Shown here one piece after another: positions 1-64,000 of a DNA stretch of 64,000 nucleotides. Within the stretch, counting starts at the first letter, position 1; each line of letters begins with the position of its first letter. The stretch is taken from positions 13,037 through 77,036 of IMG/VR virus record IMGVR_UViG_3300045391_004297; one strand, written 5' to 3'. Source of the stretch: a virus. A program made the position numbers and the translations under genes. Under the pieces are notes generated by a model that saw only the letters and a program-made list of their open reading frames with translations, ran no database searches and was not told where the DNA came from.

Positions 1-239
1 CCCTTGCGCTCTTTGATCTTGCCTCCTTCCTTTCAAGACCAACTTTACTCCCCCCTTGGGAGTCGGACTTTTCCGTAATGTCCGGATTTATCCTCTTTTA
101 GTAGGGCAAAATTTGTCCCCCTAAATGGCCCTATGTCCGGATAAAGGGGGGTAAAATAGGACATTCTGGGCAGGCTGGGGTTGGCACAAGATCGGGACTA
201 TGGGGTACATCCCCCTATACGGGCCTATATCGGACATAT

Positions 240-306
240 GGTATATGTGGTGTATAGGGTATATAGGGCATATATGGTACATATGTGGACATAGGGTATA
301 TGTGGT
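240..306. repeat. degenerate 9-bp tandem repeat GGY-RTATRK
   Basis: GGT/GGC at 240,249,258,267,276 separated by ATATGT,GTATAG,ATATAG,ATATAT, then phase slips; AT-rich non-coding end region. Confidence 0.75.
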
Positions 307-324
307 ATGTATGCACATACATAG

Positions 325-380
325 TATGTATGCACATATGTACTACATATGTGCATACATAGTACATATGCGCGCATATG
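325..380. repeat. perfect palindromes (18-bp arms with 1-nt centre; 16-bp palindrome)
   Basis: TATGTATGCACATATGTA-C-TACATATGTGCATACATA at 325-361; CATATGCGCGCATATG at 365-380. Confidence 0.9.
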
Positions 381-524
381 GTACAAAATCGCATAAATCC
401 CCCATATGGGGGTATAGCGGGACAAATCGGACATAGGGGGTATAGGGGGAAGAACTATATTATGTCCGGATTTAGTTGATTTGTTCCACGACGTCTCTGA
501 CTCACATTTGGGTGAAATTGAAGG

Positions 525-647
525 TGTCGATTTTCGTCACTCAAGAAAAGCAAAATATCAGATGTCGATTTTCGTCATAATGAGATCGCCCCGTGAGCGG
601 TGACGAGAGTCGTCAGGCTTGACAAAGATTGTGTGCTTCGCTATGGG
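525..647 (+). promoter_or_regulatory. 15-bp direct repeat pair plus possible promoter upstream of small terminase
   Basis: TGTCGATTTTCGTCA at 525-539 and 563-577; TTGACA at 619-624 with weak -10 (TATGGG) 17 nt downstream. Confidence 0.4.
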
Positions 648-678
648 GCATTAGGATGGTGTCGAGGAGGTGCATCTC

Positions 679-1011
679 ATGCCATCTGAGGAAGAGTGGG
701 AAGCGTGGGTTCCGCGTAAGGCGATCGAGGAGTTGACCGTTCGTCGAGCGCTTGCCGATATTGAAGACCCGGTGCGCATTGCCAATCAGTTGCTCAAGGA
801 AACGTTGCCGATCGCGGTAATGGGCATGACGCACATGGCGATTCATGAACCCAACGCTGCGCTGCGTTTTCAAGCGCAGAAGTACGTTATTGACCGTTCG
901 ATGGGCACCACGAATAATCCGACTGCCCGGCCTACCGATGACCGCCCGGCTTGGGAGAAAATTTTCGACAGCGTTGCTGTGGCGGCCGATGAGGTCGCTG
1001 AACACGAGTAG
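679..1011 (+). CDS. probable terminase small subunit
   Basis: GAGGAGG RBS before ATG 679; helical protein with R.QA.KY.IDR..G segment typical of TerS; first gene of packaging region. Confidence 0.55.
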   Translation: MPSEEEWEAWVPRKAIEELTVRRALADIEDPVRIANQLLKETLPIAVMGMTHMAIHEPNAALRFQAQKYVIDRSMGTTNNPTARPTDDRPAWEKIFDSVAVAADEVAEHE

Positions 1012-1170
1012 CCCGCTGTAGCTCATGCGAGCCCGCTGTGGGTTCCCCGAAGGGGAGGGTGGACATTCCCGACAGGGTGTCGTGTTTTTGGTGCTGAGCT
1101 GGTAGGATGTCGATATTCGACACTCTGCCACATCCTGGTCAATATTGCATGGTGGAGAGGACGTGAAAAA

Positions 1171-1686
1171 ATGCCCAATAGTCGCAATGCTCGGCGTCAG
1201 GACACGGTGATTTACCGCAATGCCGTTGGCCAGACATTCGCGTTGCCGGTTTTGCAAGACACCAAGGCTGCTTCAACTGCGCCTGCCACAAGTACTTCCA
1301 CGACTGGTGGTACGTTGGCGGCTGGTACGTATTCGTACCGGATTGCTTGGTTGTACGGTACGTTGGTTTCTGCGCCAAGTCCGGCAAAAACACAAGTGAC
1401 CACTGGTGCTACGTCGACTGTGACGGTTGATGTGACTGGTCTTGCTCCAGCGGGTGCTACGCAGTGGCGAGTTTATGGTCGTACGTCGGGTTCTGAGTTG
1501 TTGATGGGTACCCAAAACCTTCCTGGTACGTTGACTTTTGTTGATGATGGTTCAGGTACACCAAGCGGGGCGCTGCCGACAGATACCGGGAATGTGAATT
1601 TGAACGGTTTTTCCGCGCCGAATCTGACCAATGTGGCCCGTCTGACGACAATGCGGGGCACCACACCGGGCTATTTTAACCGGTAA
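1171..1686 (+). CDS. virion accessory protein with FN3/Ig-like domain
   Basis: GGTLAAGTYSYR...TGATSTVTV...ATQWRVYGRT resembles the N-terminal domain of the tail tube (14118). Confidence 0.65.
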   Translation: MPNSRNARRQDTVIYRNAVGQTFALPVLQDTKAASTAPATSTSTTGGTLAAGTYSYRIAWLYGTLVSAPSPAKTQVTTGATSTVTVDVTGLAPAGATQWRVYGRTSGSELLMGTQNLPGTLTFVDDGSGTPSGALPTDTGNVNLNGFSAPNLTNVARLTTMRGTTPGYFNR

Positions 1687-1692
1687 AACTCC

Positions 1693-2130
1693 TGACTCTC
1701 CTAAACGTCCCGCCTTTTTGACTTTCCTGTCCGATTACTGGTCTACCGCTACGTCTGACTATGCTCCCCACAACGACGCCCGACGTACCTCCACCTGACA
1801 CAACCTGACTTTCCAAACCGCACCATCCGATTTCTGACTGGAGCCAACCTACACCTTCCAAATTACTGACCGAGCAAACCGCGACATGACGCGTCGTGGC
1901 TGACTTGCCATGTTCTCACCAGAACCCACCGTCACCGACGACCCACCCGAACTTCACTGGCCTTACAAACTGACCATCCTGTACGACTTCCAAACCAAAA
2001 ACCGACGGACCCGTACACCGCCACACTTTTCCGACATGACCACGAAACCCTAGACAAGGCGTGTCATGACGCACCTCCCGCCCCTCTCACGTTCGACAAA
2101 GCTCCCCACGCCACACACTCACCATCTCAG
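1693..2130 (+). repeat. periodic non-coding array 1 (GAC-anchored units, C every 5th nt)
   Basis: C at every 5th base 1759-1824 (14 in a row), 1870-1900 (7), 2006-2031 (6), 2050-2075 (6); recurrent TGAC; G-poor + strand. Confidence 0.8.
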
Positions 2131-2211
2131 GTGACAAGTGCTTGCGGCGCCGAGGCGTAAAGTCCAAGATCATTTCCTTCCCACCAACCACAATTTCCCA
2201 AAGGATGTGAC

Positions 2212-2493
2212 ATGCTCCCGGTGTGGGACTTGCGAAATAGGTTCACCCTGCATCAGACGAGTGCCGAAAATGCGCAAAAGCGGGAATTGATTCGTAGTAT
2301 TGCGCATTCTTACGCTACAGTGATCAATGAGACTGTCCCGGATTGTCGGGAAAAGAACCTCGCGATCACGAAGTTGGAGGAAGTGGTGTTCTGGGCGAAC
2401 GCCGCACTTGCTCGGTACGACGCCGCGAAAAACGAAGATCAAGCCTGGCAGCATAAAGAAGAGCCGAAGCCAACGCAGAACAGGACGATGTGA
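2212..2493 (+). CDS. Acb2/Tad1-family anti-defence sponge protein
   Basis: RFTLH...IR..A...I....P.CREKNLAITKLEEVVFWANAALAR matches the Acb2/Tad1-type signature as recalled. Confidence 0.75.
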   Translation: MLPVWDLRNRFTLHQTSAENAQKRELIRSIAHSYATVINETVPDCREKNLAITKLEEVVFWANAALARYDAAKNEDQAWQHKEEPKPTQNRTM

Positions 2494-2587
2494 TGAAGAT
2501 GAAGACGGTGCTAACTTTCCTAACTTTCATTTGCCAAGAGTGTGCGGATAAGCGGCATGACATGTGTCGGGGCGAAACGTGGTGTGA

Positions 2588-3301
2588 TTGTCAGCATGTC
2601 ACGAAGGGAACGAAGTAGTGGCAACTGATTTGAAGTATGGTCGCATCGAGTTTCCAGATGCGCCATGGTCTACGATCGAGGCGGATGAGCCGGTTTTTGT
2701 GTTTCGGGCTCGGGATAATCTGACCCCGGAAGTGATCAAGTTTTATCGGATGTTGTGCGTGCAGAGTAAGTCTCCGCAGCACCATTTGGATTTGATTGAT
2801 CGTGGGTTGCGGCAGGTGAAGGCTTGGCAGCAGTCGCATGAGGTCAAAGATCCGACGTCCAATGATTGGTTGGCGGCGCAAACGTCAGACCCGGTACATA
2901 ATCCCAATACGGAACCGTTGCAAACCACGAACGACGCCGTGATTACTGATGTTCCGTCGTCAGAGCAACGTGATCGGCTTGATCCGACGCATGAGTGGTA
3001 TCTGACGGAGACAAACCAAGACCAGGCTACGAACGCGGAAACATCCACAAATGAAGAAACGTCAGACGAAGAGGAAAGTTACCTTCCGGGTTCCGACGCG
3101 GCCCATTATGTTCCGCCGAATCCGAACAATCCGCAGTCTATTGATTTCTACGAAGAAGACGAGTCAGCGACAAAGATCCGAAACGATTTTGAAACCGGTG
3201 TGCAAGGCAAGACGCAACGAATCGCACCAGGAGATGCTACCGAAAATCCAACCAACCCAACCTACGTTCAAGATCCACTTGATGGTCTTGAGTCACGATG
3301 A
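2588..3301 (+). CDS. hypothetical protein (DEPVF..RA.D N-terminal domain, acidic disordered tail)
   Basis: 237-aa ORF; start may be the GTG before ATDLKYG. Confidence 0.65.
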   Translation: MSACHEGNEVVATDLKYGRIEFPDAPWSTIEADEPVFVFRARDNLTPEVIKFYRMLCVQSKSPQHHLDLIDRGLRQVKAWQQSHEVKDPTSNDWLAAQTSDPVHNPNTEPLQTTNDAVITDVPSSEQRDRLDPTHEWYLTETNQDQATNAETSTNEETSDEEESYLPGSDAAHYVPPNPNNPQSIDFYEEDESATKIRNDFETGVQGKTQRIAPGDATENPTNPTYVQDPLDGLESR

Positions 3302-3519
3302 GCGTTTATAATCCGACTGGTTCAGGCAATGTCCATATGGACGCATCGATTTCAGGAGGTAAGAAGGTGGCTGCGAAAAAGGCTGCGGTGAAGAAGGCTT
3401 CCGGCAACACCGCGAAGGCGGTCAAGTCCGCCACGAAGACCACGAAGGGTAATGCGGCGAAGTCCACGGCTTCGAAGATGGCGCCGGGGATGAAGACGCA
3501 CGGCGGACCGAACTGCTGA
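3298..3519 (+). CDS. small Lys/Ala-rich protein with capsid-like N-terminus
   Basis: AAKKAAVKKA histone-like tract; MSVYNPTGSGNVHMD resembles MCP start. Confidence 0.7.
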   Translation: MSVYNPTGSGNVHMDASISGGKKVAAKKAAVKKASGNTAKAVKSATKTTKGNAAKSTASKMAPGMKTHGGPNC

Positions 3520-3536
3520 AGAGCGGCATGTACTAA

Positions 3537-3728
3537 ATGTCTGCTTACCGAAAGCGACAAGTCAAAGTCCAAATAGCCTGTGAAAACTGCGAGTTTCCTT
3601 GGATGTGGCAAGAGTTAATATATCAAAATACTCTTGGAAATCCAGGGTGGGTCGAGGGTTTGCGAGATTGTCCACGATGCCGAGGCGTCATTGGATGGAG
3701 TGCTGAAGGAGTGGACATTGGCAAATGA
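3537..3728 (+). CDS. small Zn-ribbon protein
   Basis: CENC and CPRC pairs. Confidence 0.6.
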   Translation: MSAYRKRQVKVQIACENCEFPWMWQELIYQNTLGNPGWVEGLRDCPRCRGVIGWSAEGVDIGK

Positions 3729-4068
3729 CTATTCTGGGTGTCTGCGGGTTATTGCGACATCCGGTACGAACGCGGCGAATAACCTGTCGACTTCCGGCGC
3801 TTTGGCCAAGCCCGCGAAGTTGCGAATGGTGACAGTGGCATATTCGGGTACCGCGACTGGTTCGGTGACGGTAACCCTGACCTCTGGAGCTGGCGCAGGC
3901 TACAGTGTGGTGCTCAATACCATCACGTTGGCCAATAACCAGGGGGTGTACATTCCTGCCACACCTATACCGATCAACGCGGATGACTCGATTTTGGTGG
4001 CGGCTCCGGCTGTCGCTAGCGTCACATCTTCGGTGGCCATTTACCTAGACCGTTCCGTGATGGACTAG
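3718..4068 (+). CDS. putative virion beta-strand protein
   Basis: in-frame TTG after AAGGAG; Thr/Ala/Gly-rich. Confidence 0.55.
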   Translation: MANDYSGCLRVIATSGTNAANNLSTSGALAKPAKLRMVTVAYSGTATGSVTVTLTSGAGAGYSVVLNTITLANNQGVYIPATPIPINADDSILVAAPAVASVTSSVAIYLDRSVMD

Positions 4069-4069
4069 G

Positions 4070-4336
4070 GTGTCGACCGCCCGGAAGCTCAAGGTTTTCA
4101 ACTTCTGGGCGACAATTGTTTGGTTAGTGCTGTGCCTGCCAAGTATGTTGTGGTGGAAGAACTCAATTGCTTGGGTCATTCTGATCTCGTTGTGGGCCAA
4201 CGTGATTGGGCATTTCACCGCGTATATTGCGGCCAGAGGCGAGGAATCACAGCAAAAAGGGCACAATCTCACAGAAGCAGATAGGGCTTGGATTAGCGCC
4301 CAATTAGCGCTGACAAGACCAATTACTGATGATTAA
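4070..4336 (+). CDS. membrane protein
   Basis: two hydrophobic helices. Confidence 0.6.
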   Translation: MSTARKLKVFNFWATIVWLVLCLPSMLWWKNSIAWVILISLWANVIGHFTAYIAARGEESQQKGHNLTEADRAWISAQLALTRPITDD

Positions 4337-4386
4337 CCTCCACATTCCACGATAACCTTCAAGTTCTTCTCGAAAGAGGATTCATC

Positions 4387-4635
4387 ATGGCGTTGTATTG
4401 GGAAGTAAGCTTCCGGGTTTCTGCTGGGCAGGATCGATTGACCCGGTACGGTGAGGTCAAGCAGGCCCATCCGGTCCCGCAAGAATGTGTTGATGATGAG
4501 GCTCAGGCACATCAACAAATTGAAGACCAGATCGCTACCGATGGTGAGCCGACCAAGCCATACGCGATTTACACCCAAGGCTGGCGCGATGGGGTAGCTT
4601 TCGGATTCAATGCTCGTATCGATCCCAACGCCTGA
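4387..4635 (+). CDS. hypothetical protein
   Basis: GAGGA RBS, 82 aa. Confidence 0.55.
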   Translation: MALYWEVSFRVSAGQDRLTRYGEVKQAHPVPQECVDDEAQAHQQIEDQIATDGEPTKPYAIYTQGWRDGVAFGFNARIDPNA

Positions 4636-4850
4636 CTGTCCTGCACTGCTGTTCCCTCGATCCAAACTGCCCGATCCTTGCGACTATCCTCCCCAATTTC
4701 CGTCCTCACTGACTAAACTCCGCCACCCGTCCCACTTCGATTGACTATCCTTGGCATACCCTTCCACATCAACAACTTGACTATCCTTCGCAGTCCCGCC
4801 CACCGCGACTATACTTTTCCCCCCGCATCTTTCCAACCCAACACGACACG
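4634..4850 (+). repeat. periodic non-coding array 2
   Basis: units start GACT at 4634,4682,4711,4743,4779,4807; 5-nt C runs 4713-4738, 4745-4770, 4781-4806, 4809-4849. Confidence 0.85.
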
Positions 4851-4868
4851 TTCACCAGGGAGGAAAAT

Positions 4869-6395
4869 ATGGCCGCGCATCAACCCACACCGGGCGATGA
4901 AGAAGACAGCGAGCCGGAAGGTACGCCCACCCCAGAGGGTATGGAGACGCAGGCTGTTCGGGCCAAAAAACTGGAGCGGTTGTACAACATTGACAAGTTT
5001 CGGTACTTTGACCTGATTGGTTATAAGCCGCACCCGAAGCAGTTGTTGTTTCACCGGTCCACGGCGCGCTTCAAGATCCCGATTTGTGGGCGTCGATTCG
5101 GCAAATCCCAGATGGCGGCCAAAGAGTACGAGCCGTTGCTGCTGATTCCGAATCGACGATATTGGATTGTCGGGCCGACCTATGACCTGGGCGAAAAAGA
5201 GTTCCGGATTATCTGGAACGACATGATCATCAAGCTTGGCCTTGGCAAGGAAAAAGATGTCAAGCGGTCATATGCTAAGAAGCAGGGCGATCTATCCATC
5301 GAGTTTCCCTGGCGTACTCGTATTGAGGTTCGTTCGGCAGATCGACCGGAGAATCTGGTCGGCGAGGGTCTTCATGGCGTCATCATGTCCGAGGCCGCTA
5401 AGCACACCCAGGACACTTGGGATCGCTTTATCCGGCCATCCCTCACTGACTACCGTGGTTCGGCGATTTTCCCAACGACACCGGAAGGCCAGAACTGGAT
5501 CTACAACCTGTGGAAGATGGGTCGTGATCCGCAAGAGCCGGAGTTTGAGTCCTGGCAGTTCCCGAGTTGGGAAAACCCGTACGTCTACCCCAAGGGAAAG
5601 CTCGACCCGGAAATCCTGCTGACCATGCGCACCACTCCGAAAGAAGAGTTCCTTCAGGAGTATGCGGCGGACTTCACCTCATTTGCCGGTAAGGTGTATG
5701 GCGAGTGGGACGAAGCGGTGCACGTGCAAGAGGTCAAGTACAATCCGCTGCTGCCCAACTACATCGCTTTTGACTGGGGTTGGGCTGCCCCGATGGCCGC
5801 TGTGGAGTTTCAAATTGACAGCTTTGGTCGGTGCCGGGTGTGGCGGGAGCACTACAAAACACACACGCGGTTGAAGGACTTTCTCAACGAATTGAAAAGC
5901 CGGCCACAGCCGCCGGATTACCATTTGAATTTGACCTTTGGCGACGCTGCCGATCCTGAGGCTGTCGTTTCTGTCTCGGAAGACTTCGCGCCCTGTGTGG
6001 GCGACCCTCGCTCCAAGACCGGCACCCAGGGTGGGTCGTTGGAGTCTGGTAAGCGCGAAGGTATCGAGCTGGTCAAGGGTCTGCTAATGTTGCAGCAGGT
6101 CGATGAGGATGAGTTCGGCACGCCGATCGAGATGCCCTGGTTGACCGTGGATCATTCGTGTTACAACCTAATCCGGGAGTTCAATAATTACCGCAACCAA
6201 GACCCGGTGCGTGGGCAAGACCCACGAGAGCAAACCTTCAAAAAGGATGATCACGCCCTGGATGCGCTGCGTTACGGGTTGATGCATGTGCTGAAGCTCG
6301 GCGCCACCATGAGTTTAGGTGATGTGATGGATCTTTCGGATATGCATGACACGCCAGCTTCTGGCTACTTCACCACGAACAAGACCTTTGCTTGA
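4869..6395 (+). CDS. terL: terminase large subunit
   Basis: CGRRFGKS Walker A, GVIMSE Walker B-like, RuvC-like nuclease with FDWG and KKDDHALDALRY. Confidence 0.95.
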   Translation: MAAHQPTPGDEEDSEPEGTPTPEGMETQAVRAKKLERLYNIDKFRYFDLIGYKPHPKQLLFHRSTARFKIPICGRRFGKSQMAAKEYEPLLLIPNRRYWIVGPTYDLGEKEFRIIWNDMIIKLGLGKEKDVKRSYAKKQGDLSIEFPWRTRIEVRSADRPENLVGEGLHGVIMSEAAKHTQDTWDRFIRPSLTDYRGSAIFPTTPEGQNWIYNLWKMGRDPQEPEFESWQFPSWENPYVYPKGKLDPEILLTMRTTPKEEFLQEYAADFTSFAGKVYGEWDEAVHVQEVKYNPLLPNYIAFDWGWAAPMAAVEFQIDSFGRCRVWREHYKTHTRLKDFLNELKSRPQPPDYHLNLTFGDAADPEAVVSVSEDFAPCVGDPRSKTGTQGGSLESGKREGIELVKGLLMLQQVDEDEFGTPIEMPWLTVDHSCYNLIREFNNYRNQDPVRGQDPREQTFKKDDHALDALRYGLMHVLKLGATMSLGDVMDLSDMHDTPASGYFTTNKTFA

Positions 6396-6580
6396 CTACC
6401 CCCTACACAACAACACCTTGCTTGACTATCCCACGCACGCCAGGACTGACTTCTCTGACTATCCGCGTCCCGCTCGCCCAGTTTCGCCGCTACTCTGCCG
6501 ACACACCTAGCCCACTGCATAACACACCAAAGCAACCGACTGCCCGCCTCCCTAGCCTCCCTAGCCTCCCTCGCCGTAAG
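6394..6580 (+). repeat. periodic non-coding array 3
   Basis: CTTGACTA at 6391 and 6421; C every 5th base 6396-6446 (11 in a row); GCCTCCCTA x~3 at the end. Confidence 0.8.
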
Positions 6581-6588
6581 GGAAAATA

Positions 6589-6771
6589 TTGACCAGCCGT
6601 GCCGAACATCTGGCAGCCGCGTGTGGGGTCCTGTTCACCACAGCGGTGCTGGCGTATGTCACGAAAAAGTATCTACTCGATGTGCACCCATTACCCAGCA
6701 AACTTGTGTATTTGGCAAAATCGTGCAGACACTGGGTTGACTTAGGGGGTGTCGAGTATGACGACGATTGA
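6589..6771 (+). CDS. small membrane protein
   Basis: TTG start after AAGGGA, one hydrophobic helix; overlaps portal start. Confidence 0.4.
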   Translation: MTSRAEHLAAACGVLFTTAVLAYVTKKYLLDVHPLPSKLVYLAKSCRHWVDLGGVEYDDD

Positions 6772-8446
6772 GACCAGCGACGGGAAAATTGCTGATCTTG
6801 AGGCGTATGCGGCGCAGCGGCAGATGTCGCTGCAAGAGGCAGTTTCGGGCAAGTACCAGATTGTGGCGGCCAACCACGATCCGGCCAACGGTTCGTACGT
6901 CATCTTGGCCGACCAGTCGCAGAACATTGAGCCCGGGTTTGCCACTCGGGAGCTTGGTTATTCTTCGCCGAGTCCGTGGACGGCTTGGACCCGTGATGAG
7001 CGGGTGCCGGAGCTTCGGGACAAGATTGGCTTGCGCACCTACTACGACATGAAGCGGGCCGATGGCACGATTCGTGGGGCGTTGCGCTTGCTCAAAACGC
7101 CGATTCAGGCGGCTCGGTGGTTTGTTGAGCCCTACGATGACACCGCGCTGAACAAGTCCATCGCCGAGTTTGTCGAAGAGAACCTGTTTTTGTACCTGTC
7201 TACGCCATGGTCGCAGGTGGTCGAAGACGCGCTGTTGATGTGCGACTACGGGTACATGGCCTTTGAGAAGGTGTGGACCGAGCCTGGCTCAGATGCCGAT
7301 AAGGTCAAAGACGGCAAGCTTCGGTTGGGTAAGTTGGCTGCTCGCCACCCGATGGACATTCGGGAGTGGGTGTGGGACGAAAACGGTGGCCCGGATGGGT
7401 TCATCATGGAAAATATTTCCATCCAAGGTACCGGGAACATGCCCGGTCCGGCGTTGTCGAGCTTCGGCATCCCGAACGCAGCGGTCACCGGCAACTACAA
7501 CCAGTTCAACAACCCGACGTTTGACCCCAAAACGGTGACGATTCCGATCACCAAGGCGATCGTGTTCACCTTGGAGAAGGAAGCCGGGGATCTGCGCGGG
7601 GTGTCGATTTTGCGCAGTGCCTACAAGCACTACTACTACAAAGACACCATGTACAAAATCGACGCGATCCAAAAAGAGCGCCACGGTATTGGCGTGCCGA
7701 TCATTAAGATGCCGTTGGGTTTTTCCACCGATGATCGGGCACTGGCCGAGAACTTGGGGCGTAACCTGCGCACCAACGAACGGGCGCACATTGTCGTGCC
7801 GATGAACTGGGAAGTGGCCTTTGCCAAGTTGGAAGGTCAGCCGGTGGATTGTTTGAAATCCATCGAACACCACGACATGAAGATCAAGTCCAACATTCTG
7901 GCCCCGTTCATGGATGAGTCCAACGTGAACCCGGATTCCCTGGACGTGTACTACAAGGCGACCCGCTACATTGCTAACACGTTGTGCGACACCGTCAACA
8001 AGTACCTGATTCCGCAGTTGGTCGGGATGAACTTCGCTCGGGGCAAAAACCCGTGTCTTCGGGTGCGTCGCATTGGTGAAGAAGAGTCGTTGCGCACGTT
8101 GTCGTTTGCTTTCCGCAACTTTGTTGGTGCCGGGGCTATTCGTCCGGATGACCCGTTGGAGAAGTTCCTGCGTTCTGAGCTGGACTTGCCGCCTGCTGAC
8201 CCGGACACGGCTCGGATGCCACTTCCACCCGGTGGTGGGCAAGACCCGAACGCCATGCCTGCCGATGGTGGGGACAGTCAGCACCAGCAAAATACCCAAA
8301 CCAAAAAGAAGCCCGAACCGCAAGTCGTTGTCGATGGCGTGCCACATGCTCCACAGCCGTCTCGGGTTGGTCCGCCTCGACAGGCGAATACGCCACCGGT
8401 ACACACCGGCAAGAGCAACTCAAGCCGCGATAACTCCGGAGGTTAA
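6749..8446 (+). CDS. portal protein (DUF935/Mu gp29-like)
   Basis: follows TerL; GYMAFEKVW, G.SILRSAY.HYYYK, ERHGIGVP motifs. Confidence 0.9.
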   Translation: MSSMTTIETSDGKIADLEAYAAQRQMSLQEAVSGKYQIVAANHDPANGSYVILADQSQNIEPGFATRELGYSSPSPWTAWTRDERVPELRDKIGLRTYYDMKRADGTIRGALRLLKTPIQAARWFVEPYDDTALNKSIAEFVEENLFLYLSTPWSQVVEDALLMCDYGYMAFEKVWTEPGSDADKVKDGKLRLGKLAARHPMDIREWVWDENGGPDGFIMENISIQGTGNMPGPALSSFGIPNAAVTGNYNQFNNPTFDPKTVTIPITKAIVFTLEKEAGDLRGVSILRSAYKHYYYKDTMYKIDAIQKERHGIGVPIIKMPLGFSTDDRALAENLGRNLRTNERAHIVVPMNWEVAFAKLEGQPVDCLKSIEHHDMKIKSNILAPFMDESNVNPDSLDVYYKATRYIANTLCDTVNKYLIPQLVGMNFARGKNPCLRVRRIGEEESLRTLSFAFRNFVGAGAIRPDDPLEKFLRSELDLPPADPDTARMPLPPGGGQDPNAMPADGGDSQHQQNTQTKKKPEPQVVVDGVPHAPQPSRVGPPRQANTPPVHTGKSNSSRDNSGG

Positions 8447-8447
8447 G

Positions 8448-8687
8448 ATGGCAGAGGATCGGCCCCGCAAACCGTATCGTAAAGAGCGGGTTGTTTCGAT
8501 TCGGTTCAGCGAAGACGAACTACGCGGTTTGCGGGAACGGGCCGACAAAGCCCATATGAGCCTGTCGGATTACATCCGAACCCGAATGAACTACGATCCG
8601 TTGATGTACCGTACTTTTGTGCCCGCCCAATCCAACACCTACACGATTGGCACTTCTTCGGTTACCTCAACGTTCATTTACCAATGA
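8448..8687 (+). CDS. ribbon-helix-helix (MobC-like) DNA-binding protein
   Basis: VSIRFSEDEL..LRERA.KAHMSLSDYIR. Confidence 0.75.
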   Translation: MAEDRPRKPYRKERVVSIRFSEDELRGLRERADKAHMSLSDYIRTRMNYDPLMYRTFVPAQSNTYTIGTSSVTSTFIYQ

Positions 8688-8860
8688 CGTGGCTACCCGC
8701 CCAATGGCACATCCCGAGCTGACTACCCGCCGTACGCCATCCCCAGCGAGCTGACATGCCCCGGCCAAACACGAGCATCCCAAGGCACGCTTACTGACTT
8801 AACACGGCACCACTACCCACCTCTTGTCCACAGACCCCCGCATAAAGCCCAACGCTAGAC
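8686..8860 (+). repeat. periodic non-coding array 4
   Basis: TGAC-anchored units with GAC at 8686,8721,8753,8796; C every 5th base 8798-8828 (7); internal repeats CTACCCGCC and CGAGCTGAC. Confidence 0.7.
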
Positions 8861-8973
8861 CCCAAAAAATTTTTGCCTAAATCCGGAAACGTGTCCTTTT
8901 GGCACTTTCCGGATTTTGCATAGCAAGATCATCGATGTCATACATGACGCCCGCCCGACTGGAGGTTTTGTCG

Positions 8974-9318
8974 ATGTCCGACAGAACTCGCAGCATCGTC
9001 TCTGTTCGCCAACGCCGTGACGAAGCAAATCGCCAGGCGAGGATTGACAACGGCCATGATGTTGCTACCCTGCGCTCTATCGCATATTATGGCTCTCGTC
9101 AAGACCCTGTTTCTTTGGCTGAACTGACCACGAGGGCCAGGAAGGCACTGCCGAAGGGGACGTTCGCAATTCCGGAAACGCGCAGCTACCCGATTCCGGA
9201 TGAAGCCCATGCCCGCAATGCCTTGGCCCGTGTGGCCCAGCACGGCACGCCCGAGGAAAAGGCCCGAGTCCGGGCCGCAGTGAAGCGCAAGTTCCCGAAC
9301 ATCAAGACCACTGAGTAG
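8974..9318 (+). CDS. head-associated hypothetical protein (DUF6582-like)
   Basis: GGAGG RBS; LP...FA.P..R.YPI.D.AHARNAL.R motif. Confidence 0.6.
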   Translation: MSDRTRSIVSVRQRRDEANRQARIDNGHDVATLRSIAYYGSRQDPVSLAELTTRARKALPKGTFAIPETRSYPIPDEAHARNALARVAQHGTPEEKARVRAAVKRKFPNIKTTE

Positions 9319-9334
9319 TCCGGAGGGAGGAAGC

Positions 9335-10543
9335 ATGGACAAAGGCGTTCTGTACGTTGTCGACCTGAACACCGTCACGCTGGATGAAAGTACCGATCAG
9401 ACAGCATCGTGGGTACACGCTTTGCCGCTTGGCGAGTACACCCACCCGGTGTTTGGCAAGATGAAGTACACCGCAGACAAGATCCGCGCATTTGCCGACA
9501 GCGTGAACGCTCGGATTCGCGGGATTGACCCCAGCATTAACATCATGCACGGCGCAAACGGCGGTGATGGTGAGGCTGCTGGTTGGGTCAAGAAAGCTGA
9601 CGCCCGCCCGGACGGCCTGTGGGTCTTTGTGGAGTGGACGAAGGCTGCGGCTGAGAAGATCAAGGAAAAGGCTTGGCGGTATTTCTCGGCCGAGTATCAG
9701 GACTCTTGGACAGATGCTACTGGCAAGAAGCACGACAACGTGTTTTTTGGTGGCGCGCTGACCAACCGTCCATACATGAAGAATTTGCTGCCGATCAACC
9801 TTTCCGAGGGTTCCATCGATGCGATGGTGGGAATGGCCGAACTGGTCGTTTCCCAGCGCCAGTTGTTCACCGAAGGTTCTGGCGGCAATCAGCACAACGA
9901 CAATACCTCGGAGGAGGTTGATGTGGATCTGAAGAAGTTGGTCGAGGCTCTTGGCCTCCCGGCGGAAACAACCGAGACCGAGCTTATTGCCAAGCTGTCT
10001 GAGTTGAAGCCGCCGACGACTACCCCTGTGGACAAGCCGAAGCCGCAAGTGCCTACGGTTCAGCTTTCGGAAGAGCTCAAGCAGCTCGCCGACAGCAACC
10101 CGATGGTCAAGGCCCTGCTTGACACGGTGGAAGCCCAGCACAAGTCCATTGCCGAGCACAACTTCGCCCTTCGCGAGGCAGACGTTGAGCGGCGCCTTTC
10201 GGAGTTTGACCGCTCCAAGATTGTGCTGACTCCGGTTGCCAAGGATCTGGTCCACGACTTTGCCATGGACCTGCCGATCGGGCTGACTGAGCGGTTCTGG
10301 CAGATTTTGGAAAACATGCGCTCTTCGACCGCCATGATGGTGGAGTTGGGTGAGCGGGCCGGTACCTCGGTTCGTTACGGTCGGGCCAAAGACCCGGTGA
10401 GCATGTTCATGGACGAGGCCAACAAGGTTGCTGCCGAGTCGGGTGGCAAGGTTTCGCTGGCCGAGGCGATGGAGCAGGTCGCGGCAAACGACCCGAAGCT
10501 CTACGAGCAGTACCGTGTGGCTAACTACTCGTTCCGCGACTAA
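9335..10543 (+). CDS. capsid maturation protease/scaffold (Mu gpI-like)
   Basis: AAGWV...DGLWVFVEWT, YFSAEY, GGALTNRPY; coiled-coil C-terminal scaffold. Confidence 0.85.
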   Translation: MDKGVLYVVDLNTVTLDESTDQTASWVHALPLGEYTHPVFGKMKYTADKIRAFADSVNARIRGIDPSINIMHGANGGDGEAAGWVKKADARPDGLWVFVEWTKAAAEKIKEKAWRYFSAEYQDSWTDATGKKHDNVFFGGALTNRPYMKNLLPINLSEGSIDAMVGMAELVVSQRQLFTEGSGGNQHNDNTSEEVDVDLKKLVEALGLPAETTETELIAKLSELKPPTTTPVDKPKPQVPTVQLSEELKQLADSNPMVKALLDTVEAQHKSIAEHNFALREADVERRLSEFDRSKIVLTPVAKDLVHDFAMDLPIGLTERFWQILENMRSSTAMMVELGERAGTSVRYGRAKDPVSMFMDEANKVAAESGGKVSLAEAMEQVAANDPKLYEQYRVANYSFRD

Positions 10544-10560
10544 TTTGCAGGAGGTGAATT

Positions 10561-11001
10561 ATGGCTGGTTCTAACTACGTCCTCGATAAGGGCGTTCCGG
10601 TTCTTTCCACGTACAACAGCTCTGCCACCACTGGTGTGCAGGCGTTCCGGTGCGTGAAGATTACCACTGCTGGATTGATGGACATTCAGCTTGCGTCGAC
10701 CGCCGGTAACATTGCCTTTGTCGTACAGGAAAACATCGACGCCGCCAAGGTTGCCACCGGCAAAGCCATCGCGGATGTTCGTTTCATGGGCATCACCAAG
10801 GTCCGTGTGGGTGTCGCCACTGGTGTGACGATCGGCTCGCGGGTCATGCCCAACGGCACCGATGGTTCGGTTATCACTGCTACTGGTGCGACTGCCCAAG
10901 TTCTGGGCATTGTGGTGGGTACTGACCCATCGGCTGGTACGGTCGCCACCGGCGATCTTATCGACGTTCTCCTTACTCCCGGCACTCAGTTCGGCGCGTA
11001 A
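10561..11001 (+). CDS. capsid decoration/cement protein (DUF2190-like)
   Basis: between protease and MCP; small beta-rich, DLIDVLL C-terminus. Confidence 0.75.
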   Translation: MAGSNYVLDKGVPVLSTYNSSATTGVQAFRCVKITTAGLMDIQLASTAGNIAFVVQENIDAAKVATGKAIADVRFMGITKVRVGVATGVTIGSRVMPNGTDGSVITATGATAQVLGIVVGTDPSAGTVATGDLIDVLLTPGTQFGA

Positions 11002-11022
11002 GCGAAGGGAGGGAAACCTTAA

Positions 11023-11997
11023 ATGGCAGTTTACAATGTGACTGGTTCCGGTAACGTCCACATTGACCAGGTTCTGACCAACATTTCGGTTGGTTGGCCG
11101 ACCCAGGGTCTTGCTGGCGCGGCGCTGTTCCCGGCCGTGAGCGTGCGGAAGCAGTCTGACAAGTACTACATCTTCGGCCGTGAAGGTTGGCTCCCTGAGC
11201 ACGACCTTCGGGCTCCGGGTACTGAGGCCAACGAAATCAGCGGTGCCGCTGTTTCGCTGGACACGTACTACGCCCAGGAGCACGCGCTCCAGATTGCGGT
11301 TACTGACGAGGAGCGGGAAAACGCGGATTCTCCGCTTTCTCCGGACCGCGACGGTACGCTGCTGGTGACCTCGAAGATCCTGCTCGGTCGGGAACGTGCG
11401 TTCCAGACCATTTCCACCACAGCGGCCAACTACGCCTCCGGTAACACGGTGACGCTTTCTGGTACTTCGCAGTGGAATGACTACGCCAACTCCGACCCGA
11501 TCTCGGATCTGCGTTCGGCGAAGATCGCGATTAACGGCCGTATCTTCCAGGACCCGAACGTTGCGGTCATTCCTTACCAGGTCATGGTGAAGCTGGAAGA
11601 CCACCCGGACTTCCTGGAGCGGATCAAGTACTCCGAGCGGGCGATTTTCTCGCCTGAGTTGCTTGCTTCGGTTCTCGGGTTCGAGCGGGTTATCGTGCCC
11701 GGTGTGGGGATCAACAGCGCCCACCTTGGCGCGACTGCTTCGCTTGGTTACCTGTGGGGCAAGGATGTCGTGGTTGCCTACGTGCCGGGTGGTCCCGGTT
11801 TGAAGGTTCCGGCCTACGGGTACGAGTTCGTCTGGAACAACCAGACTGTCGACCGCTGGCGCGAGGACAAGCGGAAGTCGGACGTTATCCGGGTTTCGCG
11901 GTACTACGACGTGAAGCTTGTTGCTCAGGGTGATGCGGGTACATCCGACGCCGGTAAGTCGATCGCTGGTTACCTCATCAAGTCGGCGGTTGCGTAA
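11023..11997 (+). CDS. major capsid protein
   Basis: position, 324 aa, ID.VLTNISVG, FP.V.V.KQS, SDPI.DL motifs. Confidence 0.9.
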   Translation: MAVYNVTGSGNVHIDQVLTNISVGWPTQGLAGAALFPAVSVRKQSDKYYIFGREGWLPEHDLRAPGTEANEISGAAVSLDTYYAQEHALQIAVTDEERENADSPLSPDRDGTLLVTSKILLGRERAFQTISTTAANYASGNTVTLSGTSQWNDYANSDPISDLRSAKIAINGRIFQDPNVAVIPYQVMVKLEDHPDFLERIKYSERAIFSPELLASVLGFERVIVPGVGINSAHLGATASLGYLWGKDVVVAYVPGGPGLKVPAYGYEFVWNNQTVDRWREDKRKSDVIRVSRYYDVKLVAQGDAGTSDAGKSIAGYLIKSAVA

Positions 11998-12027
11998 CAA
12001 CTCAACTGCTCAACCAAAGGAGGAAAC

Positions 12028-12372
12028 ATGGCGAAGAAGCTTATCGCAGTGACCGCAATCCGGCACAACGGCGAAGACATGCCTGCCAACGAGCCGGTGG
12101 ACACGTCCAAGTTCACCAAGGAAGAGCTCAAGGCGCTCTACGACGCTGGTTCTGTGCGTGTTGAGGATGACGGCAACAATGGCCCGGACACTTCGGTCAA
12201 CGCAGAAGCTGCGTCTCCGGAGAACCCGACCGGTCAAGACGCGCAGCAGGTTGGCGATGTCTCGGCGGCGGCAAAGGGTGAGACCACGCCCCAGGCAATG
12301 GCGGCCACTCCGCAGGGCACTGCGGCACAGGCCACCGACACGTCGAGCAAGACGACAAACACCAAGAAGTAA
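12028..12372 (+). CDS. hypothetical virion protein
   Basis: AGGAGG RBS; follows MCP; low-complexity tail. Confidence 0.65.
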   Translation: MAKKLIAVTAIRHNGEDMPANEPVDTSKFTKEELKALYDAGSVRVEDDGNNGPDTSVNAEAASPENPTGQDAQQVGDVSAAAKGETTPQAMAATPQGTAAQATDTSSKTTNTKK

Positions 12373-12375
12373 TTC

Positions 12376-12825
12376 ATGACGGTCATCACGGTCCAGGAAG
12401 TCAAGGGATGGGTAGAAACCACCAAACTGCCCATCACTGCCCTTGACTTGAACTTTCTGCCCCAACTTGAGGCAGAAGTGTTCGCCCGCCTTGGCACCGT
12501 GTATGACACCACCGTCTGGCTCGACCCGGATACGACACCCGCCATTGTGCGGGTGTGCATTACCAAACTTTATGCAGCCTGGATTTACGATCGTGCCTAC
12601 AGCGAAAACCAGGGAGTAACAAACGACTACGCCGCGATGCTGCGCGGTAACGCGGAAATGTTAATCACTGGTCTTATTGATGGAACCATCGAAATTCCAG
12701 GAGTCATCCCGATCTCAAGCCCTAATCCGGCGTTCTATCCAAATGACGCATCGAGTGCGCTGGACCCAACGGTGGATGATTCCTCGTTGGGTCCGGCCAG
12801 GTTCAGCATGGGCAAGGTCTTCTAA
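12376..12825 (+). CDS. head-tail adaptor (Mu gp36/DUF1320-like)
   Basis: position; helical, ends RFSMGKVF. Confidence 0.65.
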   Translation: MTVITVQEVKGWVETTKLPITALDLNFLPQLEAEVFARLGTVYDTTVWLDPDTTPAIVRVCITKLYAAWIYDRAYSENQGVTNDYAAMLRGNAEMLITGLIDGTIEIPGVIPISSPNPAFYPNDASSALDPTVDDSSLGPARFSMGKVF

Positions 12826-12850
12826 TTCGATTCCTTAGGAAAAGAACGTT

Positions 12851-13366
12851 ATGACCATGCCTGTTCGGTTACCGAAGATTGAATTGAGTGATTCATTCTT
12901 CCGGCAACTCACGGTGTTGGAAACCAAGATCGATCTGTTGGAATTCAAACTGTCCGATTTCAAGGAACCGCTGGAAGTAGCGCTGCACGATGTGGTGATC
13001 CCTTCGGTAGCGGCGAACTTCGAACATGGTGGCCGACCGAAATGGGCACCGCTAGCCCCCGGAACCGTCAGAAACCGGAATAACCACACCGGACCGATTC
13101 TTTACCGGTCCGGTAAACTCTATGATGCCGCGACAGATCCGAGTAGCTGGACTGTCACCAAGGACATGTTGGCGCTTACCAGCATTTCCGGCCGAGTAAA
13201 GTACGCAGGATTCCACCAGATGGGGGCTCCTCGGGCAAACATTCCAGCTCGCCCTTACGTGGAGTATCAGCCGCAAGACATCGACGCCATCATGGAGTTG
13301 TTTGGGCTGTGGGTTGACGATATCATCGACACGGTGTGGGGCACTGGTGAGGAGGGTCCGTCATGA
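12851..13366 (+). CDS. virion morphogenesis/tail completion protein (Mu gpG-like)
   Basis: KWAPLAP, ILYRSGKL, KYAGFHQMG, IPARPY motifs. Confidence 0.8.
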   Translation: MTMPVRLPKIELSDSFFRQLTVLETKIDLLEFKLSDFKEPLEVALHDVVIPSVAANFEHGGRPKWAPLAPGTVRNRNNHTGPILYRSGKLYDAATDPSSWTVTKDMLALTSISGRVKYAGFHQMGAPRANIPARPYVEYQPQDIDAIMELFGLWVDDIIDTVWGTGEEGPS

Positions 13367-13827
13367 CCAGCCCTATCTCGCCGCATACTGACCTCACCTC
13401 AGTCGTTGGTCAATATTTGTATAACAAACTTCTAAACAATAAATATGATCTCGGCCTAAATGATGTTTTCTACGGGAACCACAACAACGTACCGCAGGAC
13501 GCCATTGCAGTGGTGATTCCCGGACCAAAAATTCGGACCTTGGCCGGAGTGAGCGCGCCGGGGGGTCGTGTTCAAAACGAGCTCAATGTCTACATCGACA
13601 TCATGACCCAGAAAGTGCTGATCGGGGAAAGTGCTGGCCGACTAGCGACCGATCAACTGGCCGAAACCGTCGAACATTACATCCATCAGGACACAACCCT
13701 GGGTGGCAATATCATCCACGGATTCGTAAACCGGTGGGATCCGGGCCAGGATTTCATCCTACAATCAGAATTTCGGGTTGTCCGGATGACCTTTACCGGA
13801 ATCTCGAAGACATACCTCTCGGTCTAG
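13363..13827 (+). CDS. tail terminator
   Basis: position before tail tube; size and beta pattern. Confidence 0.6.
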   Translation: MTSPISPHTDLTSVVGQYLYNKLLNNKYDLGLNDVFYGNHNNVPQDAIAVVIPGPKIRTLAGVSAPGGRVQNELNVYIDIMTQKVLIGESAGRLATDQLAETVEHYIHQDTTLGGNIIHGFVNRWDPGQDFILQSEFRVVRMTFTGISKTYLSV

Positions 13828-13839
13828 TTAAGGAGAGCT

Positions 13840-14118
13840 ATGAAGGTTTATTTGAAATCCGAGGTCGAATGCACTGTTGACGGGGTTGGCCTCCTTGAGC
13901 CGGGTAAAGAGGTAGCGGTTGATGTCCCTACCTTTGAGCTGTTTCACAAGGTAACACCGGCCCAGGCGAATTTCCCGAAGTCCGTCACAGTCATCTACGA
14001 CACGGCCGACGACGAACCCGCTGTGGAGCCTGTGGATAACCAGGAACCGCCAGCGACAAATATTGGTTCGGGTAACGATGAGGAAACTCATCAAGAGACT
14101 CAGGAGGTGACTGAATAA
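13840..14118 (+). CDS. hypothetical protein
   Basis: AGGAG RBS, coupled to tail tube. Confidence 0.6.
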   Translation: MKVYLKSEVECTVDGVGLLEPGKEVAVDVPTFELFHKVTPAQANFPKSVTVIYDTADDEPAVEPVDNQEPPATNIGSGNDEETHQETQEVTE

Positions 14119-15383
14119 TGGCTCCTCCTGGCATTGGTGCAGCCGGTATTCTGGGCATTGCGCGCGAAGTGTTGCTTCCGCCTGTTCAGTCCGCATTGGC
14201 GACTGCGACAACTGGTGGCACGATCACCGCTGGTACCTACCGGTATGTGGTCACCGCGATTAACGCCAGTGGGGAAACCACAGCGTCCAACGAGCAGACC
14301 ATTACCACCACGGGTGCCACCTCCACCGTGACGGTGACCTGGGTTGCGGTCACTGGTGCCACTGGCTACAAGCTGTACAAGACTGCTGCTGGTGGTGGTA
14401 CTGGTACGGAGCTTTTGTACAAGACCGTTGGTTTGGTCACTACCGACGTTGACACCACACCAGGTACCCCAACTGGTGCGTTTCCGAGTACCAACACAGC
14501 GTCGAACTCCGGGGTCTACGTGGCCCCGACCAAGTTCATCCCGTTTATGTCCGAGTCGTTGACTTCGACGCAGGCTACCATTTGGCGTCGTCCGATTCGT
14601 CAAAGCGCGGACATTATTGGTGCGGTGCCCGGTAACTTCAACGTCGCCGGGGACATCTCGATTGAGGGCATGGAAGACTGCGTCGTCTACTTCCTGTTCG
14701 GTTCGCGGATGTCCATTGCCAAGACCGGCACTACCAACTACACCTACACCTGCACACCAACGGCCAACGCGATTCCGAACAACACACTGTCGATCACGGT
14801 AGTGCGTAACGGTACGGTCTTTGGCTTTACCGGCTGTGTGGTGACCAGCCAGACGTTTACCCAAAACGATGGCATCTTCATGTACAACTTGTCGATCATT
14901 GGCCGTGATGAAGCGGCGCAGACGCTGCCGACACCGACCTGGCCGACAACAGTGCCGTTTGGTGCTGGCCAGTGGAGCATTGAAATTCCCACTGGTACGC
15001 CGGTTTTTGACACGGACACCTTTGAGTTCACCATTGACGACGGTGCCGACCCGCAGTTCCGGCTGAAGAGCACCACCCGTGGCGCGGACTTCATCAAGTA
15101 TGGTGAGCGTGCGCTGACCATGACGATGGAACGCGACTTCTTGGACCGCACCGACTTCGATGCGTTCAAGGCATTGACCTCGCAGACCATTACCATCACT
15201 GCGTCCAAGGGTGCGAACAACTCCATCTCGCTCAACGCCCCGGCGGCAATCAAGGATACCTATGAGGTGACCAACTCTGGGCAGGGTGACCTGGTTCGGG
15301 CTTCGTTGGCCTACAATGGCGTGATCGATGGTACCGGTAAGTCTTACCAGATTACCCTGAAGACGCAAGAGAACGTGCTGTAG
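14118..15383 (+). CDS. major tail tube protein with N-terminal FN3/Ig-like insertion
   Basis: FIPFMSESL...R.IRQSADI.G.VPG.....GDI tube motifs; precedes chaperone and TMP. Confidence 0.85.
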   Translation: MAPPGIGAAGILGIAREVLLPPVQSALATATTGGTITAGTYRYVVTAINASGETTASNEQTITTTGATSTVTVTWVAVTGATGYKLYKTAAGGGTGTELLYKTVGLVTTDVDTTPGTPTGAFPSTNTASNSGVYVAPTKFIPFMSESLTSTQATIWRRPIRQSADIIGAVPGNFNVAGDISIEGMEDCVVYFLFGSRMSIAKTGTTNYTYTCTPTANAIPNNTLSITVVRNGTVFGFTGCVVTSQTFTQNDGIFMYNLSIIGRDEAAQTLPTPTWPTTVPFGAGQWSIEIPTGTPVFDTDTFEFTIDDGADPQFRLKSTTRGADFIKYGERALTMTMERDFLDRTDFDAFKALTSQTITITASKGANNSISLNAPAAIKDTYEVTNSGQGDLVRASLAYNGVIDGTGKSYQITLKTQENVL

Positions 15384-15482
15384 TATCGGAGCCGCCATGT
15401 GCAAACCTTTATCCTGCACACAATTTTCTGGATAGTTCTCATTATCCTGATCGATCTAGCCATTCAAAGTGGAAGGAACCCA

Positions 15483-15848
15483 ATGCCTCGTGCAACCGTG
15501 GCCGTAGACAGTCAGACCTTTAAGCTGGAAACCTGCCCCGATGGTTGGGTCAAGATCCGCCGGATGACATACGGCGAGAAGCTGTCTCGGCAAGACGACA
15601 TGATGAACATGCAGACCTCGACCAAAGACGACATGATGAACATCCGGATTCAGGCCAAGAAGATGGCGTTGGTGGATTTTGCCAACCTCATCATTGAGCA
15701 CAACCTGACCGATGAGAATGATCTGCCGTTGAACTTCAAGAATGCTGCGGATGTGGCCAAGCTTGACCCACGGATTGGCGATGAGATTGGCAAGTACATC
15801 GATAGCATTAACAGCTTTGAAGACGAGGCCAGCACAAAAAACTTCTAA
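15483..15848 (+). CDS. tail assembly chaperone (gpG-like)
   Basis: AAGGA RBS; position before TMP; slippery site at 3' end. Confidence 0.8.
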   Translation: MPRATVAVDSQTFKLETCPDGWVKIRRMTYGEKLSRQDDMMNMQTSTKDDMMNIRIQAKKMALVDFANLIIEHNLTDENDLPLNFKNAADVAKLDPRIGDEIGKYIDSINSFEDEASTKNF

Positions 15849-16081
15849 ACGAGATTCGCCTAGCGATTCTCGTACCCACTAGAACCTGTAAGGACATCCA
15901 GGCACAGATGTTCTTGGAAGTCTGGAATTTGAGCTTGCTCACGAAGACGCTGCCGAAGTCGGGAGGACTGCTCGATCAGGATAGTTTCTACGTGTATTTG
16001 GCCAAGTACGCATTTCAGTACAAACACGACCGTGAAGCTGCTGACATGCGCAAAGCACAGAGCCAACTGCCGAAACGCTAG
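15836..16081 (+). CDS. -1 frameshift extension of tail chaperone (gpGT-like)
   Basis: A AAA AAC heptamer 15836-15842; -1 frame open to TAG 16079-16081 and contains LPKSGGLLDQD. Confidence 0.8.
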   Translation, partial: KKLLNEIRLAILVPTRTCKDIQAQMFLEVWNLSLLTKTLPKSGGLLDQDSFYVYLAKYAFQYKHDREAADMRKAQSQLPKR

Positions 16082-16104
16082 CCGGATCTCTAGGGAGGGG
16101 CAAC

Positions 16105-19100
16105 ATGCCACTTAACTCTAGAGATCTTTGGCTAGTCCTGAAAGCGCAAGACCAGACCAACCGAGCACTTTCTTCGTTCGGTCGCAACGTGCGCAACGCT
16201 GGCGCGCAAGCTCGGCTTGCCCAACTTGAATTGCAACGGGCCCAGTCGCAGGCCACGATCACCACGGCCAAGCAGAATGCCGAGATTCTGAAGTCTGAGG
16301 CTGCCCAACTTGCTGCGCAGCGTGCCGCAATCAAGTACACCGCTTCGCAAATGGCCGCCAATGGGGCAACCCAACAGCAGCTCAAGCCATTGCACGATCA
16401 GGCCAATGCGATCGATGCCCAAATCATTGCCCGAAACAACCAGGCTGCCGCATTGCGCAACGTGGCCGCCAATGAGGCCGTACATCTGGAAACGGTCAAG
16501 GAGCAAATCTCCCAAACCAAAACCTACAACAGCGCAATTCAGGATAACGAAAAGAACCTGGCCCACCTTTCCGGGCGGTTCCAATCAGTGGCGCAGACTG
16601 CCACGGCTGCGGGTTTTGCTATTTCCGCTGCTGGCGTACTGACCCTGATTGGGATCAAAAAGGCGATCGACGTCTCGGTGGAGTACGAACGCCAAGTCCG
16701 AGCAACCGCAACACAGGTTGATGGGTTCTCCGGAAACCTGCAACAACTGGGTGACATTGGTCGGCGTGTTGCCAAAGACATCGCCGTACCATTTGAGCAG
16801 ATCCAACCGGCGCTGTTCGACGTGTTCTCGTCGATGGATGTCACCGTTGGTGAAGCTGAGAAACTGCTACGCTCATTCTCCAAGGCCGCAGTTGCCGGTC
16901 AAACCGACATTCAATCGGTGTCCCGGGCCACCATTGGTATCCTCAACGCCTTCCACTTGCCAGCCTCTGATGTCAATAAGATCTTGGACATCCAGTTCAA
17001 GCTGGTGCAAAAGGGTATTGGTACCTATGAAGAGTGGAACCAGCGCATTGGTCTGGTGACGCCGTCGGCTGTGCGTGCTGGGCAGTCTATTGAACAAATG
17101 ACCGCTGCCTTGGCGGCCTCTACTCGTATGGGTATTTCAGCGGCCCGATCCTCGGCTGCGGTATCGCGGGCATTTGACGCGTTGTCCAACCCGGCTGCGG
17201 TCAAAGCGCTCAAGGCGTTGGGTGTTTCGGCCCAAGATGCGCAAGGGCACTTCCGGCCATTCAACGAAGTGCTGCGCGATTTTCGCACTGTGCTGCTGAA
17301 GATGCCGGAGAAGGATCGACTCAAGACGATCTTGGACGTGTTCAAGGGTGCCGGTGGCACCATCGAAGCTCGGCGATTCTTGCAGAACATCCTGCTTGGC
17401 GCCGGAAACCTGGAGATGTTCGACAGTATCCTCAAGGATACCCAAAACAGTGCCGGGGCGATGGAAAACGCCTACGGCATCATGTCCGATTCAGTGGCCG
17501 CCAAAACCCAGTTGCTCAAAAACCAGTGGAAGCTGCTCGAAGAAACCGTCGGCCGGGCACTCATTCCAGCGTTCACCACCCTGGTCGGTTGGTTTGTCAA
17601 GCTGGCCCAGTGGTTTAACAACCTGCCGGAATCGACCAAAAAGACCGTTGCCATGGCAGTCTTGCTGGCCGGTGTTTTCGGGGCTATAGCTGGACCGATC
17701 CTGCTCATTGTGGGCGCACTCGGGTCGTTTATCGCCGCTATCACTGTGGCTGGTACTGCCATGTTGGTGACGGTTGCTGCCCTGGCCTCGTTTGTGACCA
17801 TCAGCGCAGCCTTCGTCGCGGGCATTGTGCTGATGTACAAGCACAGTGAGAACTTCCGCAACGGGCTGAAGATGTTCGCTATTCAGTTCCAGCGGGTCAA
17901 GGAAGCAGCGATGGACTTCGCGGTTTCCGTGTCAAGTGCGTACAAAAACCACTTGCAGGTTCCGCTGCACAACTTGGCTAACGTCATTGAGTCGAAGCTC
18001 ATGCCCGCATTCTTGCAGTTCGAGCAGATGTTCTTTAACAAGATGCTGCCGAAGATGCGCGAAGCTGGGCGGATCATCGCTGACGTTCTCGGCCAGGCGT
18101 TCAAGTTCATCGGCTGGGTCATCGAAAACATCGTCATTCCGGCAATCAACAAAGCATCCGAGTGGTGGGAAAAGAACCACAAAACGCTGGAACCGTTCCT
18201 GGGTATCCTCGCTCAGGTGGCCAAGTGGCTAGCTATCGTCGCGGCCATCATCATTGGTGTGCTCGTCGTTGCGCTGGTCGGCCCGCTGATCGCAGCCATT
18301 CTGGCCGTGGTTGCAGTGGTCGCTGGCTTCATTGCCGCAATCACGTACATCACGAAGATTGTCGAAGCTGTTTGGGGCGGACTGAAGGCTTTCTGGGGTT
18401 GGCTGTCCTCGGCCTTTGTTACCGTCTGGAACGCAGTCAGCTCCGCTGTGGTGACCGCGTGGAACGCCATAGCCAGCTTCTTTGTCAGTATTTGGAACAG
18501 CATTGCTAGCTTCTTCGTAGGCATTTGGAATGCCATTACCGGGGCGCTGAGTTCCGCGCTGAACTTCATTGGCGGGTTGTGGACCAACTTCTGGAATGGT
18601 CCGATCAGTAAGGTCATGATCGCGGCTTGGGGTTTGATCGTCGATACCGTCAAGCTCGGCATTGCCGCCGTGCAATTCGTTTTGGAATGGGCACTGAAGG
18701 GCATCCAGGCATTCTGGAGCTGGGTGTGGGGTGGGCTTTCCAGCGAACTGTCGGCCATCTGGAGCGGCATCGCGTCGTTTGCAAGCTGGGTGTGGAACGG
18801 CATTCTTGGTGCGTTGAGCATGATCTGGAATGCTATTAAGAGCTTCGCCACCTGGGTGTTCAACGGAATTGCCGGAGCAATCTCTTCGGCCTGGAATGCC
18901 GTGTCCTCGTACGTGCGCTGGGTGTGGAATGGCATTACCGGCTTCTTGTCCAGCGCTTGGAACACCATTAAATCCATCGCCTCCGGCGTGTGGATGGCCG
19001 TGAAGAACGTCATCGGCGACCGGCTCAACGAAGCCTACAACACCGTCAAGGGCTGGGTCGGCCGAGTTCAGAGCTTCTTTTCCGGAGCCGCTGGCTGGCT

Positions 19101-19518
19101 CAAAGACGCCGGACACAAAATTGTCCAGGGTCTGATTGACGGCATCATGGAAATGATTGGCAAGTTGGACGCGGCGGTGAAGAAGCTGACGGGTATCATC
19201 AGCAGTCACCTGCCCGGCTCGCCGGTCAAAACTGGCCCACTAAAAATCCTCAACCGGGGCTATGCTGGCAAGCAGATCACCCGAATGATCGCCGATGGCA
19301 TGGAAGCTGGCGTGCCGTACCTGATGGACCGCTCCGGTCGCGTGATGAGCAGCATTAACACCGGCTTCGATATGCAGGGTCAGCAGTTGTACGCCGGAAG
19401 CAACGCCGCTGGTGGACCACAAAAAGTGTTCAACATCCAACAAACCATTAACACTCGGGAGATCAGTCCGGTCCGGCAAGCAGCCGCATTGGGCTGGGAA
19501 GTGCAGACGAGGCTGTAA
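16105..19518 (+). CDS. tape measure protein
   Basis: 1137 aa, Ala-rich helical, hydrophobic central segment, ~11-aa Trp repeats. Confidence 0.95.
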   Translation: MPLNSRDLWLVLKAQDQTNRALSSFGRNVRNAGAQARLAQLELQRAQSQATITTAKQNAEILKSEAAQLAAQRAAIKYTASQMAANGATQQQLKPLHDQANAIDAQIIARNNQAAALRNVAANEAVHLETVKEQISQTKTYNSAIQDNEKNLAHLSGRFQSVAQTATAAGFAISAAGVLTLIGIKKAIDVSVEYERQVRATATQVDGFSGNLQQLGDIGRRVAKDIAVPFEQIQPALFDVFSSMDVTVGEAEKLLRSFSKAAVAGQTDIQSVSRATIGILNAFHLPASDVNKILDIQFKLVQKGIGTYEEWNQRIGLVTPSAVRAGQSIEQMTAALAASTRMGISAARSSAAVSRAFDALSNPAAVKALKALGVSAQDAQGHFRPFNEVLRDFRTVLLKMPEKDRLKTILDVFKGAGGTIEARRFLQNILLGAGNLEMFDSILKDTQNSAGAMENAYGIMSDSVAAKTQLLKNQWKLLEETVGRALIPAFTTLVGWFVKLAQWFNNLPESTKKTVAMAVLLAGVFGAIAGPILLIVGALGSFIAAITVAGTAMLVTVAALASFVTISAAFVAGIVLMYKHSENFRNGLKMFAIQFQRVKEAAMDFAVSVSSAYKNHLQVPLHNLANVIESKLMPAFLQFEQMFFNKMLPKMREAGRIIADVLGQAFKFIGWVIENIVIPAINKASEWWEKNHKTLEPFLGILAQVAKWLAIVAAIIIGVLVVALVGPLIAAILAVVAVVAGFIAAITYITKIVEAVWGGLKAFWGWLSSAFVTVWNAVSSAVVTAWNAIASFFVSIWNSIASFFVGIWNAITGALSSALNFIGGLWTNFWNGPISKVMIAAWGLIVDTVKLGIAAVQFVLEWALKGIQAFWSWVWGGLSSELSAIWSGIASFASWVWNGILGALSMIWNAIKSFATWVFNGIAGAISSAWNAVSSYVRWVWNGITGFLSSAWNTIKSIASGVWMAVKNVIGDRLNEAYNTVKGWVGRVQSFFSGAAGWLKDAGHKIVQGLIDGIMEMIGKLDAAVKKLTGIISSHLPGSPVKTGPLKILNRGYAGKQITRMIADGMEAGVPYLMDRSGRVMSSINTGFDMQGQQLYAGSNAAGGPQKVFNIQQTINTREISPVRQAAALGWEVQTRL

Positions 19519-20387
19519 TGGTCCTAGTAAATGACTTGACCTTCGTGCTCAATGACACCGGTGTGGTGCTCAACGATAGCTCCACCCTGCCCTTCGTCGA
19601 TATCACTTCGGTGAAGGGTCTGAATTCTGCACCCTTTCGCACCACACAGCGTGACCATGAAGGTGACGATGGTGGGTACATGGATGCGGAATTTGAGAAA
19701 GGTCGAGACATTGTCCTGGAAGGGACCATTTATGCGGATACTTCCACGATCGAATCTTACCTGGATTCACTGAAGGGAAACTGGGCACCCAGCACTTCGT
19801 TGGTGCCGTTCTATTTCAAAGCTCCCGGTGTTGCCGAACGGTTGTTGTTTGTCAAACCGTTGGGTGTCAATTACGACTGGGACGTGTCTCGGCGACTTGG
19901 TATTTGTGATGTTCAGTTTTCCTGCTTTGCGGAAGATCCACGAATCTACACCAGTCAGTTGTTGACGACCTCAGCGGTGCACCTTGGGGCTACCGTCTTT
20001 GTTGGCTTCGCGTTTAGCTTTGGCTTCCCGTTGAGCTTTGGTGGTATTTCCACCACGACAGACCAGGTCACGATTGACGTAGACGGTAACCGCCCAACGC
20101 CGCCCGTGTTCACGATCACTGGTCCAGTGGATAATCCTCGAATCTTGAACGACACGACCAGCAGCGAAATGATTTTCTCCGGTATTTCGCTGTCGAACAC
20201 AGACACGCTGACGGTAGATACGAAGAACAAAACCGTCGTGCTCAATGGTACGGCAAACCGGCGCAATACCCTGCAAGCTCCGACCTGGTTTTATTTGCAG
20301 CCAGGCACGAACAGTTTGCGTTTCCGGGCAACATCGTCTGACCCAACCGCCACGTTGGTGGCCCAGTATCGCGCAGCGTGGAGGTAA
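19518..20387 (+). CDS. distal tail protein (Dit-like)
   Basis: directly after TMP; actinophage minor tail motifs. Confidence 0.8.
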   Translation: MVLVNDLTFVLNDTGVVLNDSSTLPFVDITSVKGLNSAPFRTTQRDHEGDDGGYMDAEFEKGRDIVLEGTIYADTSTIESYLDSLKGNWAPSTSLVPFYFKAPGVAERLLFVKPLGVNYDWDVSRRLGICDVQFSCFAEDPRIYTSQLLTTSAVHLGATVFVGFAFSFGFPLSFGGISTTTDQVTIDVDGNRPTPPVFTITGPVDNPRILNDTTSSEMIFSGISLSNTDTLTVDTKNKTVVLNGTANRRNTLQAPTWFYLQPGTNSLRFRATSSDPTATLVAQYRAAWR

Positions 20388-20390
20388 TCA

Positions 20391-21476
20391 ATGACTGAAG
20401 TGAACCCGCCAATTGGGTTGCAAAACGCTGGGTCAACCCACACGGCGGAAATGTTGCGCAACGCCTTGATCACCTTGTCAAGTGGTCCAGGTACGGCTTC
20501 CTCGTTGATCCCTCGGGGCGGGGTCAACTTGCTGTTCGGTGGCGGATTCAACGTCACGCAGAACGGCTCACCGAACATGTCGGTAAACGTGGCCAGCGGA
20601 TTGGCACTTGTTCCGGGCTCAGAAGGAGCTAAGCAGGCTGGGTACTGGGTGCTCAATGATGCGACGAAGAACATCGCCATTGCCACCTCTAACCCGACCA
20701 ACCCACGCATCGACGTGATCGCGCTGAAGGTGCAAGACACCTTCTACTCCGGCGTGACCGATGCCTGGTCAATTGTGGCGATTACTGGTACTGCTGCTGC
20801 GTCTCCGTCGCCGCCATCGTTGCCAAACAACGCCTTGAAGATTGCCCAAGTTGCCGTTGCCGCAAATGCCACATCCATCGTTACCGGTAATATCTCAGAC
20901 TTTCGGCCAACGCTCACTGCCACTGGTGGCATCATGCGCGCGTTCGGTACCACCGAACGTGATGCACTTCCGGTGTATGGTGGCCTCGCTGTGTGGCGCA
21001 CTGATGTCGCCGGTGGGTTGCTCCAAATTCACAACGGCACATCCTACGTGGATTACACACCGGCGTTTAGTGCCTTCGTTGGTGAGTCGCGTAACAACTC
21101 CACCAACACCACCTCGACCGGTACCGAAGCCATTGGTAGTACGGTCACCTGGACCGCAGTCACAAATGCTCGATACAAGGTGACCTGGCAAGGTTCGGTC
21201 CAGTCTACAGTCAGCGGTGACATTGGCCGTATTCGGATTCGTCACCAGTTGGGTTCTTCGCTGACCACTGCGGGTACGCAGGATGCCATTCGCACCTACG
21301 TCTCGACGTCCGGTGAAGGTAAGTCGAACGTCATGTTCGCCACGATCTCTGGCCTTACCGGCGGAAGCCAATACACCGCTGGTGGCACTATTCAGCGAAT
21401 TACCGGTACTGGCACTAACCAAATCAACGGAAACGCTACTGACGAACAGTATACGCTCGTTGAGCGAATCGCTTAA
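20391..21476 (+). CDS. minor tail protein
   Basis: V.QNGSPNMSVNVASG, NPRIDVI, P.LP.NAL.IA.VAV motifs. Confidence 0.8.
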   Translation: MTEVNPPIGLQNAGSTHTAEMLRNALITLSSGPGTASSLIPRGGVNLLFGGGFNVTQNGSPNMSVNVASGLALVPGSEGAKQAGYWVLNDATKNIAIATSNPTNPRIDVIALKVQDTFYSGVTDAWSIVAITGTAAASPSPPSLPNNALKIAQVAVAANATSIVTGNISDFRPTLTATGGIMRAFGTTERDALPVYGGLAVWRTDVAGGLLQIHNGTSYVDYTPAFSAFVGESRNNSTNTTSTGTEAIGSTVTWTAVTNARYKVTWQGSVQSTVSGDIGRIRIRHQLGSSLTTAGTQDAIRTYVSTSGEGKSNVMFATISGLTGGSQYTAGGTIQRITGTGTNQINGNATDEQYTLVERIA

Positions 21477-21491
21477 AGTTAGGCTCACTAG

Positions 21492-22580
21492 ATGGCCGTG
21501 ACCCGTTACCTTTTTGGTGACCTTGCGACAAATGATGTTATCGCGGAAATTCCCCTGCAGAGCGTATCTTTCGATCGACAGCTCAATGACTGGGGCAACT
21601 TTCGGGGTACTCTTTATCTGAGTCAATCTGGACTACCGGACGATTTGGTGGTCCAAGCCACCACACCGGGCAAGAGTTTCGTCGTCGTCGAGCTTGATGA
21701 TGTGCCGGTGTGGGACGGCATTGTGTGGACTCGGGTGTATGACAGTCAAGCTAAAGACATGAACTTGACCGCCCGAACCTACGAAGGATATATCGAAAAG
21801 CAATTCGTGGGAGACTTTACCCGAGTTGGCATCGAACAGCAACAGATCGTTGCCGATCTGCTCAATGATATGCAGGGAAACAGTTCCCGAGATATCGGTT
21901 TGGTCGTCCCGTCTACCTTCGGTACCACCGTCTCGCGGGATATCACCGTCCTGACCAACGATTTTAAAAATTATTTGGAAGTCATTGGCAGCATCGCTGA
22001 TGGCGTCGATGGCTTTGATTGGACTATTGACACTGCGCGTGATCCGGTCTCGCAAGAGTATGTGCGTACTGTTCGGTTCGGTAATCCAGATCTGGGTATT
22101 ACTGATGGAGCCCCGCTTTCCTTCGACTATCCGGGTAACGTAACAAACTATTGGCGAACCGACGGCATGACCAATGCGGCGACGAATTTGTTCCTGCTTG
22201 GCTCTGGCGAAGGTTCGGATATGCTGGTGGGTACCGCCACTCAGGATGACCTTATTACCAACGGTTTTAAACGTTACGACGTCTCGGTTTCGCGCAAGGA
22301 CATCAATAACCAGGGACTACTGAATTCCATGGCGACACAGCTAGGCCAACAGCGTCGCCCGCCGTATACTACGATCAAGTTCAACGTCAAGGCTGACCTC
22401 GACCCTATCTTCGGCAGTTACGGGCTCGGCGACACCTGCACCATCGCGATTGTCGATCCTCGACACTCCGGTGGCTTCAGCAAGACCGCCCGGATCGTTG
22501 CCTGGTCTTACAGTCCAGAGTCGGATGATACGGTAGCCGAAGCTGAAATCGTTTTTGAAGGTGACGACCTCAATGAGTAA
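21492..22580 (+). CDS. minor tail/baseplate hub protein
   Basis: FDRQLNDWG, VWDGIVWTR, YGLGD motifs. Confidence 0.8.
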   Translation: MAVTRYLFGDLATNDVIAEIPLQSVSFDRQLNDWGNFRGTLYLSQSGLPDDLVVQATTPGKSFVVVELDDVPVWDGIVWTRVYDSQAKDMNLTARTYEGYIEKQFVGDFTRVGIEQQQIVADLLNDMQGNSSRDIGLVVPSTFGTTVSRDITVLTNDFKNYLEVIGSIADGVDGFDWTIDTARDPVSQEYVRTVRFGNPDLGITDGAPLSFDYPGNVTNYWRTDGMTNAATNLFLLGSGEGSDMLVGTATQDDLITNGFKRYDVSVSRKDINNQGLLNSMATQLGQQRRPPYTTIKFNVKADLDPIFGSYGLGDTCTIAIVDPRHSGGFSKTARIVAWSYSPESDDTVAEAEIVFEGDDLNE

Positions 22581-23322
22581 AGGAGTTGGCCGAGGCCGCT
22601 ACAATACCGGCCCGGACGATCTATCAAAAATTATTGCCGATTACGAACGACGGCTACGAAACTTGGAAGCCGGTGGCCGTGCCGGAAACACCGCAATCGA
22701 CTCAGGAACATTCTCGGTACGAAACGGCACCTTCCAGGTTGGTACCGGGTCAGTCCCAAACGTGTACTTCGGTCCGATCGACGGCTCGTCTGGTTGGCAA
22801 TTCAAAAAAGATGATGGCACGCCGGTCTTCGGCTTGCAGGGCACACCAGGAAATCAGTACTGGGCGTTCTGGGATGATCAGGGCAACCCGATTTTCTCCG
22901 ACGATACGGTTTCTGGGTTTGGTCTTGCCCATCCCTATCTGCCTGTTCCTTGCTACCCACACTACAACGGCACTGGGCCAAACCCATACATGACCACCAC
23001 ATCCGGCACCTTCACCGGTGCTTGGATTACTCGGCTGAAAGTCCAGCAACCATACGTGCAGTTCGTTTTGTTGTGTAAGTGCACCAACGATGGTACCACC
23101 ACCGGAGAAATAACGCTTCGTGACAATAACAACGGCATTTCCTTGGATGCGGCGACGACGTTGGGAGTGAACTTCTTCGGGCGGGTAACCCTTGGTCCAT
23201 ACGCACTTGCCGGTAACTTCGTTATGCTAGACGAAGCAGAGTTCGAAGTTCAAATTCGCCGAACTGCGGGCACAGGCACAATTAGCGCGCTCATGCTGAA
23301 CGCTTATCAGCACCAAAGCTAG
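22573..23322 (+). CDS. minor tail protein
   Basis: short coiled coil (RRLRNLE) followed by beta-rich domain. Confidence 0.7.
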   Translation: MSKGVGRGRYNTGPDDLSKIIADYERRLRNLEAGGRAGNTAIDSGTFSVRNGTFQVGTGSVPNVYFGPIDGSSGWQFKKDDGTPVFGLQGTPGNQYWAFWDDQGNPIFSDDTVSGFGLAHPYLPVPCYPHYNGTGPNPYMTTTSGTFTGAWITRLKVQQPYVQFVLLCKCTNDGTTTGEITLRDNNNGISLDAATTLGVNFFGRVTLGPYALAGNFVMLDEAEFEVQIRRTAGTGTISALMLNAYQHQS

Positions 23323-23330
23323 GAGGAGCT

Positions 23331-24338
23331 ATGGCTACTTCATCGCCTCCGGATCTGTTGAACTTCCGTAGCAGGTTTATGACCGAGACTGGATTGACCG
23401 ATCCGGTAGAGGTCGGTATCGTTGGCGACCAGGCGCACGAAGAGCGTGGTGGCTACCATATTTCTGGTGACGGCATCAATGCAGCCGGGCGATTCTCAAC
23501 TGATTACTCCACGAAACGTTCCCGCGATCACTTCCTGCCAAATCCCTACGCTTCTGCGCTTGACCTCGGTGACGATTGGCCCCGAGGTGGGCGAGATGCC
23601 TGGTTACGCTTCAATAACAATGTGCTCTGGGAAATCATGCACACCAGTAACATGCCGTCAATTCGAGCCATTAACGTCAGTACGAACGGCACCAACAAGA
23701 AGCGCTACGACCGGGCCAACGCTGACCAGGGTCTGATCAATTCTACGGATACTGTAACTATCCACACCCACCTTGAATTTTGGCGAGATACCGAAGGCAC
23801 TGCGCAACGAGCAAATGACCTGAACCGTTTGATCGCGCACGTCAAAGTTGCTCGTGATGGTATTTCCATGGAAGAAGCACTCGGCAATCCACCCCCACCA
23901 CCCGAACAGTTGATTGGAGACACAGACGTGATTTTCACAGTGACCGGTGTTCCAGCCGGAACCCAAGACATTACTGGCACCACAATTCCGGAGAACGGCC
24001 AATGCCTGGCTACTCCGGGCGGTGCGTTTAACCTGAATGGTAGTGAGTTCTTCTCACTTCCGGCCAGTGCGCAAGCGGTTCGCATCACAATGTCGTGGAC
24101 CCGATTCTCCAAGCTTTGCTACGGCATGACCCAAGTTGCCCAGGTCAACCCACAGGTCATTGTTGATGCAGTGGTCAACGCGGTCCAGGCGTTGAACGTT
24201 GATTTGACTCCGGAAGACCTGACGGCAATTGCCAATGCGGCTGCTGGTGCTGTGCAAGCATCCACTGTCTCAGCTTTGCAAAGTGCCCCTGGTCAGGCAG
24301 CTCTTGTCCAGGCTGCGAACACGGCGGAGGACAGCTAA
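23331..24338 (+). CDS. putative endolysin (Zn-peptidase-like, HxH)
   Basis: GIVGD.AH..RGGYH, ALDL, HTHLE; lies before holin-like genes. Confidence 0.6.
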   Translation: MATSSPPDLLNFRSRFMTETGLTDPVEVGIVGDQAHEERGGYHISGDGINAAGRFSTDYSTKRSRDHFLPNPYASALDLGDDWPRGGRDAWLRFNNNVLWEIMHTSNMPSIRAINVSTNGTNKKRYDRANADQGLINSTDTVTIHTHLEFWRDTEGTAQRANDLNRLIAHVKVARDGISMEEALGNPPPPPEQLIGDTDVIFTVTGVPAGTQDITGTTIPENGQCLATPGGAFNLNGSEFFSLPASAQAVRITMSWTRFSKLCYGMTQVAQVNPQVIVDAVVNAVQALNVDLTPEDLTAIANAAAGAVQASTVSALQSAPGQAALVQAANTAEDS

Positions 24339-24365
24339 TTGGACTAAGGAGGGACTCGGTGAGCC

Positions 24366-24596
24366 ATGTTCCGTACCGTTGTCGCCTGTGGGTACATGCT
24401 CGTGTGGGGGATCGCGACAGTTGTCATTCTCATTAAAAACGGTACGGTCCCGCCAGAATATTGGACGCTCCCAGCAGTTGGTCTCGGTGGCCTCCTCGCA
24501 GCCTTGAACTCATTGAATAATCGAAAAAGCAAAAAATCTGAAGAAGACGAGGATGAACCGCCAGCTAAAGAGGGAGCTATAAAGGAGCCCGCATGA
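24366..24596 (+). CDS. membrane protein (lysis cassette)
   Basis: two TM helices, charged tail. Confidence 0.65.
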   Translation: MFRTVVACGYMLVWGIATVVILIKNGTVPPEYWTLPAVGLGGLLAALNSLNNRKSKKSEEDEDEPPAKEGAIKEPA

Positions 24597-24691
24597 CGTA
24601 CATGGTGCAGACAATGTCGAACATGGTCGTCGGAGTTCTCCTTGGATACTTCTTGTGGCTAAGGTTGGAGGAGGCAGATGGTGCCGTATAG
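24593..24691 (+). CDS. tiny membrane protein
   Basis: AAGGAG RBS, 32 aa, one TM, overlapping both neighbours. Confidence 0.45.
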   Translation: MTYMVQTMSNMVVGVLLGYFLWLRLEEADGAV

Positions 24692-25079
24692 GAGAATTAT
24701 TTCCTTTGCGAATAATCACGCGGTGCAAAACGCCGTTGGGCTGCTCCTCACTGCAATCGCTATCGTTTCGCTGATCATGTCCTGGTCCGCTTCGATCCAA
24801 GAGCACAAGCAAAGTGTTCGGGTACAAAGCTATGTGCAGTGTCAAGCAGACTGGACCAATTTTTTGTACCAATCGATCCAAGCCAATCGAGGCGCCGCCA
24901 CCGATGCAAACAAAGCCTTGGACGAATTGATCAACACTATCTCAACTTCCACTTCTAGGGCTCAATCCGCCGCTGCGTTGGAGAAGTACAAGCAAGCCCG
25001 GGCACAGCAGGTCAAGTCACAGAATGACAATCCGCTACCCCCGGCGCCCAAAACAGTTTGTCAGTTGGAGGATTCATGA
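24678..25079 (+). CDS. membrane protein (TM + coiled coil)
   Basis: GGAGG RBS; N-terminal TM. Confidence 0.65.
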   Translation: MVPYRRIISFANNHAVQNAVGLLLTAIAIVSLIMSWSASIQEHKQSVRVQSYVQCQADWTNFLYQSIQANRGAATDANKALDELINTISTSTSRAQSAAALEKYKQARAQQVKSQNDNPLPPAPKTVCQLEDS

Positions 25080-25453
25080 AACTCTTCGGACGTGACCCTG
25101 CTTTGTGGTTGGCGCTAGCAGCGTCACTCATCAGTGCTATTGGTGCATTTTGGGTGCACTTGAGTGTGGACCAGGAAGGCGCGCTCAATGGCGTTGTTGC
25201 CGCAGTTGTCGGCATCGCCGTGTGGGCTGCGACTCGTGATGGTGGTCCGGCACTCATTCTCGGTCTTGGTAAGGCATTGCTGGTGATGCTGGCAGCCTTC
25301 CACTTCAATCTTCCTACCGATAAGCAGGCAATCCTGATGACGTTGCTCAGTGCGGTTGTTGCTGCATTTGTGCGTACTCAGGTTGGCGCGCCGGTCCCGC
25401 CTCCGGCCGATACTGCTTCACCAGTTGTGGTTGTTGATAAGGCCACGACCTAA
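25076..25453 (+). CDS. holin
   Basis: MKLFGRDPAL start and 4 TM helices typical of actinophage holins. Confidence 0.75.
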   Translation: MKLFGRDPALWLALAASLISAIGAFWVHLSVDQEGALNGVVAAVVGIAVWAATRDGGPALILGLGKALLVMLAAFHFNLPTDKQAILMTLLSAVVAAFVRTQVGAPVPPPADTASPVVVVDKATT

Positions 25454-25463
25454 GGAGTAATCT

Positions 25464-25829
25464 GTGTCGACCGTTGTATCGCACACAGTTTCCAAAGCTG
25501 CGGAGGTTGACCTCATCATCCAACGCGGCGATGACTTGGCGCACATCATCGCGGTAGTAGACAGTACGGGGGTGCTCTTCCCAGTGACTGGCTACACCGC
25601 AACGTTTCAGGTTTATTCCAACTCTGACTTTGATGGAGTTGCGTTACTAACCCTGGACACCTCAGGTGGTGGCGTCACTGTGAATGGTGCAGCGGGACAA
25701 TTTACGCTGGTCATGACAGACACTGCGACAAATGCCCTGGGTTGGTCAAACGGATATTACAAGTTCACCATGACCAGCCCAGGCGCAGTTTCCACCCGCA
25801 TCATGCAAGGCGAGATTTCGGTCCTCTAG
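25464..25829 (+). CDS. tail/baseplate protein (BppU-like)
   Basis: I.RGDD, LTGYTATFQV, RI.QG.I.V pattern. Confidence 0.65.
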   Translation: MSTVVSHTVSKAAEVDLIIQRGDDLAHIIAVVDSTGVLFPVTGYTATFQVYSNSDFDGVALLTLDTSGGGVTVNGAAGQFTLVMTDTATNALGWSNGYYKFTMTSPGAVSTRIMQGEISVL

Positions 25830-25847
25830 CCCACTAAGGGGGTTTAC

Positions 25848-26729
25848 ATGGTTAACGCACTGTACGAACTTGCACGCGAAAAATTCCTTGGTGGCGATTT
25901 GGACTGGGATGCGCAGACCTTTAAGGCTTCGCTGCTTCGGTTCACCGGTACCTCGGACACCGCGATTCGCCAGATCTCTAGCTCCACCAACGCTACGCCT
26001 ATTGTGGTCACCACAGCGGTAGCCCACGGTTTCGCTACTGGTGACACGGTGTACATTTCTGACCACACCACCAACACTGCGGCAAACGGGCTGTTCAAAA
26101 TTACCGCTGCCTCTGGTTCGGTGTTTTCGCTGACCCGTTACTACGACGGCACGAACGTGGTCGGCAACGGTGTGGGTGGTGCGACTGGCTACGCGGTCAA
26201 CCTTGGTCAGTCCGGCGGTACCGTTGGTGACTTCTACGATGACGTCGATGGTGGCGCCAATGCGGTTGGTCTGTCTGCTGCGTTTACCACCAAAACCAAA
26301 GCCGCCGGTGTGGCCGATGCTGATGACGTGACATTCACGTCAGTGACTGGTTCTGCGGTCGAAGGCGTCGTTATTGTTCGCGATACCGGTACTGCCTCAA
26401 CCTCGGAATTGGTGGCTTTGATCACCGGCAAGTTCCTCGGTGTGGTGGCTGCCGACGCTGCGTCTTCGGCGACCACGATCTGGGTGGATAAGCCACTTCC
26501 GGCTAACGTGGCATCGCAAACGGTGGTGTTCTCCAATGGAGTGTCGGCTTCTGCGGTAACCGGTACTGCCGGTCAGCGCAACCTTACTTGCACTGCCTTG
26601 GGTTCTGGTATTACTGCCGGAAACCAGGGGCTTATTGTGTTGTCTGGTTCTGGTCTTCCGGTGACGCCTAACGGCGGTAACATCGTGGTTGCTTTTGACT
26701 CGGGGCCGAACCGAATCTTCAAGTTGTAG
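25848..26729 (+). CDS. minor tail protein
   Basis: NALY..AREKFL.G, NATPIVVT..AHG..TGD, TPNGGNI motifs. Confidence 0.75.
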   Translation: MVNALYELAREKFLGGDLDWDAQTFKASLLRFTGTSDTAIRQISSSTNATPIVVTTAVAHGFATGDTVYISDHTTNTAANGLFKITAASGSVFSLTRYYDGTNVVGNGVGGATGYAVNLGQSGGTVGDFYDDVDGGANAVGLSAAFTTKTKAAGVADADDVTFTSVTGSAVEGVVIVRDTGTASTSELVALITGKFLGVVAADAASSATTIWVDKPLPANVASQTVVFSNGVSASAVTGTAGQRNLTCTALGSGITAGNQGLIVLSGSGLPVTPNGGNIVVAFDSGPNRIFKL

Positions 26730-26738
26730 GGGTGGGCC

Positions 26739-27296
26739 GTGGACCTTTATCTGGTTGAACCAGTTGGCCCATTTGCCATTGGTGCTAACGTTGCGTTTAG
26801 CAACTTCACCACCAAGCAGTCGGTCACACCTCTGCCTATCCCGTCGATTCCGGCGGGAAAGTTGCGTGCTGGCTCAATCGTCAAGATTGAGGCAGAAGGA
26901 GAATATTCCACCACTGGTACCCCAACCTTGGTGTGGGGTCTTTTCCTCGGCACGCATGATGGTACTCAAACAGCTCCAACAATCACCACGGACATCGCAC
27001 TGTCCTCGGCGATTACCACCCCTTCGGCGGCGGCGGCATTTGACTGGCGCTTGGAATGGCGCGGTCGAGTCACGAAGACCGGCTCGTCTGGCACGATCGT
27101 GGGAAATGGCACCTTGGAACAAGGGTTAACCCTTACTACCCGTAGCTCATTTCCGATCCCGATTACCCAAGCGCTGCGTACGGTCACGATTAACACCACG
27201 CAGGCCAATGCCATTGGCGTATCGGCAACGTGGGGTACTGCCTCTGTCTCCAACACGATTACCACATATGATATTTCGGTGCTTATTTTGAACTAG
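26739..27296 (+). CDS. minor tail protein
   Basis: beta-rich; probable true start GTG at 26748. Confidence 0.65.
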   Translation: MDLYLVEPVGPFAIGANVAFSNFTTKQSVTPLPIPSIPAGKLRAGSIVKIEAEGEYSTTGTPTLVWGLFLGTHDGTQTAPTITTDIALSSAITTPSAAAAFDWRLEWRGRVTKTGSSGTIVGNGTLEQGLTLTTRSSFPIPITQALRTVTINTTQANAIGVSATWGTASVSNTITTYDISVLILN

Positions 27297-27304
27297 GGGG
27301 CCAC

Positions 27305-27610
27305 ATGACCGCTGGATATCCGATTACCAAGGCAGACATGGATAATCGGATTGGAGCCCTGATCGTTGCATTGCGGGATGACTTCAATGCGATCATGCAG
27401 TTCAAGACTATGCTGCTTGACGACACCACAATTCTCCCTGACGCTACCCTCACGTCCATGGGTTACACCGCTGGCGAAATCACCCAAATCAGGTCGTCGT
27501 TTACCTCACTGAACAACTTGTACAACATCAGCAAGGCCAACGGAACACAGGCGACTAACAACGACTTCTGGTTTGATGCGAAGCACCTCGCTGGCTTGAA
27601 CTATCACTAA
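27305..27610 (+). CDS. hypothetical tail-region protein
   Basis: 101-aa ORF with RBS in tail operon. Confidence 0.6.
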   Translation: MTAGYPITKADMDNRIGALIVALRDDFNAIMQFKTMLLDDTTILPDATLTSMGYTAGEITQIRSSFTSLNNLYNISKANGTQATNNDFWFDAKHLAGLNYH

Positions 27611-27631
27611 GCGTTGAGGGGGAGGTAGTCA

Positions 27632-30600
27632 ATGGTTCTGGCAATTGACGCCTCCTCTCCGACCGTTGTCACCCAAGCCACTGGCACAATTACTACTCTT
27701 AGCACTGGATCATTTACTCCACCAGATAACTCCGACCTGCTGATTATGTGGTCGGGTAACACCGTCGATCCGAACAACCCGGCTACCCCAACGATTACTG
27801 ACAGCCTCGGGGTACCGCTGAGCTACACGCTCAAGCAGTGGATGAGTCACGCCGACTCACCAAACCCAAACGGTCAAACCGCGCTGTGGACGGCCCATGT
27901 GGTCACCGGCGCAGCTATGACCATTACCGTCACCTCCGGTGCAGCTTCGCCAAACCGGCACGCAGCACTAAAAGTCATCGTCTTTACTGGAGCTGACCAA
28001 GCAACCCCTTTTGGGGTAAGTGGCAAAGCTGGCTCGAAGTCTGCCGCATCTATTGCCCAAACCTACACGGCTACCCGTACCAACAGTTGGGGCTTTATTG
28101 CGGTAACTGACTGGACCGTCGTTGGGGTACCAACGGCTGGTTCGGGCATGACCCTGATCAACGCTGCTGGCGTTGGTGCCCCCGACATTGATTACGGTTT
28201 CTTCCGGCGCACCATTCAAGATGGTGTCAACGGTGGCACCACCACGCTCAACGTTTCGCTGCCCGGTACGAGCACCGACTTGACGTGGTGCTACATCGAG
28301 GTCTTGCCCGATCAGGGCCAAATTGCCCCAGCTCCACAACCGGCACCACTGCCGCCGTTTTTGCTGTACTACATTCTTGCGGCAAAGCAGCAAAAACTGC
28401 TGCTCGATAGCGCGAACGCGATCCCCGACCAAAACCTGACACTGTCTGGCATTGCCTCCGAAGAACGCTACGGCGAGGCGGTCCTCAACCCGGGCACAGT
28501 CAACGCACCAACTTTTGGTACCCAAACCGAAGAGCGCTTCGGTGCAGTTACGGTAACACCTGGTTCGGTCACCATTGCGGCCACCGGTATCGCCAGTGAA
28601 GAACGCGAAGGACAACCCAGCGTCTTTACTGCGGTGACTGTTTCAGCAACTGCAATTTCCTCCGCTGAAACAATCGGTGAGCCGCAAGCCCAGCCTGGCG
28701 CCGTTACTGTCTCGGCAACTGGTGTTGCAAGCGAACAGCTCCTGGGTGAGCCCAGTGTGGGATTCCCCTCCACTGGAGCGATCGCCTTTGACTCCAGTGG
28801 TTCTACCTCAATGACCGCTGGGGCAACTTCTTCGAGCATCAACATTTCCAGCGCTGCGGTCGGCGCGGACTGCTATGCCTGGATTGCCCTTGGTCCGGCA
28901 CCAAGTGGCACAGTCACCATTACCGGCTGGACCGATGTGGTCACCCAGGTTGATGATGGCACCTCAGTGCACTATGCCTTGTTGCACCGAACCAAACAAT
29001 CCGGTGACACGAGCTTTACCGTTTCTTGGACGAACTCGGCAAAAGGTACCTTGTCGTGGGCTTCGTGGACCGGCCTTGATACCACCACACCACACGAGGG
29101 TGCCAGCCTCACCACCAACGGCTCCACTTCACGCACAGCAGTGCCAACCCCATCAGCAACCCCGACAGCAGCAAATCGGTGGGCTGCTGGGTTCTTTAGT
29201 GCTCGAACTTCCACCCCGGCGAATAAACCGATTACCTGGACGCCGGACGCTGCGCTGACCGAGCGCATCGATGTCGACAACAACCTTGCTGGTTCAGCAC
29301 CCTGGATCGGCAACGAAATTGCCGACTCGAATACCGCAGTTACCCAGACCTCGCACAGTTACACCGGAACCCACAACGCGGCGGAAAGCCACGACGGTTC
29401 GGCAATTCTGTTCCTGATTCCTGGGGCAGGCGCAGCAACCCAAAACATCACTGCCAGCGGTATTCCTGGCGAAGAGCTTATTGGTGCTCCGGCGCTGAGC
29501 TCTTCGATTACAGTTACGCAGACTGGCATTGCCTCGGAAGAACGCACTGGTTCTGCGCAGGTCCAAAGCATCATCGCCGCCGCTGGTATTCAAAGCCAGG
29601 AGCGCGAAGGTGCGGCAACTGTAACCTCGGTTGCTACGATCCAGGGTACAGCAATTTCTTCGCAAGAGTCTTCTGGTCTTGCGAATGTTGCTGCTGGCGC
29701 TGTGACCGTACAAGCCACTGGTATCGCATCTGAAGAGCGTCATGGTCAAAGTTCGACAACGGTTGGCGCGGTTCAGATTTCGGCGACTGGGATCGCTTCG
29801 GGGCAAGCCGTAGGCGAACCAGCAGTTTCCAGTACCGCCACCATCCAAGCATCCGGAATCGCCAGCGCCGAAACTTCAGGGCTATCACAAACCTTCCTTA
29901 CCCAAACCATCTCGGCCGCAAGCATTAGTCCCTCGGAGTCGTTCGGAAGTGCTCGTCTAGATCTTCAGCTTCAGGCATCGGCAGTACCGTCCGAGGAACG
30001 GTTCGGACAACCCGTAACAACGTTGTTCGTTTCGGCTTCGGGTATTCAATCGGAGGAGCGCCTAGGCTCTCCGGTGGTGCTACTGGCCCAGACGATTTCT
30101 GCAACATCAATTCAGTCTCAAGAGCGCGTTGGCGCTGCAACCGCCACTCCAGGGCCAGCAACGATTGCAGCTTCCGGGATTGCTTCTGAACAGCAGCTTG
30201 GTTCCGCGCAATCATTCGGGTCTGTAGTTGTATCCGCAACCTCAATAACTTCATTCGAAACATTTGGCGAACCTTCAATCATTATCGCTCAGAGTATTGT
30301 CGCCACTGGTATCGGGTCAGAGTCCGCTTCCGGCGTTGCTCAGGCGATTCCTGGGCCAACAACCGTCCAAGCTTCCGGCGTATCTTCTGCCGACGCCGTA
30401 GGTTTCGCGTCAGCATCCACAGCGTCCATCGTATCCGCAAGTTCAATAGTAACTGGCGAAACATTTGGTGAGCCCACCCTTTCGGTGATCACCGCAATAA
30501 ACGCTTTTGGCATTCCTTCAGAAAACCAGCTCGGCGAACCGGCGATTGCAGCCATTGCAACAATCCAAGCTCGGGGTATAGTTTCTGAAACAGCGCTGGG

Positions 30601-30928
30601 GGCGGCGAACCTTGCACTACTGATTCGTGGTCATGGTATTCCGTCACAGGAGACATTTGGTAAACTCTCGATAACTGTTGGCGCTGTCACGATCAGCGCT
30701 TACGGGATTGTTTCCGGGGAGCGGCATGGCAGGATTACTGTCACCGCGATTCCGGTGGTTGCGCCGGAACCTGACACAAAGATTGAGCTGAAGCTTGGTC
30801 AGACCACGATCAAGGTGACCCTGGGCAATACCACGCTTCAGCTCAAGAATGCGTTGACGCGGATTCGGGTTGTTGGGGGTCAGTCGGTCATCGAGTTGAC
30901 CGCAGACGACGTTACGGTTTCGGATTGA
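27632..30928 (+). CDS. large repeat-containing tail fibre/receptor-binding protein
   Basis: 1098 aa; many ~20-aa I.A.GI.S.E..G.P.V repeats flanking globular beta domains. Confidence 0.8.
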   Translation: MVLAIDASSPTVVTQATGTITTLSTGSFTPPDNSDLLIMWSGNTVDPNNPATPTITDSLGVPLSYTLKQWMSHADSPNPNGQTALWTAHVVTGAAMTITVTSGAASPNRHAALKVIVFTGADQATPFGVSGKAGSKSAASIAQTYTATRTNSWGFIAVTDWTVVGVPTAGSGMTLINAAGVGAPDIDYGFFRRTIQDGVNGGTTTLNVSLPGTSTDLTWCYIEVLPDQGQIAPAPQPAPLPPFLLYYILAAKQQKLLLDSANAIPDQNLTLSGIASEERYGEAVLNPGTVNAPTFGTQTEERFGAVTVTPGSVTIAATGIASEEREGQPSVFTAVTVSATAISSAETIGEPQAQPGAVTVSATGVASEQLLGEPSVGFPSTGAIAFDSSGSTSMTAGATSSSINISSAAVGADCYAWIALGPAPSGTVTITGWTDVVTQVDDGTSVHYALLHRTKQSGDTSFTVSWTNSAKGTLSWASWTGLDTTTPHEGASLTTNGSTSRTAVPTPSATPTAANRWAAGFFSARTSTPANKPITWTPDAALTERIDVDNNLAGSAPWIGNEIADSNTAVTQTSHSYTGTHNAAESHDGSAILFLIPGAGAATQNITASGIPGEELIGAPALSSSITVTQTGIASEERTGSAQVQSIIAAAGIQSQEREGAATVTSVATIQGTAISSQESSGLANVAAGAVTVQATGIASEERHGQSSTTVGAVQISATGIASGQAVGEPAVSSTATIQASGIASAETSGLSQTFLTQTISAASISPSESFGSARLDLQLQASAVPSEERFGQPVTTLFVSASGIQSEERLGSPVVLLAQTISATSIQSQERVGAATATPGPATIAASGIASEQQLGSAQSFGSVVVSATSITSFETFGEPSIIIAQSIVATGIGSESASGVAQAIPGPTTVQASGVSSADAVGFASASTASIVSASSIVTGETFGEPTLSVITAINAFGIPSENQLGEPAIAAIATIQARGIVSETALGAANLALLIRGHGIPSQETFGKLSITVGAVTISAYGIVSGERHGRITVTAIPVVAPEPDTKIELKLGQTTIKVTLGNTTLQLKNALTRIRVVGGQSVIELTADDVTVSD

Positions 30929-31361
30929 TCTGGTTAACCAGGTCCATGAAGGCTGCGTTGTTCATGCCTTTGTGCCGTAGGCAAACCCGCAACGCATCCA
31001 TCCCGTGTGGGAGCCCGGGTTTATAAAGGCCCAACCTTTTGATCTTGTCGTTGGTCCAGAACGACTTGCAGTCGGCTGGTAAATATTTCCCAACGATGGG
31101 GATGCCCTTGGTTTCTGCCCACAGCTCGATGACGCCGATGACCTTCATGCTGTGCAGTTCGGCCTTCATCAGGTTTGGTCGGTGTTTGAAATCTTCGTAG
31201 ACAATTTCGCTGGGATAGGCTGATTCCAGCTCATCCCACACGGTTGACATTGATTGGGTGTTCGCCTGCCACGCTGTTGCCTGGTAGCTGACGTTCATTC
31301 GACAAAACCCGGTCGTTACTCCCGGATCGATCCCCAGTAGCATCTTCGTCCTCGTAAACAT
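30912..31361 (-). CDS. RuvC-like Holliday junction resolvase
   Basis: LLGIDPGVTTG, IVYEDF, H.MDA motifs. Confidence 0.8.
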   Translation of the reverse strand: MFTRTKMLLGIDPGVTTGFCRMNVSYQATAWQANTQSMSTVWDELESAYPSEIVYEDFKHRPNLMKAELHSMKVIGVIELWAETKGIPIVGKYLPADCKSFWTNDKIKRLGLYKPGLPHGMDALRVCLRHKGMNNAAFMDLVNQINPKP

Positions 31362-31587
31362 CGAAGGGTGCTTCGATTACGCGCTTTGCCCACCAAGCTG
31401 GCACCTTGATTGGTTGTTGCAAGTTCCACTGGTTGATCAGTCGTTCCAAGGCATTAGCGAGATAGGCGCGCGGATCTTGGGACATTTCAAGTTCTTGATC
31501 GGTGACTTGCATGGTGAGCACTTTTCTGCCTTCACGCAAAGCAATGATGTGTAGGTTTGGCTCTTCTCGCCACACGTCTACTCTCAT
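31231..31587 (-). CDS. hypothetical protein
   Basis: coupled to 31584 gene; C-terminal overlap with resolvase. Confidence 0.45.
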   Translation of the reverse strand: MRVDVWREEPNLHIIALREGRKVLTMQVTDQELEMSQDPRAYLANALERLINQWNLQQPIKVPAWWAKRVIEAPFDVYEDEDATGDRSGSNDRVLSNERQLPGNSVAGEHPINVNRVG

Positions 31588-31769
31588 TGTTGGTCCTTGT
31601 GCATGCGGTAGACCATGGTGTATTGGTACGACGCCACTTCGAGATCATCCTTGTTGTATACCAGGACAAGTGCGGTTGTTGTGCCAGGAAAGATTTGCGA
31701 TGAGATCCGATGTCCTTCGATGATGTCAGTTTTCGTACCGTCAGCATCGTAGGTAACGGTAAGAATCAT
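31584..31769 (-). CDS. hypothetical protein
   Basis: 61 aa, in operon. Confidence 0.55.
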   Translation of the reverse strand: MILTVTYDADGTKTDIIEGHRISSQIFPGTTTALVLVYNKDDLEVASYQYTMVYRMHKDQQ

Positions 31770-31772
31770 AGT

Positions 31773-31979
31773 TTACGCCTGACTTTCCAAGTATGAAATA
31801 CGACGCACCAAGTCATTTAGGGCATTGTGCCACTGAAGGTGTGCGTCTACATCTTCGGGTTGGCAAAGGCCCAGGCATTTTTCACAAAGCCACAGGGTGA
31901 GTTGCGGGTTTTCTGCATCTTCATATGTGTGGTTGCTGAGAAGGTTCTTTCGATCCAACCGAATTTGAACAAGTGGCAT
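31773..31979 (-). CDS. hypothetical protein
   Basis: CEKC...H..WH motif common in actinophage small genes. Confidence 0.55.
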   Translation of the reverse strand: MPLVQIRLDRKNLLSNHTYEDAENPQLTLWLCEKCLGLCQPEDVDAHLQWHNALNDLVRRISYLESQA

Positions 31980-31998
31980 TACAACCAACCCCTGGCAT

Positions 31999-34356
31999 CT
32001 AGAGTTCGCCCAACCGTGAGGCGATGGTGGCATCTACTTCGAAGGGTACGTAGGTAGTAAATTCTTCGGCCGCCCTAACCATCTCGGTTCGCATAAGATC
32101 AATCGTTTCTTCCACGTGACGCTGATGACACTCAACGACAATAGCGTCGTGGATGGTGAGCCGCACCGTCGCAAGGCCCGCAAGCATTGGCTGCAACCGG
32201 ATAAGTGCCGTAAGACAAATGTCCGAGGCAATGGACTGCGGCAGAAACGACAGAGCTTCGTTAAGTACATCGGCCTGATTCTTATCGGTGATCAGCCAGA
32301 ACGAGCGCTTGCGGCCATACGGCGTTTTCAGATCGTGACCAGAGAGCACCTGGTGCTTGATGGAAGCTTGCCACTTCTTCACGTCTGGAATCAAGTTGTT
32401 GAAGTTTCGCATCAGGGTGGCAGCCTCCTCAACAGTGATGTTCACTGGAGGATTTTGCAGTTGCAACTCACGGGCAATGGAGGCCGCACCACGACCATAC
32501 GCGTTACCATAGAAGATGGACTTCATGGCGACCCGGTTTTCCTTGCCCCAGTTGCCTACCCCGAAGATGTCGTTGCACAGTTCGGAGAAGAGGTCCCGGT
32601 TTGGGTCTGCAAAGATTTCTCGAAGATATTCGTCTCTTGCAAGAGTTGTAATAACTCGGCCTTCTGCTTGTTTGTAATCAAGCTGGATGAAACGATGGTC
32701 TTCACTGAGGACAACAAACTGGTTTCGAATGGGTTTGTTACGAACAACGTTTTGGAGATTGGGTTCTCGGGAAGCGAGACGCCCGGAGGTAGTTCCGTGG
32801 AGAAGATACGTTGTATAGACTTTGCCCTCTGTTGTAACTCGTTTAGCAAGGCCCTTAACATAGGTACCATACAACTTCGCCTCTCTACGGTGCTCCAAGA
32901 GCAAATCAGTGAAGGTCAAAACCTCACCGGACAGTTGTGCTCGCAGTTCCTTGAGCAGGTCAGCGTTGGTCGAAGGTAGGGTAATCGCGTGCCGAGCGTA
33001 GTAGTTGGTGACCTGCTGTGGAGACCTCGGGTTCAGGTCATACCCAATCAGGTCGGCGATGCGCGTTTCGATGTCACCGATTTTTACTTCGTACTCATGC
33101 GCAAGCTTTTCGTTGTACTCCAGGTCAAAACCGATCCCGGCAAGTTCGAGCTCAATAAGTGTATTTGCGGCGCTAACGGTAAAGTCGTGCTTACGACGGT
33201 CATCGTCAGAAAACTCGCCACTAAACAACTCGTATAGGGCCCACGTACAAACCACATCGTAAGCATTGTAGCGGTACAGTATTTGTCGGGGAATGTTTGC
33301 ATATGAACCGCCACGCGGAACATATTGTTTGATCTCGGATTCATAGTCAGGTGCGCCTAGTCGCTCAATTGAGAGAACCTTGAGGCCCATATGGCCAGGA
33401 CGTTCGTCAAGGGCGTAGGCGGCGAGCATGGTATCAAACCAAAGCTGTTGCTTACCCGCCACAGTGCGAAGTCCGGCAAGGTCAAATTTGCCATTGTGAG
33501 CAATGATGCGAGTTGATGAAAGAAGGTGCCGGAGCGCACTTCGAACTGATTCGTCGGCAAGTGCATTCTCCCCAATGACCACAGCGCGGTTGGGTGCAAA
33601 TGCGATTCCCACACAGAGCAGATCGTACTCACTTGGGTGGACGAAAGCTTCATCCTTTTCAACACCGCACTCAATGTCAATGACGATACGGTCAAATCGA
33701 GTGCGCAGTTCGTTGAGGACTCCGATGGCAGCACCAGGATCGTCAAATACTCGGTAGATCGGTTCATGCCAATCATGGATTTTTTCGTCCTTGATCTTGC
33801 CGAAGTCGAAGACGAGGTCCGGGAAGCTGTCCGGTGAGCGCAGCGAATAAGCCGGGTGCCACGTGGGTATCACCCGCACGTTTTTATTGCGTACGTACGG
33901 CTTGGGTGGGCCAACGCGCATGCGTCGCATCGAGCCCCGCTCGTCGAGCACGCTGTGGGCGGCCACCTTGCCAACGGCCACGATCGTGTCGGCATTCGAC
34001 GCGTCGATCTCCGCGTGCAGTCGTGGTGCGCAGGCGTCTCGGGCAGCTTTGGGTGGATCAGCATCGGCTTCTGGCCGACAAAGCACTGAGTTGGTGATCA
34101 TGATGTTGTCGCGAAACAACCCATGATGGTTGAGCACTTGGTTGAGCAAATCTCCGGATGGTCCGGTGAAGGGAATGCCCCGAACGGATTCGTAGGCACC
34201 AGGAGCTTCACCTAGAACGATAATGCCGGAGGACGGGTGTGGGTTGAGCGTGGGTACGAAGCCGCCTTCATTGCGGTATGGACACTCTTCGCACTTGGCC
34301 AATGGGTGCTTGCGCTTGAATACCTCGTCGCCGTTTTCACTGTCTGGCGCAGACAC
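31999..34356 (-). CDS. DNA polymerase A with N-terminal family-4 UDG-like domain
   Basis: CEECP, GEAPG, HPAY (UDG4); DIE, AHNGKFD (3'-5' exo); DYKQAE, RVAMKSIFYG, HDAIV (pol motifs A/B/C). Confidence 0.95.
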   Translation of the reverse strand: MSAPDSENGDEVFKRKHPLAKCEECPYRNEGGFVPTLNPHPSSGIIVLGEAPGAYESVRGIPFTGPSGDLLNQVLNHHGLFRDNIMITNSVLCRPEADADPPKAARDACAPRLHAEIDASNADTIVAVGKVAAHSVLDERGSMRRMRVGPPKPYVRNKNVRVIPTWHPAYSLRSPDSFPDLVFDFGKIKDEKIHDWHEPIYRVFDDPGAAIGVLNELRTRFDRIVIDIECGVEKDEAFVHPSEYDLLCVGIAFAPNRAVVIGENALADESVRSALRHLLSSTRIIAHNGKFDLAGLRTVAGKQQLWFDTMLAAYALDERPGHMGLKVLSIERLGAPDYESEIKQYVPRGGSYANIPRQILYRYNAYDVVCTWALYELFSGEFSDDDRRKHDFTVSAANTLIELELAGIGFDLEYNEKLAHEYEVKIGDIETRIADLIGYDLNPRSPQQVTNYYARHAITLPSTNADLLKELRAQLSGEVLTFTDLLLEHRREAKLYGTYVKGLAKRVTTEGKVYTTYLLHGTTSGRLASREPNLQNVVRNKPIRNQFVVLSEDHRFIQLDYKQAEGRVITTLARDEYLREIFADPNRDLFSELCNDIFGVGNWGKENRVAMKSIFYGNAYGRGAASIARELQLQNPPVNITVEEAATLMRNFNNLIPDVKKWQASIKHQVLSGHDLKTPYGRKRSFWLITDKNQADVLNEALSFLPQSIASDICLTALIRLQPMLAGLATVRLTIHDAIVVECHQRHVEETIDLMRTEMVRAAEEFTTYVPFEVDATIASRLGEL

Positions 34357-34365
34357 ATAATCCTC

Positions 34366-34560
34366 CTACATGCCAATAGCAGGACCACCAAATGTTATCC
34401 CAGCACGGTACTTTGGATCAGCAACGTGCCCATCGTTTTTACACATTTTGATGAGTTTGTTCTTGGCAATGTTTGGAGGAAAGCCCCGAGCGTCATGCTT
34501 AACAATGACAACTCGACCGCAGACCTGACAGGTTTGGGTTGGTTCGGTGCTCATGTGCAC
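34366..34560 (-). CDS. small Cys/His protein
   Basis: CQVC ... C...GH. Confidence 0.55.
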   Translation of the reverse strand: MHMSTEPTQTCQVCGRVVIVKHDARGFPPNIAKNKLIKMCKNDGHVADPKYRAGITFGGPAIGM

Positions 34561-34796
34561 CCCATCTTGCAGTTGTCGCGATGTTCGGCGATGGCCTCGC
34601 CAAGTTGGTAGAGTGTTGCTGATTCATAGAATTCATTGGACGCGCCGCATGGCCAGGTGATTTCCCACCCTTGCCAATATGTGAAGCTCGATATCGTGGC
34701 GGTGTAGATGTCATTGCTCCGACGCGCAGGACTCGCAGTCTTCGAGGTGTTCTCTGAGGGCATTGGCCAGGTCCTCCAATGTCGGGGGTTCTCCAC
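34551..34796 (-). CDS. hypothetical protein (start uncertain)
   Basis: protein-like C-terminal half; overlaps neighbour. Confidence 0.4.
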   Translation of the reverse strand: MENPRHWRTWPMPSENTSKTASPARRSNDIYTATISSFTYWQGWEITWPCGASNEFYESATLYQLGEAIAEHRDNCKMGCT

Positions 34797-34908
34797 CCGT
34801 ACGCCGCACGTGGAAGATGTTCACCCCCGGATCACCACACGGGAACTCTAGGATGATGATGTTCTTGAAGTTACCGCCGTACATTTTCGTGTGTTGAATT
34901 CTTTTCAT
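34711..34908 (-). CDS. hypothetical protein
   Basis: MKRIQ start after GAG; EHLEDCESC end. Confidence 0.5.
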   Translation of the reverse strand: MKRIQHTKMYGGNFKNIIILEFPCGDPGVNIFHVRRTGGEPPTLEDLANALREHLEDCESCASEQ

Positions 34909-35082
34909 CTCAGCTCTTCGGGGCAGGGACAACCTTGGCGTCCGGTACGACCATTTTGTCTGGATCTTGATTGATGCAACCAGTGCGGTGCACTGTTGGC
35001 GGTTTGCCATCGGGTCGAAATGCACCGCACACCGTACACTGATTGTCGGCGTGACCTTCGAATAACTCAGTCTTGCGTTTCA

Positions 35083-35292
35083 TCACGTCTCCGACGTTGA
35101 CTTAAACCCTGGCTTCTGTTCGACCCGAACCATGTTGTTGTTCAGGTAAAGAATCATCGCAACATTGGCAATGTCCGCCAACAGTTCGCTGGTACTTTTG
35201 GCTTCCCGAACCATCTCGATGGCGTGTTGCCAACGATCGACCCGAAGCTGTTCAAACTCTACAGTTAGAGCATTTAGGCCGTTGTCAACCAC
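35083..35292 (-). CDS. hypothetical protein
   Basis: ELLADIANVAMIL resembles a MazG-like helix; short. Confidence 0.5.
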   Translation of the reverse strand: MVDNGLNALTVEFEQLRVDRWQHAIEMVREAKSTSELLADIANVAMILYLNNNMVRVEQKPGFKSTSET

Positions 35293-35468
35293 AACCCACC
35301 CACCAACAACAACATCTTGCTGAACATCCCGAGCCGGTGATGACGACCATTGTAGGCGTAGCGCTTCAGCAGACTCGAAAGTAGCGGCTCGTCACCCAGA
35401 ACGACTTCCTCTGTGGCGTGCTGTTCGAGAAACGAGCAGCCGGTTGTTTCGGACAGGTTGTGCGTCAC
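35274..35468 (-). CDS. small membrane protein
   Basis: C-terminal hydrophobic stretch. Confidence 0.4.
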   Translation of the reverse strand: MTHNLSETTGCSFLEQHATEEVVLGDEPLLSSLLKRYAYNGRHHRLGMFSKMLLLVGGLWLTTA

Positions 35469-35473
35469 TTTCT

Positions 35474-35761
35474 TTACTCTCCCTCGTCTGGCACAAAAAT
35501 CTCGACGGTATGACCGTAGCTGCGTCCATTGGTGAACAGCACGTCAACGGTCACATACACAGCATCAGGATGATCCTGGTACGCTGCGGCGATCTTTTCT
35601 GCAAAGAATTGGGCCATGTGCTCTTCGGGTATATCCGTGGCCTTGACTTGATGGGACATGAATTCGATGAGTTCATCTGGTTCTGGGCTGATGTCCGGCC
35701 CATGGATTTTTGCTTGGACAACGTAGTCGCTGTCCTTAACGTTGGCCCCCCAGTACGACAT
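35474..35761 (-). CDS. hypothetical protein
   Basis: 95 aa coupled to primase. Confidence 0.55.
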   Translation of the reverse strand: MSYWGANVKDSDYVVQAKIHGPDISPEPDELIEFMSHQVKATDIPEEHMAQFFAEKIAAAYQDHPDAVYVTVDVLFTNGRSYGHTVEIFVPDEGE

Positions 35762-37990
35762 CTACGCTACACCCACTCGACGATATTTGCGTTGACCATG
35801 TACATCCATTTGATACACCATATTCCGTTGTGTCATTGTACCGAAGATGAGATCGGCACGCTTATAATCGAGTTGGAATACCCGCATAAGCTCAGCCCGT
35901 GGCACGCCGGAAAGATCATTGTTTCCGATGTAATCGTAGATCTTCATGATCAGTCGTTCGTCATAGGTTTTGCCGACGCCGTTAATGATTTCACTGGCGT
36001 ACTCGCGCCACTTACGGCAGTAGTAAATGGCGTGCAGAATATCCAACTCTTCCACGATGATGCCCTCTTCCCGTTGTCGGGACGCAGCAAGCAACAACGC
36101 TGCCTTGAGGGTGGAGACAGTCAACCGAACGTAGACTGGCATCAGAAAGCCAAGCCCGGTGCTCTCGGCGGTCTCCATCATTTGTCGTTCAAAAACGTTG
36201 TACCGAGCCCAAGCCTCGGGGGTCAGGCTAGCTTCGAATTCGGTGGCGACCGTGCCCACAGTCTGGCCACCTTTTTTGATTTCCGTTTTGTTGTGGTAAT
36301 GCAGGAACATGTCCATGAGTTCATTTTTCAACAGCTCTCTGGCGTCAAGGTTAATGTCTACAGATGGTGGTCGAGTAAGACGGATATCGTTGATGGTGGC
36401 GTCACCACTGATGAAGATGAACCGTGGCACGAAGCCACTCATCACATGCTCTTCAGTGAGCAACTGTTGAATTTTGTCTTTGATTCCGGCGGCGAAGATA
36501 ATGAACCTCGGATCGCGTACCTCGATAACTTCCTTCCTGAGCACTCGCCGAATACTATCCCCATCGTAGAGTTTGGTCAGTTGCTCTACGAATCCGGCCA
36601 TGTAGTCTTTGTGGGCAATAGCCTCCAACAGACCAGTGAACTCATCTTTAAGAAAGACTGAGGGCTCGCCCGGACGATCACTCAGGGCCGAAAGGATACC
36701 TTCCACCGAACCATCGGTGGCGAGATCAATTTCTGGGTTGATCTCGCGGGCCAGGTGCATCGCGGTACGCTGCGCAGTTGATTTTCGAGTCAACGTCGTG
36801 CCTGCTAGCAGCATGAACCACAAGTTCGGGAAGACCTTCTCGTGGGAGGTAGAGATGTACATGCTGCCTGCGAGTAACGACGATAGTATCACGAACGCCC
36901 CGGCTTGGTGGTACTGGGTAGGCGCGTCCGTCATTCCTTTAGCCCAGTTAATATAACGCTCTACGAATGTTTCCCGGCTTTGCACTTTGTGCACTTCTTG
37001 CTCAGAAAGCAACTCTGGTATCACGGTTTGGGTGCTGGCGATGAGTTGCATTTTTTCGATGTGCTTAACGAAAGCGCGGTTCACATCTTGCCACAGCGCC
37101 AGCTCATCTTTGCCGTCACGCTTGAACTTATTGCACGCCGAGGAATTCGCCACGACGAAGGTTTCTTCTTTGGTCAGGCCAGCCTCGATGCAGTACTGCA
37201 TGAGTGACCACAGCGAGCCCGACCATTTACTTTCCAACGCATCACTATCGTCGGGGGGCTCGACGTAGTAGACGTTGTAGAACTTGTCGGACAGCGACTC
37301 ACCATAGCGGTCAATAATTTCCTGGGCTGACTCACTTGGCAAGGTGTCCGGCAGTTCATTGGTGCGCTCCAAGAACTTCAGCGCTTTGACCGCTGGATAA
37401 ATCTTGAAGTCAGCCGGTCGGTACACCCCGGGGGCACTGGAGATAACCGTGACAACCGGTGATTCACTGGCCTGTCCGTACTTGTAGTTCGGGGTGTACG
37501 GAATGCGCATCAAGTGCCCGGCGTCGTGACACATGTCCGCGCCTTGTTCCTTGTGCGCGTAGGCAATGCGAGTGTTGATGTCCTCGGCGACCGTGGGGGA
37601 AATCGGATCTTGCATAACCCAGTACGCTTGAAACCGCCCAGGAGAAGTCTGGGTCAAGACCGAAGGTGGCAGCTTCAAGTACTTCGGATCGCACTCATCC
37701 AGATCCGCATGGGCGAAGTTTGAGGTGATGATGTTTGAGCGAAGTCGGCGGTTTGGTTCTTTGTACAACGCGGTACCGAACCAGAAGTGTGCTTGGCGCT
37801 GTTGACTTTGTTGCTCGATGACGTCGAGCATGCCGTCCAAGTCACTGGGGTACAGGTACCACGTGTGGTGCACCTGACTACCATCGATGACGTCTTTGAT
37901 GGCCATACAAAGAAAGCCTTCATTGACCCCAAACAGGTATTTGAAAAATGTTCGGCGCTGCTCCCGCGTCGTGGCGAGCAGATCGGTCAT
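35762..37990 (-). CDS. primase-helicase (RepB-like primase + DUF3987-like domain)
   Basis: HADLDE, QTSPGRFQAYW; AGTTLTRKST P-loop variant, GSVEGIL, DEF; annotated 38056 start lies inside a terminator so a downstream start is preferred. Confidence 0.85.
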   Translation of the reverse strand: MTDLLATTREQRRTFFKYLFGVNEGFLCMAIKDVIDGSQVHHTWYLYPSDLDGMLDVIEQQSQQRQAHFWFGTALYKEPNRRLRSNIITSNFAHADLDECDPKYLKLPPSVLTQTSPGRFQAYWVMQDPISPTVAEDINTRIAYAHKEQGADMCHDAGHLMRIPYTPNYKYGQASESPVVTVISSAPGVYRPADFKIYPAVKALKFLERTNELPDTLPSESAQEIIDRYGESLSDKFYNVYYVEPPDDSDALESKWSGSLWSLMQYCIEAGLTKEETFVVANSSACNKFKRDGKDELALWQDVNRAFVKHIEKMQLIASTQTVIPELLSEQEVHKVQSRETFVERYINWAKGMTDAPTQYHQAGAFVILSSLLAGSMYISTSHEKVFPNLWFMLLAGTTLTRKSTAQRTAMHLAREINPEIDLATDGSVEGILSALSDRPGEPSVFLKDEFTGLLEAIAHKDYMAGFVEQLTKLYDGDSIRRVLRKEVIEVRDPRFIIFAAGIKDKIQQLLTEEHVMSGFVPRFIFISGDATINDIRLTRPPSVDINLDARELLKNELMDMFLHYHNKTEIKKGGQTVGTVATEFEASLTPEAWARYNVFERQMMETAESTGLGFLMPVYVRLTVSTLKAALLLAASRQREEGIIVEELDILHAIYYCRKWREYASEIINGVGKTYDERLIMKIYDYIGNNDLSGVPRAELMRVFQLDYKRADLIFGTMTQRNMVYQMDVHGQRKYRRVGVA

Positions 37991-38030
37991 CGCCGAATTC
38001 GCCAAATCACACCCCCCTGTTTGAGCGAAC

Positions 38031-38090
38031 AAAAAACCCGACCCTGGACCTGTCAATTTGATCCGAAGATCGCCCAGGGGCGGGTTCTTT
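38031..38090 (-). terminator. intrinsic terminator after SSB
   Basis: AACCCG-CCCTGG...CCAGGG-CGGGTT stem followed by TTTT on minus strand. Confidence 0.7.
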
Positions 38091-38104
38091 GTTCTCCGTA
38101 AAAA

Positions 38105-38578
38105 TTACGGAAGCATGGAGTTCGAGCTGCTCTTCACGGTGGTGCCATCCGCCTTGCGGTAGCCGGTCACCTTGAATCGATCCGGAAGCTCACGCTTGGC
38201 CTTCGTGTCGTAGCCCGCCAGCAACTTACGACCAATAACCACGAGTGACTTGCCCAGCAGTTCCTCATCGTCGGGCAGCTCCATCTCACCAGGCGTCACT
38301 TCGTAGCCCAACGCCTTGAGCAGCATAGCCAACGAGGAAAGCGTACCTTCCTTATCGGTTTCGAAGAGCATCACATTGGAGAAGACACTGTTGCCAGCGT
38401 ACTTACCATCTTGCACCGTGAAGCGAAGATTCCAGAACGGCTTGCCCTCGTTCACGCCGCCCGGCTTCACCGTGGCGGTCTTCACATCGGTGATGTTACA
38501 CAGGTAGGAGCCACTCGGAATAATTTCCCGAGCAGTCGATTCCGCTTCACTTTGGGTGAAGTTAACCTTGAGACCCAT
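38105..38578 (-). CDS. ssDNA-binding protein (DUF669-like)
   Basis: IP.G.Y...ITDV, RFTV.DGKYAG..VF; adjacent to Sak4-like ATPase. Confidence 0.75.
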   Translation of the reverse strand: MGLKVNFTQSEAESTAREIIPSGSYLCNITDVKTATVKPGGVNEGKPFWNLRFTVQDGKYAGNSVFSNVMLFETDKEGTLSSLAMLLKALGYEVTPGEMELPDDEELLGKSLVVIGRKLLAGYDTKAKRELPDRFKVTGYRKADGTTVKSSSNSMLP

Positions 38579-39320
38579 GATTCTCCCTGTTCTTGGTTAG
38601 CTCATTCCAGATCTTTTCCATCGTTGGATCTTCCATGGTCTGTGGAAGATTGTTCGATCTGTCTTTCGCTACAGTATCCTCTGTTTGACTGCACAACAGA
38701 ACGCGTTTGTTCTCGCCGTCGATCTCCTTTGCGTAGAGGTAGACCACAATATCCAGGAAACCACTGACCTCATCGGCCAGCTTCCCCGAAAGGGAAGGCT
38801 TCCGTTTCATTGCGCCTGTACGCTGGTTTTTATCGGTTTTCACAAGGGCGGTGAATATCGTGTTCATTGGGAGGTCACGGAAGGCCCGGACGAATTTACG
38901 TGTTTGTTCGAGGTTAATGTTCCATTCACGCAAGCCTGGGACTTCAGCACTACGCTCTTCATATTCTTGAATGAGCTTGAGCATAATGCTGTCCATTGAC
39001 ATCTTTTGTACTTCAGTCAGAGAATCAACAATCAGGGTCGTAAAGTCATGTTTGCCATCAAAGAGGGCTTCGTAGACTTTTTGCATGTCTTGCCATGACT
39101 TGACCCGGACGGTCTCGACTTCCGGATAGATGTCCCGAAGGGTGAGCGTACCACCCTCCACGTCGATGAGCAAGGTGCGCCGCATCTGAGGTACGGCATC
39201 GGCTGAACCAGCTAGTCGAGTTTTACCAATCCCAGATTCGCCATAAACAAGCATGTTGACTCTGGGTTCAGCTTGACTTACCCGATAGATTGGAAGTTCA
39301 GCGATTTTGGGTAGACTCAT
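38562..39320 (-). CDS. Sak4-like (AAA_24) ATPase/recombinase
   Basis: YGESGIGKT, LIDVEGG, IVDSLTE. Confidence 0.85.
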   Translation of the reverse strand: MSLPKIAELPIYRVSQAEPRVNMLVYGESGIGKTRLAGSADAVPQMRRTLLIDVEGGTLTLRDIYPEVETVRVKSWQDMQKVYEALFDGKHDFTTLIVDSLTEVQKMSMDSIMLKLIQEYEERSAEVPGLREWNINLEQTRKFVRAFRDLPMNTIFTALVKTDKNQRTGAMKRKPSLSGKLADEVSGFLDIVVYLYAKEIDGENKRVLLCSQTEDTVAKDRSNNLPQTMEDPTMEKIWNELTKNRENHGSQG

Positions 39321-39374
39321 CTAGACTCCGAATTTATCAGGATTTCAAGGCACAATTATCCTAAGGTAATTTGG

Positions 39375-39403
39375 AGTCTACTCATACCGGAAGGCGCCGT
39401 CAA
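39375..39403 (-). promoter_or_regulatory. SigA/sigma70-type promoter for recombination-replication genes
   Basis: TTGACG-17 nt-TAGACT on minus strand. Confidence 0.75.
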
Positions 39404-39490
39404 GGTCAAGCCATGGCGACAATTCGGACATCAATCAGTGTTTATGTTCGCAGCCCAGTCGCTGATTCGACCACGCTGCGTGAGGCCAAT

Positions 39491-39943
39491 TCATCGAGCA
39501 CGTGACGGGCGAGTATCCCGTAGGCGCGCGATAGTTTGCTCATCACACTCTTGGCAAATTTTCAGCTCGACATCAGCAATTGCTGCCCACATGGTGGCCT
39601 GGTCAATATACCACCGGTTGTCTGCGACGTTGGCCTTGAACTGCAAGTCCTCCAGGCCCAACTTGTCGATGACCACTTGCGAGTTACTGTCCAGGACATT
39701 GCGTCGACCATTGAGAATTTCGCGAGTCACCCGTTCTCGGGTAGCGTCCCGAGCTGCATATGCCTTATCGCGGGACTGGTCCGCGAGGCGGGCATAATGG
39801 CGCATCCATCGAATGGCAGTGACTGCCTCAGAGGTCAGCTTCATCCTGGGTGAACTGCCGCAGATCGTACTCGCCCATCCAGTCACACAGGGCGATGAAG
39901 TTGTCCAGGTGCAGTCGCTTGGGCTCGATGCCTTCGACCTCAT
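39491..39943 (-). CDS. hypothetical protein (true start probably internal)
   Basis: helical C-terminal ~100 aa; N-terminus overlaps HTH gene. Confidence 0.5.
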   Translation of the reverse strand: MRSKASSPSDCTWTTSSPCVTGWASTICGSSPRMKLTSEAVTAIRWMRHYARLADQSRDKAYAARDATRERVTREILNGRRNVLDSNSQVVIDKLGLEDLQFKANVADNRWYIDQATMWAAIADVELKICQECDEQTIARLRDTRPSRAR

Positions 39944-40079
39944 AGGACCGAACCATGGTGGCCAGGCTCGACGGTGAGATGCCCGCGCGGGTAGCCACCT
40001 TGTTCCAGGTCAGCCGACGCTGGCGACGCACTGAGTCGAGCTTCTTGTAGAAAGCTGCAAAATCGATTATTCGTGCCAT
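39828..40079 (-). CDS. XRE-type HTH protein
   Basis: LTWNKVATRAGISPSSL. Confidence 0.75.
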   Translation of the reverse strand: MARIIDFAAFYKKLDSVRRQRRLTWNKVATRAGISPSSLATMVRSYEVEGIEPKRLHLDNFIALCDWMGEYDLRQFTQDEADL

Positions 40080-40080
40080 T

Positions 40081-40386
40081 TTAATCTTCCTCGATGATGT
40101 ACTTGGATATGTCAGTTTTGTTCATTGCGGTCATCAATCGGGCCAGCGTGTGGACGGTCACGTCATTGATCTTACCGCTGACCATTTTCGACATCGACGT
40201 CGGTGCCACGCCAATGCGGATACACGCCCGAAAGCGAGAAATCCGCCGACGCTTGCAATCGGCTACGAAGTCGGCGATGAGGGCTTCGGTGTCGAATCGG
40301 ATTTGTCGCTGGTGTCGTCCTTCGGCCGAATCACTTCGGACGCTTCGTTCAACACCAGAGCCATTGCTGAGCGCAGATCGTTCCAT
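40081..40386 (-). CDS. XRE-type HTH protein (start uncertain)
   Basis: ISRFRACIRIGVAPTSMSKM; resembles neighbour. Confidence 0.65.
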   Translation of the reverse strand: MERSALSNGSGVERSVRSDSAEGRHQRQIRFDTEALIADFVADCKRRRISRFRACIRIGVAPTSMSKMVSGKINDVTVHTLARLMTAMNKTDISKYIIEED

Positions 40387-40413
40387 GCCTTCTTCAGCTC
40401 CGCTTTTTCTTTG

Positions 40414-40686
40414 TCATCCAGCATCTTTATCTCCTGCAATTGGAAAGTGATTGGACATTGACCCGCTCGGTGGGACTTTGCCTGCTGAAGTACCGACGCC
40501 AATGAGCGTCAGGATATCGGTCAGCGTCATGTCCCGCTTACACATGGTGCACACCAGCTTTTCGGTACCATCGGCAAGGTTGCGCAACAGCGTATACATC
40601 GCGCCGACGCCGAGAACTTTGGTTTGTGGATCGTGAATTTTTGCATCGCAGATGTATTGGCGATAGGTGACTTCCCTAATGGCCAT
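40414..40686 (-). CDS. Zn-ribbon-like hypothetical protein
   Basis: YICD...CTMC. Confidence 0.5.
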   Translation of the reverse strand: MAIREVTYRQYICDAKIHDPQTKVLGVGAMYTLLRNLADGTEKLVCTMCKRDMTLTDILTLIGVGTSAGKVPPSGSMSNHFPIAGDKDAG

Positions 40687-40876
40687 ACGGTTCGGTCTCC
40701 CATTGGTAGACCCACAGCGTGTTTGCTGGGTTGAGTTGATAGGTTGGTGTCTCGTTGACGAGTTTGACCTTCTTGCCTTTGGCAAGTCGTTTGATGCCCC
40801 GTAGAATCTTCTCCTGCTCGTCTTCGCTGAGTTCGTTCCAGGGGCGCAGATGTCCGGCTTCAAGGATGTACATCAT
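40676..40876 (-). CDS. hypothetical protein
   Basis: coupled to exonuclease. Confidence 0.55.
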   Translation of the reverse strand: MMYILEAGHLRPWNELSEDEQEKILRGIKRLAKGKKVKLVNETPTYQLNPANTLWVYQWETEPYGH

Positions 40877-42103
40877 TTAATTCGCTGACTTTTCGGTAGA
40901 GGGTTGCTCGTCGTAGTAGTTTCGTTCCTTCTTTTCAAAGAGACTATCGAGTGTGTATTGGTAATCTTCCCCCTGATTCTTACCAATACAAGGCTGACGG
41001 TACAGACATGTTTGGCACGAAAAACGTCCAGGCTGCGGGTAGATCTTTGGTTGACCAATAATATCCGACGCTTCCAGAAAGATATTACGGCCCACTTCCG
41101 CACATTCGTGATCGTTCTTATGGATCTGGTGGCGTTGGTGGAATTTGGGTCCCTCGCGTTTGAGCCAACCGAGGTAGTCATCGTAGCAACCTTCAGCGTA
41201 GGCCAGGGCGTCATGTTCGGCGACGAAGCGTCGGTAGATTTCTGGGGTTGTCATCAGGGTTTTACTGGTGCTGAACCGTCGGCCTTTGTACAACCGGGTA
41301 AGCTCATCGGGTGTTGTAGGATATGCTTTCTTAATTTCAACGTAAACGAATCCGACCACAGGCATGCCAAGCAGTCGCAACGCCCAAACGTAGCTGGCAA
41401 TCTGGTCGTCAAGTGTAAGAAACGAAGACTCGGAATCCTCGTCCATGATGCGGCTGGTGGTTTTCCAGTCATAGATCCACAGCCTACCCAAATCATCCTG
41501 GGCCAACATGTCCAGCCGTCCACCGTAGGTAACCGGCAGACCACTCCACCCAACGTAACCACGTTGCCAATTTTTCGGTTCGCCTTTGGGATCGTGATGG
41601 CGCATCCATTTGCGCCAACACTCATCACACGTACAGCGCAGTACTTCACCAGTGTCCGGATTGGTGATCGGGATTTCGAAGGGGACCTCAACCTCAATGG
41701 GCGTGAAGCCCACATCGGTAATTGGGGAAACCTGTTCGGTGTAGTACCGAAGCATGTTCAACCCGAGCTTGATGCGGTCTCGGTATTCGTCGAGAATGAC
41801 GGTTTCTGGTTCGCCGTTGAGTTTGGTGTAGTTGCGTAGTTGCTCTTCGCAGACATTCTTGAACCGCACCAAGGCCAAACCCTGCTTGACAATATTGTCC
41901 TGGTGCCAAGTCCGTGGATCGTAGTAGTACTCCATGGCAGCGTGAAATGCTACCCCGAATTCTAGCGGTGCTGGGGTTACTCGCGGGTAGTACTTGTCGA
42001 TGTAGGCCCAGTGCCAACGTCGACGACAGGAGCGGAACGATTTACGAACGGAGGTGTGCAAACTATGGACAAGTTTCGCGTCGATGTACTCTTGGATATC
42101 CAC
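40877..42103 (-). CDS. Cas4/RecB-like PD-(D/E)xK exonuclease
   Basis: SCRRRW, G.AFHAA.E, GRLD...IYDWKT, Q..SY, CQTCLYRQPC. Confidence 0.9.
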   Translation of the reverse strand: MDIQEYIDAKLVHSLHTSVRKSFRSCRRRWHWAYIDKYYPRVTPAPLEFGVAFHAAMEYYYDPRTWHQDNIVKQGLALVRFKNVCEEQLRNYTKLNGEPETVILDEYRDRIKLGLNMLRYYTEQVSPITDVGFTPIEVEVPFEIPITNPDTGEVLRCTCDECWRKWMRHHDPKGEPKNWQRGYVGWSGLPVTYGGRLDMLAQDDLGRLWIYDWKTTSRIMDEDSESSFLTLDDQIASYVWALRLLGMPVVGFVYVEIKKAYPTTPDELTRLYKGRRFSTSKTLMTTPEIYRRFVAEHDALAYAEGCYDDYLGWLKREGPKFHQRHQIHKNDHECAEVGRNIFLEASDIIGQPKIYPQPGRFSCQTCLYRQPCIGKNQGEDYQYTLDSLFEKKERNYYDEQPSTEKSAN

Positions 42104-42143
42104 AGTATTCTGTCCACCCCAACAATCAGGAAGAAGTCGGCCA

Positions 42144-42344
42144 TTAATTTACCTCAAGCATAGCTGTTAACTTCTGATCGAGGTAGTCATAATATCGATT
42201 CTCAAGTTCTTCGTGATCTACGGAGTTTTCGTACTCTTCTTCCTGGACAAGCATTGCTTGGTACTTATTCGCTTCGATGTCGAGTACGATGAGCTTGACA
42301 TCTTTCGAGGACAGCGTCGTGAGTCGGTACCTCTTGCGCGTCAT
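42144..42344 (-). CDS. hypothetical protein
   Basis: GAGGA RBS, coupled. Confidence 0.6.
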   Translation of the reverse strand: MTRKRYRLTTLSSKDVKLIVLDIEANKYQAMLVQEEEYENSVDHEELENRYYDYLDQKLTAMLEVN

Positions 42345-42562
42345 CAGTCCTCTTCCAGGTACCCCTGGTCGATCATCTTCCAGTATAACGCATAAACCTC
42401 GTCGCGGTTGAACCGCGCATGCCCACCCTCAGTCGAGGTCACATTCACGCCGTGCCGAGCGAACTTGTCATCTTTGACCCATCGCTCAATGGTGCGTTGA
42501 TTCACCCGAAAGATCTCAGCAACCCGCTCAGTAGTGAGCACCGTGTCATCAGACTGGGACAT
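42344..42562 (-). CDS. MerR/Xis-like HTH protein
   Basis: LTTERVAEIFRVNQRTIERW...T.GGHARF. Confidence 0.85.
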   Translation of the reverse strand: MSQSDDTVLTTERVAEIFRVNQRTIERWVKDDKFARHGVNVTSTEGGHARFNRDEVYALYWKMIDQGYLEED

Positions 42563-42764
42563 CGATGATCTCCCAAGTGGCGGTTTTGGTCGGGAGATTG
42601 TAACAAAGCTCCCCGAGTGAGATCTTATCAGCTTCGTAATCCGCCTTATCGACTTCGAGTGCAGCTTCGATAGTGGTGACGTTATTTGCTGCATAGCAGT
42701 TCTCGGCATAATCCGGTTCGTAATCGTAGACGATCGTCTCGACCACCCGAATCCGTTTGGGCAT
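42549..42764 (-). CDS. hypothetical protein
   Basis: GGGGAG RBS. Confidence 0.6.
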   Translation of the reverse strand: MPKRIRVVETIVYDYEPDYAENCYAANNVTTIEAALEVDKADYEADKISLGELCYNLPTKTATWEIIDVPV

Positions 42765-42912
42765 CTAGTCTCCCCTTGGTCATTGAGGTACCTTCCAAAT
42801 TCCGGTTTTCCACTTTTCGTCAAGTTTGGCAGATTTGCTGGCGAGCTGACAGCCAATATGGTTACGCAAGATAGGAATGAATCGGGTGAAATGTAGGAGT
42901 GCGCAGAGCAGA

Positions 42913-43182
42913 CTAAGGCTCCAGACGATGAACTTCTTCAGGAACATCTCGCAGCTCCTTGAATGTTTCAAAGATTACTTGGACAGTTTCGCACATACCG
43001 ACCTTGCCACATCCGCGACAGTACGAACTAAACGTACCCTTATCGTTTGGTACCAAGGTAAAGGAGTGTAGTCGCAGTACCGCCGTGAGTACTTTCTCGA
43101 ATTTACACTTCGGCGCAGCCTGGCGAAGACGGTAATCTTCATACAGCTCACGCGCCCATTCCGGAAACTCAGAGTTCGTCAC
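42913..43182 (-). CDS. hypothetical protein
   Basis: VLRLH...CRGC....CETV actinophage motif. Confidence 0.55.
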   Translation of the reverse strand: MTNSEFPEWARELYEDYRLRQAAPKCKFEKVLTAVLRLHSFTLVPNDKGTFSSYCRGCGKVGMCETVQVIFETFKELRDVPEEVHRLEP

Positions 43183-43300
43183 AACTACATACCGGCTTCT
43201 TACACTGGGGATCGAAGCGACAACCAGGTGCCTTTAGACCAAAGCACACCTGACAATAATCCCCGGGCACGTGTTCGTGTTTTTGAGTGTCAGTATTCAT
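43169..43300 (-). CDS. small Cys-rich protein
   Basis: CQVC, C, C, CSC; overlaps helicase stop. Confidence 0.4.
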   Translation of the reverse strand: MNTDTQKHEHVPGDYCQVCFGLKAPGCRFDPQCKKPVCSCDEL

Positions 43301-44834
43301 TCCAGTCTTCATCGTCATAGTCGTAGTTGACTTCTTCAGTACCATCTTCGATGTCCACATCGTCACCGATTAACTTCCTGATCCACGACCACTTCAGGTT
43401 GATTTTTTGGATTCGCTTTGCGTCGATGGTTCCTCGGGAAATGATGTCGATGATGTGGACCGCATTCTTCTGCCCGATCCGGTGGCATCGGTCCTCGGCT
43501 TGCTCATTGAGCGAAGCAGACCACGATCGATCAATGAAGACCACAGTGCTCGACGCCGTGAGGGTGATGCCGACGCCACCTGCCGCAATAGTACCAGCAA
43601 AGACTTGTAATCCGCCGCCTTGGAATTGCTCGATGATTCGGGCTCGTTCGTCCGGCGGTGTCGCCCCGATGAAGATGCCACTTGGAATCCCCTCTCTTTC
43701 CAAGCGCTTGGCCAACAACTTGATTACCTGTGAGAACTGGCTAAAGACGACAATCTGCTGCGGTGTGGAGCGTATGATCTCCATGACCGCATCGAGCTTG
43801 CTCGATGGTTCAGTCAGTCGGACTTCCAGGTATTCAACTTCTTTGAAGAAGAACTCGGGGTATTCTCCGTTTTCGTCGGCCTTGAGGTGTCCTGCTTGAA
43901 TCGCCTCGTACATGTTCTCCGAGGTGACCTTGATCTTCTTGCGCTTGCGGATCATTTCGGCTTCGCCGTAGGAGTCCGAGAACTGTTGCAAGCGGGTGAG
44001 CTGAGCAACAATCGCCGGGGCTGGCACGGCTTCGTCTTCATGCTCGCCAATGTAGGCCAGCATGTCTTTTTTCATTTGGTCGTAGATGCGCTTTTGCTTG
44101 GGGTCGAGATCGACAACTCTCTCCGAACGATACTTCTCTGGAAGATCCTGAAGGACATCTTCCTTACGCCGCCGGATGTAGAAGCCGCGCATCTCATCTT
44201 GGAGTTTCTCAACATTACGAACTCCACAGACCACCCGGTAACCGTCTTCATCCACGTACATGACGTGTTCGTTGTAGTACTTCCAGTAAGATTGCCAGTA
44301 TGTCGGATATAGCCAGTTAAGGATTGACCAAAGATCATCCGGTTTATCGAACGCGGGGGTACCAGATAGCCCCGTCTTATAAAAAGTATCGAGTTGTTTG
44401 AAGGCTTCAGTCTGCTTCGCCTTACGGTTCTGCAACGCATGACATTCATCTCCAATGATATGATACCACTGGATGTCGCGCAACTCCGGCATAAGCCGGA
44501 CTGCTTGCCAGTGCATCACGAACACGTCGGCTTCATCAGCGTACATGTCGTAGATGAAGTGCTTGCGATTTTTTGGGTTCAGGGTAGTGACCCGCAGGTC
44601 GGTTTGCCGCTTGAACTCTTTTTCCCAGGAGGAGAAAATTCCAAGATACGTAACGACGAGTGTTTTTGGATTTTTCCGAATGTTCGGTTGCTTGATCCGA
44701 CGACGCCGATCCAGCTCGACGGCTTGCAGGGTTTTACCCAAACCCATTTGGTCGCCGAGCAAGACCGAGCGTTTGTCGATGAAGTAATCGACTGAATATT
44801 TCTGGAATTCAAAGAGTTCAAGCGGCTGGGTCAT
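43290..44834 (-). CDS. SNF2-family helicase
   Basis: GDQMGLGKT, IGDECH, LSGTP, VVFSQF, QAEDRCHRIGQ. Confidence 0.95.
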   Translation of the reverse strand: MTQPLELFEFQKYSVDYFIDKRSVLLGDQMGLGKTLQAVELDRRRRIKQPNIRKNPKTLVVTYLGIFSSWEKEFKRQTDLRVTTLNPKNRKHFIYDMYADEADVFVMHWQAVRLMPELRDIQWYHIIGDECHALQNRKAKQTEAFKQLDTFYKTGLSGTPAFDKPDDLWSILNWLYPTYWQSYWKYYNEHVMYVDEDGYRVVCGVRNVEKLQDEMRGFYIRRRKEDVLQDLPEKYRSERVVDLDPKQKRIYDQMKKDMLAYIGEHEDEAVPAPAIVAQLTRLQQFSDSYGEAEMIRKRKKIKVTSENMYEAIQAGHLKADENGEYPEFFFKEVEYLEVRLTEPSSKLDAVMEIIRSTPQQIVVFSQFSQVIKLLAKRLEREGIPSGIFIGATPPDERARIIEQFQGGGLQVFAGTIAAGGVGITLTASSTVVFIDRSWSASLNEQAEDRCHRIGQKNAVHIIDIISRGTIDAKRIQKINLKWSWIRKLIGDDVDIEDGTEEVNYDYDDEDWNEY

Positions 44835-44837
44835 AGG

Positions 44838-45152
44838 CTATGCCCCGAGCTTCATCTTAGCGATGATCTCCGGATCGTCTTTGCGATGCCGCGGAGCGTC
44901 TGGATCACCATCACCGTGATTACGTCGCCACACTTGCCAATCGCTAGCAAGATCTCGAATATCGGCCACATATTCGGGGTCCATACCAAGTCGCTCGGCT
45001 TCATCTGCATAGGCGTTCAATGCAACTGGAGCCGCAGGATCAGCCGCACCCATCACGAGATAAGGCCAATCTGGTACAGTGCCGTCACGGCGCAACACCA
45101 AATATTTGCCACCTTCGAATCCTGGGGTCTTACTGAACAATCGTGACATCAT
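44838..45152 (-). CDS. conserved hypothetical protein
   Basis: GKYLVLRRDG..P...V.GA.DP.AP.AL.AYA. Confidence 0.65.
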   Translation of the reverse strand: MMSRLFSKTPGFEGGKYLVLRRDGTVPDWPYLVMGAADPAAPVALNAYADEAERLGMDPEYVADIRDLASDWQVWRRNHGDGDPDAPRHRKDDPEIIAKMKLGA

Positions 45153-45433
45153 CGCCCCCGTTGCATCGAACGGGCCACATCGGCGTCAATCGCAGCGCGT
45201 ACTTCCTCAGTACGGTCAGCAATCGGGCGGTACTGCTTGCGGTGTGGGCGAACCTCGGGAAGTGTGCCGTCCGGGTTCACGTCGAACACCCACTCCGTGC
45301 TAAACCACGGGCAGCGTTCGTTTTCGCAGCGGGCCGAATATGACTTACCGTCACGTCGAGCTTCTACGAGCTTGACGCTTCCGAGTTGTTCGCACTTGGG
45401 GCAGCGTCGTCTTGTATCGAAGCTGGTGTCCAA
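45149..45433 (-). CDS. Zn-ribbon protein
   Basis: CPKC ... C.NERC. Confidence 0.65.
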   Translation of the reverse strand: MDTSFDTRRRCPKCEQLGSVKLVEARRDGKSYSARCENERCPWFSTEWVFDVNPDGTLPEVRPHRKQYRPIADRTEEVRAAIDADVARSMQRGR

Positions 45434-45711
45434 ACCTCATCACCCTCACGGTAGGCACATACGTGGAGGATTCGCCCACCGAAGGCGACAGTATCCACGT
45501 ATTCAAAGTGATACGGAATCGTTTCGCCGGGTTCATAGGTTCGGATGATGTGCACGGTTTCAGGCACGTTTTCGTCATGATGCGCGAATAACAGGATGCT
45601 GACGTCGAAGTTGGTTGAGTACGCGAGTGCCTTCAGGATCGGACCGCGCAGATGAACGATGGTCTCTTCGTCGTCCTGGTTAATCACGACGTGTCGAATT
45701 GCTCTGCCCAC
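45364..45711 (-). CDS. hypothetical protein (DUF7352-like)
   Basis: GPIL...G..IP....YVDTV......HV. Confidence 0.55.
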   Translation of the reverse strand: MGRAIRHVVINQDDEETIVHLRGPILKALAYSTNFDVSILLFAHHDENVPETVHIIRTYEPGETIPYHFEYVDTVAFGGRILHVCAYREGDEVWTPASIQDDAAPSANNSEASSS

Positions 45712-46132
45712 GTTCTAGCATCTCCACTCGATGTTTGAGTTTTTCTACTTCGCGAACCAACCGATTGATCCGGTCATTTTCGCGTTGTGCTTTGGTGATC
45801 GGAACCATCCGACCGGTGATGAAGTTACGCTCATGCTGCTGCTGCCACAACTCTTCGTCGGGTGCACCACTGAGCAGATAGACCGAATGATTATGTCGAC
45901 TGCCCCGCATCAGCAGGGTGAGGCAGTCCATGGTAATGAGATGACCAATTTCGGCATGGACGGTACCGATGGAAAGTTCCAGGGCTTGGGCAATGTCGAT
46001 CAGCCGTCCGCGCCAGATATCGATGGTAACTGGTGGATGTCCAGGGCCAAGGTATTCGTGTGCCCAAACCTTCTCGTGGCCCTTGTCCATGAATGCATAG
46101 ATGGCGCTGATTCGCTGGAAGCGATCAATCAT
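45680..46132 (-). CDS. winged-HTH-like protein
   Basis: LIDIAQALELSIGTV..EIGHL. Confidence 0.6.
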   Translation of the reverse strand: MIDRFQRISAIYAFMDKGHEKVWAHEYLGPGHPPVTIDIWRGRLIDIAQALELSIGTVHAEIGHLITMDCLTLLMRGSRHNHSVYLLSGAPDEELWQQQHERNFITGRMVPITKAQRENDRINRLVREVEKLKHRVEMLERGQSNSTRRD

Positions 46133-46325
46133 TTGGCTTCTTTACGCTTCTACCCCATACGATGTAGTACAAGGTAGTTCGTGGGATACCGGTAAGCTCG
46201 GCTAACTCCACCATTGTTCGCTGTTTCTTCAGCAGTGGAATAAGCTCTCGAAGCGTGGCTTTTGCTGACTCATAGTCACGCCATTTTTCCCCGGCCTGGC
46301 GAAGTGCCACCTCCCGATCGTCCAT
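46125..46325 (-). CDS. small HTH protein
   Basis: TMVELAELTGIPRTTLY. Confidence 0.7.
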   Translation of the reverse strand: MDDREVALRQAGEKWRDYESAKATLRELIPLLKKQRTMVELAELTGIPRTTLYYIVWGRSVKKPND

Positions 46326-46380
46326 TGGGTCTCCTCGTGGCTGTCGATATCCGACAGTCTAGCAGGAGCAAGACCCGCGA

Positions 46381-46824
46381 TCAAGAGCGAGGATCAGCGT
46401 CGTAGTAATCGTCGGTGTAAGCGACGCCATACAGTTGGTTACCCGTTGTGGTTTCATCAATGGGTTCACCACACGCGCATACGGTCTTGCCGAAATTCTC
46501 ACCGATGCGATTGTGCACATGCGAAGGTTTGTGTTGGTGAAGTTCTTCCTTGCGTTGCGGACGGACGCGCTTGACCAAGGTTTCCGGGTGTTCCATCGCA
46601 TGTTGGATACGCTCTTGTACTTCCGGCGGTATTGCAGGTGGTGCCTTTTCGCCGTAGTAACACGGAAAGCAGGTCGCGGCCTGGATCTTGTTGTCTTCGT
46701 CCCAGTGCAAATGCATACCACGTTGCTCGGCCGAATCGAGGTGGTCTTGGTAGGACCAGCCACACTGGGAGCACCGAAGCATTCGTATTGCCTGTTCCAG
46801 CTCTTCGTCAGTTGCCATGATCAA
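46381..46824 (-). CDS. hypothetical Cys/His protein
   Basis: CSQC, CFPC, C.CG. Confidence 0.55.
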   Translation of the reverse strand: MIMATDEELEQAIRMLRCSQCGWSYQDHLDSAEQRGMHLHWDEDNKIQAATCFPCYYGEKAPPAIPPEVQERIQHAMEHPETLVKRVRPQRKEELHQHKPSHVHNRIGENFGKTVCACGEPIDETTTGNQLYGVAYTDDYYDADPRS

Positions 46825-46850
46825 CTCACTTTCCGTTACTTGAGACGAGC

Positions 46851-46881
46851 TTACCCCGGAAGCCAGTAACTTCCGGGGTAA
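46851..46881 (-). terminator. 12-bp perfect hairpin
   Basis: TTACCCCGGAAG-CCAGTAA-CTTCCGGGGTAA just after the 46888 stop. Confidence 0.7.
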
Positions 46882-46887
46882 ACATCG

Positions 46888-48171
46888 CTATTCCGTGGCG
46901 CTGAAGCTCACCGGAGGAACGACAAACGACGCCTCATCGTCGTCGTCTTCCGGCTGGGGCGGCGTGACGTCATCCACCGGAATCTGGAAAGACGGCAGGT
47001 CTTCGTTCTTACGCAACGAAAGCTGCTTGACTTCCTGACCCGTGATGTACTTGTTCCACGCCTTGATGAACAGGCCCAAGTGGTGCCAGGCCGTCCGGTT
47101 TTGCGTACCGGGCTTATTGGTGTGCGTACGCAGCACCTGCCGAGCATCGGTTTCCGGAAGGTTCGCCCCAACGATGATGCCTTCGATGAAATCGACCACA
47201 GCGGGGTCGTCCTCACCGATCAGATCGTAGAGCTTGTACACGCCAGCCGCCGCCGCAGAGGCATTGAGCCGACACGCCCGCCACATGAGCTGAGCCTTGG
47301 CGCTCGCCAATTGCAGCACATCGCCGGTAAGGCGATCCGCGTCAAAAGGCTTCATGATGTAGCTGTCAATCTCGGCATTGGAAACCTTGGAGGTCAATGC
47401 ACGACGCGGGTATTCGTCATAAATGAGCACCAGACGCGCGGCAGTACCAACCCGATTGCGGTTACCAAACCCTCGACGGGACACCACATCGCCAAACGTG
47501 CGACGCAGCCCATTGTCGATCGCCGAGAAGTTCTCCGGCGGCATGCCGACGCTGACCTGCATCTCACATGGAATTCCAGAAGTGACAATCGCGGTGAGTC
47601 GGTGCTGGCCATCCTGAAGGATAGCTTCAGTATCCAACGCGATACCCTGGTGGGTGTAGTGCCAGTTACCCGACTCGATGGTGTTGACCCAACGCTGCAC
47701 TTCCGGCTGACGAATCGGCCGGTTGTTCTTGTTGAGGTCAAGCAGTGCGCTTGCCCATTCCGGCGTGATCAGTACCCGTTCGAATGTCTTCGGCACCGGG
47801 TACGGACTGACCAGTTGCTGCAACGTGACCCGAGCCTGACCAGAAGCCTTGGCCAACGAATCGGCGTACTTCTGAGCCTTGTCCAGGTCCTGCTGGTTTT
47901 TCTCGCGAACCACCTTGAGGCGCGATTGGCGGTCCTCTTCCTTCAGACGAGCCCACTCCTGCTCAGCCTCGGAAAACCCGATCTCATCGAGCTTCTGCAT
48001 CACCCGCTTGGCAGCGTTGACGTCCGAAGGTGTCAGGTGAATCGCCACGCCCTTTTCCGGACGGGTCGGATTCCAGATGGTCGGCTCCCCATTACGGGTG
48101 AACGTCACCGACCAGCCCATGGCACGGGCTCGTTTCGTGATTTCACTGGCAAAGGTTTGACGAGTTGCCAT
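46888..48171 (-). CDS. HicA-like N-terminal domain fused to ParB-like DGQHR domain
   Basis: GW.V..T.NG......P.....IHLTPSD; ITPEWA..LL..N..NR, DGQHRL.AI. Confidence 0.7.
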   Translation of the reverse strand: MATRQTFASEITKRARAMGWSVTFTRNGEPTIWNPTRPEKGVAIHLTPSDVNAAKRVMQKLDEIGFSEAEQEWARLKEEDRQSRLKVVREKNQQDLDKAQKYADSLAKASGQARVTLQQLVSPYPVPKTFERVLITPEWASALLDLNKNNRPIRQPEVQRWVNTIESGNWHYTHQGIALDTEAILQDGQHRLTAIVTSGIPCEMQVSVGMPPENFSAIDNGLRRTFGDVVSRRGFGNRNRVGTAARLVLIYDEYPRRALTSKVSNAEIDSYIMKPFDADRLTGDVLQLASAKAQLMWRACRLNASAAAAGVYKLYDLIGEDDPAVVDFIEGIIVGANLPETDARQVLRTHTNKPGTQNRTAWHHLGLFIKAWNKYITGQEVKQLSLRKNEDLPSFQIPVDDVTPPQPEDDDDEASFVVPPVSFSATE

Positions 48172-48203
48172 GGTTTCTCCATTTTGGGTGGAGACTTATC
48201 GCC

Positions 48204-48380
48204 TTACTGGTTGACGATTTCGCCCCCGAACTTGACGACCCTGGACATCCATGCCAGAGCCTCCTCCTCGCAGTACTCCCGCTGCTCGTCTTCGTTCATC
48301 TCTTCCCAATCTGCGGGCGTTTCGATGAACTTTTCCTTCGCAGCCACCGGATTGATAAACAACCGGATCTTGGGCATCAT
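48204..48380 (-). CDS. small acidic protein
   Basis: AAAGGAAG RBS. Confidence 0.55.
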   Translation of the reverse strand: MMPKIRLFINPVAAKEKFIETPADWEEMNEDEQREYCEEEALAWMSRVVKFGGEIVNQ

Positions 48381-48408
48381 CTTCCTTTCGGCCGAAATTA
48401 GTGATGCG

Positions 48409-48499
48409 TGCCCCGACCTGGAATCGAACCAGGAACACCTACGCCTAAAGGCCAACGGGATTGGTTACCCGCCGTGCTCTGCCATTGAGCTATCGGGGC
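48409..48499 (-). ncRNA. aberrant tRNA-like RNA
   Basis: GCCCCGA/TCGGGGC acceptor, GCTC-AATGGCA-GAGC D arm, CCTGG-TTCGATT-CCAGG T arm; 7-bp anticodon stem, 8-nt loop, extra hairpin. Confidence 0.75.
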
Positions 48500-48506
48500 G
48501 ACCTTG

Positions 48507-49394
48507 CTAAACGGCTTTCCAGTCGGTGACTTCGTACTTGCCGTAACCCTGCGAGCGCGAAGCGCCGATACCCTGCTGCTCCCCGGTGAGCCACAGCAGG
48601 GCCCACTCTTTGTCGGAGAAGTCGTAGTCGGTGGTCACGTGGAATTCCAGCACCGCGTTTTCCACGTACTCTTCGTACTGGATGCCAGAACCCCGGAAGG
48701 TGTGCACGAAGCGCTGGTTGATCCCAGTGGGCTCACCCTTGACCGGCTCGTTGAGGTAGATGCGCGTCTCGGGCACGAACACGTGCTCAGCGAAGAACGA
48801 CAATGTGCCCTTGCGGGTCGGACCCCAACGCTCCTTGGGCCAACGCACATTCGCCGCTTCCTTGATGGCGGCCTTGGCCTGGCGACCCTCGATGTACAGG
48901 CCGTTTTTGGGATCACGCTTGAACCCGTTGAGGTGCTTGTTCATGTTGACGATCTTGGTGGCTTCGTTGATGTCCACGCCCTTGTCGAGCATGACCTCAG
49001 CGACCATTTCGCGGATGACGTCTTCCTTGTCCACGCCAAGCTTGGTCTTGAGCCAACCTTCGGCAACCTTCGGGTCAGACGGGGTACCACCGGCGATGAC
49101 CGGGACCGTCAACTGGATGCGGAAGTTGTACGGGTACGCGGTCGGGCGGTACTGTTCGAAGACAGATGCCACAGTGGGCTGTCCTTTCTGGATACGGTCA
49201 ATCAGTTCTTGGTTTGGTGCTGGTGGATTTGGATCGACCCGATTGAACCAAACCTCCTCAACAACAGGTTTCGTCGTTGTTTTGCGTTTTGGCTTCGGCT
49301 TTTCCTCGATCTCAGGTTCCACTGTTTCGAGTTCGGGATCGACAGCTCGGCTGGACCGATTGCTGCGCGTCCTGGCGGTGACGAATTCCACCAT
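48507..49394 (-). CDS. stand-alone Cas7/RAMP-like protein
   Basis: LYIEGRQAKAAIKEAA (RAMP IPG..KG..R equivalent), thumb-like GINQRFVHTFRGSGIQYEE, C-terminal Gly loop GIGASRSQGYGKYEV. Confidence 0.8.
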   Translation of the reverse strand: MVEFVTARTRSNRSSRAVDPELETVEPEIEEKPKPKRKTTTKPVVEEVWFNRVDPNPPAPNQELIDRIQKGQPTVASVFEQYRPTAYPYNFRIQLTVPVIAGGTPSDPKVAEGWLKTKLGVDKEDVIREMVAEVMLDKGVDINEATKIVNMNKHLNGFKRDPKNGLYIEGRQAKAAIKEAANVRWPKERWGPTRKGTLSFFAEHVFVPETRIYLNEPVKGEPTGINQRFVHTFRGSGIQYEEYVENAVLEFHVTTDYDFSDKEWALLWLTGEQQGIGASRSQGYGKYEVTDWKAV

Positions 49395-49408
49395 GTGGTG
49401 GCGCCTTT

Positions 49409-50077
49409 CTATTGGTTTGTCAGACGTTCATCCGGCTCGGGAAAAGCGTGGTGCCGGTCGTCTTGGCGGACCCGAGCTGAACGAGTTTTGGGCGATGTGC
49501 GCTTCGCCTCTTTTGTTTCCTTTGCCAGCGAAGCATCCGAGATTGACATCCACATCTGGGCAAGACGCTGCTCATCGTAAATGTCAGCAACCGTCTTGGT
49601 CGGATCGTCGTCCAACCGTCGGGCCAGCACATTCAAAAACGCCGCTTGCATGGCGTTTTGATCGGCTCGCTTCTGGTAGGAATCTGCCACAAAGTGCAGA
49701 TCTTTCGCGGTCATTTGAGACAGTCGCTTGCGCAGCCCGTCAGCGGTCACGTGCACCATAGCGAAGAATCCGCCGAGTGCTTCGTTGTCGCCTTCGCTGA
49801 ACTTTTTGGCTGCCTCGTTGAAAGCCATCCGATTTGCGTTGCGCCGCACATGCGTGCGCAGTGAGGCGTCTCGGCGATTGATCGCTGTTCGCACAACTTC
49901 TTTGGCTTGGAACAAAAGCCAACCGATGAGCAGGTCTTTGTCAGTTTCTGTCAGTTTGCGCACGATTTCAGCGGCGATGTTGGCTGAGTTGTAAGCACCT
50001 TCAGCCGTGTATTCATCGATCATTCGCCGCATTTCGAGGGCGTAGTTGCGATAGTAGATAGGTTCGTCTGCGGCCAT
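49409..50077 (-). CDS. helical hypothetical protein upstream of Cas7-like gene
   Basis: 222 aa, AAAGG RBS; 14-nt gap to next gene. Confidence 0.7.
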   Translation of the reverse strand: MAADEPIYYRNYALEMRRMIDEYTAEGAYNSANIAAEIVRKLTETDKDLLIGWLLFQAKEVVRTAINRRDASLRTHVRRNANRMAFNEAAKKFSEGDNEALGGFFAMVHVTADGLRKRLSQMTAKDLHFVADSYQKRADQNAMQAAFLNVLARRLDDDPTKTVADIYDEQRLAQMWMSISDASLAKETKEAKRTSPKTRSARVRQDDRHHAFPEPDERLTNQ

Positions 50078-50102
50078 GTTGCAGAGCCTTTCGTGGACAA
50101 TA

Positions 50103-50129
50103 TTACCCAGGCAAGCCCAACCAGACCGG
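50103..50129 (-). repeat. GGY-NN pentamer run in operon leader
   Basis: minus strand CC GGT CT GGT TG GGC TT GCC TG GGT AA. Confidence 0.6.
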
Positions 50130-50174
50130 TGTGGGACATGTGACCATATGGTCTACATCGATGATGTTCGATAA

Positions 50175-50735
50175 TTACAGGAGACTCAGGCCACAGCAAT
50201 TGCAGTCACAGCGGCACTCCAGCACGATGGTCCGCGCAGATCGGCGCTGCTGATATGCTATGTCATCAGCGTCCCAGTGCACAAGACCATGGGAACAAAC
50301 CCGCAGAAGGTGTCCGTTTTGCCACCTTAACGGTGCGTTTACTAGGGGATGTGTGGAAGGATGGTGGATTACACATCCACGACCCCCACATTCGGTCGGA
50401 TAGTGCACGTTGTTGAGGACTTGACCCTCGACATTAATCAGGAACCGATTATCACCCAAGTACACCGGATACTTGTCGACTCGAACCCAGGTCTTGCCAT
50501 TGTAGCGTTCGTGGTATCGTCCGCTTGGTTCAACCTGGAGACGAACTTGCCAACGTTCTGGTTGCTTTGGTGTCTCGTACTTCTCAATGAGCTGGCGAAA
50601 GTCGTCGGTGAGTTGCACCAACAGACTTCCCCGGGTTTCCTGGAGCTGCGTTGGGGTCGGATCGTTGTAAAGTCTTTGTAGCCTTTCCTGATGATCCTTC
50701 TTGTTGTGGGTTGACAAATGGGTCCGCTTTGGCAT
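50175..50735 (-). CDS. hypothetical protein with Cys/His C-terminal domain
   Basis: AAGGA RBS; C.GRGCVIHHPS.H...RVCSHG actinophage motif. Confidence 0.6.
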   Translation of the reverse strand: MPKRTHLSTHNKKDHQERLQRLYNDPTPTQLQETRGSLLVQLTDDFRQLIEKYETPKQPERWQVRLQVEPSGRYHERYNGKTWVRVDKYPVYLGDNRFLINVEGQVLNNVHYPTECGGRGCVIHHPSTHPLVNAPLRWQNGHLLRVCSHGLVHWDADDIAYQQRRSARTIVLECRCDCNCCGLSLL

Positions 50736-50919
50736 GGAGGATTGTTCCTTCGGGATGTCGATGCCAGCGGCCTTCACAGTAAGGGCACATCCAGTAGAGG
50801 ATATGCGGTAGGACCGGCCGGATTCGAACTGGAACGGCAGTGTTGTATTTGTGGTTGCGGTGTGTAAAGACAAGCGAACGGTAGCACCAAGGACAAGTTT
50901 CCCGGAGGGTATTGTCCAT
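50584..50919 (-). CDS. Zn-ribbon protein
   Basis: GAGGAG RBS; CPWC...YWMCPYC.GRWHR; long overlap with next ORF. Confidence 0.5.
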   Translation of the reverse strand: MDNTLRETCPWCYRSLVFTHRNHKYNTAVPVRIRPVLPHILYWMCPYCEGRWHRHPEGTILHAKADPFVNPQQEGSSGKATKTLQRSDPNAAPGNPGKSVGATHRRLSPAH

Positions 50920-51195
50920 TTCAACTGAACTCCTCAAAGCTTAAAGCCATGGCCTTACTCCTCCACATTTCCCGACGCGCTTTTCGGTACTCAGATTCGG
51001 CTAACCCACCACTACCATCGGGGTACGTCTCCCCCCGCCTGGGGCCATGGACATTTAGAAAGGGGCCGGGGCGCTGACACCCGGATCTTCCGCGTACTTA
51101 GCTCGGCGCCAAGCCATTCCGGAAACGGTGCTCTATTTCATCGGGGAGTTAACCGCATTTGGCAACGTCCGAATCAGCTTTTGAGCTACTCCCAG

Positions 51196-51267
51196 TGACC
51201 CGCCTGGGACTCGAACCCAGAACACGCGGATTAAAAGTCCACAGCTCTGCCATTGAGCTAGCGGGTC
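51196..51267 (-). tRNA. tRNA-Lys(UUU)
   Basis: full cloverleaf, loop CTTTTAA. Confidence 0.92.
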
Positions 51268-51441
51268 ATGTTGCAATCATGACAAATGCGATGAACAACG
51301 TGAGTGCGGCCAGAAAGATCCCAGCAATGGCTATGAGCATCGGTTCCACTTTGGACGGTCGGCGATGCGACCGAATCATGTGTGGCCGGTAATTGTCATG
51401 ACTCACGACTTGTCCGCCTCACTTACGTGCTTGGTAGTACC

Positions 51442-51954
51442 TCAACCAACCTTTTTCCAAGTTCCGCACCGCTTCGTCTCAAAATCCTGACCCCTCTTCA
51501 GGGTCACTCGCAGATTCCCGCCACCAAAGTGGTTGTTGACAATCGATCCCAGATCCTGATTGGTACCTGACTTGTAGATTGCCCAATAACAGTTACTCGC
51601 AGCGCCAATGGTTTGATAGTTGCCGACCGGGAAGTCTTCGCCAACCGTCCACGTTCCATCGACAATGGTTGGTGGCGGCGGCGGTGGTGGTGGGGGAGGC
51701 GAGATGCTTTTTGTCGGAGACGGTGAAGGTGAAGGACTCGGTGATTGCGTTTGTAGTGGCGCCGCTGCCGCATGGGTAGCAGTAGGAGTCGGTGTTGGCT
51801 TGGCACTTGGTGCCATAAGGGCAACAACTGAGACAATGCCACAAAGTACCAGTAGTCCAACAGCAGCAATAATAACTAGAACCAACCACATGGGGAGCTT
51901 CTTCTTGGGTGCTGGCATACCTCCAAGATGTTGGTTGTCATATGAATAACTCAT
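51442..51954 (-). CDS. membrane-anchored Pro-rich protein
   Basis: TM, PT/PS linker, DGTW.VGED...G.Y..CYW domain. Confidence 0.75.
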   Translation of the reverse strand: MSYSYDNQHLGGMPAPKKKLPMWLVLVIIAAVGLLVLCGIVSVVALMAPSAKPTPTPTATHAAAAPLQTQSPSPSPSPSPTKSISPPPPPPPPPPTIVDGTWTVGEDFPVGNYQTIGAASNCYWAIYKSGTNQDLGSIVNNHFGGGNLRVTLKRGQDFETKRCGTWKKVG

Positions 51955-51965
51955 CGTATTGTCTT

Positions 51966-52226
51966 TCAGGTAGTTGGGTCAGTGTAGATTACCCAGTCCT
52001 TGGCAAGGATGTCCCACTGATTTGGAATCCACGGGAATGTTACATCTGGGCTGACGAGGTAAAGATAGGGTACTGTTAGCGGACCTTGCGGGTTGGCCAA
52101 ACCAATTCGGCAACCCCGCTTTGTCCAACTTTCATGGTCGACGTTTCGGCGAACGAGGTGACCGTTGCGCATTTGCTGCAACGCCCACCCAAAGTCTCCG
52201 CCCGTAGTTACTGGTTGATTATCCAC
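51966..52226 (-). CDS. DUF2829/Tad2-like anti-defence protein
   Basis: FGWAL..MRNG..VRR..W, PW.PNQ.DILA.DW. Confidence 0.8.
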   Translation of the reverse strand: MDNQPVTTGGDFGWALQQMRNGHLVRRNVDHESWTKRGCRIGLANPQGPLTVPYLYLVSPDVTFPWIPNQWDILAKDWVIYTDPTT

Positions 52227-52227
52227 G

Positions 52228-52300
52228 AGCCTCGCGTAGGACTTGAACCCACAACCGCCGCATTACAAGTGCGGTGCTCTACCAATTGAGCTAGCAAGGC
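52228..52300 (-). tRNA. tRNA-Thr(UGU)
   Basis: full cloverleaf, loop CTTGTAA. Confidence 0.92.
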
Positions 52301-52303
52301 AAA

Positions 52304-52375
52304 CCTACCCAATAGCCGAATAGCGGTTCAGGCAGCTTCCCCACGGAGGTTAGGGAAATCCGGCTATTGGGTAGG
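52304..52375. repeat. 15-bp inverted repeat
   Basis: CCTACCCAATAGCCG ... CGGCTATTGGGTAGG. Confidence 0.85.
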
Positions 52376-52383
52376 AGCATTTC

Positions 52384-53451
52384 TTACGCCTCGAACTTCA
52401 CCCGGCGACGACGCAACACCATGACCAGGGCAATACCCAACCCAAGGGCGATTGCACCAGCACCAGCGTAGTAACCAGTGTTCGGGCCGGTCACCGGCAG
52501 GCCACCAGGCGTCGAGTGCGACACCGTAGGCACCGGAACAGACGTCGATGTGCTCGGCGAAGGCGAGGTGCAGTTCTTCGGCGCCGCCCACACGTGGTCA
52601 ATCACATGCTTGATCAGCGTGCGCTTCGGGCCTTCCGTGGTGTAGTACGTGACCGTGGTCTTGCCCGATTCAGGCTTGACAGTCACGTCCACCGTGGAAT
52701 TGGCGTCAACGACAACCTTACCGCCGTTGGCCTCAACCCCCGAAACGACGTATACCGCCTTGGCGCCGTAGGCATCGTTGGCCAGGCTGACCACTGTGGA
52801 ACCGTCACACTTGTCAGTGAACACCGGCGGTTTCGGGCAAGCCTGCCGCGATGAGCCAGTGATGTCACCCTTGTTGCCGCCATGAGCGCGATCGGCGTTG
52901 AGCCAGTACTCGTTGCACAGCTTGTAGATCCAAGCCCATTCGAACTTCAGCTCGCCAACGGTGGAAGTTTCCCCGTTTTTGAACAGTGCCTTGATCCAGT
53001 TGGTTGTGTCAAGCTGGTTGGTGTTGGTCGGAGCAGTCCAACCCTGCCAGTTTGCCGGGGCCTCGAACACGCCATTGACCGAAAGTCCGGTCTTGACGTC
53101 CAGCGCACCGCTGAAGTTGCCCTTCATGCCATCGAGCATGACATGACCCATCGGCGAAGTTGTGCCAGTTGTCACGAAGTGCCCGTTGTCCCACAACTTG
53201 ATGCTGTAGAGCCAGCCGGGAACGATGACGTCTTTCTTCGGACCACTGTCCACGAGGTGACACACTTCGTACTTGCGGGTGAAGGTGTCTTTCGCCCAGT
53301 TTCCGGCAGTGCCAGAATCGACCCGATCTGTGATCGTGACCGATCCGGTCTTGCAATCCGGCAGTTCTTGCGCGTTAGCGGTACCAATCAGTGACAGAGC
53401 ACCAATTGTTCCGAGGACCGCCGCGCTGATTGCTGCGAGGGTACGCTTCAC
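52384..53451 (-). CDS. secreted LPXTG sortase-anchored surface protein
   Basis: signal peptide ending ANA; LPVTG + TM + RRRR tail. Confidence 0.85.
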   Translation of the reverse strand: MKRTLAAISAAVLGTIGALSLIGTANAQELPDCKTGSVTITDRVDSGTAGNWAKDTFTRKYEVCHLVDSGPKKDVIVPGWLYSIKLWDNGHFVTTGTTSPMGHVMLDGMKGNFSGALDVKTGLSVNGVFEAPANWQGWTAPTNTNQLDTTNWIKALFKNGETSTVGELKFEWAWIYKLCNEYWLNADRAHGGNKGDITGSSRQACPKPPVFTDKCDGSTVVSLANDAYGAKAVYVVSGVEANGGKVVVDANSTVDVTVKPESGKTTVTYYTTEGPKRTLIKHVIDHVWAAPKNCTSPSPSTSTSVPVPTVSHSTPGGLPVTGPNTGYYAGAGAIALGLGIALVMVLRRRRVKFEA

Positions 53452-53484
53452 TTGGCTTCCTTTACGGAAAATGGATGAAATTAT

Positions 53485-53694
53485 TTAGTTGTTAATCGTG
53501 GTCAGGAAGTTCTTCCAGTCTTGCCGCGTGAACGACAACATCGGACCCTGACGGTCTTTGGTGTCCCGAACGTAAACGGTGTCGTCAGCCTTGACCTCGA
53601 CGCAGTTCATCGGTGAACGAGTGGACTTGCGCCAGTGGTACTTGACTTCCACGCATTCTCCTTCACCCATGCTGCGAGAACTCTTACGCCACAT
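53485..53694 (-). CDS. DUF397 (BldB-like) protein
   Basis: WRKSSRS...CVEV twice, VRDTKD..GP.L.F...W..F. Confidence 0.85.
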   Translation of the reverse strand: MWRKSSRSMGEGECVEVKYHWRKSTRSPMNCVEVKADDTVYVRDTKDRQGPMLSFTRQDWKNFLTTINN

Positions 53695-53992
53695 CGGTGG
53701 GCACCTCCTTGATGAAATCGGTATAATCCGGTGGCGGTTTGGGACCAATATAGAACAAGCATGAACAGTTGCTGTACGGGGTATGGCTATGTTCGCGAAA
53801 GTACTGTACCGTGCACTTACCCGTGCCCCCGTCCTTATGAGACGAGAACAAATGGTCGCAGTCACAGGTGTATTTCACCCGCTCGTCCGGTTTGGCCAAG
53901 CGTTTGCCCTGCCACATGCCGTATCGAACGAAGCCGAAACCTACCACTGTACCCGCGATAAGACCGAGATAGAACATGGTTGGTTGACTCAT
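53684..53992 (-). CDS. membrane protein with Cys/His motif
   Basis: N-terminal TM; C.CDH...H...GKC...C.C. Confidence 0.6.
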   Translation of the reverse strand: MSQPTMFYLGLIAGTVVGFGFVRYGMWQGKRLAKPDERVKYTCDCDHLFSSHKDGGTGKCTVQYFREHSHTPYSNCSCLFYIGPKPPPDYTDFIKEVPTDVA

Positions 53993-54171
53993 TTCTCAGT
54001 TTCATTTTGTGTTTTGGCTATCATGTGGTTCAGCCAACGTTTCTCGGCGTCGAGCTGACTGAAGCACTTACCCGAGTCATACCGGCCGCACGAGCAACGC
54101 GCTCTGTAGATGGGGGAAACATCGCCCACGTAGTCGAATTCATCCAGTAGGAGTTCGTGCGTCGTGGCCAT
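53989..54171 (-). CDS. small CxCG protein
   Basis: RARCSCG...H. Confidence 0.55.
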   Translation of the reverse strand: MATTHELLLDEFDYVGDVSPIYRARCSCGRYDSGKCFSQLDAEKRWLNHMIAKTQNETEK

Positions 54172-54526
54172 ATTGGGTGACCAATCGAAGATGGTATTCG
54201 CGTTCCTCGGTAGCACGTGCCTGGGAGGTTAGCGGGTCACTGAGCCAACCGCAAGCGCAGAGCTGGAAGTAATAGTAGCCAACCTTGAAACGCTTCATGA
54301 CGTGGACGCGCAGGTGCTCGTGCCTGATAGTCCACATTTGCACCAGGTGCTCACGAAGATCATACGCCGCGTCGATCTTGCGCTCATGTTCGACACCTTG
54401 CCATGGGCACATGCATTCGGCGTAGTACGGTCCGTCTTCCTCGCCCCAGATTTCGTAGAGGTAATGCTCACGCTTGGACTCTTTGAGCAACCAGTAGTGG
54501 TCCAGGAGCTTTCCCTTATTTGGCAT
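54140..54526 (-). CDS. tandem CxCGW protein (paralog of 54516)
   Basis: starts MPNKGKLLDH; two CxC..H units. Confidence 0.65.
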   Translation of the reverse strand: MPNKGKLLDHYWLLKESKREHYLYEIWGEEDGPYYAECMCPWQGVEHERKIDAAYDLREHLVQMWTIRHEHLRVHVMKRFKVGYYYFQLCACGWLSDPLTSQARATEEREYHLRLVTQYGHDARTPTG

Positions 54527-54899
54527 CTCGAACCGCCTTACTCTGGGCTCGATACGCCGCATCGGCATGTTCCCTGAATCGGTCGTGTGCGTGCTCAGTC
54601 TTGGACGAGATTGTGCACCAACCACATTCGCAAATGATCGCGAACTTGGTAGCGGTATCGTCCCAATCGCCGGACCAGGCATGGTGGTACTTGCCATGGA
54701 GTTTCCAAGCAAGCCCCATGTGGTACGCCATCATGCTGACCACTCCGGTGAAGGTCGGCTCTATGGCTTCCATCTTGCATCGGCAAATGGCCCGGTATCT
54801 CCCTTTGTCATGGAGAATTTGCTTTAAGTAGTGCGATTCACCATCTATGACAAGCCGGGTTTCGTTATGGTGATCCAGAAGTTTTCCCTTGTTGGGCAT
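54516..54899 (-). CDS. tandem CxCGW protein
   Basis: starts MPNKGKLLDH; two CxC..H units. Confidence 0.65.
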   Translation of the reverse strand: MPNKGKLLDHHNETRLVIDGESHYLKQILHDKGRYRAICRCKMEAIEPTFTGVVSMMAYHMGLAWKLHGKYHHAWSGDWDDTATKFAIICECGWCTISSKTEHAHDRFREHADAAYRAQSKAVRDAK

Positions 54900-54929
54900 C
54901 GTTGGCTCGTTTCATGGGTTGTCATTATT

Positions 54930-54956
54930 GAGGGGTTCACCCGAAGGTGAACCCCT
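54930..54956 (-). terminator. GC-rich hairpin after tRNA cluster
   Basis: AGGGGTTCACC-TTCG-GGTGAACCCCT. Confidence 0.7.
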
Positions 54957-55007
54957 GTTTTTAGTGTCCGTCACAAGAGATTCTTCGGGATCTCGTGAGC
55001 CACACCG

Positions 55008-55080
55008 TTGGCGAAGCAGGACTCGAACCTGCAACACCGGCCGTGTGAAAGCCGTGCTCTACCACTTGAGCTATTCGCCA
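55008..55080 (-). tRNA. tRNA-Val(CAC)
   Basis: cloverleaf, loop TTCACAC. Confidence 0.88.
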
Positions 55081-55139
55081 TGGGGCGGAAGGATACGATC
55101 TTCCGCCTTTTATCTGTTGGTGACGTGGAGGCGTCTCCG

Positions 55140-55212
55140 CTGACCAGACAGGACTCGAACCTGTAGCCATCCGGTTAACGGCCGGAAGCTCTGCCAATTG
55201 AGCTACTGGTCA
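55140..55212 (-). tRNA. tRNA-Asn(GUU)
   Basis: cloverleaf, loop CCGTTAA (C33). Confidence 0.88.
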
Positions 55213-55220
55213 ATTTCAGG

Positions 55221-55293
55221 TGAGCGAAGTGGGACTTGAACCCACGACCGAGGAATTATGAGTTCCCTGCTCTACCTGCTGAGCTATTCGCCC
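55221..55293 (-). tRNA. tRNA-Met/Ile2(CAU)
   Basis: cloverleaf, loop CTCATAA. Confidence 0.9.
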
Positions 55294-55434
55294 TATCTTG
55301 TTTGCACTATATCTGGGTCACTGCAACCACAATCACCCAAATCTGCGCCGAAATCAAGGATAATAATGGCGGCGAGAATGACGGTGATGACGCGTTGCCA
55401 CCAGTTCATGCGCTGGAATGTTTGACCAATCACG

Positions 55435-55506
55435 TGACCCACCTCGGACTCGAACCGAGAACTCCCGACTTAAGAGGACGGTACTCTACCATTGAGTTAG
55501 CGGGTC
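55435..55506 (-). tRNA. tRNA-Lys(CUU)
   Basis: cloverleaf, loop CTCTTAA, T.T mismatch in anticodon stem. Confidence 0.88.
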
Positions 55507-55765
55507 GAAGCCGGTAGTCCCGAAAGGGAAATGGCTACGGGGGGAGCCCATCAGCTCCGGGACTACCGGGGTAACACGGCGACTGTCGCTGCTGATTCAT
55601 GAGCGGAGCAACGAGAAAACTGCGCCTGCCGTAGATCTCCAAGGAAGTTCGATAGAACAACAAACGGCAACACAACACGACAATCGCCAGCTTACCCCAA
55701 CAGTAGGACACCCCTGGAAGAGAACGAAACGTCGGCATCGTGCTCAAATGCCTACTGTTGGGTAG

Positions 55766-55839
55766 TACCCAAGGTGGGAGTCGAACCCACAAACACCAGA
55801 TTTTGAATCTAGCGGCTTTGCCAGTTTGCCTACTCGGGT
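55766..55839 (-). tRNA. tRNA-Leu(CAA), short variable region
   Basis: loop TTCAAAA; Leu-type D arm; variable region TGTTT. Confidence 0.85.
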
Positions 55840-55993
55840 AGGGCGGTACTGAGCATCGGCAAGGGAATGGGACGCAGGACCGTATTAACCGACCAATCGA
55901 ACTGAACGACCGAATTCTGCTGCGACTCACATTCGATCAAGTTCGCTCAATTGTTTGCTCAGTACCTCTGGGCGTTCCTAGAATTGCCCATTG

Positions 55994-56065
55994 TGCCCTC
56001 GGGAGGAATCGAACCTCCATCTCAGATTCCGTAGATCTGCGTCGTGTCCATTGGACCACGAAGGC
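55994..56065 (-). tRNA. tRNA-Arg(ACG)
   Basis: cloverleaf, loop CTACGGA. Confidence 0.9.
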
Positions 56066-56184
56066 TTGGCGGGAGCCGGGCCGTATCCTGACCCGGCCCC
56101 CTGTAGGTGAAGTAAGCAAAATCGGTGTTCAAGACCGATGCTGTATTTGCAGTACAGCTGCTTCAGCCCACCCCATGAGAAAAA

Positions 56185-56335
56185 TTTGAGATCTACACCA
56201 GCGGCGTTTAACCAACATGCTCAATCATAATACCTGGCGGATTTCCGCTATCCCACCCCGCCATGAAGAGGCGAGGGCCAGATTTGAACTGGCGTTTCCA
56301 GAGTGTGTGGCTGTTGGACTCGACCTGGTGCTGGG
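56185..56335 (-). ncRNA. YrlA-like circularly permuted tRNA mimic, copy B (ends approximate)
   Basis: order T arm, 3' acceptor CCTCGCC, loop TCTTCAT, 5' acceptor GGCGGGG, D arm GGAT/ATCC; CCAGG/TCTGG closing stem. Confidence 0.75.
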
Positions 56336-56369
56336 GCTTTTTGTGGGATTCAGTCTCGGGCAAGAGTCT

Positions 56370-56505
56370 GAGACTGAGTGGGATGCCTAGCTGCAAGCCA
56401 CTGCACCCCGGCATGAAGAGCCGGGGGGAAGAGTCGAACTTCCGACGGCTAGGATAATGGTCCCAGTTGACGATGATTTCGGGTGAACCCCTACTTTACT
56501 CAGTT
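56370..56505 (-). ncRNA. YrlA-like circularly permuted tRNA mimic, copy A (ends approximate)
   Basis: T arm GGAAG/CTTCC, CCCCGGC-TCTTCAT-GCCGGGG, D arm GCAG/TTGC, GCTAGG/CCTAGC closing stem. Confidence 0.75.
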
Positions 56506-56710
56506 TGAGTTTGTGCCCTCTCCCGAGGGAGTTTAGGTGGTGGGTGAGGTAGTACAAATCAGTCTACCATTGGTCTCTTACGAGACGGCCTCAGTTACCC
56601 CTGGCGACAAATCCAGGCCCACCCAAGTTTGTGGCGGCAGTGCTACCAGCTCAACACTCTATCTTGTACACCGGTTCGGCACTTTTATCTAGTGTTAGGC
56701 CACCAAAAAA

Positions 56711-57445
56711 CTACTCGCCGAGCAAGTAGTCGAAGATCGCCTTGCCGACCGGAACCTCGACCACATCGGTCTGGTTGGCCTGCTCCCGAGCGTACTTCAC
56801 GGCCTTGCCCAGCTTCTCCACCTTCTCGCGAAGCCGGTTGATGCGCTGCTGCGACACCGCGCCGGAGTACTTCACCGTGGACCAGGTACCGACGATCACG
56901 TCCTCGAAGTACATCTCCACCTGCGCCGGATGCCGATCGGTTGCCTCGGCCTTGACGTGGTTTCGCGGAACCTTCTTGGTTCGGGTGGTCTTGATCGGAT
57001 CGGTGGCGTACGCGGCGGTTGTCTCGTCGTAGTGCCAGTCCTCGGTCGGGTCAAGCACCGGAATGGCCTTGATGATCGCGGCCAAGTCGTTGATCTGCTT
57101 TTCCAGGAACAGCAGGTACGTGACCGGCGCATTCTTGACCAGTGTGGTGCCGTCAACCACCACATCGGCAAGTGCCCGAGTGTTGGTGGCGTCCTTGGCG
57201 AAGGTCACATCGAAGAGCTTGACCATTTCGTTACGGACGTCGTTGAGCACGTCTTCGGCGCGAACCTGCAACTTCGTGGATTCGGCCGGGAGCTGATCGC
57301 CGTCGTCATCCTTGGGCGTGTAGTTGCGCGAGATGCCCGCAAGAGGCTCCTTCTTCTGGAGCGTCTTGTAGAACTTGTTGGTCTCGGTGTAGGTGGACGT
57401 CTTGACGCCCTTCTCTACGGCCAAGATCTGGTTGAGCTTTGGCAT
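56711..57445 (-). CDS. conserved hypothetical protein (KLNQI.AVEKG family)
   Basis: recognisable widespread bacterial family; HVKAEATDRHPAQVE motif. Confidence 0.85.
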   Translation of the reverse strand: MPKLNQILAVEKGVKTSTYTETNKFYKTLQKKEPLAGISRNYTPKDDDGDQLPAESTKLQVRAEDVLNDVRNEMVKLFDVTFAKDATNTRALADVVVDGTTLVKNAPVTYLLFLEKQINDLAAIIKAIPVLDPTEDWHYDETTAAYATDPIKTTRTKKVPRNHVKAEATDRHPAQVEMYFEDVIVGTWSTVKYSGAVSQQRINRLREKVEKLGKAVKYAREQANQTDVVEVPVGKAIFDYLLGE

Positions 57446-57549
57446 TTTGAGGTTTATCCCTTGTTAGTTTGAATGGTGCAAAGAGCATGGGCATGACGAT
57501 ACTATGGAGTTCCGTCGACTGACTTTTGCTTAAGTAGATCATGCCCAAG

Positions 57550-57621
57550 TGGCGGGGCTGGGAGTCGAACCCAGATCGTACGGCTTATGAGGCCGCCAGC
57601 ATACCATTAGCCCACCCCGCA
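57550..57621 (-). tRNA. tRNA-Met(CAU), fMet-like
   Basis: loop CTCATAA; unpaired 1:72 (T.C) but lacks three consecutive G-C pairs. Confidence 0.8.
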
Positions 57622-57757
57622 GTGAACCCTAATCCCGTGCACAAGACTAGGGTCAGAGGTAGCAGTTTTCTGGGTAACCCACTACATAAACCCTTCGGAC
57701 CAACTATCCCGCCTATTTCCGAGTACCCCGGATGCGTCATCAAGTTGGTCAGGAAGT

Positions 57758-58417
57758 CTAATACCGGATGTCTTTCCGGAGTTGGTCGTTCTCATAGATC
57801 AATTCAAGCATCAACTTGCGGGTGTTAATCCCGCGCTTGCGGTACCGGTTGCATGTCCTGCACAGGATCTGCACCTTGTGCATGTGCTTGCGGAAGTTTT
57901 TGTAGGTGTAGTCAAGCACGCTACGGGCTTCTTTGATCTCGGTGACGAAGTCTTCCTTCACCGACAAGTACATCTTATCGGTGTCGTCAAGTGGATTTGG
58001 TACGTGTCCACACCACTCGCACTTGCCACCTCGATCTTCCAACACTTCCGATTTGCGTTGCTGGCGGCGTAGGAAGTTCGCTTGCTTAGCATACTCTAAC
58101 CGACACGGCTGACACTGACCTTTGTAGTAGGGCAGTCGTTTGTTGCAATCGTAACAAAGTTTGACCGGCTCGTTGTTCATCAGCACGAAGGTGCCGTCTT
58201 CGTTTTCTACCCGAGGAAGACCAGTTGCGTCTGATTCGTTGCTCTTGAATTCGATGCGCCGCTTGTACCAGAACTTCTTGGGCTGTTCCTGCTTCGGCCG
58301 GTCTTCGATTTCTTGGAGCAATTCCAGCATCGCGTCGTAGTCTTCGCGAACTTCCGGGTGGTTGTGCATGGGATTGAAGTAAGGGGTGCCGTCCGCTTCG
58401 TTAACCACTTCAGGCAC
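57758..58417 (-). CDS. Zn-finger / degenerate HNH-like protein
   Basis: CYDC..CQPC, RGGKCEWCG...ILCRTCN. Confidence 0.6.
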   Translation of the reverse strand: MPEVVNEADGTPYFNPMHNHPEVREDYDAMLELLQEIEDRPKQEQPKKFWYKRRIEFKSNESDATGLPRVENEDGTFVLMNNEPVKLCYDCNKRLPYYKGQCQPCRLEYAKQANFLRRQQRKSEVLEDRGGKCEWCGHVPNPLDDTDKMYLSVKEDFVTEIKEARSVLDYTYKNFRKHMHKVQILCRTCNRYRKRGINTRKLMLELIYENDQLRKDIRY

Positions 58418-58726
58418 CCCCTACAACTATGCACAGCCTTCGGGTATTACTCCCGGCTCTGTGCGGCTAGCTTCGGCACAACGGTGAGGTCTCCTCTGTC
58501 AAGCTACCACCCGCTGTGCTATAGACACCAGCACCGAAGTGCTGACAGAACGGTGTCTCTGGTTCCACCCTTTCGGCGTGGTCAGGGGGACAAACCTAAC
58601 CACATTGCCGGGCGCAGGGGCAACCATGAAGCCCTACCCGCTTAAGTGGCCGTCTTCTCATGACACTCGCGACGGCCAGGCGAGCTGGTACCGTATGACC
58701 AAACCGGAAAAACGCCATACGAGTCA

Positions 58727-59086
58727 CTACCAGTAGTAGTATTTGGAACGGTTCCGAGCCTGGTAGTTAGCAATCTCCAAGTCGGTGTCACCGTTAGCAG
58801 TGTAGTCCTTGACAATCAACCGTCCACGATCACGCACCCTCACTCGTTCCGGGTTGTGCCAGGTGTGGTCGATGTACCATTTCGGTGGCGCCATTTCCCA
58901 GAAGTGTCGCTCATCGACAGCATGCCAGTAGCAGGAAGTAAATCGGCGACGGTAGTGGGCTTGTCCCTTGAACAGTTCACCGGGCAACGTGCAGGGCTTG
59001 CGCCCAACACTGCAACTCCAGTGATGGACTGGACGGTAGTTATCAGACCGCATCCAGTAGGGCAGGTCTTTGTCGGTTCTCGACAT
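58727..59086 (-). CDS. hypothetical protein
   Basis: GAGGA RBS; MSRT start, His/Cys/Trp-rich. Confidence 0.65.
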   Translation of the reverse strand: MSRTDKDLPYWMRSDNYRPVHHWSCSVGRKPCTLPGELFKGQAHYRRRFTSCYWHAVDERHFWEMAPPKWYIDHTWHNPERVRVRDRGRLIVKDYTANGDTDLEIANYQARNRSKYYYW

Positions 59087-59139
59087 GACGTAAGTTCCTC
59101 TCTCGGAAACCTATGTCATGGCAATCACCTCTTTCGTCA

Positions 59140-59465
59140 CGTCGGGTAAGGCGGGATTCGTGTCTCTGGCTGGGTCGGAAAGTCAAAAAGGCAGTCGCCG
59201 TTGTCCGCTTTTGTTCGACTGCAAAAGAGCCGTCATGGTTTTGGGACGACTCGAATAAATCAAGATTCAGTAAACCATTCAGTTCTCAAGAAACCGCGAC
59301 TTTCGGTAAGAGATGGTCCCTGCATCGCGCGGGGAGTCCCTGACCCGTCGTGCTAGTACCCACCCTAGCTCGGCTGACGAAGGTCGTCAACCCTGTTGAT
59401 CGAGTGGATCGATCGTGTCTGGTATGTCCGTTTTGTCTGAGTCATCGGGGGTGGGCACAGTCAAT
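59140..59465 (-). repeat. non-coding block related to periodic arrays (array 5)
   Basis: minus strand C-rich TGACT units; 16-nt GCCTTTTTGACTTTCC identical to 1712-1727; periodicity weaker. Confidence 0.55.
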
Positions 59466-59467
59466 AT

Positions 59468-59755
59468 TTACTTGCAGTGCTCGTCGTTAGGCACAACAAA
59501 TACCGATGACGATGTGGTCACGTCAGTGTTAGCACCACGCGATGTTACGTATACGCCATTGTGACCGTAACAGGTGAACTCCACGTTTCGGAATCCGTTT
59601 GACATCCGAATAACTTGCGTGCGGGTGCCATCCACGACACTAGAGCTGGTCGGCTCAGGTGCGTCTGTATGAGTCTGCCCGCATGCGGCGATTGACGCAA
59701 TTGCGCACAGCCCAACGATGGCCGCCGCAATGCGGCCCTTGTATTGATAAATCAT
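59468..59755 (-). CDS. lipoprotein
   Basis: signal peptide with IAAC lipobox. Confidence 0.75.
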   Translation of the reverse strand: MIYQYKGRIAAAIVGLCAIASIAACGQTHTDAPEPTSSSVVDGTRTQVIRMSNGFRNVEFTCYGHNGVYVTSRGANTDVTTSSSVFVVPNDEHCK

Positions 59756-59982
59756 GAGACATCTTCCTGCCAGGTTAAGTTTCCATCGACTCGTTTACAG
59801 ATGTATTTCACCTTGAACCCAAGTGCGCTCTTGGTGACTTTCTGGCCTTCGGTGGCGCACGGTTGTCCAGGTTCCACTCGTGGTTGATTCGGGTCACTTG
59901 GTGGTGGTGCTTCATCCTTTGCCGGATTTTTGCACCCAACCAAACTTAGCAGAAGTGCCATAACGGCCAGGAACCTGCGCAT
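59752..59982 (-). CDS. lipoprotein
   Basis: LVGC lipobox. Confidence 0.75.
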   Translation of the reverse strand: MRRFLAVMALLLSLVGCKNPAKDEAPPPSDPNQPRVEPGQPCATEGQKVTKSALGFKVKYICKRVDGNLTWQEDVS

Positions 59983-59991
59983 CGTCCATCC

Positions 59992-61038
59992 TTAGGACAC
60001 GAACACCAACAACTTGGTACCAGGCACCAGTCGGCGATTGACCGAGGTGGACTGCACGAACACATCGAAGTCAGGATTGTCGCTCGGCTTGACCCGAGTG
60101 TGCTCATCCCGAAGATTCAACATGTTGCGCGCTTCCGCACCAGCGTAGAACCGACCAGTCTTCTTGTTGCGAATGATGATTTCCTTCTGCGGCTGAATCT
60201 TCTCCGACTTGGAAAGCTGGTAGTAGGCACAACCCTGAACATAGTTGTAGCCCTTGGATTCCACGAAGTCGCGAATGGTCAAAAAGTCATTGTCCTTGAT
60301 CTCGAAGCGCTCGTACTCACCCCGAGGAATGACCTTCAGACCGGCCGCTTTGACCGTTTCCTTGTTGAGCACATCCGGCGCCGTGGAGAACAGGTTCTTC
60401 GTGCCACGCACCCCAGCAGCCCGCTGGTTGTAGTAGTGACTCACCGAAGCGGTGACCACATCTTGAGCCTTGGCCAGCCCTGCTTCGTTGGTCTCCCACA
60501 CGGTGATGTTTTCGGCTGGGAACCCGTAACTTTGCGCGAAGTTTCGGCCACGCTCATCTGGCACCATGACGCCGACGGTCCAGTTTTCCGGCAACGATTC
60601 GAGCTTGTCGCGCAACCTACTGGTGCTGACGTTGAAGCTGCGGTTTTCCTCGCCATCGGTGATGACGTAGAGCAAGAAGGCGTGGTCGCCGTACAGTTGG
60701 GCGGTCTTTTCCAGATCGACGACAGCCTGGTAGGTGGCATCCCGAAGTGCGGTGTTGCCATCGGCGAAATACACGTCTTTGAGCGACGGTAGACGCAACG
60801 CATCCTTGTCGTAGGTTACGTTTTTCACGAAGTCGTTGAACATGTACAGCGAGATGCGGGTTTCCTGGTCCTTCTCGGTGGAGAGTCTGGCCAGGAATGC
60901 CACCAGCTCATCGCCTACCTTGATCACTTGGTTGGTCAGGTGCCTCATGGAAAGCGATCCGTCTACCACGAAACCAACGTGGTTGATGTAGTTAGTTACC
61001 TTCTTCGGGGTCTTCGGTGTACTCAGGCTCGTGCTCAT
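59992..61038 (-). CDS. von Willebrand factor A domain protein
   Basis: MIDAS DGSLS, T.L.DA, VITDGEEN. Confidence 0.85.
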   Translation of the reverse strand: MSTSLSTPKTPKKVTNYINHVGFVVDGSLSMRHLTNQVIKVGDELVAFLARLSTEKDQETRISLYMFNDFVKNVTYDKDALRLPSLKDVYFADGNTALRDATYQAVVDLEKTAQLYGDHAFLLYVITDGEENRSFNVSTSRLRDKLESLPENWTVGVMVPDERGRNFAQSYGFPAENITVWETNEAGLAKAQDVVTASVSHYYNQRAAGVRGTKNLFSTAPDVLNKETVKAAGLKVIPRGEYERFEIKDNDFLTIRDFVESKGYNYVQGCAYYQLSKSEKIQPQKEIIIRNKKTGRFYAGAEARNMLNLRDEHTRVKPSDNPDFDVFVQSTSVNRRLVPGTKLLVFVS

Positions 61039-61279
61039 TTCCCAGGTCTCCGTCTTTGATTCGGCAGTTGGCCAGCAGTGCGTGCACTTCTGCCTGTCGT
61101 TGGTGAAAAAGCATGCTGTCTTGGTGATGCTCATAGATCATGTCAAGGCGCGGAGAGATATCATCCTCTTCGAGGAATGCCTCAACGCGCTCTTTTTGGG
61201 CTCTGTCTAACGTGAGCTTTTCGCGGTTTGCTCGAATCAGATGCAATTCTGCTCGGCGAAAGTGTTCTCTACGAAGCAT
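60992..61279 (-). CDS. hypothetical protein
   Basis: coupled start; QAEVHALLA motif. Confidence 0.45.
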   Translation of the reverse strand: MLRREHFRRAELHLIRANREKLTLDRAQKERVEAFLEEDDISPRLDMIYEHHQDSMLFHQRQAEVHALLANCRIKDGDLGNEHEPEYTEDPEEGN

Positions 61280-61493
61280 TGTCGTTCTTCTCCTTGGCTT
61301 CTTGCCAGGCCAAGTACATGCACTGCACAACAATCCATGGCCAAAGAACGACAATGTAGACAGCGTTGCGTTCGAGTCGTTCCTGACTGGCTACCGGCAG
61401 TTCACGCTTGAATCGATACCTTAAGGCAAAGAAACTCACGAGTCCATCGATTAAGTACATGGATAGCAAGACAAGAAAAGGGTTAGGATGCAT
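61269..61493 (-). CDS. membrane protein
   Basis: two TM helices, VVLWPW. Confidence 0.6.
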   Translation of the reverse strand: MHPNPFLVLLSMYLIDGLVSFFALRYRFKRELPVASQERLERNAVYIVVLWPWIVVQCMYLAWQEAKEKNDNAS

Positions 61494-62025
61494 GGGGTAC
61501 CAGTTTCAGGGTTCCGCTTTCGGGTGGATAACACAGTTCAGGGATGTCCCAGTCCAGTTCCTTCAGTCGATGCAATGCCCGGTCAACCGCAGCCCTACCT
61601 TGACCTGACGGGGGAATGTCGGTAAAGGCGTTGTTCATCGCCTCGGTGAAACCTTTGTCATTGCGAATGAACGGCATGGTGTGGTACAACACCACGGCCA
61701 TCGCCGCTCCAGTGATAGTCCAACGCGCCACAGGAGGCATGGTCTTTTTGTAGTCAGGGTTACCGGGCATTCCGACGTGAATGTGCTGTTCTGGGCAGTG
61801 AATGGTGCAGCCGCGCCGCATCCACTCTTCGATCTTTTTGCCTGGCTGAAGTTCCGGGGAAGTGCCGGTCATTCGGCCAAGCTCACGAATGACCTGGATC
61901 TGTTTGGTTTCTACGGCCAGCACCAACTGGGGAGTGGCCCGTTGCTTGTTTTTCTTGGTGATGATGACGCCCTTCATGTCCAGCACGCCAGCCATCCAGC
62001 CAAGTTGATGGATTGGGATACTCAT
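61483..62025 (-). CDS. degenerate LAGLIDADG-fold protein
   Basis: LGWMAGVLDMKG.I, later W.ITG..M..VL....P.I..K pattern. Confidence 0.6.
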   Translation of the reverse strand: MSIPIHQLGWMAGVLDMKGVIITKKNKQRATPQLVLAVETKQIQVIRELGRMTGTSPELQPGKKIEEWMRRGCTIHCPEQHIHVGMPGNPDYKKTMPPVARWTITGAAMAVVLYHTMPFIRNDKGFTEAMNNAFTDIPPSGQGRAAVDRALHRLKELDWDIPELCYPPESGTLKLVPHAS

Positions 62026-62264
62026 GATTCTTGCTCCGCGTCCTCAACAGTAATGTCTAAGATCGTCCAACTTGTGCCGTCTGGATAACCGTCACTGAGG
62101 TAAATGCCATTGCCTACTTCATCGTTCCAAGCAACTTGCGCCGCGTCCTCATCACTCATGAGAAGAACAACACGTTTCATAGTGGCGCTCCTCGCCATTT
62201 CTTTGGTTCTTTGTGAAACGTCTCGTAGTACCAAGTTCGATACAGTGCGTAGAAGACGCCGCAA
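62022..62264 (-). CDS. hypothetical protein
   Basis: in operon. Confidence 0.5.
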   Translation of the reverse strand: MRRLLRTVSNLVLRDVSQRTKEMARSATMKRVVLLMSDEDAAQVAWNDEVGNGIYLSDGYPDGTSWTILDITVEDAEQES

Positions 62265-62340
62265 CCCACGTGTCTACGGTAGTGATCGTAGGAATCCAGC
62301 GGCTTTTCGTACCATTTCATTTTTCGGTTTTGGTACTTGC

Positions 62341-62682
62341 TCATGCTGCCTTCACCACTGAATTGCGGTGATGGTGCATCATCTTGGTGCGAGCCGAATG
62401 AAAGTCATGCCCAGCGATGGCGAACGGCTTGTGATCTCCGCAGACGGACAGGCCGTTGATCACGTACTTGGCGTAGCCAACACCACCCGGCGCTGGGGGA
62501 TGCTCAGCACACAGAACGCAGTGCAATATTGCCGCTTCGAGCATTCGTGGCTCTTCTAGGTCTTCCTCAATGAGCTTGGCGAGGTAGGCAGAAAGACTCA
62601 TATGCTTTTGTCGAGCCACCTCTTCGGCTACTGCCCAGGTGGAAAGTTCGTCGTCTGGAATGTAGATGTTTTTAGCTGGCAT
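62341..62682 (-). CDS. ribbon-helix-helix + Zn-finger protein
   Basis: KNIYIPDDE..W..AEE.A...MSLSAYL; CVLC, CGDH. Confidence 0.7.
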   Translation of the reverse strand: MPAKNIYIPDDELSTWAVAEEVARQKHMSLSAYLAKLIEEDLEEPRMLEAAILHCVLCAEHPPAPGGVGYAKYVINGLSVCGDHKPFAIAGHDFHSARTKMMHHHRNSVVKAA

Positions 62683-62902
62683 GTCGTTGCCTCCATCGAC
62701 GCAGCATTTGTCCAATTCGAGCACGGGATACCTGGAAAACTTCTGCGGTGTCACTGTCTCGGCGGTGTACTGCCCGAACTTTAGCAACGACCTCGTCTCG
62801 GGCATTGGTGTAGTGAGTTACTTGGCTTTGGGCCCAGTAGATCCGTTTAGTGAGCATGTCATATTCGTTTCTGGCCTGCTCGAAGAACTCTTCGTCGCTC
62901 AT
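62672..62902 (-). CDS. small HTH protein
   Basis: DTAEVFQVSRARIGQM. Confidence 0.65.
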   Translation of the reverse strand: MSDEEFFEQARNEYDMLTKRIYWAQSQVTHYTNARDEVVAKVRAVHRRDSDTAEVFQVSRARIGQMLRRWRQRHAS

Positions 62903-63102
62903 GAAAGATCACCCGGCTTATGCTCAAAGCCGTACTCGGCCTCGTACTCCGATGCGAGCAATCGCATATACGTGGCATGCTCAGTGCAATAATGCACCTC
63001 ATCAAAAACTTCTGTCGCAGGATTGGCACAAGTGACCTTCGTTGGGTGACCAGCCATATGTTGATATTCGAAGTAATCACATTGCATCAAGGCCATCCTC
63101 AT
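62899..63102 (-). CDS. small Cys/His protein
   Basis: C...C.NPA...YC.EH. Confidence 0.55.
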   Translation of the reverse strand: MRMALMQCDYFEYQHMAGHPTKVTCANPATEVFDEVHYCTEHATYMRLLASEYEAEYGFEHKPGDLS

Positions 63103-63304
63103 CTAACGATTTGATGAGTTCGCCATAATGCTCACGGCAATATGCCCCGTACTCAGTGATGAGTATTCCGGGTTGGGGACAGAACAATTCTACGGTCTGA
63201 GTAAACCCGGATACGACAGTCATTTCACCAGTTGATGTCCAACAACATCGAGGTGGTAGAATGGTGCGTTGGTCGTGTCGCTTACCCTTATTGTATTTGG
63301 TCAT
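63077..63304 (-). CDS. small Cys/His protein
   Basis: C...C..PG...YC.EH, similar to neighbour. Confidence 0.55.
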   Translation of the reverse strand: MTKYNKGKRHDQRTILPPRCCWTSTGEMTVVSGFTQTVELFCPQPGILITEYGAYCREHYGELIKSLDEDGLDAM

Positions 63305-63470
63305 CTTGAATTTTCCGACATCTCTTGCAAACCTTACGACGAATCCAGCCCTTGCCGTTTTTCTGGGGCGGCGGTGTGGTAGCCACCGTATACCTGGTGC
63401 CCGGCTCGATGAGCTTCATGCACTTGGAACAGCGGTACCACACCTTCGCCCGATGCACCCGGTAGATCAT
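63288..63470 (-). CDS. small Zn-ribbon protein
   Basis: CSKC..I.PG.RY...C..C. Confidence 0.6.
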   Translation of the reverse strand: MIYRVHRAKVWYRCSKCMKLIEPGTRYTVATTPPPQKNGKGWIRRKVCKRCRKIQDDQIQ

Positions 63471-63595
63471 GAGAGTTTACTCAGCCAGTCCATGACGTAG
63501 CCGAAACCAACAATGGCGGCAACGATCAAGATCATTGCGACAAGTGCTCCGATGATCCCGATCACTTCCCGGAACATCTCTTTCAGCTCTTCCAT
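63467..63595 (-). CDS. tiny membrane protein
   Basis: 42 aa, single TM, coupled. Confidence 0.5.
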   Translation of the reverse strand: MEELKEMFREVIGIIGALVAMILIVAAIVGFGYVMDWLSKLS

Positions 63596-63596
63596 G

Positions 63597-63980
63597 TTAA
63601 TCCACCAACGCCTTGAGTTTCAGCGCGTAGTACAACTCGCGCCGCGACTTCGTGTCGGTCTTCTTGTACAACTTGTTGATCCGCGTCGCCATCGTCTCCG
63701 GGGTGACATCGAAGTAATGGGCCAACTCCAACCGCGAAGTCTTGTGCGACGTGGCCCACAGCCGAGCAAGTTCCAGCTCGTTATCGGTCAAGTCGAACTC
63801 ATGCAACTTCTCGTACTTGGCCATCTTCTCCAAGACCTCACGCATCAGTCGGCCAGCCTCCATACAGGCGACTACCCAATGCCGGTTGAGGTCTTGCAGC
63901 ACTTTTTGGGCCGTCAACGTTGGCATGCCGACCGGTTTGAAATTGGCCTCCATCCGCAACGCCTCGTCCATCCGACGCAC
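63597..63980 (-). CDS. LuxR-type HTH regulator (may extend beyond window)
   Basis: LTDNELE.A.L......ELA..F.VT..T...RINKLYKK. Confidence 0.75.
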   Translation of the reverse strand: MRRMDEALRMEANFKPVGMPTLTAQKVLQDLNRHWVVACMEAGRLMREVLEKMAKYEKLHEFDLTDNELELARLWATSHKTSRLELAHYFDVTPETMATRINKLYKKTDTKSRRELYYALKLKALVD

Positions 63981-64000
63981 CGCATCCCAAGCCCGGACAA

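What the first reader, a model, noticed from the sequence alone, without database searches (positions are those of the whole stretch)
6394..6580. Array 3 between terL and portal
It starts at the terL stop. CTTGACTA recurs at an exact 30-nt spacing, with C in 5-nt phase for 11 steps (6396-6446). It ends in a GCCTCCCTA triplication. A ~190-nt insertion in the normally tight terL-portal junction implies selection to keep it.
Basis: seen in the sequence. Interest (0 to 1): 0.75.

Follow-up and report, generated by a model that had tools for sequence, protein, structure and literature searches.

The report
Orphan VIPR guide-RNA-type pentamer array
The odd 195-base gap after this soil phage's terminase gene is a five-base-periodic repeat array of the kind that goes with VIPR systems (a CRISPR-related phage system first described in 2026); this phage scatters a dozen such arrays between its genes, on the opposite strand polarity to the studied examples.

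Summary
Window 6392-6590 is non-coding, C-rich and G-poor, with six YYGACW heads and a C at every fifth base for 13 steps (6386-6446; P=0.005 against local shuffles).

It is one of at least 11 such tracts in this 92-kb phage. All of them are C-rich on the strand of the flanking genes.

Relatives with 64-80% identical terL lack both the array and the motif.

A pattern-only scan and a protein-anchored scan of IMG/VR both tie this array design to one gene pair:
- a small Cas7-like RAMP (here window 48507-49394, minus strand);
- a helical partner protein (49409-50077, minus strand).

In 69 loci the motif density reaches 9.9 per kb just upstream of the RAMP gene, and unit lengths are quantised as 3+5n.

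Earlier notes of this scan, made on other DNA as well as this genome, named the system VIPR. I checked the 2026 preprints. My own fold search had already matched the reference Vipr protein, X1U2U4.

So Array 3 is an orphan vrRNA-type array: a variant of a known kind. It differs from the studied examples in strand polarity, GAC punctuation and dispersal through the genome. Expression, strand and targets remain untested.

The parts
4869..6395 (+). terL (large terminase, 508 aa). Its stop codon lies inside the first array head.
   Evidence: ORF list. tblastn matches to annotated terminase large subunits at 35-37% identity.
6392..6590 (+). Array 3: a non-coding pentamer-phased tract with YYGACW heads at 6392, 6422, 6446, 6455, 6498 and 6536. 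It is 43% C and 15% G.
   Evidence: Predicted RNA is no more structured than its shuffles: MFE -23.5 against a shuffle mean of -28.5, z=+1.49. No Rfam family matches.
6382..6446 (+). Perfect lattice of 13 pentads, each ending in C: AGACC TTTGC TTGAC TACCC CCTAC ACAAC AACAC CTTGC TTGAC TATCC CACGC ACGCC AGGAC.
   Evidence: P=0.005 for a run of 11 or more.
6446..6454 (+). A 9-nt head copy (CTGACTTCT) that is absent in a variant strain, i.e. an indel polymorphism within the array.
   Evidence: read laying: run X6 has 9 letters left out at 6446.
6546..6572 (+). GCCTCCCTA x3 tandem triplication; the third copy matches 8 of 9.
   Evidence: the repeat finder family D2.
6589..6771 (+). Small membrane-protein ORF (TTG start, preceded by AAGGGAAAATA). 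In relatives its counterpart overlaps the terL stop directly.
   Evidence: Translation. Small transmembrane ORFs sit right after terL in L002-L006.
6758..8446 (+). Portal gene, with its likely ATG at 6758 after TAGGGGG.
   Evidence: ORF list, sequence, synteny with relatives.
1687..2210 (+). Array 1, of the same design. It holds the longest C lattice in the genome (14 steps, 1759-1824).
4633..4868 (+). Array 2, of the same design, directly upstream of terL. The upstream gene's stop codon lies inside its first head.
8688..8860 (+). Array 4, of the same design.
48507..49394 (-). vipr-like gene: a 295-aa minimal Cas7-like RAMP. Its core is residues ~76-295, with the C-terminal G-loop GIGASRSQGYGKYEV.
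   Evidence: The AFDB hit X1U2U4 (E 2e-8, TM by hit 0.70) is the reference Vipr protein named in 10.64898/2026.10.21.760802.
49409..50077 (-). vap-like accessory gene: a 222-aa helical protein that is conserved upstream of vipr in 48 of 70 loci.
   Evidence: It matches phrog_4604, a family of unknown function.

Best explanation
Array 3 is a VIPR-type pentamer-repeat array, that is, a vrRNA-like guide-RNA locus. It sits as an orphan copy about 42 kb from the phage's own vipr-vap gene pair.

Shown here:
- The tract has a 5-nt register with GAC-marked unit heads.
- The same design recurs in at least 11 intergenic tracts of this phage.
- Across viral contigs the design is tightly linked, on the same strand, to a minimal Cas7-like RAMP. 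That protein matches the reference Vipr fold, and it comes with a helical accessory gene.

Inferred from the 2026 VIPR preprints:
- One Vipr protomer binds each 5-nt repeat. It buries the fixed bases and presents the two variable bases of each pentad.
- Those variable bases pair with double-stranded DNA, skipping one base between pairs.
- The resulting filament represses genes of competing phages or satellites.

Inferred for this clade:
- The array is read through as part of the terL-portal transcript, giving a C-rich, unstructured RNA.
- The GAC heads mark the unit boundaries.
For: Link between the array design and one protein:
- tblastn of every ORF of the phage against five array-bearing contigs, found by DNA pattern alone, gave one protein shared with four of them. 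It lies next to their arrays. A profile search found the fifth, also adjacent.
- In 69 loci anchored on that protein, YYGACWNNCC occurs 800 times on the gene strand and 139 times on the other. Density is 9.9 per kb in the 250 nt upstream, against about 0.3 per kb background.
- 404 motifs lie between the accessory gene and the RAMP gene, 48 before the accessory gene and 83 after the RAMP gene.
- The array-less terL relatives, including one complete 81-kb genome, lack the gene.

Format of the arrays:
- Unit lengths peak at 28-29, 33-34, 38-39, 43, 48 and 53, i.e. 3+5n.
- C frequency at lattice positions is 73-91%. The first two positions of each pentad are unconstrained. This is a fixed trinucleotide plus a variable dinucleotide, the VIPR format.

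Fold of the protein:
- Foldseek against the PDB returns only Cas7/Csm3/Cmr4 at the top (E 1e-6 to 1e-4).
- VIA-align gives Z 8-9.7, all Cas7 or gRAMP.
- The AFDB search returns X1U2U4, the reference Vipr, with TM 0.70 normalised by the hit (its identity is stated in 10.64898/2026.10.21.760802).

Published description of VIPR:
- Minimal vipr+vap loci, 5-nt repeats, the alternative repeat forms NNNGG/NNNNG, staggered arrays and orphan vrRNAs (10.64898/2026.04.26.720920.720927, 2026.10.15.759431).

For sense-strand transcription:
- Arrays fill the vap-vipr gap, ending a median of 22 nt before vipr.
- In this phage their polarity flips with gene direction in both genome arms.
- The Array 3 RNA is predicted to be unstructured.
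Against: - The canonical vrRNA repeat is GGY/NN and G-rich. Here the vipr-strand repeat is C-rich, and the opposite strand reads GGR/NN (110 runs) far more often than GGY/NN (21 runs).
- In this phage only one C per pentad is well kept: 34% C at the position before it, against 69% in the family as a whole. The arrays may therefore be decayed.
- Units here are short, about 5-6 pentads. Studied vrRNAs have 9-16 repeats plus a conserved structured 3' tail. I found no conserved tail.
- No array lies next to vipr in this phage.
- No RNA data exist for it.
- No natural target was identified.
Confidence: 0.55

Rival explanations
1. Same system, opposite strand. The functional vrRNAs are the G-rich transcripts, (GGNNN)n or (GNNNN)n. 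For Array 3 these would be made antisense to terL-portal and bound by Vipr through G-specific pockets, as in the solved SUSP1 complex.
For: - The published alternative vrRNA repeats NNNGG and NNNNG equal the reverse complement of these arrays.
- Structural work shows G1 and G2 read by conserved RAMP elements.
- A distant family member, L123, carries GGC/NN arrays that are G-rich on the vipr strand.
Against: - It would need an outward-facing promoter at each of 11 or more tracts. In canonical loci that promoter would lie inside vipr, because arrays end a median of 22 nt before the gene.
- Strict co-orientation of the C-rich strand with flanking genes in both arms is unexplained by antisense units.
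- No promoter-like site was found on the minus strand beside Array 3.
Confidence: 0.2
2. The dispersed arrays are not guides. They could be decayed or selfishly spreading copies of the vipr-linked array. Or they could be cis elements or decoys on the phage's own mRNAs, loading sites for Vipr that tune translation, stability or polarity at gene junctions.
For: - Only one C per pentad is kept here.
- Indels arise by slippage: a 9-nt head polymorphism and a 9-nt triplication.
- Arrays turn over far faster than flanking genes. Where vipr is 88-92% identical, arrays align over 6-35% of their length.
- Array heads overlap upstream stop codons, and each array is followed by a fresh ribosome-binding site.
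- A near relative (vipr 82% identical) keeps a 4-unit array between vap and vipr. That array is lost here.
Against: - Arrays make up about 6% of a phage genome and are stable across soil samples from 2019 to 2025.
- Fast turnover is equally expected of guides in an arms race.
- No cis role for vrRNAs has been reported.
Confidence: 0.18
3. The pattern comes from a translated ORF (6392-6592, 66 aa, rich in Pro, Thr and Leu).
For: The frame is open through the array. Five of the six heads share one frame.
Against: - Strong 5-nt periodicity and no 3-nt periodicity.
- In the other arrays the heads fall in all three frames.
- TTG start with no ribosome-binding site.
- C-rich, G-poor sequence is depleted of stop codons by composition alone.
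- The same design is non-coding in 69 other loci.
Confidence: 0.02
4. These are elements independent of Vipr: Rho-loading (rut) tracts, or arrays of asymmetric repressor sites like mycobacteriophage stoperators.
For: - A C>G unstructured tract is what Rho prefers (own knowledge).
- CTTGACWNNCC resembles the reverse complement of the L5 stoperator as I recall it. Stoperators are oriented with transcription (PMC9283540).
Against: - Neither explains the 5-nt lattice, the 3+5n unit lengths, or the exclusive linkage to the RAMP gene.
- Stoperators occur singly, not in 30-nt arrays.
Confidence: 0.04

Closest known systems
VIPR systems (Vipr + Vap + vrRNA; type II of Escherichia phage SUSP1 and a P. 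fulva prophage). bioRxiv 10.64898/2026.04.26.720920 and 10.64898/2026.04.26.720927.
   Same: - A phage-borne minimal RAMP with one accessory gene.
- Flanking non-CRISPR arrays with a 5-nt period, each pentad a fixed trinucleotide plus a variable dinucleotide.
- The fold matches the reference Vipr protein X1U2U4.
- Fast-evolving arrays.
   Different: - The repeat is C-rich on the vipr strand. The opposite strand reads GGR/NN, not GGY/NN.
- Short units of 5-10 pentads are punctuated by GAC (unit lengths 3+5n).
- No conserved structured 3' tail was seen.
- In this phage the arrays are degenerate (NNNNC) and are not adjacent to vipr.
Orphan or solo vrRNAs of satellites and SUSP1-family phages (bioRxiv 10.64898/2026.10.15.759431).
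   Same: vrRNA-type repeats are encoded away from any vipr gene.
   Different: - Those are single loci in elements that lack vipr. They are used to redirect, or to target, another element's VIPR.
- Here at least 11 arrays (about 100 units, roughly 6% of the genome) sit between genes of a phage that has its own vipr, including inside the structural operon.
Non-canonical period-5 arrays (GAC/NN, CAC/NN and others) next to Vipr-like folds (bioRxiv 10.64898/2026.10.21.760802).
   Same: Period-5 arrays whose fixed trinucleotide ends in C, including GAC, lie beside a Vipr-like protein.
   Different: - There the motif repeats about 10 times as the pentad itself.
- Here GAC appears once per unit, either as a 3-nt punctuation or in phase as a YYGAC pentad, among NNNCC or NNNNC pentads.
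Class 1 CRISPR: Cas7 (Csm3/Cmr4) backbone filament on crRNA.
   Same: - RAMP fold with a G-rich loop.
- One protomer per short RNA segment.
- An array lies next to the gene.
   Different: - Period 5, not 6.
- No 23-50 nt direct repeats, no foreign-derived spacers, and no cas1, cas2, cas5, cas6 or cas10.
Stoperators of cluster A mycobacteriophages (PMC9283540).
   Same: A short asymmetric motif in intergenic gaps, oriented with transcription; some sequence resemblance (TTGAC...CC).
   Different: - Stoperators are single 13-bp DNA sites bound by a monomeric repressor.
- They have no pentad lattice and no RAMP partner.

Membership tests
VIPR system (protein part, Vipr) | Minimal single-RRM RAMP fold with a glycine-rich loop, structurally like the reported Vipr protein. 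| tested here: met
   - AF2 model: pLDDT 70, pTM 0.61.
- Foldseek against the PDB: top hits all Cas7/Csm3, E 1e-6 to 1e-4.
- VIA-align: Z 8-9.7.
- AFDB: X1U2U4, the reference Vipr per 10.64898/2026.10.21.760802, at E 2e-8 and TM by hit 0.70.
- Invariant GxGA(S/T)RSQG(Y/F)G loop.
VIPR system (locus) | Minimal, mostly viral locus: vipr plus one accessory gene (vap), with no other cas genes and no CRISPR array. | tested here: met
   - A helical ~190-aa gene lies upstream of the RAMP gene in 48 of 70 loci, including this phage.
- All loci come from IMG/VR.
- No Pfam, NCBIfam or PADLOC cas family hit beyond weak G-loop matches.
VIPR system (RNA part, vrRNA array) | Tandem 5-nt repeats, each a fixed trinucleotide plus a variable dinucleotide, flanking vipr. 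| tested here: met
   - Family-wide lattice C at 73-91%, first two pentad positions unconstrained, unit lengths 3+5n.
- 30-fold enrichment upstream of the gene.
- In this phage the arrays are dispersed rather than adjacent.
- Array 3 has a 13-pentad lattice.
VIPR system (RNA part, vrRNA array) | Repeat consensus GGY/NN (YNNGG) on the transcribed strand. | tested here: not met
   - The vipr strand carries NNNCC runs in 44 loci and GGNNN runs in only 6.
- The opposite strand reads GGR/NN (110 runs) more than GGY/NN (21 runs).
- The published alternatives NNNGG and NNNNG fit only if the G-rich strand is the RNA, which is untested.
VIPR system (RNA part, vrRNA array) | 9-16 repeats followed by a conserved structured 3' tail. 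| tested here: inconclusive
   - Array 3 has 13 in-phase pentads, but they span two GAC heads.
- No conserved tail is visible by eye at the array ends.
- The RNA is predicted to be unstructured.
- Staggered, tail-less arrays are reported for other VIPR types.
VIPR system (function) | vrRNA is expressed and bound by Vipr; its NN bases match natural DNA targets under the 1-nt-skip rule. | tested here: inconclusive
   - No RNA run holds this phage.
- Decoded guides of 9-14 pentads scored no better than shuffled guides in 1.35 Mb of relatives and other VIPR contigs.
- An exact 20-base gapped pattern from Array 3 had no IMG/VR match.
CRISPR array | Direct repeats of about 23-50 nt alternating with unique spacers, together with adaptation genes. 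| tested here: not met
   - Only a ~10-nt head recurs.
- The unit bodies are compositionally constrained, with a C every 5 nt.
- The long ORFs I scanned against Pfam gave no cas family.

The most novel reading that the evidence does not exclude
In this clade the guide RNAs are the C-rich sense strand. That would mean a Vipr lineage whose base-reading pockets have switched from G to C.

The arrays would then be embedded in ordinary operon transcripts, here between terL and portal. A single phage would carry about 100 guide units as part of its mRNAs. These could also act in cis on the expression of the flanking structural genes.
Probability: 0.3. Interest if true: 0.75.

Novelty: new variant of a known kind. 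Interest (0 to 1): 0.5.

Why it matters
VIPR is a months-old discovery. It is proposed as the ancestor of CRISPR effectors and as a new logic for programmable DNA recognition.

This phage and its clade test how far that logic stretches in three ways:
- An apparently inverted base polarity, C-rich on the coding strand.
- A GAC-punctuated, length-quantised unit format.
- A guide repertoire scattered through intercistronic gaps of early and structural operons, rather than clustered beside vipr.

If the C-rich strand is the RNA, the protein's repeat-reading specificity is evolvable. That would matter for engineering.

If the arrays act in cis, that would be a new role for the system.

A cultured phage, Microcystis phage Mae-JY09 (PP395641), carries the same clade's module with an adjacent array. 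This makes the question testable at the bench.

Tried and rejected
Searches and predictions that gave nothing:
- Complex prediction of the Vipr-like core with the Vap-like protein: no verdict (score 0.28, mark 0.32).
- No RNA holder listed for this phage among public runs.
- Rfam at a permissive threshold: nothing on the arrays.
- Fold searches for the accessory protein: no informative match. Foldseek E was never below 0.67, and VIA-align Z was at most 5.6 on single helices. The PDB profile search returned only designed or helical proteins.
- Promoter and terminator scan around arrays 1-4: nothing on or beside Array 3 beyond chance.
- Target search with the NN code at skips of 0-3 against relatives G001-G004, five other VIPR contigs and 69 loci: best hits were within the shuffled-guide range.
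- Exact gapped pattern from Array 3 in IMG/VR: no hit.
- megablast of the junction against isolated phages: no match.

Ideas considered and dropped:
- Sigma-70 promoter arrays: there is no -10 element at 17 nt.
- T7/SP6-like promoter cores: GACT/GACA is present, but there is no TATA part and no single-subunit RNA polymerase among the large ORFs.
- Primase or Chi-like sites.
- Two-tetrad G-quadruplexes on the template strand: in this phage only one C per pentad is kept.
- Rho rut sites and stoperators: see the rival explanations.

The regions 59100-59480 and 51380-51860 (minus strand) are not arrays. The first has only two heads. The second is a Pro-rich coding linker.
Full report
**Setting.** The window is bases 13037-77036 of a 92,387-bp IMG/VR virus record with a 69-bp terminal overlap. 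GC content is 54%. Near-identical copies occur in several soil metagenomes dated 2019-2025.

terL is 4869-6395 (35-37% identity to annotated terminases of Arthrobacter and Microbacterium phages). The portal gene starts at about 6758.

**The observation.** Every descriptive claim holds.
- The terL stop lies inside the first CTTGACTA.
- The octamer recurs 30 nt later.
- C falls on every fifth base from 6386 to 6446, which is 13 pentads.
- GCCTCCCTA is triplicated at 6546-6572.
- The tract is 43% C and 15% G.
- A run of 11 or more phased C's arises in 0.5% of local shuffles.

**It is one of many.** GC-skew scanning found at least 11 C-rich, G-poor tracts.
- Four lie on the plus strand among plus-strand genes: window 1687-2210, 4633-4868, 6392-6590 and 8688-8860.
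- Seven lie on the minus strand among minus-strand genes, outside the window.
- The skew-defined tracts I pooled total about 6.2 kb. That figure is an upper bound, because part of the first tract encodes the Pro-rich tail of a 638-aa ORF.
- All of them carry heads of the form C-Y-G-A-C-W-N-N-C-C, spaced about 28-33 nt apart and in all three reading frames.
- Pooled C autocorrelation has z=8.7 at lag 5, 5.8 at lag 10 and about 4 at lags 25-30. It is negative at lags 2, 3, 6 and 7.
- Anchored on GAC, C frequency is 88, 73, 63, 59 and 51% at +5 to +25, against a 40% background.
- Head pairs 26-40 nt apart number 37, against 0.78 in shuffled genomes.
- The period of 5 and the absence of a period of 3 rule out coding as the source.
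- Array 3 RNA is predicted to be less structured than its shuffles (z=+1.49).
- No Rfam family matches.

**Relatives.** Five contigs with 64-80% identical terL have no array after terL.
- They carry instead a small membrane-protein gene overlapping the terL stop, plus one or two more small genes. The terL-portal distance in them is 320-740 nt.
- Window ORF 6589-6771 is the counterpart of that membrane protein. Here it is displaced by the array and given its own ribosome-binding site.
- These relatives, including a complete 81-kb genome, lack the motif genome-wide.

**The partner protein, found without prior knowledge.**
- A degenerate three-head pattern scan of IMG/VR returned five contigs with true arrays of this design, plus some coding-repeat false positives.
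- tblastn of all ORFs of this phage against those contigs gave one protein shared with four of them: window 48507-49394, minus strand. In each contig it abuts the array.
- A profile search found a divergent copy beside the fifth contig's array, and none in the array-less terL relatives.
- The family has more than 1,560 members and no Pfam or PHROG family.
- A protein-anchored scan gave 69 viral loci.
- In those loci the motif occurs 800 times on the gene strand and 139 on the other. Density peaks at 9.9 per kb in the 250 nt upstream and decays to about 0.3 per kb.
- A second conserved gene, helical and about 190 aa, lies upstream in 48 of 70 loci. The array sits between the two genes: 404 motifs between, 48 before and 83 after.
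- In this phage the two genes abut (49409-50077 and 48507-49394) with no array between them.
- A near relative, with the RAMP 82% identical, keeps a four-unit array in that gap.

**Array format across the family.**
- Head-to-head distances are quantised at 28-29, 33-34, 38-39, 43, 48 and 53, i.e. 3+5n.
- Each pentad has two unconstrained positions followed by (C)CC. Lattice C is at 73-91%, and the base before it is C in 55-69% of cases.
- The array is therefore a run of NNNCC pentads with a GAC inserted after a CC.
- In this phage only the last C of each pentad is well kept. Units are mostly 29-30 nt, so GAC often sits in phase as a YYGAC pentad, as in Array 3.
- Arrays turn over much faster than their flanking genes. 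Where the RAMP genes are 88-92% identical, arrays align over only 6-35% of their length.
- Within this phage's population, one soil strain lacks a 9-nt head in Array 3. The same strain shows CTGAC changed to CCGAC in Array 2, a change that stays within the motif.

**What the protein is.**
- The AF2 model (pLDDT 70) matches only Cas7-family RAMPs at the top of three independent searches. Foldseek against the PDB gives E 1e-6 to 1e-4 for type VII Cas7, Csm3 and Cmr4. VIA-align gives Z 8-9.7. AFDB clusters give type III RAMPs.
- Sequence profiles give only weak G-loop hits to Csm3, Cas6, Cas5 and Cmr6.
- The accessory protein folds confidently (pLDDT 89) as a helical protein with no informative match.

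**Identification with VIPR.** After reaching this point I consulted the scan's earlier notes. They name VIPR systems, so I read the sources.
- 10.64898/2026.04.26.720920 describes Vipr as a minimal, mostly phage-encoded RAMP. It comes with one accessory gene (vap) and vrRNAs made of 9-16 YNNGG repeats plus a 3' tail. The NN bases pair with double-stranded DNA, skipping one base. The complex represses competing phages and satellites. Seven types exist, with alternative repeats NNNGG, YNNNG and NNNNG, and with staggered and ribozyme-spaced arrays.
- 10.64898/2026.04.26.720927 shows one protomer per repeat in a helical filament, with G1 and G2 read by the RRM, G-loop and thumb.
- 10.64898/2026.10.15.759431 reports solo and orphan vrRNAs.
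- 10.64898/2026.10.21.760802 reports 99 clusters of period-5 arrays, 21 of them non-canonical (GAC/NN, CAC/NN and others). It names UniProt X1U2U4 as the reference Vipr protein.
- X1U2U4 is rank 3 in my own AFDB search, with the highest hit-normalised TM of any row, 0.70.
- The protein, the locus and the period-5 array criteria are therefore met. The canonical GGY/NN consensus is not.

**The open point: which strand.**
- On the vipr strand the family's arrays are NNNCC: 198 runs in 44 loci, against 16 GGNNN runs in 6 loci. The opposite strand reads GGR/NN (110 runs) more than GGY/NN (21 runs).
- One distant member, L123, has GGC/NN arrays that are G-rich on the vipr strand, as in the studied type.

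For sense, C-rich RNA:
- Arrays fill the vap-vipr gap, starting a median of 46 nt after vap and ending a median of 22 nt before vipr. This leaves no room for an inward-facing promoter.
- In this phage the C-rich strand follows gene direction in both arms.
- Array heads overlap upstream stop codons.

For antisense, G-rich RNA:
- The published alternative repeats NNNGG and NNNNG fit that reading.
- The solved complex reads G bases specifically.

I weigh this at roughly 55:20, and leave the remainder to decayed or cis-acting arrays.

**Targets.** Decoding the first two bases of each pentad with skips of 0-3 gave no hit above shuffled guides in 1.35 Mb of relatives and other VIPR contigs. An exact 20-base gapped pattern from Array 3 has no IMG/VR match. 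These searches are small, or require exact matches, and so settle nothing.

**Verdict.** Array 3 is real and non-coding, and it is a lineage-specific replacement or insertion. It belongs to the period-5 array class of VIPR systems, so the kind is known from 2026 preprints. The scan has also met this kind on other genomes.

It is a variant rather than a plain member because of three features: strand polarity, GAC punctuation, and dispersal through intercistronic gaps, including terL-portal.

Expression, the transcribed strand, Vipr binding and targets are all inferred, not shown.

Microcystis phage Mae-JY09 (PP395641) has the RAMP gene at 37713-38459 and an adjacent array with 33-, 48-, 61-, 33-, 33- and 44-nt units. 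It offers a cultured system for the decisive tests.

Noticed in passing
window 50103-50127, minus strand (leader of the vap-vipr pair): GGTCT GGTTG GGCTT GCCTG GGTAA: five pentads, four of them in the canonical GGY/NN form, on the vipr sense strand about 25-50 nt before the vap start and just after a GACCATATGGTC palindrome. It could be a short canonical-type vrRNA or chance. My regex for four or more perfect GGYNN pentads does not call it.
   Followed up: partly
window ~296-377 (within the AT-rich stretch 200-500, GC about 0.40): A long hairpin or palindrome draws weak miRNA-precursor matches on both strands (best E 2e-4, far below the gathering score). It lies at the divergence point of the two gene arms, so it may be an origin or a regulatory region.
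   Followed up: no
L002:4720-4760 (closest terL relative, upstream of the homologue of window gene 2212-2493): A (CCCAAT)x4-5 hexanucleotide repeat in a short C-rich gap, at the position where this phage has Array 1. L002:950-1200 holds a different ~22-30 nt repeat with a TGTCC(G)ATTTGCCC core.
   Followed up: no
L140:2854-4494 (contig carrying the 82%-identical vipr): A TROVE/Ro60-family protein (PF05731 with vWA_Ro60) is encoded 5.5 kb upstream of the vap-vipr pair in the near relative.
   Followed up: no
window 31999-34356, minus strand: A family A DNA polymerase with an N-terminal uracil-DNA-glycosylase-superfamily domain fused ahead of the 3'-5' exonuclease domain (Pfam E 2e-27 for UDG).
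   Followed up: no
L007:535-2451, minus strand (genome 535-2451, outside the window): A 638-aa ORF with no Pfam hit. Its C-terminal ~210 residues are encoded by a C-rich, Pro/Ser/Thr-rich tract that runs straight into a motif array. Part of the first skewed tract is therefore coding.
   Followed up: partly
L128 (Microcystis phage Mae-JY09 PP395641, 33725-38976): This end of a phage isolated on Microcystis aeruginosa has 73% GC, which is unexpectedly high for such a phage. It carries the vap-like gene, the vipr-like gene and the array right up to the record's end.
   Followed up: partly

Follow-up and report, generated by a model that had tools for sequence, protein, structure and literature searches.

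Array 4, a 175-nt tract (8686-8860) in the head region of this soil phage's genome, is a genuine but partly degenerate member of a family of arrays in which GAC is followed by in-phase NNNNC pentamers, and it holds one clean unit. It is the weakest of about eleven such arrays in the genome. We consider it rather probable that array 4 is a short, partly decayed "solo" representative of these GAC-punctuated arrays, that the arrays are the cognate nucleic-acid partner of a lone Cas7-like protein, and that array 4 is a VIPR-like guide-RNA array. Taken alone, array 4 adds little. The system matters more: a very large and highly conserved family of lone Cas7-like phage proteins, to which arrays of a design unlike that of the VIPR systems of 2026 are strand-specifically tied.

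Position of array 4 in the head module

The source record is a 92,387-bp IMG/VR virus with direct terminal repeats. The stretch analysed here (the window, 64,000 nt) corresponds to its bases 13037-77036. Array 4 forms the first part of a 286-nt non-coding gap (8688-8973) in a Mu-like head module on the plus strand. The gap contains no ORF and is flanked by a small ribbon-helix-helix (RHH) gene and a DUF6582 gene, both on the plus strand (Table 1). The RHH gene carries GGAGG 5 nt ahead of its ATG, and its TGA stop codon (8685-8687) overlaps the first GAC of the array. The array lies in a block of C/G skew (8625-8904, skew 0.27) that is C-rich and G-poor on the sense strand of its neighbours. 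The block starts already within the RHH gene, and an exact 10-nt repeat, CCCGCCCAAT (8622-8631 and 8696-8705), joins the low-complexity 3' end of that gene to unit 1.

Table 1. Coordinates of array 4, its units, the related arrays and neighbouring or associated genes (window positions)
Feature	Position	Strand	Details
Four array blocks, head region	1.7-2.2, 4.6-4.9, 6.3-6.6, 8.6-8.9 kb	+
Seven array blocks, two genome arms		-	C-rich on minus strand; most long ORFs of the arms also minus
Large terminase	4869-6395	+	head module
Portal	6749-8446	+	head module
Small RHH gene, 79 aa, NikA-like/DUF6290	8448-8687	+	Pfam PF21983 NikA-like E=1.1e-8; DUF6290 E=1.9e-4
Unit 1, degenerate	8686-8720	+	GAC GTGGC TACCC gccca ATGGC ACATC ccgag ct; 5.4 bits
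Unit 2, degenerate	8721-8752	+	cT-GAC TACCC gccgt ACGCC ATCCC cagcg agct; family head CTGACTACCC; 3.9 bits
Unit 3, fair	8753-8795	+	cT-GAC ATGCC CCGGC CAAAC acgag CATCC caagg CACGC ttact; 8.9 bits
Unit 4, sole clean unit	8796-8832	+	cT-GAC TTAAC ACGGC ACCAC TACCC ACCTC TTGTC caca; 14.9 bits
Decayed array end	8833-8860	+	GAC ccccg cataa AGCCC AACGC ta GAC; negative matrix score
A6T5 tract, then long hairpin	8864-8916		arms 8879-8889 and 8906-8916, with inner pairs
DUF6582/phrog_16160 gene, 114 aa	8974-9318	+	GGAGG at 8961-8965
Head protease	9335-10543	+	head module
Major head protein	11023-11997	+	head module
Cas7/RAMP-like (Vipr-like) protein, presumed partner of all arrays	48507-49394	-	40 kb from array 4

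A long hairpin follows the array on its 3' side. Its inverted repeat (I1) is complementary at 11 of 11 positions, was present in both the MFE and the centroid folds, and has A/U-rich flanks on both strands. Together with the A6T5 tract it is possibly a bidirectional terminator that closes array 4; a simple terminator scan of the gap made no call on the 8879-8916 hairpin. The promoter scan of the gap returned no plus-strand promoter and a single weak minus-strand match (8941-8913). Apart from the 3' hairpin, the predicted RNA fold of the gap was no more stable than that of shuffled sequences (z=-1.0), which fits a protein-coated single strand.

Arrays were absent between the portal and protease genes at 29 viral (IMG/VR) and 30 metagenome loci with related head modules, whose portals are 27-70% identical and several of which are the same contigs counted in both sets. 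A blastn search against cultured phages gave no match. Only one relative locus (L010) carries both the RHH and the DUF6582 gene; there the two genes are about 47 nt apart with no array between them. Another locus, with DUF6582 only (L055), also lacks an array at the corresponding site. From these comparisons array 4 is a lineage-specific insertion into the intergenic gap. Since related head modules lack arrays, it is the Cas7-like gene that the arrays accompany, and not the genes of the head. Array 4 shows that arrays can drop into intergenic gaps of an otherwise conserved head module.

Other features of the window were noted in passing. An Rfam search over the window reported tRNAs only, and nine standard tRNA genes (Lys x2, Thr, Val, Asn, Met x2, Leu, Arg) cluster at 51195-57621 on the minus strand. 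AT-rich tandem repeats at 236-385, with periods of 9-19 nt and Tandem Repeats Finder (TRF) scores of 49-75, bear no relation to the pentamer arrays. The motif AAGATC recurs in the terminal arrays and at 8924; it was set aside as too common genome-wide to be meaningful at array 4.

The array family in the genome

The blocks of this family are long, non-coding, C-rich and G-poor. All of them are co-oriented with the local genes, in the head region as in the two arms. Their unit design can be written y-GAC w-A-w-n-C (NNNNC)4. Units span 29-35 nt with a mode of 29-30 nt, and the phase is reset at each GAC. In each pentamer one C is fixed and, weakly, two.

The largest arrays are found at the two ends of the genome, beyond the window (1-1150 and 91580-92387), where they extend into the direct terminal repeat, and the same units are present at both ends. 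A relative (G002) has a 1.7-kb array at its terminus too. In complete relatives the units are gathered in one or two large clusters or stand at the genome end. The scatter of units through the head module of the present phage looks unusual.

Array 4 as a member of the family

A sequence-only reading of this region had described an array with GAC anchors at 8686, 8721, 8753 and 8796 and two shared 9-mers. All four anchors were found at these positions, and both 9-mers recur, CTACCCGCC at 8693 and 8723 and CGAGCTGAC at 8715 and 8747. The run of C in 5-nt phase that it placed at 8798-8828 also exists (8798, 8803 ... 8828), but the seven C residues make six steps and not the seven it counted.

The units were scored with a weight matrix derived from the other arrays of this phage, array 4 being left out of training (Table 1). 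Unit 4, at 8796, has six consecutive pentamers in phase. In unit 3, five of the eight pentamers are in phase. Unit 1, when read from a mutated head, GGC at 8691, is a paralogue of unit 2. The unit lengths are 35, 32, 43 and 37 nt, and none keeps the regular 29-30 nt of the family. A CRISPR-type array, with identical direct repeats of 24-40 nt and unique spacers, was also considered, and no such repeats were found in array 4.

General searches for repetition gave little signal. TRF reported no repeat at array 4, and the region did not stand out when Fourier power at period 5 was taken over 60-nt windows. The best self-alignment was at the margin of significance against dinucleotide shuffles (P about 0.01-0.06); its score was matched by 15 of 734 windows of equal size (2%). 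Against composition-matched shuffles, neither the longest in-phase run of C (7; P=0.17) nor the lag-5 autocorrelation of C (P=0.37) was significant, and period 6 likewise yielded a run of seven. This is the outcome, non-significant periodicity after correction for composition, that the sequence-only reading itself had named as refuting its array, and by that standard the claim of bare periodicity fails. In composition, C makes up 42%, G 19% and T 13% of 8686-8860, and C makes up 27% of the whole window.

These figures agree with the notion of a composition-biased spacer in which the two 9-mers and the seven in-phase C arose by chance. We regard this as quite improbable in view of the tests that were fixed beforehand from the other arrays of the phage. 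Counting the five pentamers after each GAC, 19 of 25 had C in phase against 43% expected (P=0.006), and the resulting fraction of 0.76 falls inside the range of arrays 1-3 (0.65-0.90). GAC followed by at least six NNNNC pentamers occurs with P=0.018. Three CTGAC heads are present where 0.44 are expected (P=0.004). The head consensus yGAC wAwnC (CTGACTAYCC) is represented in array 4 by TGACTACCC at 8720 and TGGCTACCC at 8690, and the head TGACTAYCC is common to array 4 and arrays 2 and 3, with 43 matches against 18.7 expected. Strong C/G skew is moreover confined to a handful of blocks, of which array 4 is one; every other long block among them is a clear array. Thus the array stands as a member of the GAC/NNNNC unit family, and falls as a generic tandem repeat.

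The sole serious rival to a guide-type array is that array 4 descends from a GAC/NNNNC array, is no longer used and is kept as a spacer between the RHH and DUF6582 genes. Three of its four or five units are degenerate, and one of about five scores well on the family matrix. Its G content exceeds that of arrays 1-3 (12-16%), its periodicity is not significant unless anchored, and the sites in L010 and L055 do without it. However, the 8796 unit, with its CTGAC head and unbroken phase, equals the units of the strong arrays. Published vrRNAs are often internally degenerate as well, and the C/G skew of the block is fully kept. Abandonment is accordingly an unlikely explanation, though one to be taken seriously.

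Relationships among the units

Growth by unit duplication and divergence, the origin proposed in the sequence-only reading, is moderately supported for units 1 and 2 and does not extend to units 3 and 4, which show no such relationship. Both shared 9-mers are mostly family punctuation. CTGAC is the consensus unit head, and TACCC is the commonest first pentamer, found in 115 of the 1,158 units (10%) of all fetched phages. Beyond this, units 1 and 2 share a residue specific to the pair. GCC follows the head in both, and CGAG precedes CTGAC at only two of 214 array CTGAC sites, both in array 4 (units 1 and 2). The two units have an identical pattern of hits and misses of the in-phase C. At the variable positions they agree at 12 of 20, which places them in the top 0.6% of the 9,533 unit pairs in the genome. 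This pair-specific residue points to common descent, and a reasonable reading of the alignment is that units 1 and 2 are diverged local duplicates.

The same tendency was seen across all phages examined. Adjacent units were identical at 7.15 of 20 positions on average and non-adjacent units at 6.46 (Mann-Whitney p=5e-13). As neighbours are more alike, local duplication is a plausible general mode of growth of GAC/NNNNC arrays. For the evolution of such arrays, array 4 offers the lesson that they appear to grow by local duplication of units and then to decay.

RHH proteins commonly bind direct repeats, and the repeats of array 4 begin at the stop codon of the RHH gene. This raised the idea that they are operators or iterons, two 30-nt direct repeats bound by a dimer of the NikA-like/CopG type. 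We rejected this very improbable reading. CTGACTAYCC recurs in arrays with no adjoining RHH gene, relatives that have the RHH gene (L006, L010) lack such repeats, and the repeats lie downstream of the gene and not upstream.

The Cas7-like protein and its linkage to the arrays

The presumed partner is encoded on the minus strand in a distant part of the window, and no array adjoins its gene in this phage. The protein has 1,560 homologues at E<=0.001, nearly all from uncultured sources. The best 120 of these 1,560 are all at least 61% identical to it, are mostly about 217 aa long and belong to no Pfam family. Its AlphaFold model reached a pLDDT of 68.6. In a Foldseek search of the PDB with this model, the matches listed were all effector chains of type VII, type III-A Csm or type III-E Cas7-11/gRAMP systems, with E about 5e-6 and a probability of 1.00 but TM scores of only 0.3-0.5. 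From the modelled structure the protein is predicted to have a Cas7/RAMP fold. When it was compared by hhalign with the 195-aa protein of Escherichia phage SUSP1, the glycine-rich C-terminus aligned without reaching significance (E=0.18).

The linkage between gene and arrays was evident in other phages. Across 313 kb from 29 IMG/VR phage loci that carry a homologue of the Cas7-like gene, GAC units followed by at least four NNNNC pentamers numbered 526 on the sense strand of the gene and 64 on the other strand. The units mostly formed one cluster that ended directly upstream of the gene. Arrays are likewise linked to the Cas7-like gene in two Logan contigs (L065 and L066).

This linkage also bears on the possibility that array 4 is a transcription-polarity element, a C-rich, unstructured Rho-loading (rut-like) tract or similar that tunes how much transcription passes from the portal and RHH genes into those for the protease and capsid, maybe masked by a coat of Cas7-like protein. 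A C-rich, G-poor and unstructured tract is the signature of a rut site. The composition of array 4 and the weak fold of its RNA match that signature, it lies on the sense strand between a stop codon and a hairpin, and all arrays follow the local gene direction. However, a rut site needs neither GAC punctuation nor a 5-nt phase. The strict linkage to the Cas7-like gene in 29 phages would be left unexplained, and the arrays there mostly stand upstream of that gene and not between the genes of an operon. We judge a polarity function of array 4 to be improbable.

Several observations were made around the Cas7-like gene. The linkage holds as well in the cultured Microcystis phage Mae-JY09, a cyanophage, in which very regular GAC+(NNNCC)6 units (PP395641.1, about 38460-38850; L097, 4736-5120) directly follow an unannotated Cas7-like homologue (WWT39994.1). 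The same two genes lie downstream of the Cas7-like gene in the present phage (46888-49394, minus strand) and in two relatives (L062, 10001-12637; L065, 10001-12274). The shorter encodes about 56 aa and matches DUF7167 weakly in L065; the longer, of about 407-432 aa, belongs to no Pfam family. Both are candidates for accessory (Vap-like) genes. In this phage the small ORF is separated from the Cas7-like gene by an odd tRNA-like gene (48408-48499), to which ARAGORN assigned the 4-base anticodon "acca". A few kb upstream of the Cas7-like gene, the same two relatives encode a TROVE/Ro60 and vWA protein (L062, 2854-4494; L065, 2314-3933), with Band_7 and DUF397 genes nearby. The ORF upstream of the Cas7-like gene has a short G-anchored run, ACCGG TCTGG TTGGG CTTGC CTGGG, on the sense strand of its leader (50105-50129, minus strand). 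By a rough estimate, several pentamer runs as short as this are expected by chance in each genome.

Comparison with VIPR and other Cas7-based systems

VIPR systems consist of Vipr, vrRNA and Vap, and the best studied is the type II system of Escherichia phage SUSP1 (10.64898/2026.04.26.720920; 10.64898/2026.04.26.720927). In these systems a lone small RAMP protein with a single RRM, a G-loop and a thumb works with vrRNAs of 9-16 YNNGG pentamers and an invariant structured 3' tail, whose arrays flank the vipr gene. The variable NN bases serve to read the DNA, skipping 1 nt (10.64898/2026.04.26.720920; 10.64898/2026.04.26.720927; 10.64898/2026.10.15.759431). The VIPR preprints also give the alternative consensus forms NNNGG, YNNNG and NNNNG, mention staggered arrays and describe vrRNAs as often internally degenerate. 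Solo vrRNAs away from vipr have been described in phages and satellites (10.64898/2026.10.15.759431). Non-canonical 5-nt arrays of the forms GAC/NN, CAC/NN and WGT/NN were found by entropy periodicity (10.64898/2026.10.21.760802). In the SUSP1 sequence (KT454805.2) we found that the YNNGG runs enclose two small genes and share their strand.

The system described here resembles VIPR in several respects. A phage carries a lone small protein of predicted RAMP/Cas7-like fold, with no other Cas protein in the part of this phage that was examined. The non-coding tracts have a strict 5-nt period, in which a single position of each pentamer is conserved and the bases in between vary. In the 29 relatives, though not in this phage, the arrays are intergenic and lie beside the protein gene.

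It also differs in several ways. The fixed C lies on the sense strand of the protein gene, whereas the repeats of SUSP1 are G-rich on the vipr strand. A period of five with C on the sense strand corresponds to NNNNG only if the RNA is antisense. Units have 5-6 pentamers (eight in unit 3, with misses) and GAC resets the phase, in contrast to the 9-16 repeats published. There is no conserved structured 3' tail; no common element follows the units, and a single hairpin follows the whole array. The arrays here are dispersed over the genome, and 40 kb separate array 4 from the protein gene. We suggest that array 4 works like a VIPR array, as a variant of that kind, and do not call it a proven member.

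The solo vrRNAs (10.64898/2026.10.15.759431) are similar in being guide-type pentamer arrays away from any vipr gene. They are, however, canonical GGY/NN arrays with tails, some of them on elements without vipr, whereas the present phage keeps its Cas7-like gene and has its arrays among late structural genes. The non-canonical arrays (10.64898/2026.10.21.760802) are similar in having a period of five, a motif that is not GGY and a Vipr-like fold encoded nearby. They repeat one fixed trinucleotide in each pentamer, about ten times in all, whereas GAC appears here once per unit of about 30 nt. Class 1 crRNAs bound by Cas7 proteins (Csm3/Cmr4, type VII Cas7) offer the fold predicted here, and a short 5' tag followed by a guide in fixed register, with one protomer per step, would be common to both. 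The step here would be 5 nt and not 6, the periodic base is sequence-specific, and there is no repeat-spacer array, Cas6 or adaptation gene.

Proposed mode of action, strand and targets

The mechanism that we propose is based on analogy with the published VIPR systems and with Cas7 backbones. The C-rich strand being the sense strand, the gap would most simply be transcribed along with the head genes. Cas7-like protomers may then bind the unstructured C-rich RNA, one per pentamer, with each GAC setting their 5-nt register. They would hold the periodic C and expose the variable bases. The resulting small guide-like ribonucleoproteins might recognise foreign DNA, such as that of a rival phage or a satellite. 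Within array 4, the unit at 8796 and perhaps that at 8753 look competent for this role, and units 1 and 2 would be diverged duplicates.

Searches for targets gave no positive signal. With the 34 units of this phage and two 20-base rules, matches in 0.86 Mb of fetched phage DNA were no better than those of reversed controls. With 220 units from all phages and eight pairing rules (5:5, 5:4 and three-base with 0-2 skips), the 0.86 Mb again gave no excess over reversed controls, and a pool of this size is far too small to exclude targets or to count against a guide function. Exact scans of IMG/VR with the 8796 unit under the 5:5 and 5:4 rules returned 0 matches.

As for the strand, a fixed C in the sense orientation of the Cas7-like gene means either that the RNA is antisense or that the recognised motif differs from that of VIPR. 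Read in antisense, the units become (GNNNN)5-GTC, a repeat tract with a very short 3' mark, and so come nearer to the arrangement published for vrRNAs. The arrays are, however, co-oriented with the Cas7-like gene and with all genes around them, which favours the C-rich sense strand as the RNA and GAC as a 5' tag. A further-reaching proposal, which we advance tentatively and hold to be on the doubtful side, is that the Cas7-like clade uses sense-strand, C-anchored RNAs that are cut or read in units of about 30 nt, each a 5' GAC tag with five pentamers. Their guide architecture, and probably their code, would be distinct from those of the GGY/NN vrRNAs. Units embedded in the late structural transcript, such as that at 8796, would yield guides only late in infection, and they might serve in addition as polarity signals masked by protein. 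Should the sense strand be the RNA, this clade would have a new recognition code, and the range of CRISPR-related RNA-guided machines would be wider.

What the first reader, a model, noticed from the sequence alone, without database searches (positions are those of the whole stretch)
56185..56505. Tandem circularly permuted tRNA mimics (YrlA-like Y RNAs) with no Ro60 gene
Two units (cores 56386-56453 and 56233-56302) place the T arm and 3' acceptor strand before the 5' acceptor strand and D arm. Both acceptor stems are closed by the identical loop TCTTCAT. Pairing works only in the permuted reading (CCCCGGC/GCCGGGG, CCTCGCC/GGCGGGG, GCTAGG/CCTAGC, CCAGG/TCTGG). The anticodon arm is replaced by long stems (ACTGAGT/ACTCAGT; CACCAG/CTGGTG with a bulged GTCG helix). 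This is the known topology of bacterial YrlA Y RNAs, which bind Ro60/Rsr. No TROVE gene is in the window, so the phage may hijack or sponge host Rsr/RtcB RNA repair, or use them as anticodon-less decoys.
Basis: partly seen in the sequence, partly recalled or inferred. Interest (0 to 1): 0.8.

Follow-up and report, generated by a model that had tools for sequence, protein, structure and literature searches.

The report
Two-headed tRNA-mimic RNA beside DUF7873
The two back-to-front tRNA look-alikes are real, but they are the two heads of one roughly 400-base structured RNA that travels with an unknown protein gene (DUF7873) in many bacteria and phages, so it resembles Ro60/Y-RNA particles without needing Ro60.

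Summary
Observation confirmed. On the minus strand, 56453-56386 and 56302-56233 each read T arm, 7-bp acceptor stem closed by UCUUCAU, D arm, all enclosed by a stem that replaces the anticodon arm.

Interpretation partly supported. The topology is that of YrlA, but Rfam YrlA gives no hit here even at E<=10. The complete 92-kb phage genome has no TROVE, RtcB or CCA-enzyme gene.

The units belong to a ~400-nt RNA directly downstream of a DUF7873 gene (56711-57445). The same gene-plus-RNA module follows DUF7873 in at least 72 of 80 bacterial species loci, about 41 of 44 viral contigs, and 5 of 5 DUF7873-positive genomes in an even sample of 151 Actinomycetes (0 of 146 others). In Herpetosiphon the RNA and the gene lie 1.8 Mb apart but are both kept.

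A covariance model built from bacterial unit-2 RNAs hits the window at 69.9 bits. Ro60-linked YrlAs score 24-44 bits and tandem tRNA genes up to 46. Of 50 module-bearing genomes, 18 lack TROVE; those with it carry separate YrlAs beside rsr.

RNA-seq contigs from Streptomyces-like isolates cover a homologous locus.

I found no description in Rfam 15 or the searchable literature. This scan has already reported the same module in at least 33 other genomes. Protein-RNA binding and function remain inferred.

The parts
56711..57445 (-). DUF7873 protein gene (244 aa), the conserved partner gene of the RNA
   Evidence: Pfam PF25283, E 9.8e-103, full length. More than 4,800 homologues, 55-60% identical to actinomycete proteins. 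No fold or function lead.
56709..56731 (-). Terminator-like hairpin plus U run overlapping the DUF7873 stop codon
   Evidence: Pattern scan. It suggests that the gene and the RNA can be separate transcripts. Consensus match only.
56530..56557 (-). Possible promoter of the RNA (TTGTAC, 16 nt, TAAACT). Weak.
   Evidence: Both hexamers are kept in L009 while the spacer differs. The sigma-70 scan found nothing at its own thresholds. Inference only.
56114..56529 (-). Whole structured non-coding RNA, about 400 nt: 5' GNRA hairpin, head 1, linker, rod plus head 2, terminator
   Evidence: Co-linear conservation with the region downstream of DUF7873 in bacteria and phages. Ends inferred from the hairpin at 56529-56516 and the terminator.
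56337..56503 (-). Unit 1 domain with flanks
   Evidence: Model R2 (bacterial unit 1), 35.7 bits over model positions 1-169. That lies within the noise range, so homology rests on position, order and flanking motifs (CUCAGACUCUUGCC).
56386..56453 (-). Unit 1 tRNA-like head. Closing stem 56453-56449 / 56390-56386; T arm 56443-56427; acceptor 3' strand 56426-56420; loop UCUUCAU 56419-56413; acceptor 5' strand 56412-56406; D arm 56404-56393.
   Evidence: The closing stem shows a compensatory G-C to A-U change in L009.
56195..56330 (-). Unit 2 domain: rod plus head. P2 CACCAG 56330-56325 / CUGGUG 56201-56196; GUCGAG 56324-56319; P3 CCAAC 56317-56313 / GUUGG 56216-56212; UUAAACG 56211-56205.
   Evidence: Model R1 built only from bacterial sequences: 69.9 bits, E 8e-17 over 223 kb. 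Helices supported by covariation.
56233..56302 (-). Unit 2 tRNA-like head. Closing stem 56302-56298 / 56237-56233; T arm 56293-56277; acceptor 3' strand 56276-56270; loop UCUUCAU 56269-56263; acceptor 5' strand 56262-56256; D arm GGAU-AGCGGAA-AUCC 56253-56239.
   Evidence: The acceptor stem is CCUCGCC/GGCGGGG here and CCGGGCC/GGCCCGG in L009.
56166..56337 (-). Outermost helix P1 of unit 2: GCCCCA 56337-56332 with UGGGGU 56175-56170
   Evidence: Equivalent of the bacterial CCGCCG/GGGCGG helix (helix 1). In the window it lies outside the model hit. Direct reading of the sequence.
56114..56139 (-). Intrinsic-terminator-like hairpin and U run ending the RNA, 49 nt before tRNA-Arg
   Evidence: A terminator hairpin stands at the same place in the bacterial loci.

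Best explanation
Shown: the two units are the two tRNA-shaped heads of a single conserved non-coding RNA of about 400 nt (about 56529->56114, minus strand). It forms a module with the upstream DUF7873 gene. Head 2 sits on a long bulged rod, the general build of a YrlA-type Y RNA. Head 1 sits on a shorter stem system. Both heads lack an anticodon loop and have 7-bp acceptor stems capped by a short loop. RNA and protein gene co-occur tightly, are nearly always adjacent, and are both retained when unlinked. The RNA structure is under selection. The module is independent of Ro60.

Inferred:
1. DUF7873 is the protein partner and binds the conserved rod and linker sequences. This would be a Ro60-independent analogue of the Ro60/Y-RNA particle.
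2. The heads present the tRNA elbow and acceptor end to tRNA-recognising factors. [quoted passage not shown]
3. The phage carries its own copy of the whole module inside its tRNA gene cluster. It would be made and processed with the phage tRNAs and act on tRNA or translation-related RNA metabolism during infection.
For: Module linkage:
- Strict scan: one or both units follow the DUF7873 gene within about 310 nt in 72 of 80 bacterial species loci.
- Model R1 recovers further loci: L032 and L040-L042 at 148-165 bits, Deinococcales L033 at 144, Blastocatellia L073 at 111.
- R1 hits at 43-135 bits lie just downstream of the gene in about 41 of 44 viral contigs with flank.
- The phage found independently through the loop pattern (L002) has DUF7873 17 nt upstream of its units.
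- In an even sample of 151 Actinomycetes genomes, DUF7873 is in 5. R1 scores 131-164 bits in exactly those 5, about 190 nt downstream on the same strand, and in none of the other 146.

Trans-acting RNA:
- In three Herpetosiphon genomes the RNA (114-115 bits) lies on another contig or, in the complete H. aurantiacus chromosome, 1.8 Mb from DUF7873.
- In H. aurantiacus (the copy inspected) it has its own promoter-like and terminator sequences.
- The window has a terminator-like hairpin between gene and RNA.

Structure (55 bacterial unit-2 RNAs):
- 96.1% of cells paired, against 79.9% in shuffles and 37-54% when partners are slid.
- 30 of 41 pairs show changes on both sides.
- All 7 acceptor pairs co-vary.

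Window membership: R1 69.9 bits, E 8e-17.

Independence from Ro60:
- No TROVE in the phage or in two other complete viral records.
- 18 of 50 module genomes have no TROVE match.
- TROVE is never within 5 kb of DUF7873.

Expression: contigs from four RNA-seq libraries of three isolates, about 92% identical to the Streptomyces locus L075, cover the gene and the RNA as far as about L075:6133.

Phage context: same-strand tRNA genes lie within 2.5 kb in 29 of 46 viral loci.
Against: - There is no binding, processing or phenotype datum for any member.
- DUF7873 has no recognisable RNA-binding fold or any fold match.
- Adjacency alone does not prove a complex.
- Window unit 1 scores only 35.7 bits on the unit-1 model, inside the range reached by Ro60-linked YrlAs and tandem tRNAs.
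- Head 1 is replaced by a plain hairpin in one Streptomyces clade, so at least one head is dispensable.
- In one RNA-seq assembly a contig runs uninterrupted across the unit-2 acceptor loop (record 10), so cleavage there is not complete, if it occurs.
- The RNA-seq evidence is assembled contigs of relatives, without a silent-stretch control.
- A later check recorded in the scan's notes priced 'the protein binds the RNA' at only 22/100.
Confidence: 0.6

Rival explanations
1. They are genuine YrlA-type Y RNAs that work through the host's Ro60/Rsr, hijacking or sponging the Rsr/PNPase/RtcB machinery.
For: - Same topology as YrlA.
- Syntenic units in L003 and L015 reach 26-39 bits on RF02553, like the true Bxz1 YrlA at 32.5 bits.
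- GUCGAG after the basal stem resembles GNCGAAN0-1G, and Bxz1 YrlA has GCCGAG.
- A UUAAACG motif 3' of the D arm is shared with Bxz1 YrlA.
- 32 of 50 module genomes do have a TROVE protein.
Against: - No RF02553 hit in the window at E<=10.
- Dimeric tRNAs also reach 35 bits on RF02553.
- 18 of 50 module genomes, including complete chromosomes, have no TROVE match.
- TROVE is never adjacent to DUF7873.
- TROVE-positive genomes carry separate YrlA-type units beside rsr. Those score 24-44 bits on R1, against 56-165 bits for most DUF7873-linked RNAs (lowest 43).
- No TROVE or RtcB gene in the phage.
Confidence: 0.1
2. They are processed into nicked, CCA-ended, anticodon-less tRNA-like molecules (RNase P cut before G+1, 3' trimming, CCA addition). 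These act on their own as decoys or substrates for enzymes that attack or modify tRNA acceptor ends. DUF7873 would be only an accessory.
For: - 7-bp acceptor stem plus T arm is the minimal RNase P substrate. M. smegmatis YrlA with such a stem is cut by RNase P and receives CCA in vivo.
- Many bacterial unit-1 loops, and L003, encode ACCA or UCCA directly after the acceptor 3' strand.
- The base before G+1 of unit 2 is usually U.
- The module sits in phage tRNA clusters.
Against: - Encoded CCA is frequent but not conserved, and is absent from both window loops (UCUUCAU).
- An RNA-seq contig spans the unit-2 loop uncut.
- The tight coupling to DUF7873 is then unexplained.
- No CCA-adding enzyme gene in the phage, though the host enzyme would serve.
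Confidence: 0.2
3. The RNA is a cis-acting element: a 3' UTR, stabiliser or processing signal of the DUF7873 mRNA or of the phage tRNA cluster transcript.
For: - Almost always directly downstream on the same strand.
- RNA-seq contigs join gene and RNA in three libraries.
- tRNA-like structures can act as RNase P/Z punctuation.
Against: - In Herpetosiphon the RNA is unlinked to the gene yet retained, and the inspected H. aurantiacus copy has its own promoter-like and terminator sequences.
- A terminator-like hairpin separates gene and RNA in the window.
- About 400 nt of covarying structure with two tRNA elbows is far more than a processing signal needs.
Confidence: 0.07
4. The units are non-functional debris of tandemly duplicated tRNA genes in a decaying tRNA cluster.
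For: Tandem identical tRNA-Asn genes in Streptomyces mimic the layout and reach 41-46 bits on R1. The units lie inside a tRNA cluster.
Against: - Conserved across at least four bacterial phyla and many phages, with extensive compensatory change.
- No remnants of anticodon arms.
- 69.9 bits, with conserved rod motifs outside the tRNA-like part.
Confidence: 0.01

Closest known systems
YrlA (Y RNA-like A; Rfam RF02553), the Ro60/Rsr-bound bacterial and mycobacteriophage Y RNA (Chen et al. 2014, PMC4201824)
   Same: Stem, variable region, T arm, loop-capped acceptor-like stem and D arm, with no anticodon loop. A long bulged rod. An xxCGAx motif just after the basal stem. UUAAACG 3' of the D arm, as in Bxz1 YrlA. 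Often two RNAs in tandem next to the partner gene. Also found in phages.
   Different: Linked to DUF7873, not to a TROVE gene. Present in genomes and phages without Ro60. Two tRNA-like heads on one RNA. Separated from rsr-linked YrlAs by score: 56-165 bits for most DUF7873-linked RNAs against 24-44 on my model. No RF02553 hit in the window. Ro60 binding untested.
Mycobacterium smegmatis YrlA/YrlB (Chen et al. 2014)
   Same: Actinobacterial. A full 7-bp acceptor stem. Two RNAs from one precursor. The 7-bp stem makes it an RNase P substrate that also receives CCA. Many DUF7873-linked heads even encode ACCA.
   Different: Encoded upstream of rsr and immunoprecipitated with Rsr. Processing of the RNA described here has not been examined.
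SPFH/Band-7-associated 'novel tRNA-like molecule' in RNA-repair operons (Burroughs and Aravind 2016, Nucleic Acids Res). Cited from my memory of the abstract and from a pointer in the scan's notes; I could not open the paper here.
   Same: The concept of a tRNA-like RNA teamed with a scaffold protein other than Ro60.
   Different: DUF7873 has no Band_7 Pfam match. No ligase, kinase or nucleotidyltransferase genes accompany the module in the loci inspected. Whether the RNAs are related could not be checked.
tmRNA with SmpB, including two-piece (permuted) tmRNA
   Same: A tRNA mimic with T arm and acceptor stem that works with a dedicated small protein. Permuted gene order exists.
   Different: No tag reading frame, no pseudoknots, and ARAGORN finds no tmRNA here. 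The permuted-tmRNA model scores only 21 bits on L003. The acceptor ends are joined by a loop.
Circularly permuted tRNA genes of Cyanidioschyzon merolae (Soma et al. 2007; from memory)
   Same: The 3' half (T arm, acceptor 3' strand) is encoded before the 5' half.
   Different: Those genes keep an anticodon arm and mature into normal decoding tRNAs through a circular intermediate. Here the anticodon arm is replaced by a rod.

Membership tests
YrlA / Ro60-bound bacterial Y RNA (RF02553) | T arm, loop-capped acceptor-like stem and D arm in that order, enclosed by a stem | tested here: met
   Both units. Same consensus structure line as RF02553.
YrlA / Ro60-bound bacterial Y RNA (RF02553) | Match to the Rfam covariance model at or above its gathering score (69 bits) | tested here: not met
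   No hit in 56060-57560 or 56180-56520 even at E<=10. The threshold is strict: the genuine Bxz1 YrlA reaches only 32.5 bits.
YrlA / Ro60-bound bacterial Y RNA (RF02553) | GNCGAAN0-1G motif near the 5' end (putative Ro60 contact) | tested here: inconclusive
   Unit 2 has GUCGAG at 56324-56319 right after the basal stem. Bacterial members have AUCGAC. Bxz1 YrlA has GCCGAG. Unit 1 has no convincing copy.
YrlA / Ro60-bound bacterial Y RNA (RF02553) | Encoded within about 4 kb of a Ro60/TROVE gene, on the same strand | tested here: not met
   No PF05731 match in the complete 92,387-bp genome. None within 5 kb of DUF7873 in 80 bacterial loci.
YrlA / Ro60-bound bacterial Y RNA (RF02553) | Bound by Ro60/Rsr | not testable with these tools
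   Needs immunoprecipitation. 18 of 50 module-bearing genomes have no TROVE match.
DUF7873-linked two-headed tRNA-like RNA (undescribed; seen repeatedly in this scan) | Directly downstream of a DUF7873 gene, same strand | tested here: met
   Gene 56711-57445, RNA from about 56529.
DUF7873-linked two-headed tRNA-like RNA (undescribed; seen repeatedly in this scan) | Unit 2 with its rod matches a model built from bacterial members, above the noise ceiling of about 46 bits | tested here: met
   R1 69.9 bits, E 8e-17. Noise: tandem tRNA-Asn genes 41-46 bits, rsr-linked YrlAs 24-44 bits.
DUF7873-linked two-headed tRNA-like RNA (undescribed; seen repeatedly in this scan) | Unit 1 matches the bacterial unit-1 model | tested here: inconclusive
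   R2 35.7 bits over the full model, which is within the noise range. Position, order, spacing and the CUCAGACUCUUGCC linker motif agree.
Permuted tRNA genes that give decoding tRNAs | Anticodon stem-loop present | tested here: not met
   The closing stems continue into rods. There is no 7-nt anticodon loop. ARAGORN and the Rfam tRNA model call nothing here.
tmRNA (one-piece or permuted) | Tag-peptide reading frame and a tmRNA model match | tested here: not met
   ARAGORN finds none. No Rfam tmRNA hit in the window region.

The most novel reading that the evidence does not exclude
DUF7873 and the two-headed tRNA-mimic RNA form a widespread, previously undescribed ribonucleoprotein that works without Ro60. 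Phages place their own copy inside their tRNA gene clusters to protect, repair or stand in for the tRNA pool. One example would be soaking up host factors that attack tRNA acceptor ends or elbows during infection.
Probability: 0.3. Interest if true: 0.85.

Novelty: new variant of a known kind. Interest (0 to 1): 0.72.

Why it matters
Bacterial Y RNAs are so far defined by their partner Ro60. Here the same rod-plus-tRNA-head design, doubled, is coupled to a different, highly conserved protein of unknown fold.

The protein is 55-60% identical between this phage and actinomycetes. The module occurs in hundreds of bacterial species of several phyla and in many phages, often within phage tRNA clusters.

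If the pair is a particle, tRNA mimicry as a scaffold would be a more general strategy than the Ro60 system. It would give DUF7873 a first functional handle. It would also add a new kind of cargo to phage tRNA islands, with a possible role in the contest over host translation.

Herpetosiphon, where RNA and gene are unlinked, offers a clean system for testing action in trans.

Tried and rejected
- Rfam at the gathering threshold and at E<=10 found nothing in the region.
- Megablast of 55000-58000 against cultured phages gave no match.
- The first pattern hit, L001, is a coding-region coincidence.
- The sigma-70 promoter scan found nothing. The TTGTAC/TAAACT pair is only my reading.
- DUF7873 fold searches gave no significant match: PDB Foldseek best E 9e-3 at TM 0.12; AFDB clusters returned only uncharacterised relatives; VIA wide returned generic helical matches at Z<=9.6; Atlas gave nothing. 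PADLOC, NCBIfam and PHROGs gave no hits.
- HelY adjacency seen in one Kitasatospora locus is not general. It is absent from the other 80 loci, and neighbours vary.
- Extra R1 hits at 41-46 bits in genomes with or without TROVE looked like a third RNA class. They are tandem identical tRNA-Asn genes.
- RNAalifold did not resolve the outer helices of unit 1. By column counts the best-supported candidate is (N)CUGA just 5' of the closing stem pairing with UCAG(N') just 3' of it, with one covarying pair: CG 34, GC 6, UA 6.
- The ACUGAGU/ACUCAGU helix is not kept in L009.
- No RNA library holds the window's phage; only soil metagenome DNA runs do.
- I could not open Burroughs and Aravind 2016 or Sim et al. 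2020. No paper in the library mentions DUF7873.

Full report
**Setting.** The window is part of a complete 92,387-bp phage record with direct terminal repeats. All ten tRNA genes found by ARAGORN and Rfam lie on the minus strand between 48.4 and 57.6 kb. The finding lies in the 645-nt gap between a 244-aa ORF (56711-57445, minus) and tRNA-Arg (56065-55993). A neighbouring DUF397 protein and the closest relatives of the genes suggest an actinomycete host. That is inference. The phage occurs in soil metagenomes.

**The observation.**
A closing stem is followed by a 4-nt variable region, a canonical T arm (UUCGACU and UUCAAAU loops), and a 7-bp acceptor stem. The two acceptor strands are joined by UCUUCAU. 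A D arm and the other strand of the closing stem follow.
- The model alignment corrects one detail. The D arm of unit 2 is GGAU-AGCGGAA-AUCC, a normal 4-bp stem with a GG-containing loop.
- A strict scan finds such sites 0.1 times per shuffled window.
- In the closest relatives (L009-L014, neighbouring protein 88% identical) the unit-2 acceptor stem is CCGGGCC/GGCCCGG instead of CCUCGCC/GGCGGGG. One closing pair of unit 1 has changed G-C to A-U.

**Test against YrlA.**
- Rfam 15 holds YrlA (RF02553, gathering score 69). It gives no hit in the region even at E<=10.
- As a control I fetched the Ro60 locus of mycobacteriophage Bxz1. Its genuine YrlA, just upstream of the Ro gene, scores only 32.5 bits. 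The Rfam model is therefore narrow.
- Chen et al. 2014 (PMC4201824) define YrlA by four things: the GNCGAAN0-1G motif, the V/T/AS/D stem-loops, a position within 4 kb of Ro60, and Rsr binding.
- They also show that M. smegmatis YrlA, which has a 7-bp acceptor stem, is cut by RNase P and receives CCA.
- The phage has no TROVE gene anywhere, and no RtcB or CCA-enzyme gene.

**What the units belong to.**
- The upstream ORF is a full-length DUF7873 protein (E 1e-102).
- A provirus with a 52%-identical DUF7873 gene (L003) has two permuted units directly after it. Their loops encode ACCA and UCCA.
- A Kitasatospora chromosome has the same arrangement.
- I then fetched 80 bacterial species loci through a DUF7873 alignment. 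A strict scan finds both units after the gene in 52 loci and one unit in 20. Three more loci have both units 1.5-2.5 kb downstream.
- The whole ~400-nt stretch aligns from bacteria to the phage. It includes linker and flank motifs outside the tRNA-like parts.
- I reached this before consulting the scan's earlier notes.

**Structure and models.**
- An alignment of 55 bacterial unit-2 RNAs gives a rod of three helices, a closing stem, and T, acceptor and D arms (A2).
- 96.1% of cells are paired, against 79.9% in shuffles and 37-54% with slid partners. 30 of 41 pairs have changes on both sides.
- Model R1, built from it without any phage sequence, hits the window at 56330-56195 with 69.9 bits and E 8e-17.
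- R1 scores bacterial loci left out of the model at 148-165 bits. A Deinococcales locus scores 144, a Blastocatellia locus 111, and the provirus 111.
- Ro60-linked YrlAs score 24-44 bits. These include ten taken from TROVE loci of the same module-bearing genomes.
- Tandem tRNA genes reach 23-46 bits. That sets the noise ceiling.
- The unit-1 model R2 scores the window only 35.7 bits. For unit 1, homology therefore rests on order, spacing and flanking motifs.

**Linkage and independence.**
- In 46 viral loci carrying DUF7873 (two of them truncated), R1 finds the RNA just after the gene in about 41 of the 44 with enough flank. R2 finds unit 1 in most.
- 29 of 46 viral loci have same-strand tRNA genes within 2.5 kb.
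- The 161-kb phage found only through the loop pattern also has DUF7873 17 nt upstream of its units.
- In an evenly drawn sample of 151 Actinomycetes genomes the protein is in 5. Strong R1 hits are in exactly those 5, about 190 nt downstream, and in none of the other 146.
- This sample bears on a word-pattern test recorded in the scan's notes, which found the pairing for only 17.8% of genes. I read that figure as a sensitivity problem of the pattern.
- In three Herpetosiphon genomes no RNA lies near the gene. R1 finds it at 114-115 bits elsewhere: on another contig or, in the complete H. aurantiacus chromosome, 1.8 Mb away.
- That H. aurantiacus copy has its own promoter-like and terminator sequences.
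- The RNA is thus a gene in its own right, kept together with the protein. This argues against a purely cis-acting element.
- TROVE is never within 5 kb of DUF7873 and gives no match in 18 of 50 module genomes.

**Expression.**
- No RNA library holds the phage itself.
- For the Streptomyces marokkonensis locus L075, thirteen runs on record as RNA hold part of the stretch.
- I laid contigs of four RNA-seq libraries from three organisms, about 92% identical to L075. They cover the gene and the RNA as far as L075:6131-6133.
- In run X29 the assembly breaks up over 5838-5930. Short pieces there have word depths of 20,000-25,000, against 1,600-1,900 for the flanking contigs. Two pieces run straight into Illumina adapter after 5925 and 5934.
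- This suggests an abundant short RNA covering the unit-1 domain and ending in the linker.
- It is only suggestive. The data are contigs, depth is a poor measure, and I could not lay a silent control stretch.
- In this Streptomyces clade head 1 is replaced by a plain hairpin.
- A 194-nt contig crosses the unit-2 acceptor loop, so uncut molecules exist.

**The protein.**
- DUF7873 is strongly conserved. 69 columns are invariant in 16 diverse sequences.
- The AlphaFold model (pLDDT 79.5) shows long helices and long beta hairpins.
- No library gives a meaningful fold or family match.
- No paper in the searchable library mentions the family.

**Earlier notes of this scan.**
- The same module has been reported from at least 33 other genomes, with the same conclusion.
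- A later check recorded there keeps the observation at 90/100. It prices 'the protein binds the RNA and works without Ro60' at 22/100, for lack of transcript, binding or processing data.

**Verdict.**
- The YrlA analogy is apt as a description of architecture.
- Membership of the Ro60-bound family fails two tested criteria.
- The best-supported reading is a Ro60-independent DUF7873-plus-RNA module captured whole by the phage.
- That the two form a particle, and what it does, remain inference.

Noticed in passing
L075:5860-5888 (also L042, L048, L053, L056, L059, L062, L095): In one Streptomyces clade the tRNA-like head of unit 1 is replaced by a simple GC-rich hairpin. The flanking CUGA/UCAG-rich motifs and all of unit 2 are kept. 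Head 1 is therefore dispensable in some lineages.
   Followed up: partly
L075:5838-5934 (run X29): The RNA-seq assembly shows short pieces at about 13-fold higher word depth than the flanks. Adapter sequence follows directly after 5925 and 5934. This hints at a discrete abundant ~90-nt RNA cut out of the unit-1 region.
   Followed up: partly
L168 (Herpetosiphon aurantiacus chromosome 1,172,179-1,172,463, minus): The two-headed RNA stands alone here, with TTGCCC / TACAAT promoter-like hexamers and a strong terminator, 1.8 Mb from the DUF7873 gene. The loop of its unit 1 encodes ACCA.
   Followed up: partly
L162-L165 (Streptomyces-type genomes): Tandem identical tRNA-Asn(GUU) genes with a 7-nt spacer score 41-46 bits on the unit-2 model. 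They are a useful false-positive benchmark and a plausible evolutionary origin of permuted tRNA mimics.
   Followed up: yes
L079:6154-6339 and 6730-6904; L124:4586-5111: A Ktedonobacterales locus carries two unit-1-type copies, with the RNA displaced about 1.5 kb from the gene. One viral contig has extra unit-2-like hits downstream of the main RNA.
   Followed up: no
window 48408-48499 (minus): A 92-nt tRNA-like gene that ARAGORN reads with a 4-base anticodon (acca). The Rfam tRNA model gives 46 bits. It lies next to a 295-aa ORF (48507-49394) whose only hit is a very weak Csm3 match (E 0.009).
   Followed up: no
window 59992-61134 (minus): A 380-aa protein with a weak von Willebrand A domain hit (E 2.5e-4) and a strong match to phrog_26613 of unknown function. 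Ro60 also carries a vWA domain, but this protein has no TROVE part.
   Followed up: no
L142:1621-2011: In one viral contig a phage-encoded tmRNA lies about 500 nt upstream of the DUF7873 gene. Two different tRNA mimics thus sit side by side.
   Followed up: no
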